The notes under the pieces are model-generated. The model was not told the DNA's origin, ran no database searches, and was given only the letters and a program-made list of their open reading frames with translations. A program made the translations under genes and the position numbers. Positions 1 through 44,854 of a DNA stretch of 44,854 nt are shown here, one piece after another. Source of the stretch: Thermoplasmata archaeon (GTDB lineage: Archaea > Thermoplasmatota > Thermoplasmata > Lutacidiplasmatales > UBA184); the NCBI GenBank assembly GCA_022749845.1, contig JAKIWX010000003.1:1-44854 (forward strand). Reading direction: 5' to 3'. Positions within the stretch are counted from its first letter, which is position 1; each line of letters opens with the position of its first letter.

Positions 1-327
1 CGCGGCGGCGCGGTGCGCGGCCGAGGCGGCGACGATCACCGACGCCTCGCCTACCCGGAGCCGACCGACCCGATGCCAGAGGACCACCTTGCGGGCTCCG
101 AATCGGTCGCGCGCCCTCCGCTCGAGTCGCTCGAGGCTCGCCTCGGCCAGGCCTCGGTCCGCTTCGTACTCCAGTGCGACGGTCGGCCCACCGGACGTGC
201 GGTCCGGCCGGACCACCCCCACAAAGATCGCGATCCCTCCCGCCCCGCGCCCCGCAACCTCGCGGTAGGCATCGCCGATGGACAGCGGAGCGGCCGAGAC
301 GCGGACGGACGTATCGTTAACCTCCAC
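1..327 (-). CDS. moaE: Molybdopterin synthase catalytic subunit MoaE (3' end runs off window)
   Basis: Not in the ORF track. Manual minus-strand translation from GTG 327 gives MEVNDTSVRVSAAPLSIGDAYREV...GGIAIFVGVVR...LEYEAD...WHRVGRLRVGEASVIVAASAAHRAAA, with no stop to base 1. MoaE motifs FVGVVR, LEYEA and HRVGRL..GE..V...SAAHR are present. Overlaps the moaD stop by 11 nt. Confidence 0.92.
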   Translation of the reverse strand, partial: MEVNDTSVRVSAAPLSIGDAYREVAGRGAGGIAIFVGVVRPDRTSGGPTVALEYEADRGLAEASLERLERRARDRFGARKVVLWHRVGRLRVGEASVIVAASAAHRAAA

Positions 328-574
328 TGTACGGGGGATGTACGGCGAGTTCGTCCCCCGGCATGATCTGCGTCCTCCGTGCACGGAGGTAGCGGCCGTT
401 TCGCACGATTCGGCTAGCTCTCAGCACGCGCGCGAACTGTGGGCTCTCCTTTGCTAGGGGGGCTAGAAGCTCCGCGAGCGGGGTGCCCTGGGGCGACACC
501 GCCAGCGTAAGCTCGCCTTGCCCGAGCGCTTCCCGCGCGGTGGCGAAGAGGAGCAACCGAACCGGCTTCGGCAT
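317..574 (-). CDS. moaD: Sulfur carrier protein MoaD/ThiS family (ubiquitin-like), 85 aa
   Basis: MPKPVRLLLFATAREALG...GDELAVHPPYSGG with a C-terminal GG. The start is placed at ATG 574 rather than 703 because ATG 703 lies inside the TATA element. Confidence 0.92.
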   Translation of the reverse strand: MPKPVRLLLFATAREALGQGELTLAVSPQGTPLAELLAPLAKESPQFARVLRASRIVRNGRYLRARRTQIMPGDELAVHPPYSGG

Positions 575-680
575 CGACAGGAGAAGCTGCGCGGCGTCGT
601 ATCTCCTTTCCCGCCCGTGGGAACTACCCGCTCGCGGGCCTTGCCGTATCCGTGCGTACCGTCTCGGCAGTGAAGCGATC
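575..680 (-). ncRNA. Structured 5' leader of moaD-moaE; candidate Moco/tungsten-cofactor riboswitch-like element
   Basis: Four consecutive hairpins: UGCCG 669-665 / CGGCA 646-642; GCCCG-CGAG-CGGGU 639-626; UUCCC-ACGGGC-GGGAA 623-608; AGGAGA 607-602 / UCUCCU 584-579. The 3' segment UUCCC...GGGAAAGGAG resembles the Moco RNA motif 3' end as I recall it. Not verified by a covariance search. Confidence 0.4.
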
Positions 681-699
681 TCCCGTTCTGGGACAAACG

Positions 700-709
700 C
701 CATAAATGG
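700..709. promoter_or_regulatory. Bidirectional TATA element between moaD-moaE and the OFOR operon
   Basis: CCATAAATGG is near-palindromic, an AT island in GC-rich DNA, and sits 24 nt upstream of ATG 731. It reads ATTTATGG on the minus strand. Confidence 0.6.
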
Positions 710-730
710 ACCCCCCTTCGAATCGCGAGA

Positions 731-2485
731 ATGCCGGAGATCTTAGTCCGGGCCGGTGGCCAAGCGGGGGACGGCATCGCGAGCATCGGAGAGACGCTCG
801 CGAAGTCGTTCGCGCGGATGGGCCTGCATCTGTTCGGACTCAACGCCTACCAGTCGGTGATCCGCGGAGGGCACGTCTGGTTCCAGGCTCGGGCTTCGCC
901 CGAGCGCGTGTACTCTCAGGGCGACGGGTGCGACGTGCTCTACGCGCTCGACGCCAACACGGCCGAAGTGCACCTTCCGACGCTGCGGCAAGGAGGCGTC
1001 GTCGTCTACGACCCGGAGAAGTTCAAGATCGACCCCGCCCGGATCCCGGTGGGGGCCACGGCGCTCGAGGTACCGACCCTTGCGCTCGCCCGGAAGTACA
1101 CCCCCCAGTCGATCCTGCAGAACGCTGCGGGGATGGGGGCGTTGGCCTACCTGTCCGGGATTCCGCTTCCCCTCTTTCAGCAGGCGATCTCCGACTCCTT
1201 CGGGAGAAAGAAGGGGGAGGTCGTCGACTGGAACGTCCAGTGCGCCGCGGACGGCTACGCCCACGCCAAAGCGAACGGTTCGCCGAACCTGCACGCCGCG
1301 AGCCCTGCTGGCGAGCCGAAGCTCCTGATGACCGGCAACCAGGCGATCGCTCTCGGAGCGGCCGCGGCCGGCTGCAAGTTCCTCGCCCAGTACCCGATGA
1401 CGCCAGCCTCGACGATCATGCACTGGATGGCGGCCCACTCGCGGGAGGCGGGGGTGGTCGTGAAGCAGGCCGAGGACGAGCTCGCCGCGATCCACATGGC
1501 GATCGGCGCCTCCTACGGCGGCGTGCGCGCGATGACGGCGACGAGCGGCGGCGGCTTTTCCCTCATGGTCGAGGCGCTCGGCATGGCCGGGATGTGCGAG
1601 ATCCCCCTCGTCGTCGTGGAGTCGCAGCGCGCCGGCCCGTCGACGGGCCTGCCGACCAAGACCGAGCAAGGCGACCTGGCACTCATGCTGGGTGCGGGCC
1701 AGGGGGAGTTTCCCCGGGCGATCCTCGCGCCCTCCCATCCTGTCGAAGCCTACCACGCCGCGATCCAGGCGTTCGCCCTCGCCGAGGCGTGGCAGACACC
1801 GGTGCTCCTCGCGAGCGACCTCCACCTCTCGGAGAGCTACGCGACGGTGGACCGCTCCGAGATCGACCTCAACGTGCCGGTCCCTTCGCTCTACCTGAAT
1901 CCCACCAACGGTAGCGCCGGTGAGTACCTCCGCTACCGCTACACCGAGACCGGGGTCTCGCCCCGCTCCCTCCCGGGGCAGCGCGGGCTCCAGTGGATCG
2001 CCGCCTCCGACGAGCACGACGAGAAAGGTCACCTCATCTCGGACGTACGCTCGGGCATCCCGCTCTGGGTCGAGGAGCGCTCGAAGATGATGCGCAAGCG
2101 GATGCACAAGCTCGAGGGTCTCGCCCTCGACTCGGCGCCCCCGGTGCGAGAAGGTCCGGAGGCGGCCGACCTCACGTTCGTCGCCTGGGGCTCGACGATC
2201 GGGGCGGTCCGGGACGCTCGGGAGATTCTCCGCGGGAAGGGCAAGGCGACGAACCTCGTCCATTTCCCGACGGTCTATCCGGTGCACGTCCCGCAGACCC
2301 TCGCGCTGCTCGAGCCGGCGAAGCGGACCCTGCTCGTCGAAGCGAACTACTCGGGCCAGCTGGGCCGGCTCCTGCGGACCGAAACGGGACTGGTCTTCCC
2401 CAACCGCCTGCTGAAGTACGACGGCGAGCCGTTCTATCCGATGGAGATCGTCGCCCGCGCCCTCGAGGTGCTCCGTGGCGGATAG
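731..2485 (+). CDS. korA: 2-oxoacid:ferredoxin oxidoreductase alpha subunit (gamma-alpha fusion type); substrate not determinable
   Basis: GGQAGDGIASIG, QSVIRGGH, YPMTPAS, QAEDELAA, TATSGGGF, QRAGPSTGLPT, SDEHDE, KYDGEPF. Confidence 0.96.
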   Translation: MPEILVRAGGQAGDGIASIGETLAKSFARMGLHLFGLNAYQSVIRGGHVWFQARASPERVYSQGDGCDVLYALDANTAEVHLPTLRQGGVVVYDPEKFKIDPARIPVGATALEVPTLALARKYTPQSILQNAAGMGALAYLSGIPLPLFQQAISDSFGRKKGEVVDWNVQCAADGYAHAKANGSPNLHAASPAGEPKLLMTGNQAIALGAAAAGCKFLAQYPMTPASTIMHWMAAHSREAGVVVKQAEDELAAIHMAIGASYGGVRAMTATSGGGFSLMVEALGMAGMCEIPLVVVESQRAGPSTGLPTKTEQGDLALMLGAGQGEFPRAILAPSHPVEAYHAAIQAFALAEAWQTPVLLASDLHLSESYATVDRSEIDLNVPVPSLYLNPTNGSAGEYLRYRYTETGVSPRSLPGQRGLQWIAASDEHDEKGHLISDVRSGIPLWVEERSKMMRKRMHKLEGLALDSAPPVREGPEAADLTFVAWGSTIGAVRDAREILRGKGKATNLVHFPTVYPVHVPQTLALLEPAKRTLLVEANYSGQLGRLLRTETGLVFPNRLLKYDGEPFYPMEIVARALEVLRGG

Positions 2486-3374
2486 CGCGAGCGCGACGGT
2501 CGCGCCGACCGGCCCTCCGCTCCGGATGGTGGTGGGCAAGTCGGACGTCAAGCCCACCTGGTGTCCCGGGTGCGGCGACTACGGGGTGATCGCGGCCGTC
2601 GAGATGTCGCTCAAGAAGCTCCAGATCCCCGTCGAGGAGGTCGTCCTCGTGAGCGGGATCGGCTGCTCCTCCAACCTGCCCCACTTCCTCAACTCGTACG
2701 GATTCCACGGCATCCACGGCCGGAGCATCCCTGTCGCCGAGGGGATCCGCTGGGCGAACCACGGCCTCCACGTAATCGTGACGGGAGGGGACGGCGACGG
2801 CTTCGGCATTGGCGCCGGACATTTCATCCACGCGATGCGAAGGAACGTGAAGCTCACCTACATCGTGATGGACAACCAGATCTACGGCCTGACCACGGGC
2901 CAAGCCTCCCCCACCTCGATGATGGGGCACAAGACGAAATCCACCCCCGACGGGGTCATCGAGAATCCCATCGACCCGATCGCGCTCGCTCTCGCGGCCG
3001 GCGCCACGTACGTCGCGCGCGGCTTCTCGGGCGATGTGAAGCACATGGCGGAGCTCGTGGCCAACGGCATCCAGCACAAGGGGTTCGCGTTCATCGACGC
3101 GCTGAGCCCGTGCGTCACCTACAACAAGCTCAACACGTTCGACTGGTTCCGGCAGCGGATCTACAAGCTCGAGAGCGCCGGCCACGACCCGAGCAACCTC
3201 GGCAAGGCCTACGAGCGTTCGCTCGAGTGGGGGGAGAAGATCCCCATCGGGCTGTTCTACCGCGCCGAGCGGCCCACCTACGAGGATCTCGAGGAGGTCC
3301 TCGAGGCCGGTCCCCTCGCGAAGCAGCCGGCCGGCATCGCCGGAAAGGAAACCCTCCTCGACGACTTCCGCTAG
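2475..3374 (+). CDS. korB: 2-oxoacid:ferredoxin oxidoreductase beta subunit (TPP and 4Fe-4S binding)
   Basis: WCPGCGDYG, SGIGCS, HGR, GDGD...N TPP motif, SPCVTYN. GTG start preceded by GAGGTG, overlapping korA. Confidence 0.96.
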   Translation: MADSASATVAPTGPPLRMVVGKSDVKPTWCPGCGDYGVIAAVEMSLKKLQIPVEEVVLVSGIGCSSNLPHFLNSYGFHGIHGRSIPVAEGIRWANHGLHVIVTGGDGDGFGIGAGHFIHAMRRNVKLTYIVMDNQIYGLTTGQASPTSMMGHKTKSTPDGVIENPIDPIALALAAGATYVARGFSGDVKHMAELVANGIQHKGFAFIDALSPCVTYNKLNTFDWFRQRIYKLESAGHDPSNLGKAYERSLEWGEKIPIGLFYRAERPTYEDLEEVLEAGPLAKQPAGIAGKETLLDDFR

Positions 3375-3388
3375 GCTAGCGGCCCACA

Positions 3389-5434
3389 CTATCCCGGCCC
3401 GGGGGAGCTCACCCCGAACAGGTAGGCGTCTCCCGTGGCGAAGAGGACAGGGAATCCCGCCGGGTCGGCGAGCAGCGGAACGGGAGAGTACGCCGCCCAG
3501 AGTTCCGTGTTCCTCCCGGTCACCACCACGTAGTCGACGGCGAGTGCCGAGAGCGCTGTTCGGCCGGTGGAGTCGAGCGTTCCGGCGTCGAGTTGCATCG
3601 TAAGAAGAGAGTACGACCGATTTCCGGCGACGGGTATCTCGGGGAAGAGGAGGGTGAGGTCGGGTCGGTATCCGGGGAGGAATTGGCCCGCGCTGCCCGG
3701 GGCGACGAGCACCCGGGCCCCGTGCGGGAGGTTCGTCTCCGCCCAGGCGAGGAGGGCGAAGTCCGCTTCCGTCGTGTTTCCGAAACTCAGGTAGATCCCG
3801 TGGAGGTAGTCCGGTGCATTCGTCGCGGTCACCACTACCCCGGGTACGAGCAGCGCCGCCACAGCGAGGCTCGCCAGGATCGCCGTGCCCGCGCGCGAGT
3901 CGATCCGCCGGCGGCTCCGGATCGTAGGACCGCTCCTCACCTCGGGATCCGCGTGCGGCGGGCGAGGGCTGAGTGCCTTCGGGATCGAACTTGCGGCTCG
4001 GTCAAGAAGCTCGATGAGCGGCACGGCCGCGATGGCCGCGTAGACGGTGAAGAGCAGCATCGACGCTTCGCCTGCGCTTGTGAGATCGCCCACGAACGCT
4101 GGATCCGGGCCACCACGTGCCTCGAGTACCAGCAGCAGCGCCGTCGCGAGCAGCATGGCCGGGGCGAATCTTGCGAGCGCGCCATACCCAGGAGACCCCC
4201 CTTCACGCCGGAGGAGGAAGAGCAGCCCGAGCCCCACGACGAGAAGCGCCGCTAGCTCTGCGCGAAGGACCGGGAACGGCGAGAGCCAAAGGTCTGCGTG
4301 ACCGAAGAGAAGCGGGTCGAGATACCCGACGATTTGCCCCGAAGACAGGCCGACCACGCTCCCGGAAGGGAGTGCCGTCGCGCCGGGCAGGAGACTCGCG
4401 TTCGCCCGGCCGGCCCACAGCACCGAGAGGCTCGGCAGGACGAAGAGGAGCCCAACGCCCAACGCCGTCGCCCACCGTCCGAGCCAGCGCTTCCATCCGG
4501 GCCAGCGGAGACCCGCCGTGAACAGTAGCAGCAGTGGCGCGACGACGAACCAGAGCTCCGAACCGGTCGGATTGAGGGCTGCCGCGTACCCCGCGACCGC
4601 CCCGAAGGCGACCGCGTCGGCCAACCCCGGCGGCTCCTTCGCGCTCCACCGAGGGGTCCAGGCCCACAGGAGCAGGACGAGGGGGAAGGCGAGGGCGAAG
4701 TCGTTGCTTCCCGAGGCGAGCAGCCGTGTCCACGTTGCGAGGAGCGCGGCCACGAGGGCGAGGGCGACCGCGGCTCGACGGTTGCCCCACCAGCGCTCCC
4801 CCCAGACGTAGGCGGCGACCGGAGCGAGCGCGAGAAACAGGGGGGTGAGCAACAGCGCGGTTCGGGCAGGAGGCACGCCGAACAGCCACTGCGTGGGCAG
4901 GAGCCACGCCGTGGTCCCCTGCGGATACGCGATCCCCTGCGCGGCGACCGGGAGGAAGGAGGTCGGCAGTTGGTGGTGCAGATTCGCGAGACCGACGAAC
5001 GTGGCGAGAATGCCGGAGTCGAAGGTGTTGCCGGTGGGCACCGTTGCGACGGCCCCCACTTCGAGTGCGAACAGGCCGAGCGTGAGCAGCAAGAGGAGGA
5101 GGACCGGGGGGCTCCAGAGTGCGCGAAGGGAGACCGAAGGGTCCGAACGCACTGGGCCGCGGAGGAGCCGGTGGAGCACGAGGAGCGGAATCCCAGCGAC
5201 GAGGAGTCCGACCGAAACGGCTCCCGATTCGAGGGGCAGCCAGCCGAAGACGTAGCAGGCCCCTCCCGCCAGGTACAGATCGAGGAGACCCCGTTCTACG
5301 AGGGAGCCCGACCGGAACAGCCCGGCGTACGGTGCCACCAAGCGGCGCAGCAGCTCGCCGAGCGGGAGACAGAGCGCCGCGAAGGCGAGCAGCTCGAGCC
5401 CCCACAGGGGTCCGCCCGGCCCGGGCACTCCCAC
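3389..5434 (-). CDS. Polytopic membrane protein, GT-C-fold glycosyltransferase-like (DUF6541-like), 681 aa
   Basis: Many TM segments. The first large loop (PTGNTFDSG...YPQG) fits the GT-C pattern, and there is a soluble C-terminal domain (DFALLAWAETNLP...VDYVVV). Divergent from a flippase. Confidence 0.55.
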   Translation of the reverse strand: MGVPGPGGPLWGLELLAFAALCLPLGELLRRLVAPYAGLFRSGSLVERGLLDLYLAGGACYVFGWLPLESGAVSVGLLVAGIPLLVLHRLLRGPVRSDPSVSLRALWSPPVLLLLLLTLGLFALEVGAVATVPTGNTFDSGILATFVGLANLHHQLPTSFLPVAAQGIAYPQGTTAWLLPTQWLFGVPPARTALLLTPLFLALAPVAAYVWGERWWGNRRAAVALALVAALLATWTRLLASGSNDFALAFPLVLLLWAWTPRWSAKEPPGLADAVAFGAVAGYAAALNPTGSELWFVVAPLLLLFTAGLRWPGWKRWLGRWATALGVGLLFVLPSLSVLWAGRANASLLPGATALPSGSVVGLSSGQIVGYLDPLLFGHADLWLSPFPVLRAELAALLVVGLGLLFLLRREGGSPGYGALARFAPAMLLATALLLVLEARGGPDPAFVGDLTSAGEASMLLFTVYAAIAAVPLIELLDRAASSIPKALSPRPPHADPEVRSGPTIRSRRRIDSRAGTAILASLAVAALLVPGVVVTATNAPDYLHGIYLSFGNTTEADFALLAWAETNLPHGARVLVAPGSAGQFLPGYRPDLTLLFPEIPVAGNRSYSLLTMQLDAGTLDSTGRTALSALAVDYVVVTGRNTELWAAYSPVPLLADPAGFPVLFATGDAYLFGVSSPGPG

Positions 5435-5524
5435 GTCCCCCCCACGCGCCCCGGGCTATACGGGCTCGCCGAGGTTCCCCACCTTCTATAGGTAGCTGGG
5501 AGTAACCGTCGGAGCGAGCGCAGC

Positions 5525-7084
5525 GTGGCCCAGGGAAGTTCGGAGGCAAGGGAGGCCCTCGGGTCGGTTACGCGAGGAACCTTCCTCCTGTTGGTGGCCA
5601 CGCTCGGATGGGTCACCTTCAACTTCGTCGCCCGCGTGCTCGTCGTCCGGGAGCTCTCGACCACCGAGTGGGGGGAGTTCTACTACGCAATCTCCTTCAC
5701 GGGCCTCCTCGCTGCGCTCGGCAACCTCGGGATCCCCCAAGCGGTCGCGCGAAGCATCCCGTTCGTCCGGGAGGACTCGGAGCGCCGAGGGATCATCCGG
5801 GCCGGCTTCCTCCTCCTCGTTCCCGCGTCCCTGGTCGTCGGGGTCTTCCTCGTCCTCACCTCCTCCCCCTTCGGGCGCCTCTTCGGCGGCTCGATGTTCG
5901 GGTTCGCCCTCGAGTTGTTCTCCGTCGCGGTTGCGTCCTCGATCATCGCCTCTGGGATCGCGGCGGTGTTCCAGGGATTCGAGGACGTCCGCGCGAACGC
6001 CTACTTCATCCAGATCCTGAACCCGGTCCTGTTCATCGCCTTCCTGCTCGGCTTCGGCGCCGCGCGGGGACTCCTCACCTTCCGGACGGCGGTCTTCGCC
6101 TACGTACTGTCGAACGTCGCGATGCTCCTCGGGCTCGTCGCGTACTACTTCTACCGGATCCCCCGCGCCCTTCCGCGCGGGCCCGCAGCGCACGGGGTTG
6201 GGTCGCGCCTGCGCGCCTTCGCCCTGCCCCTGTTCGCGGTCTCGCTCCTCTCCTACGTCGCAAACACGGGGGACACGCTCTTTCTCGGCTACTTTCACCC
6301 GCTTGCGGTGGGAGAGTATGGGGTGTCGATTGCGCTCTCTCGGCTCCTCCTCGTGGGCATCGGTTCGCTTGGGTACATCCTGCTGCCGGTGATGGTGCGC
6401 TTCGCGCGCTCCGGAGACTCCGACGGCGCGGCGCTCACCTACGGCACCGCCACGAAATGGATGGTCCTTGCCTCGCTTCCGCCCTTTCTCGTCTTCTTCT
6501 TCCTCCCGGGGCTCTCGTTGCGGTTCGTTTACGGTTCGGGCTACGGTGTCACGGTCGAACCGCTGCGGATCCTGTGCGTCGGTGCGCTCTTCGCGACCCT
6601 GGTGGGTCCAGCAACCTCCGCCCAGGTCTCCTACGGCGAGACGCACGCCCTGCTGTATAACACACTGATTGCCGCGGTGGTGAACGTGCTCCTCGCTATC
6701 TGGCTCATCCCGCCGTACGGCCAGACGGGGGCCGCGATCGCCTGGGCGGTGGCGACCGCCCTCGTCCCGTTCCTCTCCGCGACGCAGCTCGCGCTCGGCC
6801 ACTCGGTGCACGCCTTCCAGCGGCACTATCTCGTCCCGCTCCTCCTCACCTCGATCCCGCTCGGTCTGGCGTACGCGCTTCTTCCTCAGAGTCTGCCCCT
6901 CCTCGTGCTCCCTGTACTCGTCGCGGGGGTGGCCGTCGTGTTCCTCCTCGCCGTGCTCCTCTCGGGGTCGATCGACCGCGGGGACCGGGTGCTGCTAGGC
7001 GAGCTCGAGCGGCTCCTAGGGCGGAAGCTCCCGGGGGTCCGCTGGCTGTACGGGCACTTCGGCAACCGGCGAGCTACGCGCTAG
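5525..7084 (+). CDS. Oligosaccharide/polysaccharide flippase (Wzx/RfbX, MOP superfamily)
   Basis: About 14 TM helices. ELSTTEWGEFYYAISF..LGNLGIPQAVAR, DTLFLGYF...VGEYGV, VNVLLAIWLIPPYGQTGAAIA. Confidence 0.88.
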   Translation: MAQGSSEAREALGSVTRGTFLLLVATLGWVTFNFVARVLVVRELSTTEWGEFYYAISFTGLLAALGNLGIPQAVARSIPFVREDSERRGIIRAGFLLLVPASLVVGVFLVLTSSPFGRLFGGSMFGFALELFSVAVASSIIASGIAAVFQGFEDVRANAYFIQILNPVLFIAFLLGFGAARGLLTFRTAVFAYVLSNVAMLLGLVAYYFYRIPRALPRGPAAHGVGSRLRAFALPLFAVSLLSYVANTGDTLFLGYFHPLAVGEYGVSIALSRLLLVGIGSLGYILLPVMVRFARSGDSDGAALTYGTATKWMVLASLPPFLVFFFLPGLSLRFVYGSGYGVTVEPLRILCVGALFATLVGPATSAQVSYGETHALLYNTLIAAVVNVLLAIWLIPPYGQTGAAIAWAVATALVPFLSATQLALGHSVHAFQRHYLVPLLLTSIPLGLAYALLPQSLPLLVLPVLVAGVAVVFLLAVLLSGSIDRGDRVLLGELERLLGRKLPGVRWLYGHFGNRRATR

Positions 7085-7197
7085 CGCACCTCGTGTTCGC
7101 GCGCGCCGGGTCACGCTCGAGCGAGCCCTCGGGCGAAAGTTCGCGGCAAGTTTACATACCGCTGCGGGTGATGCATAAGGGTCTCCTGAGTAGTTTC

Positions 7198-7788
7198 ATG
7201 GCGTCGATGCTCCGTCCAGCGGTGGTCCGCCGAGCGCTTCCCGCGCTCGCGGTCGCGGTCCTGCTCACCGCGCTCATCGCCGCCTCCCTCGCCCCCGACA
7301 CGGGAGCCGTGCCCGCCCAGAGCACCTGCCAGTACGGCAACTGTTCCTCCCCCTCGAACTCCACTCCCCTCTGGGCGTGGGGCGCCGTCGGAGGATTCAT
7401 CCTCCTCATCGCGGCCCTCATCGCGCTCCTCCTGATCCGCAACCGGCGCCGTGGCGGAGGGGCCGCCTCGGCAAGCGCCGTCCCGCCGGACGCCGGGGTC
7501 GCCGCCACCGAGGGACCGGTTACCCCGGGGGGTGGCGCCGCCGCGGTCGCGGTGCCGGCGTACATGGAGACGGAGGACGACGTGGGCGCCGCCCCGACGG
7601 TGATGCCCTCGACGACCGCCGCCGCCGACGTGCCGGAGCCAGCGCCGGGCTCCGAGGAACCGAACATCGATTCGCTCATGGACGAGCTCGACCGCATTAG
7701 CGGCGAGATCCTCAAGAAGGACCCGAAGGTCAAGGGCTCGGCCCCCCCGTCCGGGGATGCGAGCGAGCCCGGAAACGAGTCCGGCTAG
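7198..7788 (+). CDS. Hypothetical two-TM membrane protein with acidic low-complexity tail, ~196 aa
   Basis: Two hydrophobic helices flank a short loop (CQYGNC, with NCS and NST sequons), followed by RNRRR and a tail ending IDSLMDELDRISGEILKK. Start is ATG 7198 or 7207, downstream of TATA-like TTTACATA 7151-7158. Confidence 0.7.
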   Translation: MASMLRPAVVRRALPALAVAVLLTALIAASLAPDTGAVPAQSTCQYGNCSSPSNSTPLWAWGAVGGFILLIAALIALLLIRNRRRGGGAASASAVPPDAGVAATEGPVTPGGGAAAVAVPAYMETEDDVGAAPTVMPSTTAAADVPEPAPGSEEPNIDSLMDELDRISGEILKKDPKVKGSAPPSGDASEPGNESG

Positions 7789-7832
7789 GTCCCTCGCCGT
7801 TATCCGCTCGAACGAGCTAGATGAGCGTCCCC

Positions 7833-8069
7833 ATGAGCGACTCCGACCCGCTCCTCGAAGAGCTGCGCACCGCGATCCACCGGGCCCCCGAGCCGGTGCG
7901 CGAGATCGAGGTGGGCGTGGCCCTCTCGATCGCTCTCGGCCGTCTCCGGCCCGCGGTCAGCTGCGGGGGATGCCAGACCCCGCTTGAGTTCGAGGGAATC
8001 CCGGCCCGGACCCGCGTGGACCTGCGCACGCCGTACCGACTCCTTTTCGGCCGGACGGACGCCTCGTGA
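7833..8069 (+). CDS. Small hypothetical protein with CGGC motif, 78 aa
   Basis: Fills the gap between two plus-strand genes and has protein-like composition (MSDSDPLLEELRTAIHRAPEP...SCGGCQTP). Alternative start ATG 7821. Confidence 0.55.
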   Translation: MSDSDPLLEELRTAIHRAPEPVREIEVGVALSIALGRLRPAVSCGGCQTPLEFEGIPARTRVDLRTPYRLLFGRTDAS

Positions 8070-8175
8070 GCTCCGCGCGCCACCGTAACCGCGGCGGCTC
8101 CTGCCATCAGGGGGGAGCTCTATCTTCTCGCTGACCGGGTGGGTCTTCTCGACCATCCTCTCCGTCCTCACCACC

Positions 8176-8817
8176 GTGGGCCTTCCCGGGCTCTTCGCCC
8201 TGATGCTCGTGGAGAGCTTCGGTGTTCCGCCGCTCCCGAGCGAAGTGATCCTGCCGTTCGCGGGTGTCCTTATCGTGCGCGGCACCGCCGGGTTCACGTG
8301 GCCGACCGTGCTCGCGGTCGCGGTAGCGGGCGGCGTCGTCGGGGCGATCCTGGCGTACGAGGCCGGCCGCCGCGGCGGACGGGCCCTCATCCACCGCTGG
8401 GGAGCGCGCGTGGGGATTGACGAGAAGGTGCTGCATCGTAGCGAGGAGTACTTCGACCGGCACGGACGCGTGACCGTGGCCACGGCCCGGCTCGTCCCGG
8501 TCCTCCGGGCCTACATCAGCTACCCCGCCGGAGCGGCCAAGATGAACCGCCCGGCGTTCGTCGCCTACACGGCGATCGGCTGCGTCCCGTTTGCCGCGGT
8601 CCTGATCTACCTAGGGACAGTCCTTGGGAACAACTTCACCGTCCTTCAGCACTACTTCGAGTACCTGGACGTCGCGGTGCTCGCCGTGCTCGCCCTGCTC
8701 CTCGCTTTCCTCTACGTTCGCTGGATGCGCGATCGGCGTGACCGCGCCACAGCGGCTACCGGGGCGTCCCCCTCCTCCTCGTCGGACACGGCGCGAGGGT
8801 CGGAGCCCCCGGCCTGA
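8176..8817 (+). CDS. dedA: DedA/SNARE-associated family membrane protein
   Basis: LVESFGVPPLPSEVILPFAG, AILAYEAGRRGGR, ARLVPVLRAYISYPAG...M. The true N-terminus probably lies upstream (see findings). Confidence 0.92.
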   Translation: MGLPGLFALMLVESFGVPPLPSEVILPFAGVLIVRGTAGFTWPTVLAVAVAGGVVGAILAYEAGRRGGRALIHRWGARVGIDEKVLHRSEEYFDRHGRVTVATARLVPVLRAYISYPAGAAKMNRPAFVAYTAIGCVPFAAVLIYLGTVLGNNFTVLQHYFEYLDVAVLAVLALLLAFLYVRWMRDRRDRATAATGASPSSSSDTARGSEPPA

Positions 8818-8842
8818 GCCAGCCGCTGCGCGTTCGAGATGT

Positions 8843-11818
8843 CTACTCCGTCGGGCGGACCGCTTCCGCCGGGGGCAGGCGCGCGGCTCGTAGCGATGGC
8901 TCGGCGACCGCCGCCATGGCGAGCCCGTAGGCGACCAAAAGGATCAGCAGGAGATTGAGCCACGGGATCGAGAAGGTGCTCACGCCGGCGGCGGCCGCGC
9001 TCGGGCTTGTGGAGAGGTTGTAGACGATGAGGAGGCCGAGCGCAGTGCCGATGCCGATGCCGAGGAGCGAGACGAACGTGTACTCGAGGAAGAACGCCCT
9101 CAGCACCATCCGCCGGGTGAAGCCGTTCGCCCGGATCATCCCGATCTCGCGCCTGCGCTCCACCACCGCGCGCACCGCGACGATCCCCATCGCGGCGATG
9201 CCGACGGCGAGGCCGAGGCCTACGAAGATCTGCAGCAGGCCGATCGCCCCCTCCGTGCCCGCGATCGACTGGGCGAGGATCGCCTGGAAGTTGTAGAGCA
9301 CGAGGCCGGAGCGGAAGAAGGCGGCCTTCGCCAACTGCGCCGCGTGGGTCCCGGAGACGCCGGCCGCCGTCGTGAGGAAGAACGCCTTCTCCTCGTGGAA
9401 GCCGAGCCCGAAGGCGGTCGCCGGATTGAGCCAGACCCCCGTGACGGTGCTCTCGAGAAGGATGCCGATCACTCGGACCGTGGTCGAGTTCCCGGTGACG
9501 GGGTTCGCCACCCGGATGGAATCGCCGACCGCGACGGACGGATGGGGGGCGCTCGTGCCCCCGCCCCCCCCGAGGTTTGTCGTGGCGACGGCGTAGCTCT
9601 GGTCCACGATCGCGACCGAGCCGTTCGTTTCGAGCTCGTGCATGGCGAGCCCGGCGGAGATCCCCCCGAGCGTGGTGCTGAACGGGAACCGGTTGGTGGT
9701 GTAGAAGCTCGAGGACGCGTTCAGCCCGGTCGGCCCGGCGAACACGGCATCGCCGAACGGGTTCGCGGAGAAGCCGCTCACGTTGAGATTGGCGCCCCCG
9801 AAGTAGAGCGGCACGACGACCGAGAACTGCGAGGCGAGGGATGCGTTGCCCGCGATCTGTCCGGGAAGGTCCGGTATGGGCTCGTTCGAGAACCCGAAGA
9901 ACGTGAACCCGCCCGATTGCTCCGCGACCGTGTGGTCGAGGTTCGCCTGGATCGTCCCGCCGAAGGTCGCGATCGCCACGAGGGTGAAGACGACGAGGGC
10001 GAAGATCGCGAGCGTGATGGTCGTCCGCGTGGGTCGACGGCCCGGGTAGGAGAGGGCCACGCGCGCGACCGGCGCGCGGCCCGAGCGCCCGTTCGCGAGG
10101 CGGAGCAGGCCTCCGACGAGCGAGGAGGAGTTGAACGCGAAGAGGAACAACGCCCCTCCGACCATGATGATCCCCTCGACGAACACGATGAAGATCCCCC
10201 CAGTGTGGTAACTCCCGAGGAGTGCTGTGTGGAGCGGCTCGAAGCCCGCCCATACCACGAATCCGGCCCCCGCGGCGGAGAAGGCGATGCGGTTCGTGAC
10301 GAACCGGGAGGCGACAAGCGCCGCCCCGAGGATCATCATGGCGCCTCCGATGAGCGGTTCGGAGATGTCGGTGCTTCCGCGGTACGTCGAGAGGAAGAGC
10401 AGCGTACCCAGCGCGGTGAGGGTGAGCCCCAGGTAGGCGAGGTACGTGTAGACCCGGATCGCCGGTGGGGGCTCGGGAATGTCCCGGATCGCTCGCACGA
10501 TGTTGAGGCGGCTCGCGCGGCGGCTTGCGACGACGACCGTGACGAGCGTGAGCAGGAAACCGATCACGTAGGCGATAAGCAGCGTCTGGGGCAGCACAGT
10601 GAACGAGTCGAGGATCGCCCGTGAGGAAAGACCGGGTGCGGGGAAGAGAATGCTGAAGGCGTAGGTAAGCCCGTACCCCACACCGACACCGACGACACTT
10701 CCGGCGAGCGCGCTGCCGGCCGAGTAGGCGAGCCCCTCAAAGTAGTAGGAGTAGACGAGCTCGCGCCGGCGCAGTCCGATCGCCCGGAGCATGCCCATTT
10801 CGCCTTTCCGCTCTTCGGCGAGCAAGACGAAGATGCCGATGATCAGCATCGCACCTGCGACGATGGAGAATAGACCGAGGACGAGGAAGAGGGTGGAGAT
10901 GCCGCTTCCCGAAGTCTGGGCGGTCGCGAGGCCATTCTTCAGCGTCTCCTGCACCTTGAGCCCAGACGCGGCCGGGATCTTCGCGAGCGTTGCGTTCAGA
11001 TTCGCACTTACCGAATCCGAGAGTCCGACCCCCCCTTGCTGGGATCCCGCATTCGTTACCGATAGGACGTTGATCTGCCCTGGGAGATTCTCAACCTTCT
11101 GGGAGGTGGCAAGGTCCGTGAACACGCTCCCGAAGTTGCCGATACCGCCGGTCGGGAAAGCACCCCGGACGTTGTCCTGCACGACGGCCTGCACGACGGC
11201 GGTCACGGGGGTCGAGTTCGCGCCGTACAACTGGAGGGAGTCGCCGGCGGAGGCGTTCAGTTCGGAGGCGGCGAGGTCGTCGAGTAGCACTTCGCCGGGC
11301 GCCGGCCCTGCGAGGGACTGCCCGCCGTCCGTGACGAACGATCCGAGCTGCTGACTCTGGTTCCCGTTCACCCCGATGAAGTTCAGGTTGGGTTGGGGGA
11401 CGCCGGAGGACCGATCGAACACCTCTACGGTGCTCACTATCTCCGGGGCGATACCGGCGATGGCGTGGTCCCCGCTCGCCGACGAGAGCACCTGCGAGTA
11501 GACTGCGTAGGGGAACGGGGCCAGGGAGCCAATCGGGGTGACGTTGCTCACGATTTCGTCGTTGAAGCCAGCTCCCAGCAGCGTGTAGTGCAGGCCGAGC
11601 TCGTTGATCGTGTCGCCTACGATGAGGCTCCCCGAGATGATCGTGGTCGCCACGAGGAGGCCGAGGATCAGCAGGACCGTGCGGGAGCGCGAGCGCCGGA
11701 CGTTGCGCATCCCGACCCGAAAGGCGAGCCGGTGGCGCAGGGCGAGCACTAAGGAGAGCACGCCCACCGCGACCAGGATGAGCAGCAGGACCGGGATGAC
11801 GGAATCGCTCGCGCTCAT
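8843..11818 (-). CDS. ABC transporter permease, FtsX/MacB/LolE-like, two fused repeats, 991 aa
   Basis: Two FtsX-like units (EERKGEMGMLRAIGLRRREL; ERRREIGMIRANGFTRR), each with a large extracytoplasmic domain. Confidence 0.9.
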   Translation of the reverse strand: MSASDSVIPVLLLILVAVGVLSLVLALRHRLAFRVGMRNVRRSRSRTVLLILGLLVATTIISGSLIVGDTINELGLHYTLLGAGFNDEIVSNVTPIGSLAPFPYAVYSQVLSSASGDHAIAGIAPEIVSTVEVFDRSSGVPQPNLNFIGVNGNQSQQLGSFVTDGGQSLAGPAPGEVLLDDLAASELNASAGDSLQLYGANSTPVTAVVQAVVQDNVRGAFPTGGIGNFGSVFTDLATSQKVENLPGQINVLSVTNAGSQQGGVGLSDSVSANLNATLAKIPAASGLKVQETLKNGLATAQTSGSGISTLFLVLGLFSIVAGAMLIIGIFVLLAEERKGEMGMLRAIGLRRRELVYSYYFEGLAYSAGSALAGSVVGVGVGYGLTYAFSILFPAPGLSSRAILDSFTVLPQTLLIAYVIGFLLTLVTVVVASRRASRLNIVRAIRDIPEPPPAIRVYTYLAYLGLTLTALGTLLFLSTYRGSTDISEPLIGGAMMILGAALVASRFVTNRIAFSAAGAGFVVWAGFEPLHTALLGSYHTGGIFIVFVEGIIMVGGALFLFAFNSSSLVGGLLRLANGRSGRAPVARVALSYPGRRPTRTTITLAIFALVVFTLVAIATFGGTIQANLDHTVAEQSGGFTFFGFSNEPIPDLPGQIAGNASLASQFSVVVPLYFGGANLNVSGFSANPFGDAVFAGPTGLNASSSFYTTNRFPFSTTLGGISAGLAMHELETNGSVAIVDQSYAVATTNLGGGGGTSAPHPSVAVGDSIRVANPVTGNSTTVRVIGILLESTVTGVWLNPATAFGLGFHEEKAFFLTTAAGVSGTHAAQLAKAAFFRSGLVLYNFQAILAQSIAGTEGAIGLLQIFVGLGLAVGIAAMGIVAVRAVVERRREIGMIRANGFTRRMVLRAFFLEYTFVSLLGIGIGTALGLLIVYNLSTSPSAAAAGVSTFSIPWLNLLLILLVAYGLAMAAVAEPSLRAARLPPAEAVRPTE

Positions 11819-11824
11819 CGGCGG

Positions 11825-12502
11825 CTAGCTCTCGAACTTTCCGTCTCGCATCCGTAGCGTTCGGTCGCAGGTGGACGCGACCGCGGCATCGTGCGTCACG
11901 ACCACGATCGTCTGTCCATATTGCCGGTTGAGCTCCCGCAGCAGTCGGGTGACCTCGCGGGAACCCTCCTCGTCGAGGTTGCCGGTCGGCTCGTCGGCCC
12001 ACACGATCGCGGGGTGGCCGACAAGCGCCCGAGCGAGCGAGACCCGCTGTTGCTCGCCCCCCGAAAGCTCGGAGGGGCGGTGACGGACGCGCTCCGCGAG
12101 TCCCAACTCGCCCAGGATCTTCGTCGCCCGTTCCCGGGCCTCTCGTCCTTTGACGCCCGCGATGAGGAGCGGCATTTCCACATTCTCAACTGCAGAGAGG
12201 ACAGGCAGGAGGTTGTAGGACTGGAAGACGAACCCCGTCCGTCGGGCGCGATACTGGCTCTTCGCGTTGTCGTCCATCGAGTGGAGCTCGCGTCCCTCCA
12301 GCAGGATTTGCCCTCGGGTCGCCTCGTCGAGCCCGGAGAAGCAGTTGAGGAAGGTCGTTTTGCCGCACCCTGAGGGACCCATGATGGCGAGCATCTCCTC
12401 CCGCGCGATCTCGATGTTCACGCCGCGGAGGGCCGCGACCTCGGTGTCCCCGCTCCCGAACACCTTCCAGACGTCCTTGCCGGCGACTACGACTTCCGCC
12501 AT
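11825..12502 (-). CDS. ABC transporter ATP-binding protein, LolD/MacB type
   Basis: GPSGCGKT Walker A, FVFQSYNL, LSGGEQQRV signature, ADEPTGNLD, VVTHD. Confidence 0.96.
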   Translation of the reverse strand: MAEVVVAGKDVWKVFGSGDTEVAALRGVNIEIAREEMLAIMGPSGCGKTTFLNCFSGLDEATRGQILLEGRELHSMDDNAKSQYRARRTGFVFQSYNLLPVLSAVENVEMPLLIAGVKGREARERATKILGELGLAERVRHRPSELSGGEQQRVSLARALVGHPAIVWADEPTGNLDEEGSREVTRLLRELNRQYGQTIVVVTHDAAVASTCDRTLRMRDGKFES

Positions 12503-12517
12503 TGCGACCTTCGGTTC

Positions 12518-12545
12518 GGCAAGGGCGGGAGCTTAGAACCTTGCC
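12518..12545. promoter_or_regulatory. Inverted repeat GGCAAGG-N14-CCTTGCC enclosing the ABC operon TATA; candidate operator
   Basis: Arms at 12518-12524 and 12539-12545. Minus-strand TTCTAAG (12538-12532) lies in the spacer. Confidence 0.4.
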
Positions 12546-12566
12546 CCCTCGAGCAGGCGGGAAGGA

Positions 12567-13898
12567 TCACCGAGGGGCGTACTCCGGTCGAACGACCGAG
12601 CCGGTGGGGCGACCCGTGTACTCGCCTCCCTCCACGATTCGCTCTCCTCCCCGCCAATGCTCGATTGGGAAGATCATCTCGCTGCCCTCGAACGGGCTCC
12701 ATCCACAGGAGTCCGGAAACCTGACCGCGCGGAATCGCTCGACCTTACGGAAATCGATGGCGATAACCCCGCCACGGTGGCCCAGGGCCAGCCTGCCTAC
12801 CGGAAGCCCAAGCCAACGTGCCGGCCGGTCGCACGCCGCGGCGACGAGTTCCGGCAGGGAGAGATCTCCCCGTCGGCAGCGTGCGAGCATCAGGGGAAGC
12901 ATAGTGCCCACCCCGGGAATTCCGGCCGGGGCGAGCGGGAACGGCCTCTCCTTCGCTTCGAGTGGGTGCGGGGCGTGGTCGCTCGCGAGGATCGGCGCCC
13001 GGCCAGCCGCGAACTCGCTCCAGAGAGCCAGCCGGTCCGGCTCCGACCGAAGGGGCGGATTCACTTTGAAGCGAGGACCGTCCGAGCTCCGAGCCGCGAG
13101 AAGAAGGTGGTGGGGAGAGACCTCGAACGACTGACCGGCGGTGCGCAGCCGCTGGGCGACCTTCGCCGAGGTCACGTGAGCGATGTGGAGCCGCAGCGCC
13201 GGAGGAGACTTCTGCAGCAGCTCGTCGACGGCTTTCTCCTCCGAGGCTACGGGTCGCGCCTCGCACCACTCGGCGGCGTTGGCTGCGGTCTCCGGTGAGC
13301 GAAAAAGGTCGGGGTCCTCGGCGTGGACCGAAAGGGCGAGTCCGGTCCTCGCTGCGCTCGCGAGGAGCTCCGCGCGGGAGTCCTGGTCTGCGGGTGGGTC
13401 GATCCCCGTGGTCGGTGCCAGGTACAGCTTGAGGGCCCCTGCAACGCGGCCCAGCCCCGGCGCGTCCTTGGCTCGGAAAAGTACCCCGTACTGGAGTAGG
13501 TCAACGGCGAGGCGACCCCGTCCGCGCGCGGCGAGCTCGGTGAGGTGGGAGCCGGTGCTCGCCGGCGGGTCGGTGTTCGGCATCTCGCCCACGACCCCCA
13601 CTCCTCCGAGCGCGGCTTGCACGGTCCCGCGCGCCCAACTCTCACCCTCCCGAGGGGAGTCGGGCGAACGCAGGTGCACGTGCATGTCGACCGCGGCTGG
13701 AAGCAGCACCGCTTCACCCAGGTCGTGCCGGCGAGCCCCGACGAGGTTTCGGCCGAGCGCTAGGATCTCGCCTCCCTCCCCGAGCCCGACCTCGAGCGGG
13801 TGGAGTCGTCCCCGTTGAAGGCCCCGGCCCGCGAGGATATGGGAAGGCTCGGGGCGGGGCTCTTCCGGAGATCGACGAATCCGGGGCCGGACGGGCAT
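12567..13898 (-). CDS. pyrC: Dihydroorotase
   Basis: DMHVHLR, GEMPNTDP, LKLYL (carboxy-Lys), HAED, HIAH, EVSPHHL, KVNPPLR, ASDHAPH. Confidence 0.9.
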   Translation of the reverse strand: MPVRPRIRRSPEEPRPEPSHILAGRGLQRGRLHPLEVGLGEGGEILALGRNLVGARRHDLGEAVLLPAAVDMHVHLRSPDSPREGESWARGTVQAALGGVGVVGEMPNTDPPASTGSHLTELAARGRGRLAVDLLQYGVLFRAKDAPGLGRVAGALKLYLAPTTGIDPPADQDSRAELLASAARTGLALSVHAEDPDLFRSPETAANAAEWCEARPVASEEKAVDELLQKSPPALRLHIAHVTSAKVAQRLRTAGQSFEVSPHHLLLAARSSDGPRFKVNPPLRSEPDRLALWSEFAAGRAPILASDHAPHPLEAKERPFPLAPAGIPGVGTMLPLMLARCRRGDLSLPELVAAACDRPARWLGLPVGRLALGHRGGVIAIDFRKVERFRAVRFPDSCGWSPFEGSEMIFPIEHWRGGERIVEGGEYTGRPTGSVVRPEYAPR

Positions 13899-13979
13899 CC
13901 CCGATGCAAGGGCCCCGATAGATTAGAGGTCGCACCAACTGTGCCGCCAGCGTTTTGCCCACGCGATTCTCCTGCGGGC

Positions 13980-15035
13980 GTGGGTCGACCCGGACGGCGG
14001 GGCCTGAGCTACGCCGGCGTCGGCGTCGACCGCGCGGCCAGTGCCGAGGGAGTTCGGAGGCTGCTCTCCGCTGTTCGGTACCGCGCGCCCTCCTCGAGCG
14101 GGCGGCACGTTCCTCTCCCGGGCCACTACGCGGGGCTGCTCCGCATCGGTCGCGAGACCGTCGCGCTCACGACCGACACGATCGGAACGAAGGGACTCCT
14201 CGCGCGCGAACTCAACCGGTGGGAGGAGGTGGGGGAGGATGTCGTCGCAATCAACGTGAACGACCTGGCCGCGGTGGGAGCACGACCCGGTGCCATAGTC
14301 GACACGATCTCCCTCAACCGCCCCGTCCCTGAGGTGCTCGCGGCCATCGGCCGGGGGATCGATCGCGGGATCCGGAAGGCCCGCTGCTCCCTCGTCGGCG
14401 GGGAAACAGCGATTGTACCCGAGCTCGTGCGGGGGGTGGACCTGGGTGCCACGGCCCTCGGGTTCTATCCGCCCGGGCGGCGGCCGATCACCGGCCAGCG
14501 GATCCGGCCCCGCGATCGGCTTCTAGGATTGCCCTCGAGTGGGGTGCACGCGAACGGCCTCACGCTCGCCCGTCGAGTCGGTTCGTCCCTATCGCGTGGA
14601 TTCCTGCACCGGCGGTCCGGAGCCACTCGAACGCTGGGAGCCGAGCTTCTCACGCCAACGAGATGCTACGTGCCGGCGGTCGAGGCCATTGCGAAGCTCT
14701 CCGAAGTAACCGGCCTCGCCCATATCAGCGGAGGCGGCGTGCGCAATCTCTCGCGTCTGGCCCCTGACGTCGCGTTCAACCTCAGCCGATGGCCCGCTCC
14801 GCGGGGGATCTTCCGATTCCTGGGGGAGGCCGGCAACATTTCCCCCCACGAGATGTTCCAGACGTTCAACATGGGCGTGGGGTTCGTCGTGGCGTGCAGA
14901 CCCAAGGGTGTCGGTGAGATCTTGCGGCGGCTCGCGCGAACGGGATACGCCGACGCGATGGAGGTGGGATCTGTCGGCCTCGGTCGGGGAGTGCACCTTC
15001 CCCAGCTCCACCTCTCGTACGAAGGGTATGGCTGA
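13980..15035 (+). CDS. purM: Phosphoribosylformylglycinamidine cyclo-ligase (AIR synthetase)
   Basis: LSYAGVGVD, TDTIGTK, NVNDL, GGETA, GLPSSGVHANG, LLTPTRCY, AHISGGG, EMFQTFNMGVG. Start estimated at GTG 13980 (GTG 13941 also possible). Confidence 0.96.
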   Translation: MGRPGRRGLSYAGVGVDRAASAEGVRRLLSAVRYRAPSSSGRHVPLPGHYAGLLRIGRETVALTTDTIGTKGLLARELNRWEEVGEDVVAINVNDLAAVGARPGAIVDTISLNRPVPEVLAAIGRGIDRGIRKARCSLVGGETAIVPELVRGVDLGATALGFYPPGRRPITGQRIRPRDRLLGLPSSGVHANGLTLARRVGSSLSRGFLHRRSGATRTLGAELLTPTRCYVPAVEAIAKLSEVTGLAHISGGGVRNLSRLAPDVAFNLSRWPAPRGIFRFLGEAGNISPHEMFQTFNMGVGFVVACRPKGVGEILRRLARTGYADAMEVGSVGLGRGVHLPQLHLSYEGYG

Positions 15036-16002
15036 CGGCCCGGGCGCGGCCCCGGGGTTCTCGGATCGGAGACGGCAAGCCACCCTCCTTTCGCTGGTAG
15101 CAGCGCTCCTCTGGTCAAGCTACTACCTGTTCGTCCTCGCGCTCGAGGGGTCCGTCGCGCTTAGCGCCCTAGTCGCCTACCCCTTCCTTGCCGGCGGCGT
15201 CGCCTACGCGGTCTGGGCGGGCTACCGCGGGGAGGCCGTCAGCTTCGCGGCGGGATTTGGCCGGTCGGGGAGCTACCTGCGGATCGCCCTGTTCCTCTCC
15301 ACCCAGGTGCTCCTCCTCATCGTCACCCTCTCGGGCGGTCCCGTGGATGCCGCGCTGCTCTCGCTGGTGGGCGACGTCGTGCTCACGCCGCTCTTTGCCC
15401 GCGCACTGGTCGGGGAGGGGCGGGGTCTGCTCCGAAACCCGCTGTTCCTCGGGGGGATGGTGCTGGCAACCGCGGGCGCCCTGCTCACCATCCTCGAAGG
15501 GGGCTCCGCCCATGCGCTCAATCCGCTCGCGACGTTCGCGGGAGTGCTCCTCCCCGTCGTCCTCGCTGTGTTCTTCGTGAGTGCGGCCGAGGAGAACCTG
15601 CACCAACCGATCAGCACCGTGGCCGGTGGTGCATCCCTCGGCGCCGGCATCGGTGCGATTCTGATAGCCCCCCTCCTCCCCGGAGGTTGGCCCGGACTCG
15701 TCGTCGGCCCGTACGCCTTCGCGCTTCTCGTCTTCGCCGGTGTGGTCACATTCTTCGTCGGCCCCGAGCTCTATTTCCGAGCGATCCGGAGAGCCGGACT
15801 TCTCCTGCCCGCGCTCCTCATGACGGCCATCCCGGTCTTCACGCTCGGATTCACAGTCGCGGTGACCCGAGCGGCCCCCTCCCCGCTGGGCCTCGCCGGG
15901 ATTCCGATCGCCGCGCTTGGGGGCCTCATCGCCGTGCGGAGCACCCAAGCGCCGGGCCCGCTCTCGGACGCAGCGCTCGAGGCCCCGCTCCTGGGGCCGT
16001 GA
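15028..16002 (+). CDS. DMT/EamA family transporter, 324 aa
   Basis: About 10 TM helices in two repeats (ALLWSSYY...; ELYFRAIRRAG...TAIPVFTL). ATG 15028 overlaps the purM stop. Confidence 0.8.
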   Translation: MADGPGAAPGFSDRRRQATLLSLVAALLWSSYYLFVLALEGSVALSALVAYPFLAGGVAYAVWAGYRGEAVSFAAGFGRSGSYLRIALFLSTQVLLLIVTLSGGPVDAALLSLVGDVVLTPLFARALVGEGRGLLRNPLFLGGMVLATAGALLTILEGGSAHALNPLATFAGVLLPVVLAVFFVSAAEENLHQPISTVAGGASLGAGIGAILIAPLLPGGWPGLVVGPYAFALLVFAGVVTFFVGPELYFRAIRRAGLLLPALLMTAIPVFTLGFTVAVTRAAPSPLGLAGIPIAALGGLIAVRSTQAPGPLSDAALEAPLLGP

Positions 16003-16010
16003 GAAGGTCC

Positions 16011-18488
16011 CTAGGACCCGGAGAACGCGTCGAGGGTCGTCGACTTGCGCTTGCGCCCCGCGGGGGCGTTCAACTCGCTGAGCGAGGAATCGAGCCCGAG
16101 ATCGGCACGGGGATCCGGACGAGCGGGTTCCGCCTCGCCGAACCGCTGCTGTCGGCCGCCCTTGAGGAGCGCCGAGGCGTCCCAGTCGAACACCTCCGTC
16201 ACGCGCGCGAGGGTCTGGGCGAGCCGCTCCGCGTAGTAGGTGTAGTCCGGCGGTTTGGTGAGGGCTCGTCCTACCACCCACGGCTCGACCTGCTGGGGGG
16301 TGCGGCTCGCGTCCGTGACGAGCCAGGCGACCTTCATCCCCGGGATCACGTCGTACCCCTCGCTCTGCAGCTGACGGAAGACGCGTAGGAACGGGAGCGC
16401 ATCCTTCGTGGCCTCGTTGTACTCGGACTCCGCACGCACGCTCCGCGCGACGACGAGCCGCTCGGGGGCGACGCGCCCCTCCCGGAGCTCCGCCACCCGC
16501 TCCCGGGCTCGGGTCAGCGCCCGCTGCGTGTCTCCCTGGAGGACGAGCTCGAACAGCTCGTTCAGCGACTCGACCTGGTAGTCGAAGGCGTCCGTCCGGC
16601 GGCTTTCGTAGCCGCGGACGACGAGCTCGGAACGGGGCCACGCCGTGCGTCCGACGTACCGCTTCTTCGCCCCGTGGGAGAACAGCGATTCGTACACCGA
16701 CTGGAACTCGAGGCTCGCCCCTTTCGCGCTGAACCGTCGGGAGAGCGTCTGACCGAACTCCATCGCCCCCTCGAGCGTAGGGGTCGGGGAGCGGACGAAC
16801 ACCGAATCGGTGTCGGAGTAGACCACCTCGATGTGGTCCTCCTCGAGCTCGCGTATGACCGTGGTGATGGCGTCCCGCGCGAAGGAGGTGATCGCCGCGC
16901 CGATGTCCTTGTTCGTGAACCGGTAGAAGCTCGAGGCGAGCACGCCGTAGAAGGAGTTCATCAGCACCTTCACGGCGGCCTGGAGCCCGTCGTAGTAGGC
17001 GCGCAGCTCCGGGGTCGCCTCCTCCTGCGCGCGCCGCCGGAACTCGTCCCGGTGGCGCATCAGGTCCTCGAGGAGCTCGGGGATTACCCCGCGCATCGTC
17101 TCCGGCGGGAGGAACTTCGCCCCGGAGGGGCTCACCGTCGTCCCTTCCGTGGAAAGGGTCGTGAAGCACAGATTCTTCGCGATGATGATCGACGGGTACA
17201 TCGCCTTGAAGTCGAGCACGACGACCCAGTGGTAGAGGCCGGGCCGGATCGTGTGGACGTAGCCGCCCTCGATCGGAGCCTCCCGGTTCACCCTCCGGCT
17301 CGGCGGGACGCCGATGTGCCGCTCGTCCGCCCGCGGGATGAGGAGCGCATCGATGAACAGCGAGGTCCGGCCGTTCAGCCCCTCCTCAAGCGGCAGGTGG
17401 GCCACGGTCGCGAGGTCCGCGGCCTTGTCCATCGAGCGAAGGCGGAGCAGGATGTGCAGCGCGAGGCGTGCGTCGTGCGTGCAGTAGGTCATCACCGCCT
17501 CCGGGTCCTTCGCCCACTCCGCCTCGATGTTCCGGCGGTCGACGTCGAGCTTCTTGTCGCCGAGCAGGGTCCGGGCCACGTACTCGAGGCTCTCCTGCTT
17601 CGGCCGGAGCTCGCGCCGTGCCGACCACCAGGCGTCGGCCACGACGCGGCCGTGGATCCTCCAGAGGCGCTCGCCCGCGTCCCCGGGAGCGGTACGGTCC
17701 CTGCCGAGGAGCAGCTCGGGGAGGCCGAGCGCCGCCTGGCGCTCGAGCAGGAGCGGGAAGTCGTAGCCCCCGATGTTGTAACCCGTGATCACGTCGGGGT
17801 CTTCCTTCTCGACCACCCGGACGAACCCCTCGAGGATCTCCCGTTCGCTCCCATGAAGGCGGAACTCGCGCTCGTTCGCGACCTCCGACTCTCCGGAGGT
17901 GCGGCTCACGACGCCGCACAAGGTGAACAGGGTCCGCGCTCGGATCGCGTTCTCGATGTCGAAGCTCAGGTAGGTGAGGGGCGGCCGGAACGGCTCGACT
18001 CGTTCGAGACGGGCCTCCCCCTTCGGTAACACCCGGAGCACCTGGGCTACCGTGTACCGGTTCCGCTCCTCCTCGGTCGCGTCCTCGGCCTCGAAGCCGA
18101 TCGTGAGTCCGAGGTGGCGGTCGTAGATGAACCGATGAACGAACGGGATATCGCAGGCGAGCACGGAGTTCTCCTCCCCGCTCCGATGGTACCGCTCGCG
18201 GAGCTGCGGCACCACCCACGGGTGATGCAGGCGAACCGTCGCGACCGGCCGGTACGTCCCTTTCACCCAGAGCGGCGGCCCCGAATCGATGCTCACGACC
18301 TCCGGCTCGGCGCGAAGCCGCGCGAGCTGGTCGGCGTTCGGCTCGGTGAGCTCGAAGTACGGTCGGAATCCACTCGCGAGCGCGACCACGCTCTCGCCCT
18401 CCGGAGTCTTGCCGTAGAGCTCAAGCACGACGCCGTCCCCCTCGGAGCGGTACGAACCCCCGAGGAGGAAGAGCGAATACCGGGTCAC
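16011..18488 (-). CDS. polB: Family B DNA polymerase with proofreading exonuclease; no intein
   Basis: SFDIE, GYNIGGYDFP, LDFKAMYPSII, KVLMNSFYG, YSDTDS, KKRYVG. N-terminal FRPYF, HPWVVP and DIPF resemble the uracil-sensing pocket. Confidence 0.97.
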   Translation of the reverse strand: MTRYSLFLLGGSYRSEGDGVVLELYGKTPEGESVVALASGFRPYFELTEPNADQLARLRAEPEVVSIDSGPPLWVKGTYRPVATVRLHHPWVVPQLRERYHRSGEENSVLACDIPFVHRFIYDRHLGLTIGFEAEDATEEERNRYTVAQVLRVLPKGEARLERVEPFRPPLTYLSFDIENAIRARTLFTLCGVVSRTSGESEVANEREFRLHGSEREILEGFVRVVEKEDPDVITGYNIGGYDFPLLLERQAALGLPELLLGRDRTAPGDAGERLWRIHGRVVADAWWSARRELRPKQESLEYVARTLLGDKKLDVDRRNIEAEWAKDPEAVMTYCTHDARLALHILLRLRSMDKAADLATVAHLPLEEGLNGRTSLFIDALLIPRADERHIGVPPSRRVNREAPIEGGYVHTIRPGLYHWVVVLDFKAMYPSIIIAKNLCFTTLSTEGTTVSPSGAKFLPPETMRGVIPELLEDLMRHRDEFRRRAQEEATPELRAYYDGLQAAVKVLMNSFYGVLASSFYRFTNKDIGAAITSFARDAITTVIRELEEDHIEVVYSDTDSVFVRSPTPTLEGAMEFGQTLSRRFSAKGASLEFQSVYESLFSHGAKKRYVGRTAWPRSELVVRGYESRRTDAFDYQVESLNELFELVLQGDTQRALTRARERVAELREGRVAPERLVVARSVRAESEYNEATKDALPFLRVFRQLQSEGYDVIPGMKVAWLVTDASRTPQQVEPWVVGRALTKPPDYTYYAERLAQTLARVTEVFDWDASALLKGGRQQRFGEAEPARPDPRADLGLDSSLSELNAPAGRKRKSTTLDAFSGS

Positions 18489-18624
18489 GCCGCGGGAACC
18501 CGGCCGGGGCTAATAGGGGTGCCGCGCAGCGCCACCGGGAGCCTCGCCTCGCGCAGCAGGATTCGCCAAATCTCCGTCGGTAGCTAGCTCCGGCGCGCGC
18601 CAGCTTACGTCGTGCGGGCGGAAT

Positions 18625-18632
18625 CTTAAATA
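18625..18632 (+). promoter_or_regulatory. TATA box of rps12-rps7-EF-2 operon
   Basis: CTTAAATA, 38 nt upstream of ATG 18671. Confidence 0.7.
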
Positions 18633-18670
18633 GGGGGTCCCGGTGGGCGCCTCCCGCGAGAGTTTCGTCG

Positions 18671-19105
18671 ATGCCACCCCCTTCTGGAATGAACACCGCT
18701 GGCCGCCTGCAGCAGCTCCGCCAGCGACGGCGCTGGTCGGACCGGTACTACAAGCGGCGGACCCTCCACCTCAAGGAGCGTTCGGACCCTCTCGAGGGCG
18801 CGCCCCAGGCCCGGGGCATCGTGATCGAGAAGGTCGGGGTCGAAGCGAAGCAGCCCAACTCGGCCATCCGCAAGTGCATCAAAGTCCAGCTCATCAAGAA
18901 CGGCCGGCAGGTGACCGCGTTCGCGGTCGGCGACGGGGCGATCAACTTCATTGACGAGCACGACGAGGTGCTCGTCGAGGGGATCGGCGGGAGAATGGGC
19001 CGCTCGTACGGCGACATTCCCGGCGTCCGCTACAAGGTGATCCAGGTGAACAGCGTCTCGCTCGACGAGCTCGTGCGGGGACGCAAGGAGAAGCCGCAGC
19101 GATGA
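18671..19105 (+). CDS. rps12: 30S ribosomal protein uS12 (S12P/S23e)
   Basis: [45 protein letters not shown]. Confidence 0.98.
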
Positions 19106-19767
19106 GCCCGCCGACCGAGTTCGTGCCGCCCGCTCCGGAGCCTGCACCCGAGGAGAGCGTCCCTTCCCCGGCCCGTCCTCCCCCTCCGCCACCGCCGCCG
19201 TTCGCGCTCCCCCCGCTCTTCGGGCGGTACAAGTTCGAAGGGGTCGAGGTCCACGACCCGGGGCTCGCGCCCTACCTCTACCTCCACCCGATCTACAGCC
19301 CGCACACCGAGGGGAAGCTCTCGGGCCGACCGTTCCTCAAGGCGCAGATGCACCTCGTGGAACGCCTCGCGAACCACCTGATGAAGGGGGGCAAGTTCAC
19401 GGGGAAGAAGTCGAAGGCGATCACCACCGTGCGCCTCGCCTTCGAAGAGCTCGAGCAGAAGGAGAAGGAGAACCCGCTCCAGCTGCTCGTGAACGCCGTC
19501 GAGAACTCCGCGCCCCGCGAGGAGGTCACCCGGTTGCAGTTCGGCGGGATCTCGGTCCCGCGCGCGGTCGACTCCGCACCGGCGCGGCGGCTCGCCGTCG
19601 CGATCCGCAACCTCGCCCAAGGTGCGATCCAGGCGTCGCGCAAGTCGACGAAGTCGATCTCCTCCTGCCTTGCGACCGAGATCGCGCTCGCCGCGAAGGG
19701 GGACCTCACGAGCTTCGCGGTCGGACGGAAGGAAGAGGTCGAGCGCGTGGCGCAGTCGGCCCGCTAG
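19102..19767 (+). CDS. rps7: 30S ribosomal protein uS7 with Pro-rich N-terminal extension
   Basis: [54 protein letters not shown] overlap with rps12. Confidence 0.97.
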
Positions 19768-19796
19768 GCGCGGCGCGAGAGAGGGACGATTGGGAC

Positions 19797-21998
19797 ATGA
19801 CGCACATCCGTAGCGAGCTCGCGAAAGCGATTCCCGACATGATGCACCGGATCCAGCAGATCCGGAACATCGGGATCGTCGCCCACATTCACCACGGCAA
19901 GACGACCCTCTCCGACAACCTGCTCGCGGCCGCCGGCATGATCTCGACCGAGCTTGCGGGCAAGCAGCTCTACCTGAACTTCGACGAGCAGGAGCAGGCA
20001 CGCCTGCTCACGATCAACAACGCCGACGTCACGATCGTCCACGAGTACGAGAACCAGCAGTATCTGATCAACCTCATCGACACCCCCGGCCACGTCGACT
20101 TCGGCGGCGACGTCACCCGGGCGATGCGGGCGGTCGACGGCGCCGTCGTCGTCGTCTGCGCGGTCGAGGGGGTGATGGCGCAGACGGAGACGGTGCTACG
20201 CCAAGCGCTCCGCGAGAAGGTGAAACCGGTCCTGTTCATCAACAAGGTCGACCGGGCGATCAAGGAGCTCAAACTCACCACGGAGTCGTTCCAGAAGCGG
20301 TTCACCGAGATCATCTCGGAGGTGAACGAGCTCATCCGGAAGATGGCGCCCGAGGAGTTCGTGGACGAGTGGAGCGTCGACCCCCGCGACGGGTCGGTGG
20401 CCTTCGGCAGCGGCTACGAGAACTGGGCGATCTCGGTCCCCTACATGCAGAAGACTGGCGTGAAGTTCAAGGACATTGTCGACTTCGTCTCGACCGGTCG
20501 CTCGCGGGAGATCGCGCAGAAGGCGAAGATCAACGACGTCATTTTCGACATGGTGGTGAAGCACCTGCCGAGCCCCGAGATCGCCCAGCGGTACCGCATC
20601 CCCAACATCTGGAAGGGGGACCCTACGAGCGTCGTCGGCAAGGCGATGACCTCCACGGAGGCGGGCGGCCCGACGGCCTTCATGGTCACCGACATCACGA
20701 TGGACCCGAACGCGGGGGAGATCGCGACGGGCCGACTGTTCTCGGGCCGCCTGGCGAAAGGGATGGAGCTCCAGGTGGTCGGCACGAAGCTCAAGAACCG
20801 CATCCAGCACGTCTCCCTCTTCATGGGCCCCGAGCGGCTGATGGTCGAAGAGGTGACGGCGGGGAACATCGCCGCCGTGATCGGCCTCACCGATGCCTTC
20901 GCGGGTACGACGATGTCGAACGCCCCCGAGATGGTGCCGTTCGAGGAGATCCGCCACGTCTCGGAGCCGGTGGTAACGGTCGCGATCGAGCCGAAGCACA
21001 TGGCCGACCTGCCGAAGCTCATCGAGACGATGCGCAAGGTGGCGAAGGAGGACGCGAGCCTCCGGGTCGAGATCAACCCCGAGACCGGCGAGCACCTCCT
21101 CTCGGGGATGGGGGAGCTCCATCTCGAGATCACCCAGTTCCGGATCATCAACGACTACAAGGTCGAGATCGAGGCGTCGAAGCCGATCGTCGTCTACCGG
21201 GAGACGGTGAAGGGCCCGGGGGGGCCGTTCGAGGGAAAGTCCCCGAACAAGCACAACAAGTTCTACTTCGAGGTGGAGGCGCTCCCCGCCGGGGTCGTCA
21301 CCGCGATCCGGGAGGGGGAGATCCCCCAGGGGAAGTCGTTCAAGGACACGAAGACGCTCGTCACGAAGCTCGAATCGCTCGGCGTCTCGCGCGACGAGGG
21401 GCGGGGCATCGTCGCGGTCGAAGGGACGAACATCCTCTTCGATGTGACCAAGGGCATCCAGTACCTCAACGAGACGATGGACCTCATCGTCGACGCCTTC
21501 AAGGAGGCGATGAACCGCGGACCGCTCGCGAACGAGAAGGTCTACGGCCTCAAGGTCCGCCTCGTCGACGCGAAGCTCCACGAGGACTCGATCCACCGCG
21601 GCCCGGCCCAGACGATCCCCGCCGCCCGCTCGGGCGTCTACGGGGCGATGTGCGTTGCCGGGCGAGTGCTTCTCGAGCCGCTCCAGAAGGTCACCGTGAA
21701 CGTCCCCCAGGAAGTGCTCTCGAACGCCACGCGGGAGCTCCAGCGGCGCCGGGGGGAGATCCAGGACATGACGAGCGTCGGGGACCTGCAGACGATCGTC
21801 GCGAAGACGCCGGTCGCCGAGATGTTCGGGTTCGCCTCCGATATCCGTAGCGCCACCGCCGGGAAGGTGCTGTGGTCCACCGAGTCGATGGGGTTCGAGA
21901 CGCTCCCGACGGAACTGCAGCCCGAAGTGGTGGCCCAGATCCGCCAGCGGCGGGGCCTCAAGCCCGAGCCGTACGACGCGTCGTACTACGCCGGGTGA
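19797..21998 (+). CDS. fusA: Translation elongation factor EF-2 (aEF-2) with atypical G1/G2/G5 motifs
   Basis: DTPGHVDFGGDVTRAMR, NKVD, GMGELHL, EGKSPNKHN, diphthamide loop HEDSIHRGPAQ (His600). Located in the str operon. Confidence 0.97.
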   Translation: MTHIRSELAKAIPDMMHRIQQIRNIGIVAHIHHGKTTLSDNLLAAAGMISTELAGKQLYLNFDEQEQARLLTINNADVTIVHEYENQQYLINLIDTPGHVDFGGDVTRAMRAVDGAVVVVCAVEGVMAQTETVLRQALREKVKPVLFINKVDRAIKELKLTTESFQKRFTEIISEVNELIRKMAPEEFVDEWSVDPRDGSVAFGSGYENWAISVPYMQKTGVKFKDIVDFVSTGRSREIAQKAKINDVIFDMVVKHLPSPEIAQRYRIPNIWKGDPTSVVGKAMTSTEAGGPTAFMVTDITMDPNAGEIATGRLFSGRLAKGMELQVVGTKLKNRIQHVSLFMGPERLMVEEVTAGNIAAVIGLTDAFAGTTMSNAPEMVPFEEIRHVSEPVVTVAIEPKHMADLPKLIETMRKVAKEDASLRVEINPETGEHLLSGMGELHLEITQFRIINDYKVEIEASKPIVVYRETVKGPGGPFEGKSPNKHNKFYFEVEALPAGVVTAIREGEIPQGKSFKDTKTLVTKLESLGVSRDEGRGIVAVEGTNILFDVTKGIQYLNETMDLIVDAFKEAMNRGPLANEKVYGLKVRLVDAKLHEDSIHRGPAQTIPAARSGVYGAMCVAGRVLLEPLQKVTVNVPQEVLSNATRELQRRRGEIQDMTSVGDLQTIVAKTPVAEMFGFASDIRSATAGKVLWSTESMGFETLPTELQPEVVAQIRQRRGLKPEPYDASYYAG

Positions 21999-22561
21999 CG
22001 TCGGGGCCCGAGCGCCCCGTCGAGCGTCCGTTGGGCCCGGTCGGGCGGCCCGTCCACCGTGCCGGACTTGAGCGGCCAGGATCCCTCGTGCTGCAGGAGC
22101 CAGCGCTTGCGCCAGAGCCCGAGGCCGAAGCCGGTGAGGTCCCCGTGCTCGCCCACGACCCGGTGGCAGGGGATCACGATCGGGATCGGGTTCCGTCCGA
22201 CCGCGCCTCCCACGGCGCGGGCGCTCCCCGCGTGCCCGGAGCGCTTGGCGAGCTCCCCGTAGGAGACGGTGGTGCCGGGCGGGATCGCGAAAAGCGACTT
22301 CCACACCTCCTGGTCGAACTTCGTGCCGAGCGGGTCGACGAGCAGGTCGAAGCCCTTTCGTCGGCCGGAGAAATACTCGCGGAGCTGCGCGGGAGGGCTC
22401 CCTGCCGGGAACCGCGCGACGGGGCGCGCGTCCGTCGGAGGGCCGGTCTGCTCGACCCCCCGTTCGAGAAGGTCGACCACCTGGACGGTGCGCTGGTGGT
22501 AGACCACCCGGAACGTCCCGATCACCGTCGGGACGAGGGCGACCTCGGATCCGCTCGCCAC
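21986..22561 (-). CDS. ogt: Methylated-DNA--protein-cysteine methyltransferase (O6-alkylguanine alkyltransferase), 191 aa
   Basis: GTKFDQEVW, IPPGTTVSYGELA, ARAVG, NPIPIVIPCHRVV. GTG 22561 is 22 nt below GTATAAG. Confidence 0.95.
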   Translation of the reverse strand: MASGSEVALVPTVIGTFRVVYHQRTVQVVDLLERGVEQTGPPTDARPVARFPAGSPPAQLREYFSGRRKGFDLLVDPLGTKFDQEVWKSLFAIPPGTTVSYGELAKRSGHAGSARAVGGAVGRNPIPIVIPCHRVVGEHGDLTGFGLGLWRKRWLLQHEGSWPLKSGTVDGPPDRAQRTLDGALGPRRHPA

Positions 22562-22584
22562 GAGCGCCGCATCGGTTTCCCCGC

Positions 22585-23304
22585 TTATACTTCCGTGGGG
22601 TCCCCCGCGACACCGGTCCGTGTGATGCGGAACTCTACCTGTCCCTCGGGGCGGGAGCGGTGCTTCAGGAGCACCGCGCGGCGACGGTCGCCCGCGACGC
22701 GTTCGAGCCGCAGTACCGTCTTCGCCACGTGGAGGAGGAAGGACCCGCCGAGAGGCTCGTTGGCGCCCGTCGTCGCGTTCCGATACACTTGGTTCGTCAG
22801 GAGGACCGGCACCTCCACGTGGAGGGCAGTGCCGAGGAGTTCCGCAAGCTCCCGCAAGAGCTCGGTGCGCGCCTCGTCCTCCTCGGGGGTCCCTAGGGCG
22901 AGCCGGTAGTGGAGCGTGGCGGAATCGAGGACGACGAGGCCGAACGGACGGCTTCCCTCCCGCAGCAGGGCGCATCCCGCCCGCACCGCCTGGCCTTGCT
23001 CCTCGAGGTTGCGGGGCGAGGCCAACAGCCACTTTCGGAGGATCCGCGCGGGGTCGGTTCCGCCCGCCGCGGCCACCCGCTCCGCGGAGACTCCCTCCGT
23101 ATCGACGTACAGGACCCATCTCTCCGCGAGGGCGACACGGACGGCCGCGTCGACGCAGAGGATCGTCTTGCCGGTCCCGCCCTCGCCGTAGAGCATCGTG
23201 AGGCCGTCCGGGTCGTAGCCCCCCCCGAGCAGCCGGTCGAGCGCCGGAATTCCCGTCGAGAGGCGCTCCTGCGGCGCCGTCGGCGGCGCGGTGGGTTCGG
23301 TCAC
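22585..23304 (-). CDS. radB: DNA repair and recombination protein RadB, 239 aa
   Basis: LSTGIPALDRLLGGG, GEGGTGKT, YVDTEG, VVLDS, LLTNQVY and the RadB KHR motif. GTGA overlap with the upstream gene. Confidence 0.93.
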   Translation of the reverse strand: MTEPTAPPTAPQERLSTGIPALDRLLGGGYDPDGLTMLYGEGGTGKTILCVDAAVRVALAERWVLYVDTEGVSAERVAAAGGTDPARILRKWLLASPRNLEEQGQAVRAGCALLREGSRPFGLVVLDSATLHYRLALGTPEEDEARTELLRELAELLGTALHVEVPVLLTNQVYRNATTGANEPLGGSFLLHVAKTVLRLERVAGDRRRAVLLKHRSRPEGQVEFRITRTGVAGDPTEV

Positions 23305-24659
23305 GGCAGTGCCTCCCCCGTGGCCACGAGGTAGGCGACGCCCTTTTCCGGTGGGCAGTAGCGGCCCGGGCCGTGGCGGAACGCCTCGGGATGCTGGGTG
23401 TGGATCGGGAACAGGTTCGTCGCGCTCACCTCTCGACAGACGGCCTCGAGCTCGGGTCCCGAGCAGTGTCCCGAGGCGTGGAACTGGTGAAGCCTCAGGT
23501 CGAAGTGGCCGAGCCAATTCTTGAGCACCGCGTCGTTCACGTCTTCGTCGGAGAACGGCTCGCTCATCGAGCGAACGAACGGGGTGCCGGGCTCGGGGCG
23601 GATGTCGATGAGCTCGGGGAACTGGTACAGGTCGAGCAGCAAGAGGAGCTCCCTGCCGCGCCGGCGCACCTCCTGCGCGCCGATCGCTCCCTCGAGCAGC
23701 GGTCGCTCCCAGGCGAAGAGCTTCTTCTTCGAACGCTCGTAGACGAGGAGGTTCGGGTCGGAGCCCGGCTGGGGGAGCGGCAGCGAGGGATCCCCCTCGA
23801 GCGCCCGCAGGAGGAACGCGGTCTTCGCCGGGACCACGAGGGTCCGGCCCGAGTCCCTCGCCGCCTCGTGGAGCGTTCGGATCCGGTCGACGTCGCGTGG
23901 ATAGCACGAAACGACGGCGAGGCCGGCGGTGGAGGCCAGCAGTTCGTCGAGCGCGCTTCGGACGCCGGCCTCACTCAGGTTCTTGCGGGGGTCCGGACCT
24001 GCCCGCGTACCTTCGATGAGCAGCGCCTTCGGTTCCTCCGCCCTCGCAGCCTCGAGGAAGCTGCGGGTCAGGGGCGCCCGAGGGCCGTGCTCGCGGAAAT
24101 CTCCCGTGTAGACGAGCGTGCCGACGGAGGTACGGACCAGAAAGCCCGTCGCGTACGGGACGCTGTGGTCCACGGGGAACGGGAGGATCTCGAGGTTGCC
24201 GACCTTGACCGGCTTACCAGGTTGCAGGGCCTTCCAGGGGTGCTCGCCGTACTTGAGGGTCGGGCTCGACTTCGAATTCGCCTCGAGTATCTTGCGCGTC
24301 CCCTCGCTCGTGTAGACCGGGATCTCGGGATGAACGAACTTCAGGTATCCGGCGTGGTCGGCGTGCGCGTGGCTCACGAAGACCGCGTGTACGGAAGGCT
24401 CGGTGTACCGCTCCTCGATCCCGCCGAGCGACTCCTTCGAGTAGAGGCCGTCGAGCCACGGCAAGAGCTCGAACTCGAGGAGATCCCGCACCGGACTCGT
24501 CGAGCGCGGCGTGAGGAAGTCGACGTAGAACGACTCGTACCTCGGGTCGAACGCCGGGCCGAAATCGAACAGCACCCGGTCGGGGCCGTCGTCGAGGACG
24601 ATCTTGTTCCCCCCGATCTCGCGCACCCCACCCAGGAAGCGGACGGTGGGTTCGGCCAC
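23301..24659 (-). CDS. rnj: Metallo-beta-lactamase/beta-CASP nuclease, RNase J-like
   Basis: GGVREIGGNKI, LFDFG, SHAHADH, VDHS, YTGDFR, LIEGT, HASGH, PIHT. Confidence 0.82.
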   Translation of the reverse strand: MAEPTVRFLGGVREIGGNKIVLDDGPDRVLFDFGPAFDPRYESFYVDFLTPRSTSPVRDLLEFELLPWLDGLYSKESLGGIEERYTEPSVHAVFVSHAHADHAGYLKFVHPEIPVYTSEGTRKILEANSKSSPTLKYGEHPWKALQPGKPVKVGNLEILPFPVDHSVPYATGFLVRTSVGTLVYTGDFREHGPRAPLTRSFLEAARAEEPKALLIEGTRAGPDPRKNLSEAGVRSALDELLASTAGLAVVSCYPRDVDRIRTLHEAARDSGRTLVVPAKTAFLLRALEGDPSLPLPQPGSDPNLLVYERSKKKLFAWERPLLEGAIGAQEVRRRGRELLLLLDLYQFPELIDIRPEPGTPFVRSMSEPFSDEDVNDAVLKNWLGHFDLRLHQFHASGHCSGPELEAVCREVSATNLFPIHTQHPEAFRHGPGRYCPPEKGVAYLVATGEALP

Positions 24660-24749
24660 GGGGCCAAAGCCGGCTACTCTCGCATAACGGTTCGCGTGCG
24701 CACTGCCGCTGCGCTCCGCCTCGCGCCGCTCGGCAGGGAGAGGTGGACG

Positions 24750-24884
24750 CTACCGCGCCTTGAGCGGCTTCTTCACGTTCGGGTGCTCCTTCGTGAAGAT
24801 CTTCCCACCGCAGTTGTCGCAACGGACCCCGAAAAGGTTCGAGTCGCTCGGGAGCGCCTCGCCGCAGCGGATGCACCGGAACAT
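24750..24884 (-). CDS. rpoP: RNA polymerase subunit P (Rpo12), 44 aa
   Basis: Below the ORF-track cutoff. Manual translation gives MFRCIRCGEALPSDSNLFGVRCDNCGGKIFTKEHPNVKKPLKAR*: a C4 zinc ribbon in the usual position after rpl37ae. Confidence 0.93.
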   Translation of the reverse strand: MFRCIRCGEALPSDSNLFGVRCDNCGGKIFTKEHPNVKKPLKAR

Positions 24885-24922
24885 GCTTGGAAGTTCCCTT
24901 CCGGCCTTCTAATGCGTTTCGG

Positions 24923-25213
24923 TCACGTGCCCCGGGCGGGGCGGGCCGCGGCGGCGGGCTCCTGGGTCCGCTCCGAACGCGTGATCGGGGGGGGCGGCGA
25001 AAAGACGTAGGCGCCGGAGGCGAACCGGGTCCCGCAGCGGCGGCACTCGAACACTCCGCTCGCCACGCGGGCGAGGGTGACCGTCGAGCACTGCGGGCAG
25101 GGGGCGTCCTTCTCGCTCTCGCGGTCGATCTCGAGGACGCGCCGGCGGATCCGGATGCCGTAGCGGGGTCCCATCCAGCCGGTGGACCCGATCTTCTTCG
25201 TGCGCTTGCTCAT
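24923..25213 (-). CDS. rpl37ae: 50S ribosomal protein eL43 (L37Ae), 96 aa
   Basis: [23 protein letters not shown]...CPQC...GVFECRRCG..FASGAY. ATGA overlap with rrp42. Confidence 0.95.
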   Translation of the reverse strand: MSKRTKKIGSTGWMGPRYGIRIRRRVLEIDRESEKDAPCPQCSTVTLARVASGVFECRRCGTRFASGAYVFSPPPPITRSERTQEPAAAARPARGT

Positions 25214-25998
25214 CGTGCCCCACCCCGGATCTCCGCCCGAAGGCGGTCCCCGTGACGGAACGCCCGTTCCGCGAGCTCCTTTACCTCTTGCGGGGCGAAC
25301 GCCCCGACGAGGCCCTTCTGCATCGCCACCACGTTCGCGGCCTCGTCGGTCGCGATCGTGAGCCGGCCCTGGCAGGCCATCTCCTCGTCGACCGTCGGGT
25401 CGACGACGAGCGCGTCCCCGAGGCGGCAGAAGGTGGTCTCGATCGCGACGTGCTTCACGGCGAGCGGGATGTCCGTTTCGGCCAGCTCGAAGCGCACGCG
25501 CGGCATCGTCGTGTGGGCGAGCGCGGTCGAGGCGGCGAGCGCCGCCGCGTCGATGATGTTCCCGGCATGGTCGAGGACGTGGATGTCGACGAAGCAGGTC
25601 CAGCACTTCTCGGCCGGCGAGATGCAGAGCTCCTTGAGGTCGATCGTTTCCGCGGCGCGGAGCGCCCGGTCGACGACCCGGGAGACCTCGATCGCCCGCG
25701 GATGGGGCGGTCCGGGCTCGAAGGAGGGCGAGGAGAGGGGGACGAGCTCGGCGTTCGTCGTCAGGACCCCCGCGTTCGGGGTGTCCGGGAACGGCTTGCC
25801 CGGCTCGAGCTTCACCCCGCACAGGACGGTCGTGTCGCCGATGTGGACGAGCGCCGATCCGTCCGCCGAGGCGACGTACCCGGGTTCGAGCGTGACCGCG
25901 CGGTACTCGTCGAGGCCACGGCCGTCGAGCCGCCGCCCGTCGCGGGCGAGCTCGAGGACGTGGGTCGTGAGGATCTCCGCCGCCACCTCCCCGCTCAT
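25210..25998 (-). CDS. rrp42: Exosome complex component Rrp42
   Basis: [66 protein letters not shown] upstream. Confidence 0.96.
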
Positions 25999-26756
25999 GC
26001 CGCCACCTCCGCGAGGACCTGGGGTGGATCCACCGAGTAGCGGTCGCGGAGCGCCTGCTTCATCTTCTCGTAGATCGCCCGGCAGCCGGTCACGCCGAGG
26101 TCGAGGGCGCGGCCGAGCTCGGGGGCGGTCAAGTGCCCCTCCATCTGGAGCAGCACGAGCCGGCCGCTCTGCGGTACGAGCGCCATCGGGAGGTCCGCTT
26201 CCCCGAAGTTGTCCTCCTCCTTCTTGAGGTCGAGCACGATCTGGCCGCCCACCTTGCCCACCGCGACCGAGGGGAGCAGGTCGACCATCGGGATACCGGC
26301 GTCGGCGAGCGCGACCGAGGCGGCGACGATCCCCGCGCAGCGGGTCCCGGCGTTCGCCTGCAGCACCTCGATGTAGACGTCGATGCTCGTCCGGGGGAAC
26401 TCCTCGGCGAACACCACGCTCTCGAAGGCCTCTGCGATCACTTTGGAGATCTCCTGGCTTCGCCGGTCGAGCCCCGGGCGCTTGCGCTCGTCGACGGAGA
26501 AGGCGGCCATGTTGTAGCGGCACTGGACGATCGCCTTGTCGTTCACCTGGAGGTGCCGGGGGTGGACCTCGCGGGGTCCATAGACCGCCGCCATCACCTT
26601 GTTCGCTCCCCACTCCACGAACGCCGAACCGTCGGCCCGCTTGAGCGGGCCCGCGACGACGCGAATCTGGCGGAGTTCGTCGACCTTTCGGCCGTCGATG
26701 CGGCGGCCGTCGGGCCCGATCAGCTGAGGCACTTCGCTTGCTCCCACGTTTCCCAT
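25995..26756 (-). CDS. rrp41: Exosome complex exonuclease Rrp41 (RNase PH family)
   Basis: [51 protein letters not shown]. Confidence 0.97.
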
Positions 26757-26768
26757 AGAGATCTCCTA

Positions 26769-27590
26769 CTATTCTGGAAAGGAATTTTCCCCGGTGCCGG
26801 GGTCGGTGCGGAACTCGAGCTCGTCGGTGGGCGGTTCGGGGCGGGCCGAGCTCGGAAGCTCGAGCCGCCGCTCCCCCGAAGCAAGGTACCGCTCCACCCG
26901 CTCGGTGAGGCCACGGCGTTGCCCCTCGAGCTCGATGAGCTCGAGCGCGGTCCGGACACGGTGGACCCCGTCCAGAGGGCCATCGACCCAGATCCGGCCG
27001 TTCTGGCCGACGACGAGCTTGCAGTCGGTGGCCCGGGTGAGGGTGGCGATCATGCTGCCGCCCTTGCCGATGACGCGGGGGATCTTGGCCGGGGAAACGG
27101 TGACGATCGTTCCTCCCTCGAGCTTGCCGAGGCCGTCACCGTTCATGGTGACCCCGATCCGGCCCGTGTTCTCGATCTGCTCGACGGCGACGACCACCGC
27201 GTCCCCCACCTGGAGGTACTCGCCCGTCTCGCCGAAGTCGATCTTCCAGGGCGTGCCCGTCATGTGGAGCGGCGCCCAGCGGGCGGCCCCGATGTCGAGA
27301 AGCCAGAAGCTCCCCTGCACATCCGTGACGATGCCGATGACAAGGTCTCCGGCGTGCGGGGCGTACCGTCCGGAGAGCGGCACGACCCGGACGACGGGAG
27401 GCTTGCGCTGCAACAGCCCTAGGACGTTCGCGTAGACCCGTCCCGAGACGCGGTACGTGCCGGGGCCCGGCTGGAGCCCATCGGCGCGAATCTCCTCGCC
27501 CGGAAGGACTAGTACGCGTTCTGACGATTCTGGCGAGGAAGGACCCTCGCGACCCCGTCGTCGGTGACGGGGCCGTTGACCGTTGCCCAT
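26769..27590 (-). CDS. rrp4: Exosome RNA-binding subunit Rrp4 (S1 + KH)
   Basis: VLPGEEI, YAPHAGDLVIG, KIPRVIGKGGSMI, VGQNGRIWV. Confidence 0.95.
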   Translation of the reverse strand: MGNGQRPRHRRRGREGPSSPESSERVLVLPGEEIRADGLQPGPGTYRVSGRVYANVLGLLQRKPPVVRVVPLSGRYAPHAGDLVIGIVTDVQGSFWLLDIGAARWAPLHMTGTPWKIDFGETGEYLQVGDAVVVAVEQIENTGRIGVTMNGDGLGKLEGGTIVTVSPAKIPRVIGKGGSMIATLTRATDCKLVVGQNGRIWVDGPLDGVHRVRTALELIELEGQRRGLTERVERYLASGERRLELPSSARPEPPTDELEFRTDPGTGENSFPE

Positions 27591-27626
27591 CTGCGGTGCT
27601 GCACCGCGGGGCGCGACGAAGGCCCC

Positions 27627-27634
27627 TTATTTAA
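27627..27634 (-). promoter_or_regulatory. Internal TATA box upstream of rrp4
   Basis: TTAAATAA, 36 nt upstream of ATG 27590. Confidence 0.7.
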
Positions 27635-27647
27635 CGGGCGCGCCGGG

Positions 27648-28346
27648 CTAGCGCGCGACGAGCGAGGTCTCCGCCGTTCCCTTCGTTCGCGCGTTGAGCT
27701 TCGCGTACAGTTCGGTCTGCACACCGGCGGGAATCTGAAGGATGGCCGTCCAGCTGCCGTCGCCGAGCCAGCTCTCGTCCGAGAGCTTTCCGTACCCCTT
27801 GAGGTCGCCGATCACCTTGGGGTAGTCCTGCGCCCGCACCCGGATCTTCACTCGGACCGTGTCGAGCCGGATCGGGAGGAGCGGACGGAGGAGCTGGAGC
27901 ACCTCCTGGACCTGCTGGTCGGCCGGTCGGAACGGGTCGACGTGCACCTTCGCCTCCCGCATCGCCGCCTCGATACGGGCGGGCGGGTGGGGCGCACCGG
28001 TCTGGGGGTTCATGGCGTTCCGCGCGATCTCGGTCACGATCTGGCGGTACTTCGCCTCCTGGAGCTGATGGCGCTGCTCGGTGGTGACCTGGACCTCTCC
28101 CTTCTCGAGGATCTGGCGCGCGATCTCGGGTACGGAGCGGGTGTGGAACACCTTCTCGAGGTACTCGTCGCTCACCTTGTCCCCTTTCCTTGCGTCCTTG
28201 AACACTTGGTCGAGGGCGAGATTGTCGGCGAGGTCCACCGGCTTTCCGTCCTTGAACGCCTGAACGGCGAGCGGGTCGACGAGCACCTCGAACCGCGAGC
28301 CCTGCGTCTCCCAGCGGGCCACCACCGCGTCCTCGACCTTCACCAC
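27648..28346 (-). CDS. sdo1: Ribosome maturation protein SBDS/Sdo1
   Basis: AVVARWETQGSRFEVLVDP, VFKDARKGDK, GEVQVTTEQR, NPQTGAPHPPARIE, VHVDPF. Confidence 0.96.
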   Translation of the reverse strand: MVKVEDAVVARWETQGSRFEVLVDPLAVQAFKDGKPVDLADNLALDQVFKDARKGDKVSDEYLEKVFHTRSVPEIARQILEKGEVQVTTEQRHQLQEAKYRQIVTEIARNAMNPQTGAPHPPARIEAAMREAKVHVDPFRPADQQVQEVLQLLRPLLPIRLDTVRVKIRVRAQDYPKVIGDLKGYGKLSDESWLGDGSWTAILQIPAGVQTELYAKLNARTKGTAETSLVAR

Positions 28347-28374
28347 GGCCCGAGACTCCCGGGCGGCGTTGCCG

Positions 28375-29130
28375 CTACGACTTTCCCGCGCGGCTTCCGC
28401 TCGATGCCGGAGGAAGTCGCGTGGCGTACTTCTGTATTTCCTCGATCCCGAGGCGGCGGAATCCCTTCTCCGCCTGCTCGACGCAGACCTCCACCTGGGA
28501 GAGGTTCTGGCTGTCCTCGAGCGATTGCCGGATCCCCTCGAGCGCGAGAAGGATCGCTGCGTCGGAGTCCATCCCGGGCGTATACTTCTGCTCGAACAGC
28601 TCCATCACGGGCCCCTTGTTCCCGCCGGTCGAGGTCGCCTTGAAGCTCGTCAACGAGCCCGAGGGCTCCGTCTCGTAGAGGTGGATGCCGGTGTCGTCGT
28701 ACCCTCCGACGAGGAGCGCCGTCCCGAACGGACGGACCCCGCCGAACTGGGTGTACTGTTGCTTGTAGTCGCAGATGCGGCGAACGAGCAGCTCGACGGT
28801 CATCGACTCCGCGTAGGTGACGCGGTTGATCTGCGCGGCCAGCCGAGCGAACTCGACGAGGACGCGGGCGTCCGCCACGAGGCCCGCCGTCGCGCACGCT
28901 ACGTGCTCGTCGATCTGGTGGATCTTCTCAAGACTCGCCGGTTCGGCGAGCCGCGGGTTCGGAATGCGCCGGTCGGCCGCGAGCACGACGCCGTCGCGGA
29001 AGACGACCCCCGCGGTGGTAGCTCCACGGCGGACCGCCTCGCGGGCGTACTCCACCTGGAAGAGCCTTCCGTCGGGAGAAAAGACCGTGATGGCACGGTC
29101 GTACGCCATCTGACCCGGTTGCATCTCCAT
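28375..29130 (-). CDS. psmA: Proteasome subunit alpha
   Basis: AYDRAITVFSPDGRLFQVEYAREAV, GLVADARVL, GGVRPFG, EPSG. Confidence 0.98.
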   Translation of the reverse strand: MEMQPGQMAYDRAITVFSPDGRLFQVEYAREAVRRGATTAGVVFRDGVVLAADRRIPNPRLAEPASLEKIHQIDEHVACATAGLVADARVLVEFARLAAQINRVTYAESMTVELLVRRICDYKQQYTQFGGVRPFGTALLVGGYDDTGIHLYETEPSGSLTSFKATSTGGNKGPVMELFEQKYTPGMDSDAAILLALEGIRQSLEDSQNLSQVEVCVEQAEKGFRRLGIEEIQKYATRLPPASSGSRAGKS

Positions 29131-29168
29131 CGGGAACCTCGAGTTCGGGTGGGGGGACCGACGTCCCC

Positions 29169-29175
29169 ATATAAG
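29169..29175 (-). promoter_or_regulatory. TATA box of psmA superoperon
   Basis: CTTATAT, 38 nt upstream of ATG 29130. SD-like GAGGT just before the ATG. Confidence 0.65.
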
Positions 29176-29211
29176 TCATCGGAGCGGAGGTAGCTGGTGG
29201 CGCCACCGCCA

Positions 29212-29267
29212 CCGACTCCCGGCGCTTTGTGCGCTCCCGGAACGCTAAAGCGGGAGCGCCGAGTCGG
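29212..29267. repeat. Nested inverted repeats enclosing the TATA of the YyaL-like gene
   Basis: GCGCTCCCG 29231-29239 / CGGGAGCGC 29251-29259 around GAACGCTAAAG. Outer pair CCGACTC 29212-29218 / GAGTCGG 29261-29267. Confidence 0.7.
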
Positions 29268-29275
29268 ACGATTTC

Positions 29276-31393
29276 GTGGCGAAGCACGCGAGCGCCGGCA
29301 CGCCGGAGCCGCGGACCGCAGAGCGGCTCCGGGACTCCCGCTCCCCGTACCTTCGTGCGGCAGCCGAGCAGCCGATCGACTGGTACCCGTGGGGGAACGA
29401 GGCGTTCGAGCTCGCCAAGCGCACGAACCGGCCGGTGCTCCTCGATGTAGGCGCCTCGTGGTGCCACTGGTGCCACGTGATGGACGAGGGGACCTACGCC
29501 GACGCCGAGGTCGCCCGGCTCCTCGCCCAGCATTTCGTCGCCGTGAAGGTGGACCGCGACGAGAATCCCGAGGTGGACCGTCGCTTCCAGCGCCAGGTGG
29601 GCGCGCTCACGGGCGAGGGCGGCTGGCCGCTCACCGCCTTCCTGACCCCGGACGGGGAGGTGTTCCTCGGGGGGACGTACTTTCCACCGAAGGACGGCAT
29701 GGGGCGGCCCGGTTTCCGCCGGGTGCTCGAAGAGGTGAACCGGCTATGGAAAGAGGAGCCCGAGAAGGTTCGCGCGAACGCGGAGGCCGTGCGGGGCGCG
29801 CTCGAACGTTCCTCCCAGCGCGGCGGAGCTGCACCGGAAACGGTGGCGTTCCTCGAAGCGGTCCGACAGGACCTCGGCGCCCGCGCCGACCCGATGAACG
29901 GCGGCTACGGCGATGCGCCCAAGTTCCCCCACCCGATCGCCGTGCGGTTCGAGCTCGTCGACGGATTCCGCGCGAGCTCTCCTGCGATCCTCGCGAGGGC
30001 CCGGCTGACTCTCGAGAAGATGGCCGAGGGAGGCGTGTACGACCAGGTGGGCGGGGGATTCCACCGATACGCCGTGGACTCCTCCTGGCGGATCCCGCAC
30101 TTCGAGAAGATGGGGGTCGACAACGCCGCCCTCCTCGAACTGTACGCCGAGGGCGCGGCATTCTTTGGCTCCCCCGCGTTCGACGACGTGCTTCGCGGGA
30201 TCGTCGGTTGGGCCGGGCAGACGCTCGGCGATCCGGCGGGAGGGTTCGGCGCGAGCCAGGACGCCGACAACGCACCCGGTGACGACGGCGGCTACTTCAC
30301 CTGGAGCCGGCCGGAGCTCAAGGAGGTGCTCGACACGAGCGAGTACCGCCTCGTCGCCCGCGGGTTCGGGGTCGGCACCGAAGGCCGGATGCCGCACGAC
30401 CCGGACCGGAACGTCCTCTTCCGGCTTCTCTCGCCCAGCGAGGCGGCGGAGGGGCTCGGCCTCGACGCGGCTACGCTCGCCAGCACCTGGTCTTCGGCGC
30501 TCACGAAGCTCGCGGCCGCGCGCGCCCACCGCCCCACGCCGGCGGTCGACCGTTCGCTCTACACGGACATCAACGGAGGGTTCATCGCAGGCTTCTCGCG
30601 CGCAGGTGCGGTGCTCTCGGACGGGGCGGCGATCGCCCTCGCGCGCCGCGCGGCGGACCGGTTCCTCGCGAGCGCGTACGATCCCGCCCGCGGTGTGGCG
30701 CACCTCCTCGACGGGGTAGAAGCCTCGGGCTGGGGGCTCCTCGAGGACCAGGTCGAGTTCGCCCGCGGTCTCCTCGAACTCGCCGCCGCCACGGGCCTGG
30801 CCGTGTACCTGGAACGTGCGAAGTCGATCCTCGCGCTCGCCGAGCGGAACTATCGGCGGCCGGACGGACTTCTGGCCGACCTCTCCCCTGGACTGTACGA
30901 TGGCCCCGAGGTGGGCGAGGTGACCCCCGGCCTCCCCACCCTCGAGGACTCCCCTCACCTCTCCGCGAACGCGGGCTACGCCCTCGCGGAGATACGACTC
31001 GCGGCCCTCACCGGCGAGCTAGCCCTCCTCGAGGGAGTCAAGACGGACCTCGCCCGCCTGCGGGCGAACGTCGCGCGGTCCGGGCTCTTCGCCTCGGGGA
31101 CGGCGCTCGCCTGCGCCCTCGCGGAGGAGCCGCCCGCGCGGATCGTCGTCGAAGGAGGGGGAGCGCTCGCCGAGGAGCTGTTCCGCGCGGCACGACGCAG
31201 TTGGCATCCGAATCTCGCGGTGTTCCGCGGAACCCCGCCCGTACCGTTCTCGCTCCCGGGTGAGCTCGGCGCCGGCGCGGGTGAAGCGAGGGAGCCACGG
31301 GCTTTGCTCTGCTTCGGCACGCGGTGCCTCGCGCCGGTCACGGACCCGGCCCGGATCGGGCCCGCGCTCCGGGAACGAGCGTCGGTCCCATAG
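29276..31393 (+). CDS. Thioredoxin-domain plus (alpha/alpha)6-barrel protein, YyaL/SPATA20 (DUF255) family
   Basis: SRSPYLRAAAEQPIDWYPWG, WCHWCHVM, KVDRDENP, GGWPLT, PKFPHP, GGGFHRYAVD..W.IPHFEKM, DAD. Confidence 0.92.
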   Translation: MAKHASAGTPEPRTAERLRDSRSPYLRAAAEQPIDWYPWGNEAFELAKRTNRPVLLDVGASWCHWCHVMDEGTYADAEVARLLAQHFVAVKVDRDENPEVDRRFQRQVGALTGEGGWPLTAFLTPDGEVFLGGTYFPPKDGMGRPGFRRVLEEVNRLWKEEPEKVRANAEAVRGALERSSQRGGAAPETVAFLEAVRQDLGARADPMNGGYGDAPKFPHPIAVRFELVDGFRASSPAILARARLTLEKMAEGGVYDQVGGGFHRYAVDSSWRIPHFEKMGVDNAALLELYAEGAAFFGSPAFDDVLRGIVGWAGQTLGDPAGGFGASQDADNAPGDDGGYFTWSRPELKEVLDTSEYRLVARGFGVGTEGRMPHDPDRNVLFRLLSPSEAAEGLGLDAATLASTWSSALTKLAAARAHRPTPAVDRSLYTDINGGFIAGFSRAGAVLSDGAAIALARRAADRFLASAYDPARGVAHLLDGVEASGWGLLEDQVEFARGLLELAAATGLAVYLERAKSILALAERNYRRPDGLLADLSPGLYDGPEVGEVTPGLPTLEDSPHLSANAGYALAEIRLAALTGELALLEGVKTDLARLRANVARSGLFASGTALACALAEEPPARIVVEGGGALAEELFRAARRSWHPNLAVFRGTPPVPFSLPGELGAGAGEAREPRALLCFGTRCLAPVTDPARIGPALRERASVP

Positions 31394-32162
31394 GCAGCGC
31401 CCCCAGGTTCGTGCCGTCGAGAAGATAGGCCCGGGGCTGGCTGCTACCGAGGAATCGGTGGACAAGGAAGGAGCGTCCGCGCGAGGGGGCGGAGCGGTTC
31501 AGGGATTCGATCCCACTAAGCGCGTTGAAGGCGGGAAGGATGAGGAGCTCCTTCGCCCTGGCCCTGCGCTTTCCTTGAGGGGGGAAGCCGGGGAGCTCGG
31601 GACCGAGTTCGGCCCGCACCCAGCATCGAAGTTTCCCAGGCTCCCCGCCGCTTCCCGGGGCGAACCGGTAGCCGGGATGCAGATGTCCGGCCACGAGTAC
31701 CTCGGCCCGTTCTAGCGTACGATCCGGCCAGCGGTGACCGTGAAAGATCCCAACCCCGTCGCGTAGCAGGCCGCCGGCGGAGTGGAGCTCCACCTCCCGC
31801 GGAAGGTGGGGAGCGAGGCCCACGTCGTGGTTCCCGGGCACGACGTCGACCGAGAGGCCCGAGGCGAGCAACCCTGCGCAGAACTCGAAGATGAGCGGCC
31901 CCACGCGGCCCGGAGCTCCGACAATGGGATGCTTCAGGTCCCCCGCGACCACGACCCCGAGCGCGCGCTCGCGTCGCGCAAGCTCGAGCAGCTCCTCGAG
32001 CATCTCGCGCGCACCCCGCTCCGCGAGGCCGGTGCCTCGGCCCCGCGGGTCGCCGAGTCCAAGGTGAAGGTCGGAGACGAGGATCCGGCGACCCCGGGAC
32101 GTGGACCACAGCAGCGCCGCTGCGCCTCCGATAGGTCGCAGATCCGCTCGTGATTTCACCAT
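31338..32162 (-). CDS. Calcineurin-like metallophosphoesterase (COG1407/MPE-like), 274 aa
   Basis: VSDLHLG, AGDLKH, PGNHD, FHGH, GHLHP, LPAFN. Confidence 0.9.
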   Translation of the reverse strand: MVKSRADLRPIGGAAALLWSTSRGRRILVSDLHLGLGDPRGRGTGLAERGAREMLEELLELARRERALGVVVAGDLKHPIVGAPGRVGPLIFEFCAGLLASGLSVDVVPGNHDVGLAPHLPREVELHSAGGLLRDGVGIFHGHRWPDRTLERAEVLVAGHLHPGYRFAPGSGGEPGKLRCWVRAELGPELPGFPPQGKRRARAKELLILPAFNALSGIESLNRSAPSRGRSFLVHRFLGSSQPRAYLLDGTNLGALPMGPTLVPGARARSGPGP

Positions 32163-32200
32163 CGAGTTCGTTTCTCGCTCCCTCTCGAGAAGGACCATGT

Positions 32201-32218
32201 GCATTTATATACAAATGC
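32201..32218. promoter_or_regulatory. Bidirectional TATA (TTTATATA 32204-32211) inside palindrome GCATTT-N6-AAATGC; candidate operator
   Basis: The only strongly AT-rich block between the divergent phosphoesterase and HTH genes. Perfect 6-bp arms. Confidence 0.65.
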
Positions 32219-32255
32219 TAATTCGTACTGGGGGCCGGGAGTCGAGGCGGTTGCG

Positions 32256-33257
32256 ATGGAGGAGCGAGAGCGCGGGATCGAGCGGGTACGGGATACGCTC
32301 ACCCGGGCGGGCTTCTACGTCAGCGATGCGCACGGCATCCGACCGACGAGCTTCGACCTGCTCGCGCGCCGGGACTCGACGCTGCTGCTCCTCAAGGTAC
32401 TGAAGAACATCGATTCGCTTTCGCCCGAGGACGCGCTCCGCCTGAACGAGGTCGCGGGCCTCTTCCACGCCCGGACGCTCCTCATCGGACAGGCGTCGGG
32501 GGCCACCCGGCTTGAACCCGGCGTCGTCTACACGCGATACGGCGTGCCCATCGTCGTCGAGGAGACGTTCGAGGAGTTCCTCCTGCACGGGATCCCGCCG
32601 TTCCTCGTATCGAGCCCGGGGGGCATCTTCGCAAGAATTGACGGACCGCGCCTCCAGGGGCTCCGGGAGGCCCGTGGCCTCTCGCTCGGTGCGCTCGCCC
32701 AGGTGGCGGGGGTGACCCGCCGCACGATCCAACTCTACGAGGAGGGCGGAGGCGCAGAGGTTTCCATCGTCACCCGGATCGAGGAGTTCCTCCACGAGAC
32801 GGTCGTGAAGCCGATCGAGCTGATGCCCGCGCACGCGCCGCGCGGCTCGCCGTCCGAGCAGGAGCCGGGGAAGAAGGAGTCCGCCCCCGCCGAGCACGTG
32901 CCCCCGGCGCCGACCGGCGACCCGGTCCGCGACGACGTGTTCCGACGTCTGGGCACGATGGGGTGGGAGGTCGTCGTCACCATTCGCTGCCCGTTCGACG
33001 CCTTTACCCACGGCGCCCAAGGGGGGGAGGAGGAGATTCTTCTCACCGCCGTCGGTTCGCTCCGGAGCGCCCAGCACCGTGCCGAGGTGCTCCAGGGGAT
33101 TGCCCGGGCGATCGAAGGATACTCCATGTTCGTGACGTCGCAGCCGACGGGACGGGAATCGGTGGACGGCCTGCCGATCCTGAGCGTCTCCGAGCTGCGT
33201 CGTCATCGCGACCGGTCGGAGCTCCTCGACCTGCTCACCGAGCGCGAAGGCACGTGA
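32256..33257 (+). CDS. Archaeal HTH transcriptional regulator (COG1395-like): Cro/C1 HTH flanked by PD-(D/E)xK-like domains, 333 aa
   Basis: FDLLARRDSTLLLLKVLKNID; RLQGLREARGLSLGALAQVAGVTRRTIQLYEEG; CPFDAFT. Start placed at ATG 32256 below the TATA. Confidence 0.85.
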   Translation: MEERERGIERVRDTLTRAGFYVSDAHGIRPTSFDLLARRDSTLLLLKVLKNIDSLSPEDALRLNEVAGLFHARTLLIGQASGATRLEPGVVYTRYGVPIVVEETFEEFLLHGIPPFLVSSPGGIFARIDGPRLQGLREARGLSLGALAQVAGVTRRTIQLYEEGGGAEVSIVTRIEEFLHETVVKPIELMPAHAPRGSPSEQEPGKKESAPAEHVPPAPTGDPVRDDVFRRLGTMGWEVVVTIRCPFDAFTHGAQGGEEEILLTAVGSLRSAQHRAEVLQGIARAIEGYSMFVTSQPTGRESVDGLPILSVSELRRHRDRSELLDLLTEREGT

Positions 33258-33907
33258 TCGCCGCGCGGCTGCGCGGTCCTCCCGAGCTGCTGCTCCTCGG
33301 CGTTGTCCGGGGCGTCGTCGCCGAGGTCGCGCCGATGCTCGAAGAGCTTCACCGCTACCATCCCACGCGTCTGGCGATCGCCATCGGCCCGGAGGAGCTC
33401 ACGAGCTACACCGAGCAGTTCGTGAACGGGAGCACCGAGCCCGTGGCCCCGCTCCTGCCGACGGAGACGGCGGAGGTGCTCGCGCTCGCCAAGTTCGGCG
33501 AGGTGCGCGTTCCGCACGCGCCGTTCATCACGGCGCTCCGCTGGGCGAGCGAGAACGGCGTGGCGGTGGCGCCGGTGGACCCGGACGAGGAGGAGTACTC
33601 GAACCTCTTCGCCGAGAAGATCGGGTACTGGGAGCTCGTGCGTCGGACGGTGCGCGAGCGCGGCGCGGCCCGAGCCCCCCCGAAGGCCGGATCGGTCGAC
33701 GAGTTCGCGCTCCGCTGGAGCGAGCAGGTCGGGCACGGTCGCGCCTCGCGCCGCTTCGAGTCGGCGCGGAGCGAACGGACGGTCGCCGCCGCTCGGACCC
33801 TAGCCCAGCGCGGGGAGCGTGTGGCCCTCCTCGCCGACCGGGAACGGATCCCCGAGCTCGAGCGCCAGCTCTCAGGAGAGCCGACGAACTCGCGTCGTGG
33901 CGGCTAG
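33254..33907 (+). CDS. Hypothetical alpha/beta protein, possibly a degenerate TraB/GumN/Tiki-like fold, 217 aa
   Basis: GTGA overlap with the HTH gene. The motif order LLGVVRG, AIAIGPEE, APVD, ARSERTV, VALLADRER parallels TraB-family blocks. Confidence 0.55.
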   Translation: MIAARLRGPPELLLLGVVRGVVAEVAPMLEELHRYHPTRLAIAIGPEELTSYTEQFVNGSTEPVAPLLPTETAEVLALAKFGEVRVPHAPFITALRWASENGVAVAPVDPDEEEYSNLFAEKIGYWELVRRTVRERGAARAPPKAGSVDEFALRWSEQVGHGRASRRFESARSERTVAAARTLAQRGERVALLADRERIPELERQLSGEPTNSRRGG

Positions 33908-34446
33908 TCTTCGCGTTCGAGGATCTGCTCGAGCTTCGAGCGACCGGCCCGGCGGAACTCCTCGAGGGGACCCTCGTTCAGGAGCAGGCCGTCGGCGAGC
34001 GCGAAGGCGTTGCCGATCCCCCACTTGAGCTCCCGCCGGTCCCGGTCGTACAATTCCTGAAGGCTCGCCCCGTCGTCCCCGCGGCTCCGACGCATCATCC
34101 GGTCGTGCCGGCTCTCGGGGGAGGAGTAGATGCCGAGGACGAACAGGTCGCCGAAGTTGTGCCGGAAGATGCCGACCTCGACGTCCGACCGGCAGCCGTC
34201 GACGAGCATCCGGGTCTCGGTGAGCTTCGGGAGCGCGCGCTGCGCCCAGATACCGGGGCCGTGCTTCTCCCGCTCCTCGTTCGCGATCCGGGCCACGTTC
34301 TGGCTCGTCAGCTGAAGCCCCCGCCGTCGGGTCTCGTCGCGGACGAGGTCCCCCATCTTGAGGGTCGCAAGTCCGATCGACCGCGCGACCTCGACCAGCT
34401 CGTCCTTGCCCGAACCGGGCATCCCCACCGTGACGATGAGTTTCAT
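33904..34446 (-). CDS. P-loop kinase, UPF0200 / dephospho-CoA-kinase-like family, 180 aa
   Basis: VGMPGSGKD, MGDLVRDE, EREKHGPGIWA, VDGCRS, RSRGDD, DRRELKWGIG. Confidence 0.88.
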   Translation of the reverse strand: MKLIVTVGMPGSGKDELVEVARSIGLATLKMGDLVRDETRRRGLQLTSQNVARIANEEREKHGPGIWAQRALPKLTETRMLVDGCRSDVEVGIFRHNFGDLFVLGIYSSPESRHDRMMRRSRGDDGASLQELYDRDRRELKWGIGNAFALADGLLLNEGPLEEFRRAGRSKLEQILERED

Positions 34447-35048
34447 GCGTGGGGCGGAGCGGGCGCGCCGCCGGCTCCCTCGCCGCCCACGGGCACCGCT
34501 TCCGTCGCACGCTGCAGGCGATCGGCCCGGTCGCGGAACGCCTGACCCTCGAGCTGCTCCTGGTGGGCGCGTTCGAGGAGGCCGTCCGCCTTCACCTTGA
34601 GCTCGGCGCTCTTCTGGGTCTTCATCGCGGCGCGGTGCTCGAGGCGCTGGGCCTTCGCCTGGAGGTCGACGATCTTCTGCTGGAATTTCTGGTTCTTGTA
34701 CTGCAGGGAGGTGACGTCGGAGCCGATCACGATCCCCTTCGTGCGCTCCGTCGCCTCCCGGATCACCCGGTCGTTCTGCGTCATCTGCTGCTGGATCTCG
34801 GGGATGCGGTTGCGCAGGTCCGTCGCCTTTTCGCGGAGCACCGTCGACTGGTGGCGCAGCCGCTCGATCTTGGTGAGGATCCTTGCCTGGCGGGCGATGA
34901 GCCGGCCTCCGATGCGGTCGTGCTTCGCGGAGAGCTCCCGGAGCTTGGTCACATCGGCGTACCCTTGGCCCCGCCAGCGGGACTCGCGTGCGGCCTGAAC
35001 GTGGGCGTGGGTTGCGTCGTACGGGTGTTCGGGTCCGCCCGCCGACAT
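34443..35048 (-). CDS. Orphan long coiled-coil hairpin protein, 201 aa
   Basis: Two ~70-aa heptad-rich helices separated by KGIVIGSD. ATGA overlap with the kinase. CTATAT lies 25 nt upstream of ATG 35048. Confidence 0.75.
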   Translation of the reverse strand: MSAGGPEHPYDATHAHVQAARESRWRGQGYADVTKLRELSAKHDRIGGRLIARQARILTKIERLRHQSTVLREKATDLRNRIPEIQQQMTQNDRVIREATERTKGIVIGSDVTSLQYKNQKFQQKIVDLQAKAQRLEHRAAMKTQKSAELKVKADGLLERAHQEQLEGQAFRDRADRLQRATEAVPVGGEGAGGAPAPPHA

Positions 35049-35113
35049 CAAACGAGAAGGAGCCGTGCGCTCCATATAGGCGTTCCGGCGCGGAGGAGTC
35101 CGGCGGCGCTCCG

Positions 35114-36625
35114 CTAGCGCTCGGCGCGAGGACGGGGGAATCGTCCCACGCGCGCAAGGCGCGCCGGCAACGCCGGTATCGCGACGCGCTCTTGCAGCTT
35201 GGAGTCCCGGGCGCGGACGGTCACGGTGCCGTGGTTTGGATGGGCGGGGTCCACCGTCTCACCGTCCACGGTGACGCAGACCGGGGTCCCGACCTCGTCC
35301 ATCCGGGCGTACCGCTTGCCGATCGTTCCCGAGTCGTCGAGCTGAGCCTCGATCCCCTCGGCGCGGAGCGTGGTGACCAGCGCCCGGGCCGCCTCGCCGT
35401 GCGGCTTCGCGAGGAGCGGGAACACCGCCACCGGAACGGGGGCAAGATGCGCGGGCAGCCGCCAGAGGGTGCGCTCCCCCTCCATTTCGAGGCCGAGGTC
35501 CGCGAGCGCCCAGAGCGCCCGGTCGACGCCGAACGTGAGCTCGAGCACGTGGGGGACGAGGCGGGGCCGGTTGGTAGGGGTCACGGCGAGCTCCTTGCCC
35601 GTGGCGGTCCCGTGCCGGGTGAGGTCGTAATCGCCCCGGTAATGGAGCGCCCCGATCTCCCGGAACCCACCCAGGCTCTCGACCGAGACCTCGACGTCGA
35701 ACTGGAGTCGGTTGTAGAACGCCCGCTCCGCGTCGCTCTTTTCGAGCAGGCGGATCCGTTCCGGCGGCACGCCGAGCACGTCGCGGAAGAAGCGCAGCTC
35801 CTGCGCGAGATGGTAGACGTAGAACTCCGGAAGGCCGCCCTCACCCACGAGTTCGCGGGCGGTGACGGCCCGCGGCGCGGAGAGCCCGTTCGCCCGGTCG
35901 CTCGCGCGCAGGACCGGGAGGGATTCGTCGGCGACCTCCTCGAACGGCAGCGGGAAGTGGGTGGGGTCGAAGAAGATCTGGAGCTCCGCCTGGGTGAAGC
36001 TCCGCATCCGGAACAGCACCTGCCGCGGCGCGATCTCGTTCCGATAGGCGTGGCCGATCACGGCGATGCCGAGAGGAAGCGCGTGGCGGCCCACGTCCCA
36101 CATCCGGTGGAACGCGAGGTAGCTCGCTTGCGCCGTCTCGGGTGCGAGGTAGGCCCGCTCCTTTCCTGCGGCCCCCCAATCGAGGCCGAACATGAGGTTG
36201 AACGGCCGTGGGAGCTCGAGCGCTCGCTCGCCGCAGCTGGGGCAGCGTACCTGGTTCTCCTCGATGAGCTTCCCGATCTCGGCGGGGGAAAGGCCGTCCA
36301 CCCCCGCGGGCCGCACCTTCTCGAGCACCGTCTCCGCACGGAAACTCGAGTGGCATCGCGCGCAGGTCACCTCGGGGTCGGTGAAGTTCTCCAGATGGCC
36401 CGAGGCGCGCACGACGGCCTCCGGCAGGATCTCGGCGGGCTCGATGCGGTAGTAGTCCTCCGAGAGTCCGAGGAACCAGCTCGCCCACGCCCCTTCGATC
36501 CGACGCTTGAAGGCGTGGCCGAGCGGTCCGTAGTCGTAGAGTCCCGCCGCAGCGCCGTAGATCTCGGCGCTCGGCCAGAGGAAGCCCCGCCGCCGGAGGA
36601 GGGCGTAGAGCTCCTCGCTTTTCAT
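35114..36625 (-). CDS. glyS: Glycine--tRNA ligase, homodimeric class IIa type, 503 aa
   Basis: RRRGFLWPSAEIYG..AGLYDYGPLG, ASGHLENFTDP, PETAQ, RNEIAPR, DYDL, FGVDR, anticodon domain SGTIGKRYARMDEVGTP, VTVRARDS. Confidence 0.95.
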   Translation of the reverse strand: MKSEELYALLRRRGFLWPSAEIYGAAAGLYDYGPLGHAFKRRIEGAWASWFLGLSEDYYRIEPAEILPEAVVRASGHLENFTDPEVTCARCHSSFRAETVLEKVRPAGVDGLSPAEIGKLIEENQVRCPSCGERALELPRPFNLMFGLDWGAAGKERAYLAPETAQASYLAFHRMWDVGRHALPLGIAVIGHAYRNEIAPRQVLFRMRSFTQAELQIFFDPTHFPLPFEEVADESLPVLRASDRANGLSAPRAVTARELVGEGGLPEFYVYHLAQELRFFRDVLGVPPERIRLLEKSDAERAFYNRLQFDVEVSVESLGGFREIGALHYRGDYDLTRHGTATGKELAVTPTNRPRLVPHVLELTFGVDRALWALADLGLEMEGERTLWRLPAHLAPVPVAVFPLLAKPHGEAARALVTTLRAEGIEAQLDDSGTIGKRYARMDEVGTPVCVTVDGETVDPAHPNHGTVTVRARDSKLQERVAIPALPARLARVGRFPRPRAER

Positions 36626-37701
36626 GCCGGTCGCGGGCTCTCGGGACGGACGATAAGCTGTTCGGTGGCGCGCGCCACGAGGGCGTACTCGGGGGCCTCT
36701 GCCGGGAGCCGGAAGACGAGCAGCGGCCCGTCGTGACCGGGTTGGATGCGTGCGACCTCGGGACGGCCGAGCCAGGCCCACGGGGAGAGGAAGGCGGCCC
36801 GCACGAGGAACCCCGGCGACACGCCCCGGTGCCGCAGCCGCTGGCTCACGTAGGCGAACTCGAGCTCGCGGAAGAGCGACGGCGCGTTCAACATCCCGTT
36901 GTCCGTCCCGAGAAGGGTCGTCACGCCGGCCCGTTCGAACAGGGCGAGGTCGGGCGCTTGACCGAAGAGGGCGTTCGATCGTGGACAGACGGCGACCGGC
37001 ACTCCCGCCTTGGCGACCGTCGCGAGGTCCTCTTCCGTGGCGGAGAGGAGGTGCACCAGAAGGTCGGGGCGCGGCTCCAGGTAGTCGCCGGGCTCCTCCC
37101 GCGACTCCTCGCTCGCGTGCAGAGCGTAACGCTTGCCGCGATCGTGGCAGGCGCTCGCGATCGCGCGCCGGGTCTCGCGGTCCTCCTCCCGGGCCGAGCT
37201 GAGCCCGACGCCGTCCGCCACCGCGAGGAGCGCCCCCAGCTCTTCGGGGTCGACGGGGCGACGGAGCGGGCGCCCGAGGATACGGAGGTCGAGCGGGAGC
37301 TTCCCCGCGGCGCGTCGGAGGAGCCGGACGCCGGCGAGCCCCTCCTCGCGGAAATCTACCGCCGCGGCGGTCCCTTCCCGCACCATCCGTCGCAGCGCCT
37401 CACGCGCTCCCGCCGCCTTCGCGCGGGAGTTCGTCTCCGTCAGGAATCGAAACTTCACTCCGCCCGGTGCTCCCACCACCTCCGCGAGACGGCCGCGCGG
37501 TGGCTCCCGCTGGAAGCCCGAATCCCCGAGATGCGTGTGGGAGTTCACGGGGGCAGGTACGACGATGCCGTGCACCCGCCGTTCCGTCCCGTGGGAGGAG
37601 TCGGTGCCGAGAGCCCCCGTCTCGACGACGTGGGAGCCCCGCAGGCGTACGTAGCCGGGCCTCGCTCCGTCGAGGTCGACGATCGCCCCCTCGACGATCA
37701 C
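36622..37701 (-). CDS. Amidohydrolase-superfamily metal-dependent deaminase (nucleoside-deaminase-like)
   Basis: VNSHTHLGD, HASES, VHL, CPRSN, LGTDN. ATGA overlap with glyS. Confidence 0.85.
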   Translation of the reverse strand: MIVEGAIVDLDGARPGYVRLRGSHVVETGALGTDSSHGTERRVHGIVVPAPVNSHTHLGDSGFQREPPRGRLAEVVGAPGGVKFRFLTETNSRAKAAGAREALRRMVREGTAAAVDFREEGLAGVRLLRRAAGKLPLDLRILGRPLRRPVDPEELGALLAVADGVGLSSAREEDRETRRAIASACHDRGKRYALHASEESREEPGDYLEPRPDLLVHLLSATEEDLATVAKAGVPVAVCPRSNALFGQAPDLALFERAGVTTLLGTDNGMLNAPSLFRELEFAYVSQRLRHRGVSPGFLVRAAFLSPWAWLGRPEVARIQPGHDGPLLVFRLPAEAPEYALVARATEQLIVRPESPRPA

Positions 37702-37796
37702 GCGTGGACCCCCCGCGCCGAGGAGCGTGACCTATCTAAGCCGCGCGGCGGCGCGAGCCCTAACGCCTAAGAGTTCGGCGCAGGTCCCCCGCGCCC

Positions 37797-38711
37797 GTGG
37801 CGAAGCGAGCGGGCCTTCCCGCGGGGAGGAAGCGATCGCTCCTCGTCGCCGGCCACACGAACATCGACCGGTTCCTCCGGGTAGAGCGGCTTCCCTCGCC
37901 CGACCGGACGGTGCCCATGCTCGGGATGCGAGAGGCGCTCGGCGGCACGGCGGCCACGATTGCCAGGAACGCGGCACGCCGGGGCGTGCGTACGGGGCTC
38001 CTGAGCCGCGTGGGGCCGGAGTTTCCCGTGGAGTTCCGCCGCCGCCTCGAGGCGGACGGCGTGGACCTGCGCGGACTCGAGGTGGTGCGAGGGGCGCGCT
38101 CCCCCACCTGCTTCATCCTGGAGGACGGCCGAGGCTCTCAGATGACGGCGATCTACCAGGGGCCGATGGGAGATGCGGCCCGCGCACTTCTCCCGCGCGC
38201 GCTCTTCAAGGAGTACAGCTGGCTCCACCTCACAACCGGCGACCCACGTTTCCAGCTCCGGCTAAAGGCGGCGGCTCGCGCCCTCGGGGTGCGCGTCGCA
38301 GTCGACCCGGCCCAGGAGCTGCACTACTGGTGGCGCGCCGGACCGTTGCGCCAGCTCCTCGACGGCGCCGAGATACTGTTCGCCAACCGGTCGGAGGCCG
38401 AGCGCGCCGTCGCCCTCCTTGGGCTGCGGCGACCCGAGGATCTCGTCGCTCTCGTGCCGCTCGTCGTCGTGACGATGGGTCCGCAAGGCGTGGTGGCGCA
38501 CCACCGAGCGGGCACGGAGAAGGTCAAGGCGACGCCCGTTCGAGGACCCCACCAGACGACCGGAGCGGGAGACGCCTTCCGTGGCGGGTTCTACGCCGGC
38601 TGGTTCCAGGGTGCTCCGCTCCGGCGGTGTCTTGAGAAAGGGACGCGCGCGGCGAGCGAATGGATCCGCCGGGGAGACCCGACGCACGGTGCGAGCCGCC
38701 GGGGTCGTTAG
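37797..38711 (+). CDS. PfkB/ribokinase-family kinase (probable nucleoside kinase)
   Basis: GHTNID, LGGTAATIA, VDPAQ, LFANRSE, VTMGPQG, TTGAGDAFRGG. Confidence 0.92.
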   Translation: MAKRAGLPAGRKRSLLVAGHTNIDRFLRVERLPSPDRTVPMLGMREALGGTAATIARNAARRGVRTGLLSRVGPEFPVEFRRRLEADGVDLRGLEVVRGARSPTCFILEDGRGSQMTAIYQGPMGDAARALLPRALFKEYSWLHLTTGDPRFQLRLKAAARALGVRVAVDPAQELHYWWRAGPLRQLLDGAEILFANRSEAERAVALLGLRRPEDLVALVPLVVVTMGPQGVVAHHRAGTEKVKATPVRGPHQTTGAGDAFRGGFYAGWFQGAPLRRCLEKGTRAASEWIRRGDPTHGASRRGR

Positions 38712-38717
38712 CGGGAG

Positions 38718-39968
38718 ATGCCGTACCACGGATTCGGACGCCTCACCCCTGTCGCGAGGGTCCAACGACTGCTCGAGGCGGCCGTCCGGCCAATGTCTCG
38801 GACGGAGTCGCTCCGGCTGGAGCAGGCGATCGGACGCGTCGCCTGCCAGGCGTACACCGCCCCGTCCGCCGTACCGAGCTTCCGCCGAGCGAGCTGGGAC
38901 GGTTACGCCCTCCGCTCGCGGGACTCGAAGGCCGCTCGTGCGGGCGCCCAGGTAGAGCTCGCGATCGTCGGGGAACAGTTCGCCGAGACTCCGCGGCGAA
39001 GCCCACTCCGGAAGGGCGAGGCACTCGAGATCGCGACGGGCGGCGCCCTCCCCGAAGGAGCGGACGCCGTGGCGCCGTACGAGGAGGTGAGGGTCGAAGG
39101 AACCCGTCTCTTCCTCTCGAACGCCGTACCTGCGGGGGCCCGAGTCGCCGGGCGCGGAGAGGATTTCCGGAAAGGCGCCGTGCTGGTCCGTTCGGGGGAG
39201 GTGTTGAGCGCTGCCTCGCTCGGGGCCCTCGCGGCCACGGGCCGCAGTTCCGTCCGGGTGTACGAACGACCCCGAGTCCGCATCATTCCGAACGGGAACG
39301 AACTCGTGGGACCAGGAGGGCGCCTCGGTCCGGGACAGATTTACGAGCTCAACCACGTCGCACTTGCCTCGTTCTGCTCGGCGTCGGGCGGTCTGCCTTC
39401 CTCCGTAAAACCGGTGCGTGACGACCCGCGAGCGATCCTCTCGGCGCTTCGTCGGGGGATCGCGGAGTCCGATCTCGTCCTTGCGACGGGGGGAAGCTCC
39501 GTCGGGGAACGCGACTACCTGCCTCGGCTCTTCCCGCAGCTCGGTAAACTGCTCTTCCACGGTGTGGCGGTGCGCCCCGGCAAGCCTACCCTCGCCGCGG
39601 TCTCGGGCGGGCGGCTCCTCCTCGGGCTCCCGGGCCATCCCACTTCCTGCCTCGCGAACGCCTACTGGCTCGTGCTGCCCGTCCTTCGCAAGCTGGCCCG
39701 GCTGCCGGGGAGCGGATGGACCGAGATACCGGCACGGATGGCCGAGCCGTACCCTATCTCGGGGTCAGGGTTCACGACGGTCGTACCGCTTCGCGTCGCC
39801 CGTGGGCGTGCCTTCCCGACGTTCAAGGACTCTTCCGCGATCACGAGCCTCTCGGGCGCGAACGGCTTCCTGCTCCGACCCCCGGGACGGGGATCCCTCG
39901 CGAAGGGGGAACGGGTTCTCGTCTCGCTCCTCCCGAGCCCTCTCGCCGTGCCGCCGCGGCCGCCCTGA
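38718..39968 (+). CDS. moeA: Molybdopterin molybdotransferase MoeA
   Basis: PSFRRASWDGYA, IATGGALPEGADAV, NGNEL, TGGSSVGERD, HGVAVRPGKP, GLPGHPTS, SSAITSLSGANG. Confidence 0.95.
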   Translation: MPYHGFGRLTPVARVQRLLEAAVRPMSRTESLRLEQAIGRVACQAYTAPSAVPSFRRASWDGYALRSRDSKAARAGAQVELAIVGEQFAETPRRSPLRKGEALEIATGGALPEGADAVAPYEEVRVEGTRLFLSNAVPAGARVAGRGEDFRKGAVLVRSGEVLSAASLGALAATGRSSVRVYERPRVRIIPNGNELVGPGGRLGPGQIYELNHVALASFCSASGGLPSSVKPVRDDPRAILSALRRGIAESDLVLATGGSSVGERDYLPRLFPQLGKLLFHGVAVRPGKPTLAAVSGGRLLLGLPGHPTSCLANAYWLVLPVLRKLARLPGSGWTEIPARMAEPYPISGSGFTTVVPLRVARGRAFPTFKDSSAITSLSGANGFLLRPPGRGSLAKGERVLVSLLPSPLAVPPRPP

Positions 39969-40012
39969 GCCCCATCGGTAAGGCTTTCCTGCTCCGCACC
40001 GCTAGGGGGGCC

Positions 40013-41038
40013 ATGCAGGACCGGTACGGTCGCGACGTGACCGACCTGCGCATCTCGCTCACCCAGCGGTGCAACCTGCGGTGCGTCTTCTGCCATATGG
40101 AGGGCCAGCCGGTCTCACGCGAGGAGCTCACGCCCCGGGAGATCGAGGACGCGGTCCGCGGCGCGGCCCTCGCCGGCATCCGCCGCGTCAAGCTGACTGG
40201 AGGCGAGCCCACGCTGCGCACCGACCTGCCCGAGATCGTGACCCGGATCCGACCCCACGTCGAGGAGCTCTCGATGACGACGAACGGGCTCAAGCTCGTC
40301 GAGCTCGCCGGGACGCTCCGAGCCGCGGGGCTCGACCGGGTCAACGTGAGCCTGCCGAGCCTCGAGCGCGAGGAGTACCGCGCGCTCACGGGCGTCGACG
40401 GGCTCGAACGGACCCTCGCGGGGATCCGCGCCGCGATCGCCGCGGGCCTCGCTCCCGTCAAGCTGAACGTAGTCGCCCTCGAGCGCCCGAACGGGAAGGA
40501 GTCCCCCGTCTCTTCCGTCGTGAGGTTTGCCCAGTCGGTCGGCGCTTGGGTCCAAGTGATCGAGTTCGAGAACGTGAGCGGCCGCGTTGACCCCGGCATC
40601 TACCGGGAACTCCACTCGGAGCTGGGACGCCTTACCGCCGACGCCGCGAGTCGGGCGTTCCGTGTGGACCACAACCGCCTCCACGACCGGCCCCGCTACA
40701 CCCTGGAGTTCGACGGTGCCCCGGCGGTGGTCGAAGTGGTCCAGCCGGTCGAGAACCCGGCCTTCTGCATGGCCTGCCACCGTCTCCGCCTCACCTCCGA
40801 CGGTCGGCTCAAGGGCTGCCTGATGACCAACGCGGGGCTCGTCGACCTGTACCCGGCCCTACGCGCGCATGCCTCGCCCGAGGAGCTCCTTCCCTCCTTT
40901 GAAGAGGCCATACGGCGCCGCCGCCCGTTCTTCGTCGGGCCCGAGACGCCAGCCCCCGTGCCCCTCTCCGTGGAGGAGCTACGGGGCCTTGCGATGAGCA
41001 CCGTGGAGTCGCGCAGCCTCCCCGTTGTGAACGGTTAA
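40013..41038 (+). CDS. moaA: GTP 3',8-cyclase MoaA (radical SAM), 341 aa
   Basis: DRYGRDVTDLRISLTQRCNLRCVFCH (CX3CX2C), LTGGEPTLR, TTNG, NVSL, FCMACHRLRLTSDGRLKGCL. Confidence 0.96.
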   Translation: MQDRYGRDVTDLRISLTQRCNLRCVFCHMEGQPVSREELTPREIEDAVRGAALAGIRRVKLTGGEPTLRTDLPEIVTRIRPHVEELSMTTNGLKLVELAGTLRAAGLDRVNVSLPSLEREEYRALTGVDGLERTLAGIRAAIAAGLAPVKLNVVALERPNGKESPVSSVVRFAQSVGAWVQVIEFENVSGRVDPGIYRELHSELGRLTADAASRAFRVDHNRLHDRPRYTLEFDGAPAVVEVVQPVENPAFCMACHRLRLTSDGRLKGCLMTNAGLVDLYPALRAHASPEELLPSFEEAIRRRRPFFVGPETPAPVPLSVEELRGLAMSTVESRSLPVVNG

Positions 41039-41062
41039 GGCCGCGTCGCGGCTCGCCGCGCC

Positions 41063-41899
41063 GTGAGCGGCTCCGGACGCCTCCCTGTCGCGATCCTGAG
41101 CATCGAAGGGACCAACTGTCACCGAGAGCTCGCGGTCGCTCTCGCCGGTGTGGGAGCGTCCCCCGAGGTCGTCCACCTGAAGCAGTTCGAGGGCCGGGAC
41201 GTGGGCCCTTCCGAGCGCCGCCGTCTCTCCGACTTTCGCGCGCTGTTCTTGCCCGGCGGGTTTAGCGGAGGGGACTACGTCCGGGCCGGGGCGATCCTCG
41301 CGGCCCGGACTCGGGCCGCGATCGGACCGGAGCTCGAGAGCTACCTGGGCGCGGGTGGCCTCCTCGTCGGCATCTGCAACGGCTTCCAGGTGCTCACCGA
41401 GCTCGGGCTCCTGCCGGGGCGGCCCGGTGGCCGGCTCGGGCCGCCGGAGGCTGCCCTGATGCCGAACGAATCCGGTCATTTCGAGTGTCGGCCCACCTTC
41501 CTTCGCTGGGAGGGAGGGAACTTCGCACCGCTGCGCGGGCAAGCCCCGGGTCGTCGTCTGTACGCTCCATCCGCCCACGGCGAGGGGCGGCTGTTCCTTG
41601 CCGGGGACACGGAGTCACGCCTGCGGGACCTTGCCGAAGCGGGTCAGGTGCCGTTCCGCTGGGTGGACCCGCAGGGCGAGCTCGCGAGCTACCCCTGGAA
41701 TCCGAACGGTTCCCCCGTCAATGTCGCGGGGCTCACGAACCCTGAGGGCAACGTCGTCGGTCTCATGCCGCACCCCGAACGGGGCTTCTACCGCCGTCTC
41801 GAACCCGACTGGACCCGGCGCGATGGGGCCGAGGGGCCGGGAGGGGGACGCTGGTTCTTCGAGGCTATCGCTCGGCACCTGGAGCGAGCGGATGCGTAG
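41063..41899 (+). CDS. purQ: Phosphoribosylformylglycinamidine synthase glutaminase subunit PurQ
   Basis: GTNC, PGGFSGGDY, GICNGFQVL, AHGEG, NPNGS, GLMPHPER. Confidence 0.96.
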   Translation: MSGSGRLPVAILSIEGTNCHRELAVALAGVGASPEVVHLKQFEGRDVGPSERRRLSDFRALFLPGGFSGGDYVRAGAILAARTRAAIGPELESYLGAGGLLVGICNGFQVLTELGLLPGRPGGRLGPPEAALMPNESGHFECRPTFLRWEGGNFAPLRGQAPGRRLYAPSAHGEGRLFLAGDTESRLRDLAEAGQVPFRWVDPQGELASYPWNPNGSPVNVAGLTNPEGNVVGLMPHPERGFYRRLEPDWTRRDGAEGPGGGRWFFEAIARHLERADA

Positions 41900-42608
41900 G
41901 GCGGCCCGACGGGCCGTTCCGGGACGCGATCGCAGTTCCGCTGGACGCCCTCGCGGGTCCGGGCCCGTGGAACGGTTGGGCGCGCGGTTCGAACGGACGT
42001 ACCGGACCACCGACTACCACAAGCACCCTTGGTTCTCCGAGAAGCCCCCCCCGTTCGTGGCGGACGCTGTCCGCGCGCGACGGGTGGCGCGGGGACGGTC
42101 GCTCGACGTGGGTTCGGGTGCCGGCACCCTCGCCCTCTGGCTCGCAAAGCAAGGATACGACGCCCACGGCATCGACTTCTCTCCCTCGGCGGTGGCGGTC
42201 GCTACCCGGCGGGCCGGGCGGCGGAAGCGGAGAGCACGCTTTCGCGTGGCCTCGGCGCTCAAGCTCCCGTTCCCTCGCGGCTGGGCCGACCTGGTTACGG
42301 ACATCGGCCTGTTCCACACCTTCTCCCCCGCCCGACGCAAGCAGTACGCGGCCGAACTCGCGAGGGTCCTCAAGCCCGGCGGGGACTACTTGACCATCGT
42401 GTTTGCCCGGGAGGATCAGAACGACGAGATCGGCCCACCCTACCGTCTGTCGGTAGGCGACCTCACCGCAGCGTTCGAGTCCGCGCTCGAGGTGCAGGAG
42501 ATCCGCGCCGTCCCCGTCCGCCCGGGCCGGCGCGACCGCCGCTTCTACGTCGCCCACCTCCGTCGCCGGCGCTCGCCCCAGCCCGGCTCCCGGGCGCTGT
42601 GGCGGTAG
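41892..42608 (+). CDS. Class I SAM-dependent methyltransferase (TPMT/thiol-methyltransferase-like)
   Basis: HPW, LDVGSGAG, GIDFS, DIGLFHTF, LARVLKPGG. ATG 41892 overlaps the purQ end. Confidence 0.88.
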   Translation: MRRAARRAVPGRDRSSAGRPRGSGPVERLGARFERTYRTTDYHKHPWFSEKPPPFVADAVRARRVARGRSLDVGSGAGTLALWLAKQGYDAHGIDFSPSAVAVATRRAGRRKRRARFRVASALKLPFPRGWADLVTDIGLFHTFSPARRKQYAAELARVLKPGGDYLTIVFAREDQNDEIGPPYRLSVGDLTAAFESALEVQEIRAVPVRPGRRDRRFYVAHLRRRRSPQPGSRALWR

Positions 42609-43209
42609 TCCGCCGAAGCTCGACCACGAACAGTCGCTCTCCCTCGAGCCGGCGCTCGGCAACCCAACGCACGGGGCCGACGTCCGATCGCCAGGTAGCG
42701 AGCAGCCGCGCGATGCGGCCGGGATGCTGAAGGGAGGAGACGAGCAGGTAGAACGCGCCCCCGGGGAGTAGTCGCGCGGGCATCTCGCGGAGGAGCCGGG
42801 CCGTCACGCGGCAGCCGTCGCGGCCCCCGTCGAGGGCGAGCCGGTCCGCGCGGTTCTCACTCTCGAGGGATCCCGTGCTCGGGAGGTAGGGGGGGTTCGC
42901 GAGCACGCGGTGAAACCCACGCGTCCCGCTCGCTAGGTCCGTGAGGAGGAGCGCCACCTGCACGCCGTGCTCGCGGGCGAGAGCGCGGGTCGCTTCGAGG
43001 GCGGTTCGGTTGAGGTCGGTGGCAACGACGAAGGCGCCTGTCTCCGCCGCGCGTACCGAGAGCTCGCCCGAACCCGCGCCCACCTCGATCACCCGTTCGC
43101 CAGGTTTCGCGGAGGCGGCGAAGGGAGCGAGGAGCCACGTGTCCTCGCGCGGCGGGTAGACCCGGCCCGAAACCGCGACGGGCTGGGCGAGGGTGCGGCG
43201 GTGTAGCAC
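42463..43209 (-). CDS. prmC: HemK2/PrmC-like N5-glutamine methyltransferase (release-factor type)
   Basis: VYPPREDTWLL, EVGAGSG, TDLN, NPPYL, LDGGRDG. Start estimated at GTG 43209, 25 nt below GAATAAG. Confidence 0.88.
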   Translation of the reverse strand: MLHRRTLAQPVAVSGRVYPPREDTWLLAPFAASAKPGERVIEVGAGSGELSVRAAETGAFVVATDLNRTALEATRALAREHGVQVALLLTDLASGTRGFHRVLANPPYLPSTGSLESENRADRLALDGGRDGCRVTARLLREMPARLLPGGAFYLLVSSLQHPGRIARLLATWRSDVGPVRWVAERRLEGERLFVVELRRTTATAPGSRAGASAGDGGGRRRSGGRAGPGGRGRRGSPAPRARTRTLR

Positions 43210-43280
43210 GTTCGACGCGCGGCGCACGAACCCTCTTATTCCCTCGGGCCTTAAGGAACCGTCCAACGGAGTTTCTAGCT

Positions 43281-43838
43281 GTGCCTCGACGCCTTGCAGC
43301 CCCTGTCAAGATCGGCATCACCGGCCTACCCGGGTCCGGCAAGACCCAGACGCTGCTGCGCATCATCCAGCTCCTCGAGCAGGAGGGCATCCGGGTGGGC
43401 GGCATGGTGACGGAGCCCATCGAGGATCACCACCGGCGCTCGGGGTTCCAGATCACGAACTGGCTCACGAAGGAGCACGAGGTGTTCGCCCACGAGTCGC
43501 TCAAGTCCCGCGTCCGATCGGGGCGGTACGGCGTGAACTTGGGCGCCCTCGAGGGGCTCGGCGTGCGCTCGCTCGCCGAGGCCCGCGAGAGCGCCGACGT
43601 CATCGTCATCGACGAAGTGGGCAAGATGGAGGTCGAGAGCGAGCCGTTCACGCACTCCGTCGTCGACACGCTCGACGCCGACAAGTCGATCGTGATGACG
43701 CTCCACAAGAAGTCGCGGAACCCGCTGCTCCAGGACATCCGCCGGAGGGATGAGCTACGTCTGCTCGAGGTGACGCCGGTGAACAAGAACCTGCTCGCCT
43801 TCAAGATCGTGAAGCTGCTCACGGGCCGGGCTCACTAG
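43281..43838 (+). CDS. Nucleoside-triphosphatase THEP1/NTPase_1 family
   Basis: ITGLPGSGKT, GGMVTE, GRYGVN, VIDEVGKME, TLH. CCTTAAGG lies 25 nt upstream. Confidence 0.93.
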   Translation: MPRRLAAPVKIGITGLPGSGKTQTLLRIIQLLEQEGIRVGGMVTEPIEDHHRRSGFQITNWLTKEHEVFAHESLKSRVRSGRYGVNLGALEGLGVRSLAEARESADVIVIDEVGKMEVESEPFTHSVVDTLDADKSIVMTLHKKSRNPLLQDIRRRDELRLLEVTPVNKNLLAFKIVKLLTGRAH

Positions 43839-43843
43839 CCGGC

Positions 43844-44854
43844 GTCCGACCCGCCCGCGAGGGAGGGACCGACCTCCTCCTTCCGCCGGCGCCCTCCAAG
43901 CGCGGCCCCGCGCGCCGCGCCGCCGTGTTCTACAACCCCGCGATGGCGATCGACCGCGACATCGGCGTCGCGGTGCTCAGTGCCTGGGCCTCGGCCCGGG
44001 GGCGGAGGGTGCGGGCGTGGGAGATGCTCGCGGCGACCGGAGTTCGCGGCCTGAGGCTCCTGGCAGAGAGCCCGGCGCTCGGGCACCTCGATCTCACCGA
44101 GGCGAACCCGGTAGCGTTCGAGGTGCTCGCGCGCAACGCCGCGGCCTTCGCGGGGCGCGGAGCCTCGGCACTCCGTGCCGATGCCCGGCTCGATCCGCCC
44201 GGTTCGGGGTACGACTACGTCGAACTCGACCCGTACGGATCCCCGCTGCCGTTTCTCGACTCCGCGCTCCGCTCGCTCGCGCCGGACGGTCTCCTCGGGG
44301 TGACGGCCACCGACCTCATGGTGCTCGCGGGCCCCCAGCCGGCGGTCTGCGAGAGGAAGTATGGCGCGCGACCCGTCCGCGGCTGGCTCGGGCCGGAGGG
44401 CGGCCTCCGCATCCTGATCGCCGTGCTCGCCCGGACCGCCCGCGCGCGCGGACGCAGGGTCCACCTCCGGCTCGCCTACGTCCTCGGCCATCACCTTCGC
44501 GTCTACGCGGAATTCCCTCCGGGCGACGGGACCGAGGCTGACCCGGTCGGCCTCGTCGGAGGCGACCCGGCGGCCGGACCCCCGCTCGGGGGAACCGGAC
44601 CGTTCGGCCCGCTCTGGACCGGACCCATCTTCGACGGCGCTCTCCTCGGAGGCCTCGCCGTGCCGAACACGGCCTCCGACCCCCTCGCACTCTCCCGATT
44701 GTTCGCTCGGTGGAAGGAGGAGAGCGGGGCGGACGCGCCGTTCGCCTACGAACCGAACCGGCTCGCGGCCGTGCTCGAGCTCGTGGAGCCACCTTCGCTG
44801 GGCCGTCTCCTCGAGGAGCTCAGGGGACGCGGGTTCGCGGCCGCGCGGAGCCAC
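43844..44854 (+). CDS. trm1: tRNA (guanine26-N2)-dimethyltransferase Trm1 (3' end runs off window; start uncertain)
   Basis: Not in the ORF track. Manual translation gives REGGTDLLLP...KRGP...AVFYNPAMAIDRD, EMLAATGVRGLR, ELDPYGSP, GVTATD, EGGLRIL, GPLWTGPI, open to the window end. The first canonical start is GTG 43925. Confidence 0.93.

What the first reader, a model, noticed from the sequence alone, without database searches (positions are those of the whole stretch)
19881..20414. EF-2 in the str operon with substitutions in three GTPase motifs
Seen: G1 is AHIHHGKT (CAC at 19890-19892, residue 32) instead of AHIDHGKT; switch I/G2 is ARLLTI (20001-20015) instead of RGITI; G5 is GSG (20406-20414) instead of GSA. 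The G3 DTPGH catalytic His, G4 NKVD and the diphthamide His600 are intact. Established: the G1 Asp (EF-Tu D21, EF-G D22) and RGIT are near-universal in translational GTPases, and the Asp is implicated in ribosome-stimulated hydrolysis. RGIT to RLLT needs several base changes, so a single sequencing error cannot explain it. Inference: a lineage-specific rewired GTPase activation (perhaps acid/pH- or cation-related), or partial neofunctionalisation with a second EF-2 elsewhere in the genome.
Basis: partly seen in the sequence, partly recalled or inferred. Interest (0 to 1): 0.62.

Follow-up and report, generated by a model that had tools for sequence, protein, structure and literature searches.

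The report
EF-2 with rebuilt GTPase cation site
The only ribosome-translocating factor (EF-2) of a whole order of soil archaea has swapped the aspartate and glycine that normally hold an activating metal ion next to GTP for histidine and leucine, and the same swap arose independently in several other archaeal groups. This is a natural test of how translational GTPases fire.

Summary
The 733-aa ORF at 19797-21998 is a full aEF-2 (TIGR00490, 1091 bits) with AHIHHGKT, RLLT and GSG. It keeps DTPGH, NKVD and the diphthamide His. It is not an error or a paralogue. It is the only EF-2 in the genome, and Dph2 and Dph5 are present. The His form occurs in 169/186 species genomes of the order (probably Lutacidiplasmatales and two sister families) and in 0/241 genomes from other families of the class.

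A scan of all columns finds only four that change in every His-type clade: D32H, D61N/W, G70X and I71L/M.

The same set recurs in Micrarchaeota, Woese/Pacearchaeota and the Nanopusillus group. Trees and an AU test (p 4e-8) reject a single origin.

Asp32 and the Gly70 carbonyl are the published ligands of the monovalent-cation site of translational GTPases. My best reading, which is inferred, is that the cation site has been replaced by a built-in histidine, while the catalytic His99 and an unchanged sarcin-ricin loop still drive hydrolysis.

I found no publication describing this. The GSG change is confined to one family and minor.

The parts
18671..19105 (+). Ribosomal protein S12 (uS12) gene, first gene of the str-type cluster
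   Evidence: ORF translation ([16 protein letters not shown]... S12 signature). My reading of the sequence, not searched against a family library.
19102..19767 (+). Ribosomal protein S7 (uS7) gene, as the longest ORF, with a Pro-rich N-terminal stretch that may lie upstream of the true start
   Evidence: ORF translation. My reading of the sequence, not searched.
19797..21998 (+). aEF-2 gene, 733 aa plus stop; the sole EF-2 of the genome
   Evidence: TIGR00490 aEF-2 at 1091 bits against a cut-off of 738. Five Pfam domains: GTP_EFTU, D2, EFG_III, EFG_IV, EFG_C. Only one EF-2 in the 1.83-Mb assembly.
19881..19904 (+). G1/P-loop AHIHHGKT. His32 (CAC, 19890-19892) replaces the Asp that binds the monovalent cation or second Mg2+ and faces the sarcin-ricin loop
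   Evidence: Homologous to MnEF-2 Asp31.
19977..19979 (+). Asn61 (AAC) in switch I, replacing an Asp that is invariant in all 48 Asp-type EF-2 compared. It lies 8 residues before Arg69, the same spacing as EF-Tu Asp51 to Arg59
20001..20015 (+). Switch I/G2 RLLTI. Leu70 replaces Gly, the carbonyl ligand of the cation. Leu71 replaces the 'hydrophobic gate' Ile. Thr72, the Mg2+ ligand, is kept
20079..20093 (+). G3 DTPGH with the catalytic His99 intact
   Evidence: Invariant in alignment A1.
20241..20252 (+). G4 NKVD, intact
20406..20414 (+). G5 GSG (Ala206 to Gly). Specific to family f1 and not part of the convergent set
21579..21605 (+). Domain IV tip HEDSIHRGP with the diphthamide His600
   Evidence: Dph2 and Dph5 genes are present elsewhere in the genome.

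Best explanation
This is the single, housekeeping, diphthamide-bearing translocase aEF-2 of a Thermoplasmata order. A few database names label its members Ca. Lutacidiplasmatales.

On the stem branch of the order, the part of the GTPase centre that normally holds an activating cation beside GTP was rebuilt. Four residues changed:
- the P-loop Asp became His32;
- the switch-I Asp became Asn61;
- the switch-I Gly, whose carbonyl binds the cation, became Leu70 (Gln or Lys in the sister families);
- the neighbouring gate Ile became Leu71.

**Shown here.**
- The four-site state is fixed and under purifying selection.
- It is the only EF-2 in these genomes.
- The other translational GTPases of the genome and the sarcin-ricin loop are unchanged.
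- The same four sites changed independently at least four times in Archaea.

**Inferred.**
- The monovalent-cation (or second-Mg2+) site is lost.
- The imidazole of His32 takes over the job that Asp plus cation did. That job is to neutralise or hydrogen-bond the alpha/gamma phosphates, or the A2662 phosphate of the sarcin-ricin loop, directly without a bridging metal.
- Removal of Asp61 balances the charge.
- Position 70 is then free to vary.
- Hydrolysis itself would still use His99 positioned by the sarcin-ricin loop, and Thr36/Thr72 holding the catalytic Mg2+.
For: **Identity.** TIGR00490 scores 1091 bits, and all five domains are present. The G domain aligns end to end with solved aEF-2 structures. 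In the stretch printed, the nucleotide-site differences I read are D>H, lDf>lNf, RGIT>RLLT and GSA>GSG.

**Sole copy.**
- The own genome has one EF-2.
- Each of the 41 relatives searched has one, with split hits only in fragmented assemblies.
- 0/79 near-complete genomes of the order have an Asp-type P-loop.
- Dph2 and Dph5 are present.

**Clade-fixed.**
- 169/186 species genomes of the order have the His P-loop, including 72/72 high-quality ones, with both CAC and CAT codons.
- In the class sample, 60/60 order genomes have it and 0/241 genomes from other families do.

**Specific to EF-2.**
- aEF1A, aIF5B and aIF2-gamma of the same genome keep GHVDHGK[ST] and their Gly.
- The sarcin-ricin loop AGUACGAGAGGAAC in 23S rRNA is identical in all three families of the order and in the outgroup.

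**Role of the residues, from the literature.**
- In MnEF-2, the Asp31 carboxylate, the Gly69 carbonyl and the alpha/gamma phosphate oxygens form the predicted monovalent-cation site (PMC8244253).
- In aIF2-gamma, D19 and the G44 carbonyl bind a second Mg2+ that superposes on the RasGAP arginine finger (PMC4357699).
- EF-Tu D21A lowers ribosome-stimulated GTPase about 1000-fold and abolishes K+ stimulation (PMC5084732).
- EF-Tu Asp51 contacts the phosphates and Mg2+ (PMC4329189).

**Convergence.**
- A global scan found His-type EF-2 in Micrarchaeota, Woese/Pace/Nanoarchaeota, the Nanopusillus group and an Aenigmatarchaeota-labelled record. None of the 118 His-type sequences has Gly at position 70.
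- The order's clade (support 100) is nested inside Asp-type EF-2 of its own class (supports 97 and 99).
- The tree needs four D/H changes.
- An AU test rejects one His clade, with delta-lnL 199 and p 3.9e-8.
- Among all columns, only 32, 61, 70 and 71 change in the His clades.
- Position 70 varies after the switch (L/Q/K, R/K, L/C, E/L), while 32 and 61 stay fixed within each clade.
- 9 of the 26 order-fixed substitutions lie in residues 28-80.
Against: - There is no biochemical or structural datum for any His-type EF-2, so the role of His32 is inference.
- The AlphaFold model is weak in switch I (pLDDT 58-79), and no coordinates were available, so no distances could be measured.
- The catalytic role of the monovalent cation on the ribosome is itself disputed. 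No K+ stimulation was seen for ribosome-bound EF-Tu (PMC5084732).
- The switch-I Gly is variable even in Asp-type EF-2 and eEF2, so its loss alone does not prove loss of the site.
- One 623-aa representative (P0164) combines His32 with Asp61, so the 32/61 coupling is not absolute.
- With only four independent origins, the paired sign test cannot reach significance (p 0.125).
- Equating residue 61 with EF-Tu Asp51 rests on spacing only.
Confidence: 0.5

Rival explanations
1. Compensated neutral drift. The P-loop Asp matters less in EF-2 than in EF-Tu. Once switch I had drifted (Gly to X, Ile to Leu/Met), Asp to His became tolerable and was fixed by chance. The factor works as before, and no new chemistry is involved.
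For: - Asp-type EF-2 with R[QRK][MI]T exist and look like permissive intermediates (P0131, P0137, P0144, P0168, P0174).
- Position 70 is variable in eEF2, Snu114, Ria1 and aIF5B (PMC4342817).
- In aIF2-gamma, D19A costs only 8.5-fold.
- The stem branch of the order is long (0.22 against 0.03-0.05 for neighbouring branches), so many substitutions were fixed at once.
Against: - After the switch, His32 is invariant in all 169 genomes of the order that have the motif, with synonymous codon variation, and in all three DPANN clades.
- Every independent origin chose His, never Asn, Ser, Ala or Gly.
- Every origin also removed the otherwise invariant Asp61.
- Drift does not predict the same four sites four times out of about 720 columns.
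Confidence: 0.25
2. A pH-tuned GTPase. The titratable His32 makes EF-2 activity track cytoplasmic pH, as an adaptation to strongly acidic habitats.
For: - Lutacidiplasmatales are found in habitats with pH below 4.5 (PMC9287336).
- Nanopusillus acidilobi carries the His form, as do many Micrarchaeota, which by my background knowledge are often found in acid mine drainage and hot springs.
Against: - The largest His-type clade (Woese/Pacearchaeota) includes genomes whose record titles indicate groundwater and aquifer sources.
- By my background knowledge the class also contains Thermoplasmatales acidophiles, yet 0/241 genomes from other families of the class have His.
- Only EF-2 changed among the four translational GTPases of the genome.
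Confidence: 0.1
3. Escape from a toxin or inhibitor that targets the P-loop Asp or switch I of EF-2. Repeated selection by such an agent would drive the convergent loss of the target carboxylates.
For: The homologous Asp of EF-Tu (D21) is the specific ADP-ribosylation site of the Salmonella T6SS effector Tre-Tu, and D21A, D21E and D21N variants are not modified (PMC9825190). Convergent change at exposed, otherwise invariant residues is typical of arms races.
Against: - No archaeal toxin that targets this residue of EF-2 is known to me.
- aEF1A, which has the same Asp, is unchanged.
- Escape would be satisfied by many residues, but only His is seen.
- The buried Gly and Ile changes are not explained.
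Confidence: 0.07
4. A neofunctionalised or GTPase-impaired paralogue, with a canonical EF-2 elsewhere in the genome, or else a sequencing or assembly error.
For: - The assembly is only 88.5% complete.
- Tandem EF-2 pairs do exist in some Nanoarchaeota (L168).
Against: - There is one EF-2 per genome in 41 relatives.
- 0/79 near-complete genomes of the order hold an Asp-type P-loop.
- The catalytic His99, the diphthamide His600 and the dph genes are intact.
- 169 independent assemblies carry the same state.
- In the one tandem pair examined, the His-type copy keeps the diphthamide loop and the Asp-type copy has lost it.
Confidence: 0.02

Closest known systems
Canonical archaeal EF-2 (solved: Methanoperedens nitroreducens 6U43/6U45; Pyrococcus horikoshii 5H7J; 6Q2D)
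   Same: Same family (TIGR00490), length, five domains, the Lys/Thr of G1, G3 DTPGH, G4 NKVD and the diphthamide loop. The G domain aligns over residues 5-207 without gaps (E 1e-78 to 1e-89).
   Different: Asp31, Asp60, Gly69 and Ile70 (Mn numbering) are His32, Asn61, Leu70 and Leu71 here. The published nascent monovalent-cation site (Asp31 carboxylate plus Gly69 carbonyl) therefore cannot form as described.
His-type EF-2 of DPANN archaea (Micrarchaeota AHVHHGKT/DR[RK]MT; Woese/Pace/Nanoarchaeia SAHIHHGKTA/ERL[ML]TV; Nanopusillus AHIHHGKT/ERE[IM]TV)
   Same: The same four-site state, with His at 32, no Asp at 61, no Gly at 70 and mostly Leu/Met at 71. It is the sole EF-2-type P-loop in the five genomes tested.
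   Different: The origins are independent. Residue 61 is Trp in two of the DPANN clades. Residue 70 is R/K, L/C or E. In the Nanoarchaeota phylum sample the His form is a minority (34 His against 97 Asp P-loops).
Eukaryotic eIF2-gamma
   Same: It is a translational GTPase in which both cation ligands are replaced (P-loop Asp to Ala, switch-I Gly to Asn) and which does not bind the cation (PMC4342817, PMC4357699).
   Different: eIF2-gamma has an external GAP, eIF5, proposed to supply an arginine finger. EF-2 is activated by the ribosome, and here the replacement residue is a potentially cationic His, not Ala.
EFG II / Thermus thermophilus EF-G-2
   Same: It is an EF-2-family member that lacks the P-loop Asp (Gly instead) and the switch-I Gly (PMC8244253, PMC4342817).
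   Different: EFG II is a second-copy paralogue that also lacks the catalytic switch-II His. The protein here is the only EF-2 and keeps His99.
Dynamin versus MnmE-type K+-dependent GTPases
   Same: This is a precedent for a coordinated multi-site change, in the P-loop residue at this same position plus the switch-I/K-loop, that alters how the activating cation is handled (PMC6310460).
   Different: Dynamin still uses a cation (Na+ or K+). Here the ligands are replaced by residues that are poor alkali-metal ligands.
GBP1 and atlastin, with an arginine in the P-loop acting in cis (recalled from memory, not tested)
   Same: A basic side chain at the fourth P-loop position supplies the charge that a finger or cation supplies elsewhere.
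   Different: It is Arg, not His. These are dimerisation-activated large GTPases, and no homology beyond the G fold is implied.

Membership tests
Archaeal elongation factor 2 (TIGR00490, aEF-2 equivalog) | Whole-protein score above the curated cut-off | tested here: met
   1091.2 bits against a cut-off of 738.45, covering profile positions 5-720 of 720.
Archaeal elongation factor 2 (TIGR00490, aEF-2 equivalog) | Five-domain architecture: G, II, III, IV, V | tested here: met
   PF00009, PF03144/PF22042, PF14492, PF03764 and PF00679 are all above their cut-offs.
Archaeal elongation factor 2 (TIGR00490, aEF-2 equivalog) | Catalytic switch-II His (DxPGH) and the P-loop Lys/Thr | tested here: met
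   D95TPGH99 and G34-K35-T36 are present and invariant in alignment A1.
Archaeal elongation factor 2 (TIGR00490, aEF-2 equivalog) | Diphthamide-acceptor His at the domain IV tip, and diphthamide synthesis genes in the genome | tested here: met
   HEDSIH600RGP is present. Dph2 (PF01866) scores 163 bits and Dph5 (TIGR00522) 186 bits. Dph6 was not searched.
Archaeal elongation factor 2 (TIGR00490, aEF-2 equivalog) | Single housekeeping copy next to the S12 and S7 genes | tested here: met
   The S12-S7-EF-2 order is seen. One EF-2 is present in the genome, and none of 79 genomes of the order has an Asp-type copy.
[quoted passage not shown] | Asp at the fourth position of the P-loop, whose carboxylate binds the cation | tested here: not met
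   His32 is there, where MnEF-2 has Asp31.
[quoted passage not shown] | Gly two residues before the switch-I Thr, whose carbonyl binds the cation | tested here: not met
   Leu70 is there. A carbonyl is still present, so this side is weaker evidence than the Asp.
[quoted passage not shown] | K+/NH4+ stimulation of GTPase activity | not testable with these tools
   This needs a biochemical assay.
EFG II / EF-G-2-type paralogues | Second copy beside a canonical factor, with loss of the catalytic His | tested here: not met
   The gene is a sole copy and His99 is present.
   The gene is a sole copy with an intact loop. By contrast, the Asp-type partner in L168 has a degenerate loop.

The most novel reading that the evidence does not exclude
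His-type EF-2 is a naturally cation-independent translational GTPase. A P-loop histidine acts as a built-in 'finger' that replaces the Asp-plus-K+/Mg2+ pair. It contacts the GTP phosphates or the A2662 phosphate of the sarcin-ricin loop directly. The solution needs a fixed set of partner changes (D61N/W, G70X, I71L/M) and has evolved at least four times in Archaea. If so, these proteins are ready-made natural mutants for settling what the conserved Asp and the monovalent cation contribute to ribosome-activated GTP hydrolysis.
Probability: 0.4. Interest if true: 0.85.

Novelty: new variant of a known kind. Interest (0 to 1): 0.7.

Why it matters
**Why the residue matters.** The P-loop Asp of translational GTPases is treated in the literature as invariant, apart from eIF2-gamma and EFG II, and as a second catalytic residue. 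EF-Tu D21A costs about 1000-fold in rate. Its exact job is still debated: binding a monovalent cation, binding a second Mg2+, or contacting the sarcin-ricin loop.

**What this finding adds.** An essential, single-copy translocase has replaced that Asp with His. It did so always with the same three partner changes, repeatedly and independently, while the ribosomal activator stayed the same. That gives:
1. a defined four-residue covarying unit that can be moved between tractable aEF-2 proteins;
2. natural proteins on which cation and pH dependence can be measured directly;
3. a marker that distinguishes an entire Thermoplasmata order and several DPANN clades.

If the swap turns out to be functionally silent, that too is informative. 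It would show that the 'invariant' Asp is dispensable in EF-2 once switch I is adjusted.

Tried and rejected
- **Sequencing error.** Rejected: 169 assemblies carry the same state, with synonymous codon variation.
- **Second EF-2.** Rejected.
- **Sarcin-ricin loop co-variation.**
  - The own assembly has no 23S rRNA, so I used relatives.
  - The loop is unchanged in them.
  - Stalk and GTPase-centre proteins (P0, P1, L11) were not examined.
- **Horizontal transfer from DPANN as the source of the order's gene.** Rejected: the gene nests within EF-2 of its own class, and one His clade is rejected.
- **AU test on the full set.** The 68-row set under the mixture model did not finish in two attempts. 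I reran it with 33 rows under LG+G4.
- **Kuhle and Ficner 2014 (PMC4283411).** The paper is not held. Its content is cited only through PMC8244253, PMC4342817, PMC5084732 and PMC4357699.
- **Structure prediction.**
  - The model has mean pLDDT 85, but switch I is weak and no coordinate file was exposed.
  - The His32-Asn61-GTP geometry therefore could not be measured, and I did not run a fold search.
- **Literature search for the motif strings AHIHHGK, AHVHHGK and HIHHGKT.** It returned nothing. The Lutacidiplasmatales genome paper does not mention elongation factors.
- **G5 GSA to GSG as part of the phenomenon.** Rejected: it is family-specific, and Gly also occurs there in some Asp-type sequences.
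- **Phylum search centred on a locus id.** One call failed on a syntax rule. I repeated it through a genome handle.
Full report
**1. What is in the window**

The ORF at 19797-21998 (+) follows the S12 and S7 genes. It encodes a 733-aa protein that matches the curated aEF-2 model TIGR00490 at 1091 bits (cut-off 738). It has all five EF-2 domains.

- G1 is AHIHHGKT at 19881-19904, with His32 = CAC at 19890-19892.
- Switch I is RLLTI at 20001-20015.
- G5 is GSG at 20406-20414.
- G3 DTPGH, G4 NKVD and the diphthamide loop HEDSIH600RGP are intact.

Residues 5-207 align end to end with solved archaeal EF-2 G domains (6Q2D, 5H7J, 6U45). In the stretch printed, the nucleotide-site differences I read are D>H in the P-loop, RGIT>RLLT, GSA>GSG and lDfdeqe>lNfdeqe.

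**2. It is not an error and not a paralogue**

- The 1.83-Mb assembly (88.5% complete) has one EF-2.
- Dph2 and Dph5 are present.
- All 120 closest database proteins carry the same three motifs. They are named 'Thermoplasmata archaeon' and, once, 'Ca. Lutacidiplasmatales'.
- In the species-level genome set, the His P-loop pattern occurs in 169 of 186 genomes of the order. This includes 72 of 72 high-quality genomes. It is written with both CAC and CAT.
- A canonical Asp pattern occurs in 0 of 79 near-complete genomes of the order.
- In a sample of the class, all 60 order genomes have the His pattern. None of the 241 genomes from about 30 other families has it.
- Within the order, family f1 has H + RLLT + GSG, f2 has H + RQLT + GSA and f3 has H + RKLT + GSA. 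The nearest other families have AHIDHGKT + RGIT + GSA.

The GSG change is therefore a minor, family-level variation. The His and switch-I changes mark the whole order.

**3. Only EF-2 changed**

- aEF1-alpha (GHVDHGKS/RGVTI), aIF5B (GHVDHGKT/GGITQ) and aIF2-gamma (GHVDHGKT/RRGISI) of the same genome are canonical.
- The assembly lacks 23S rRNA.
- In relatives from all three families, the sarcin-ricin loop lies in bona fide 23S rRNA (RF02540). It reads AGUACGAGAGGAAC, the same as in an Asp-type outgroup of the same class.

**4. What the substituted residues normally do (literature)**

[quoted passage not shown] Ile70 packs against domain III (PMC8244253). By alignment these residues are His32, Leu70 and Leu71 here.
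- *Second Mg2+ in aIF2-gamma.* The homologous D19 and G44 carbonyl bind a second Mg2+ that superposes on the RasGAP arginine finger. Eukaryotic eIF2-gamma has Ala and Asn at these positions and uses a GAP (PMC4357699).
- *EF-Tu D21.*
  - The D21A mutation lowers ribosome-stimulated GTPase about 1000-fold and abolishes K+ stimulation.
  - In ribosome-bound EF-G, the Asp holds a Mg2+ next to A2662.
  - The Asp is called conserved in all translational GTPases except eIF2-gamma (PMC5084732).
- *Known variation.* Atkinson 2015 adds EFG II (Gly in the P-loop). It also notes non-conservation of the switch-I ligand in EFGII, Ria1, Snu114, eEF2 and aIF5B. It reports no aEF-2 P-loop variant (PMC4342817).
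- *Residue 61.* EF-Tu Asp51 in switch I contacts the phosphates and Mg2+ (PMC4329189). It lies 8 residues before Arg59, the same spacing as Asn61 to Arg69 here. This equivalence rests on spacing and is an inference.

**5. The same swap elsewhere**

Nearly all hits are EF-2 of about 730 aa. They fall into these groups:
- this order;
- Micrarchaeota (AHVHHGKT with DR[RK]MT);
- Woese/Pace/Nanoarchaeota (SAHIHHGKTA with ERL[ML]TV);
- a group holding Nanopusillus acidilobi, an Aenigmatarchaeota-labelled record and 'Nanobdellati' (ERE[IM]TV, RELTI, ERLMTI).

In a 166-sequence alignment:
- His never occurs with Gly70 (0 of 118).
- Asp occurs with Gly in 43 of 48.
- Five Asp-type sequences have R[QRK][MI]T, which may be intermediates.

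Five DPANN genomes tested hold only the His-type P-loop. In an even sample of 141 genomes of the Nanoarchaeota phylum, 34 P-loops are His and 97 are Asp.

**6. Independent origins**

- FastTree and IQ-TREE (LG+C20) both place the order's His clade (support 100) inside Asp-type EF-2 of its own class (supports 97 and 99). The three DPANN His clades fall elsewhere. One of them is sister to Asp-type sequences with support 99.
- The tree needs four changes of D/H and four of the residue-61 state. All four independent pairs go the same way. Four pairs cannot reach significance by sign test (p 0.125).
- An AU test on 33 rows rejects a single His clade, with delta-lnL 199 and p 3.9e-8. The trait columns were left in the alignment, which biases the test towards monophyly.

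**7. A four-residue unit**

I scanned all alignment columns for positions that are at least 80% conserved in Asp-type sequences but changed in the His clades. It returns 32 (D>H), 61 (D>N in this order and Micrarchaeota; D>W in the other two), 70 (G>L/Q/K/R/C/E) and 71 (I>L/M). It also returns two changes specific to the order alone, L154A and P420A.

After the switch, positions 32 and 61 stay fixed within each clade, while 70 keeps varying. This fits loss of the constraint that kept Gly and gain of constraint on His and Asn/Trp.

Of the 26 substitutions fixed on the stem of the order, nine lie in residues 28-80. That stem branch is long, at 0.22.

One exception exists. A 623-aa representative (P0164) has His32 together with Asp61.

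**8. Mechanism**

*Shown.* A single essential aEF-2 keeps the catalytic His99, the Mg2+ ligands Thr36 and Thr72, and an unchanged sarcin-ricin loop partner. Both published ligands of the activating cation, plus a neighbouring carboxylate, are replaced in a conserved and convergent way.

*Inferred (about 0.5).*
- The alkali-metal or second-Mg2+ site is gone.
- The imidazole of His32 contacts the alpha/gamma phosphates or the A2662 phosphate directly. This does without the bridging cation that a carboxylate needs.
- Loss of Asp61 removes a now uncompensated negative charge.
- Leu/Met71 re-packs the gate and the domain III contact.

*Precedents for re-tooling this P-loop position together with switch I.* These are eIF2-gamma, EFG II and dynamin versus MnmE, and from memory the cis arginine of GBP1 and atlastin.

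*Rivals.*
- Compensated drift (0.25).
- pH tuning (0.1). This is weakened by His-type lineages whose record titles indicate groundwater sources. It is also weakened by the absence of His in all other sampled families of the class.
- Escape from a P-loop-directed toxin such as the Tre-Tu type, which ADP-ribosylates EF-Tu D21 (0.07).
- A paralogue or an error (0.02).

**9. Novelty**

- No held paper contains the motif strings.
- The trGTPase survey of 2015 does not list the variant.
- The Lutacidiplasmatales genome paper does not mention elongation factors.
- Two earlier notes of this scan flagged the same His-type site in DPANN genomes, and one proposed cation independence. These are unreviewed AI notes, not independent evidence.
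- I independently met a tandem His-type/Asp-type pair in a Nanoarchaeota genome. There the His-type copy keeps the diphthamide loop and the Asp-type copy has lost it.

I class the finding as a new variant of a known kind. It matters because it turns a debated point of GTPase chemistry into a direct experiment.

**10. Limits**

- There are no biochemical data.
- The AlphaFold model (mean pLDDT 85) is weak in switch I, and no coordinates were available.
- The taxonomic name of the order rests on a few database labels.
- Stalk proteins were not examined.
- The count of origins comes from a sample, not from all archaea.

Noticed in passing
L168 (G542:C16:221500-231500): 1286-3532 (-) and 4312-6456 (-): A Nanoarchaeota-phylum genome carries two EF-2 genes 0.8 kb apart on the same strand. 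One is a 748-aa His-type copy (SAHIHHGKTA, ERLMTV) with an intact HEDAIHRGP diphthamide loop. The other is a 714-aa Asp-type copy (AHIDHGKT, ARGITID) whose loop is degenerate (VSADAENSPVQ). The His-type copy therefore looks like the working translocase.
   Followed up: partly
G535, G547, G460, G534, G550: Several Nanoarchaeota-phylum genomes have two Asp-type EF-2 P-loops on different contigs, one AHVDHGKT and one AHIDHGKT. This suggests that EF-2 paralogues are common in this phylum.
   Followed up: no
P0121, P0123, P0124, P0125, P0130 (50%-identity cluster representatives, 916-1223 aa): Many Asp-type archaeal EF-2 carry an insert of about 200-500 aa that begins with Cys immediately after the P-loop Lys (AHIDHGK|C...). 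I read this as an intein inserted in the P-loop.
   Followed up: partly
P0201 (648 aa) and P0164 (623 aa): These are two further odd P-loops among the EF-2-family representatives. P0201 has AHVNHGKT with KRSITI, where Asn is the K+ ligand of MnmE-type GTPases. P0164 is a short His-type protein that keeps Asp61 (AHIHHGKT, LDF..ERQMTI).
   Followed up: no
window 19102-19767 (+): The longest S7 ORF starts with a Pro-rich stretch of about 40 aa ([38 protein letters not shown]...). The stretch overlaps the S12 stop. It may be a real N-terminal extension or merely open frame upstream of a later start in this GC-rich genome.
   Followed up: no
window 16011-18488 (-), 21986-23119 (-), 22585-23907 (-), 23301-24659 (-): By eye, the neighbouring genes are a family B DNA polymerase (YSDTDS motif), an Ogt-like methyltransferase (PCHRVV), a RadB/KaiC-like P-loop protein and a metallo-beta-lactamase/beta-CASP-like protein. 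Several of these ORFs have long Arg/Pro-rich N-terminal extensions, which are probably artefacts of high G+C content.
   Followed up: no
L035, L046, L068, L086 (genome contigs records labelled 'uncultured Methanosarcinales archaeon'): The EF-2 of these records is of the Woese/Pacearchaeota His type and branches with that clade. The taxonomic label of these MAG records looks wrong, or else the contigs are mis-binned.
   Followed up: no
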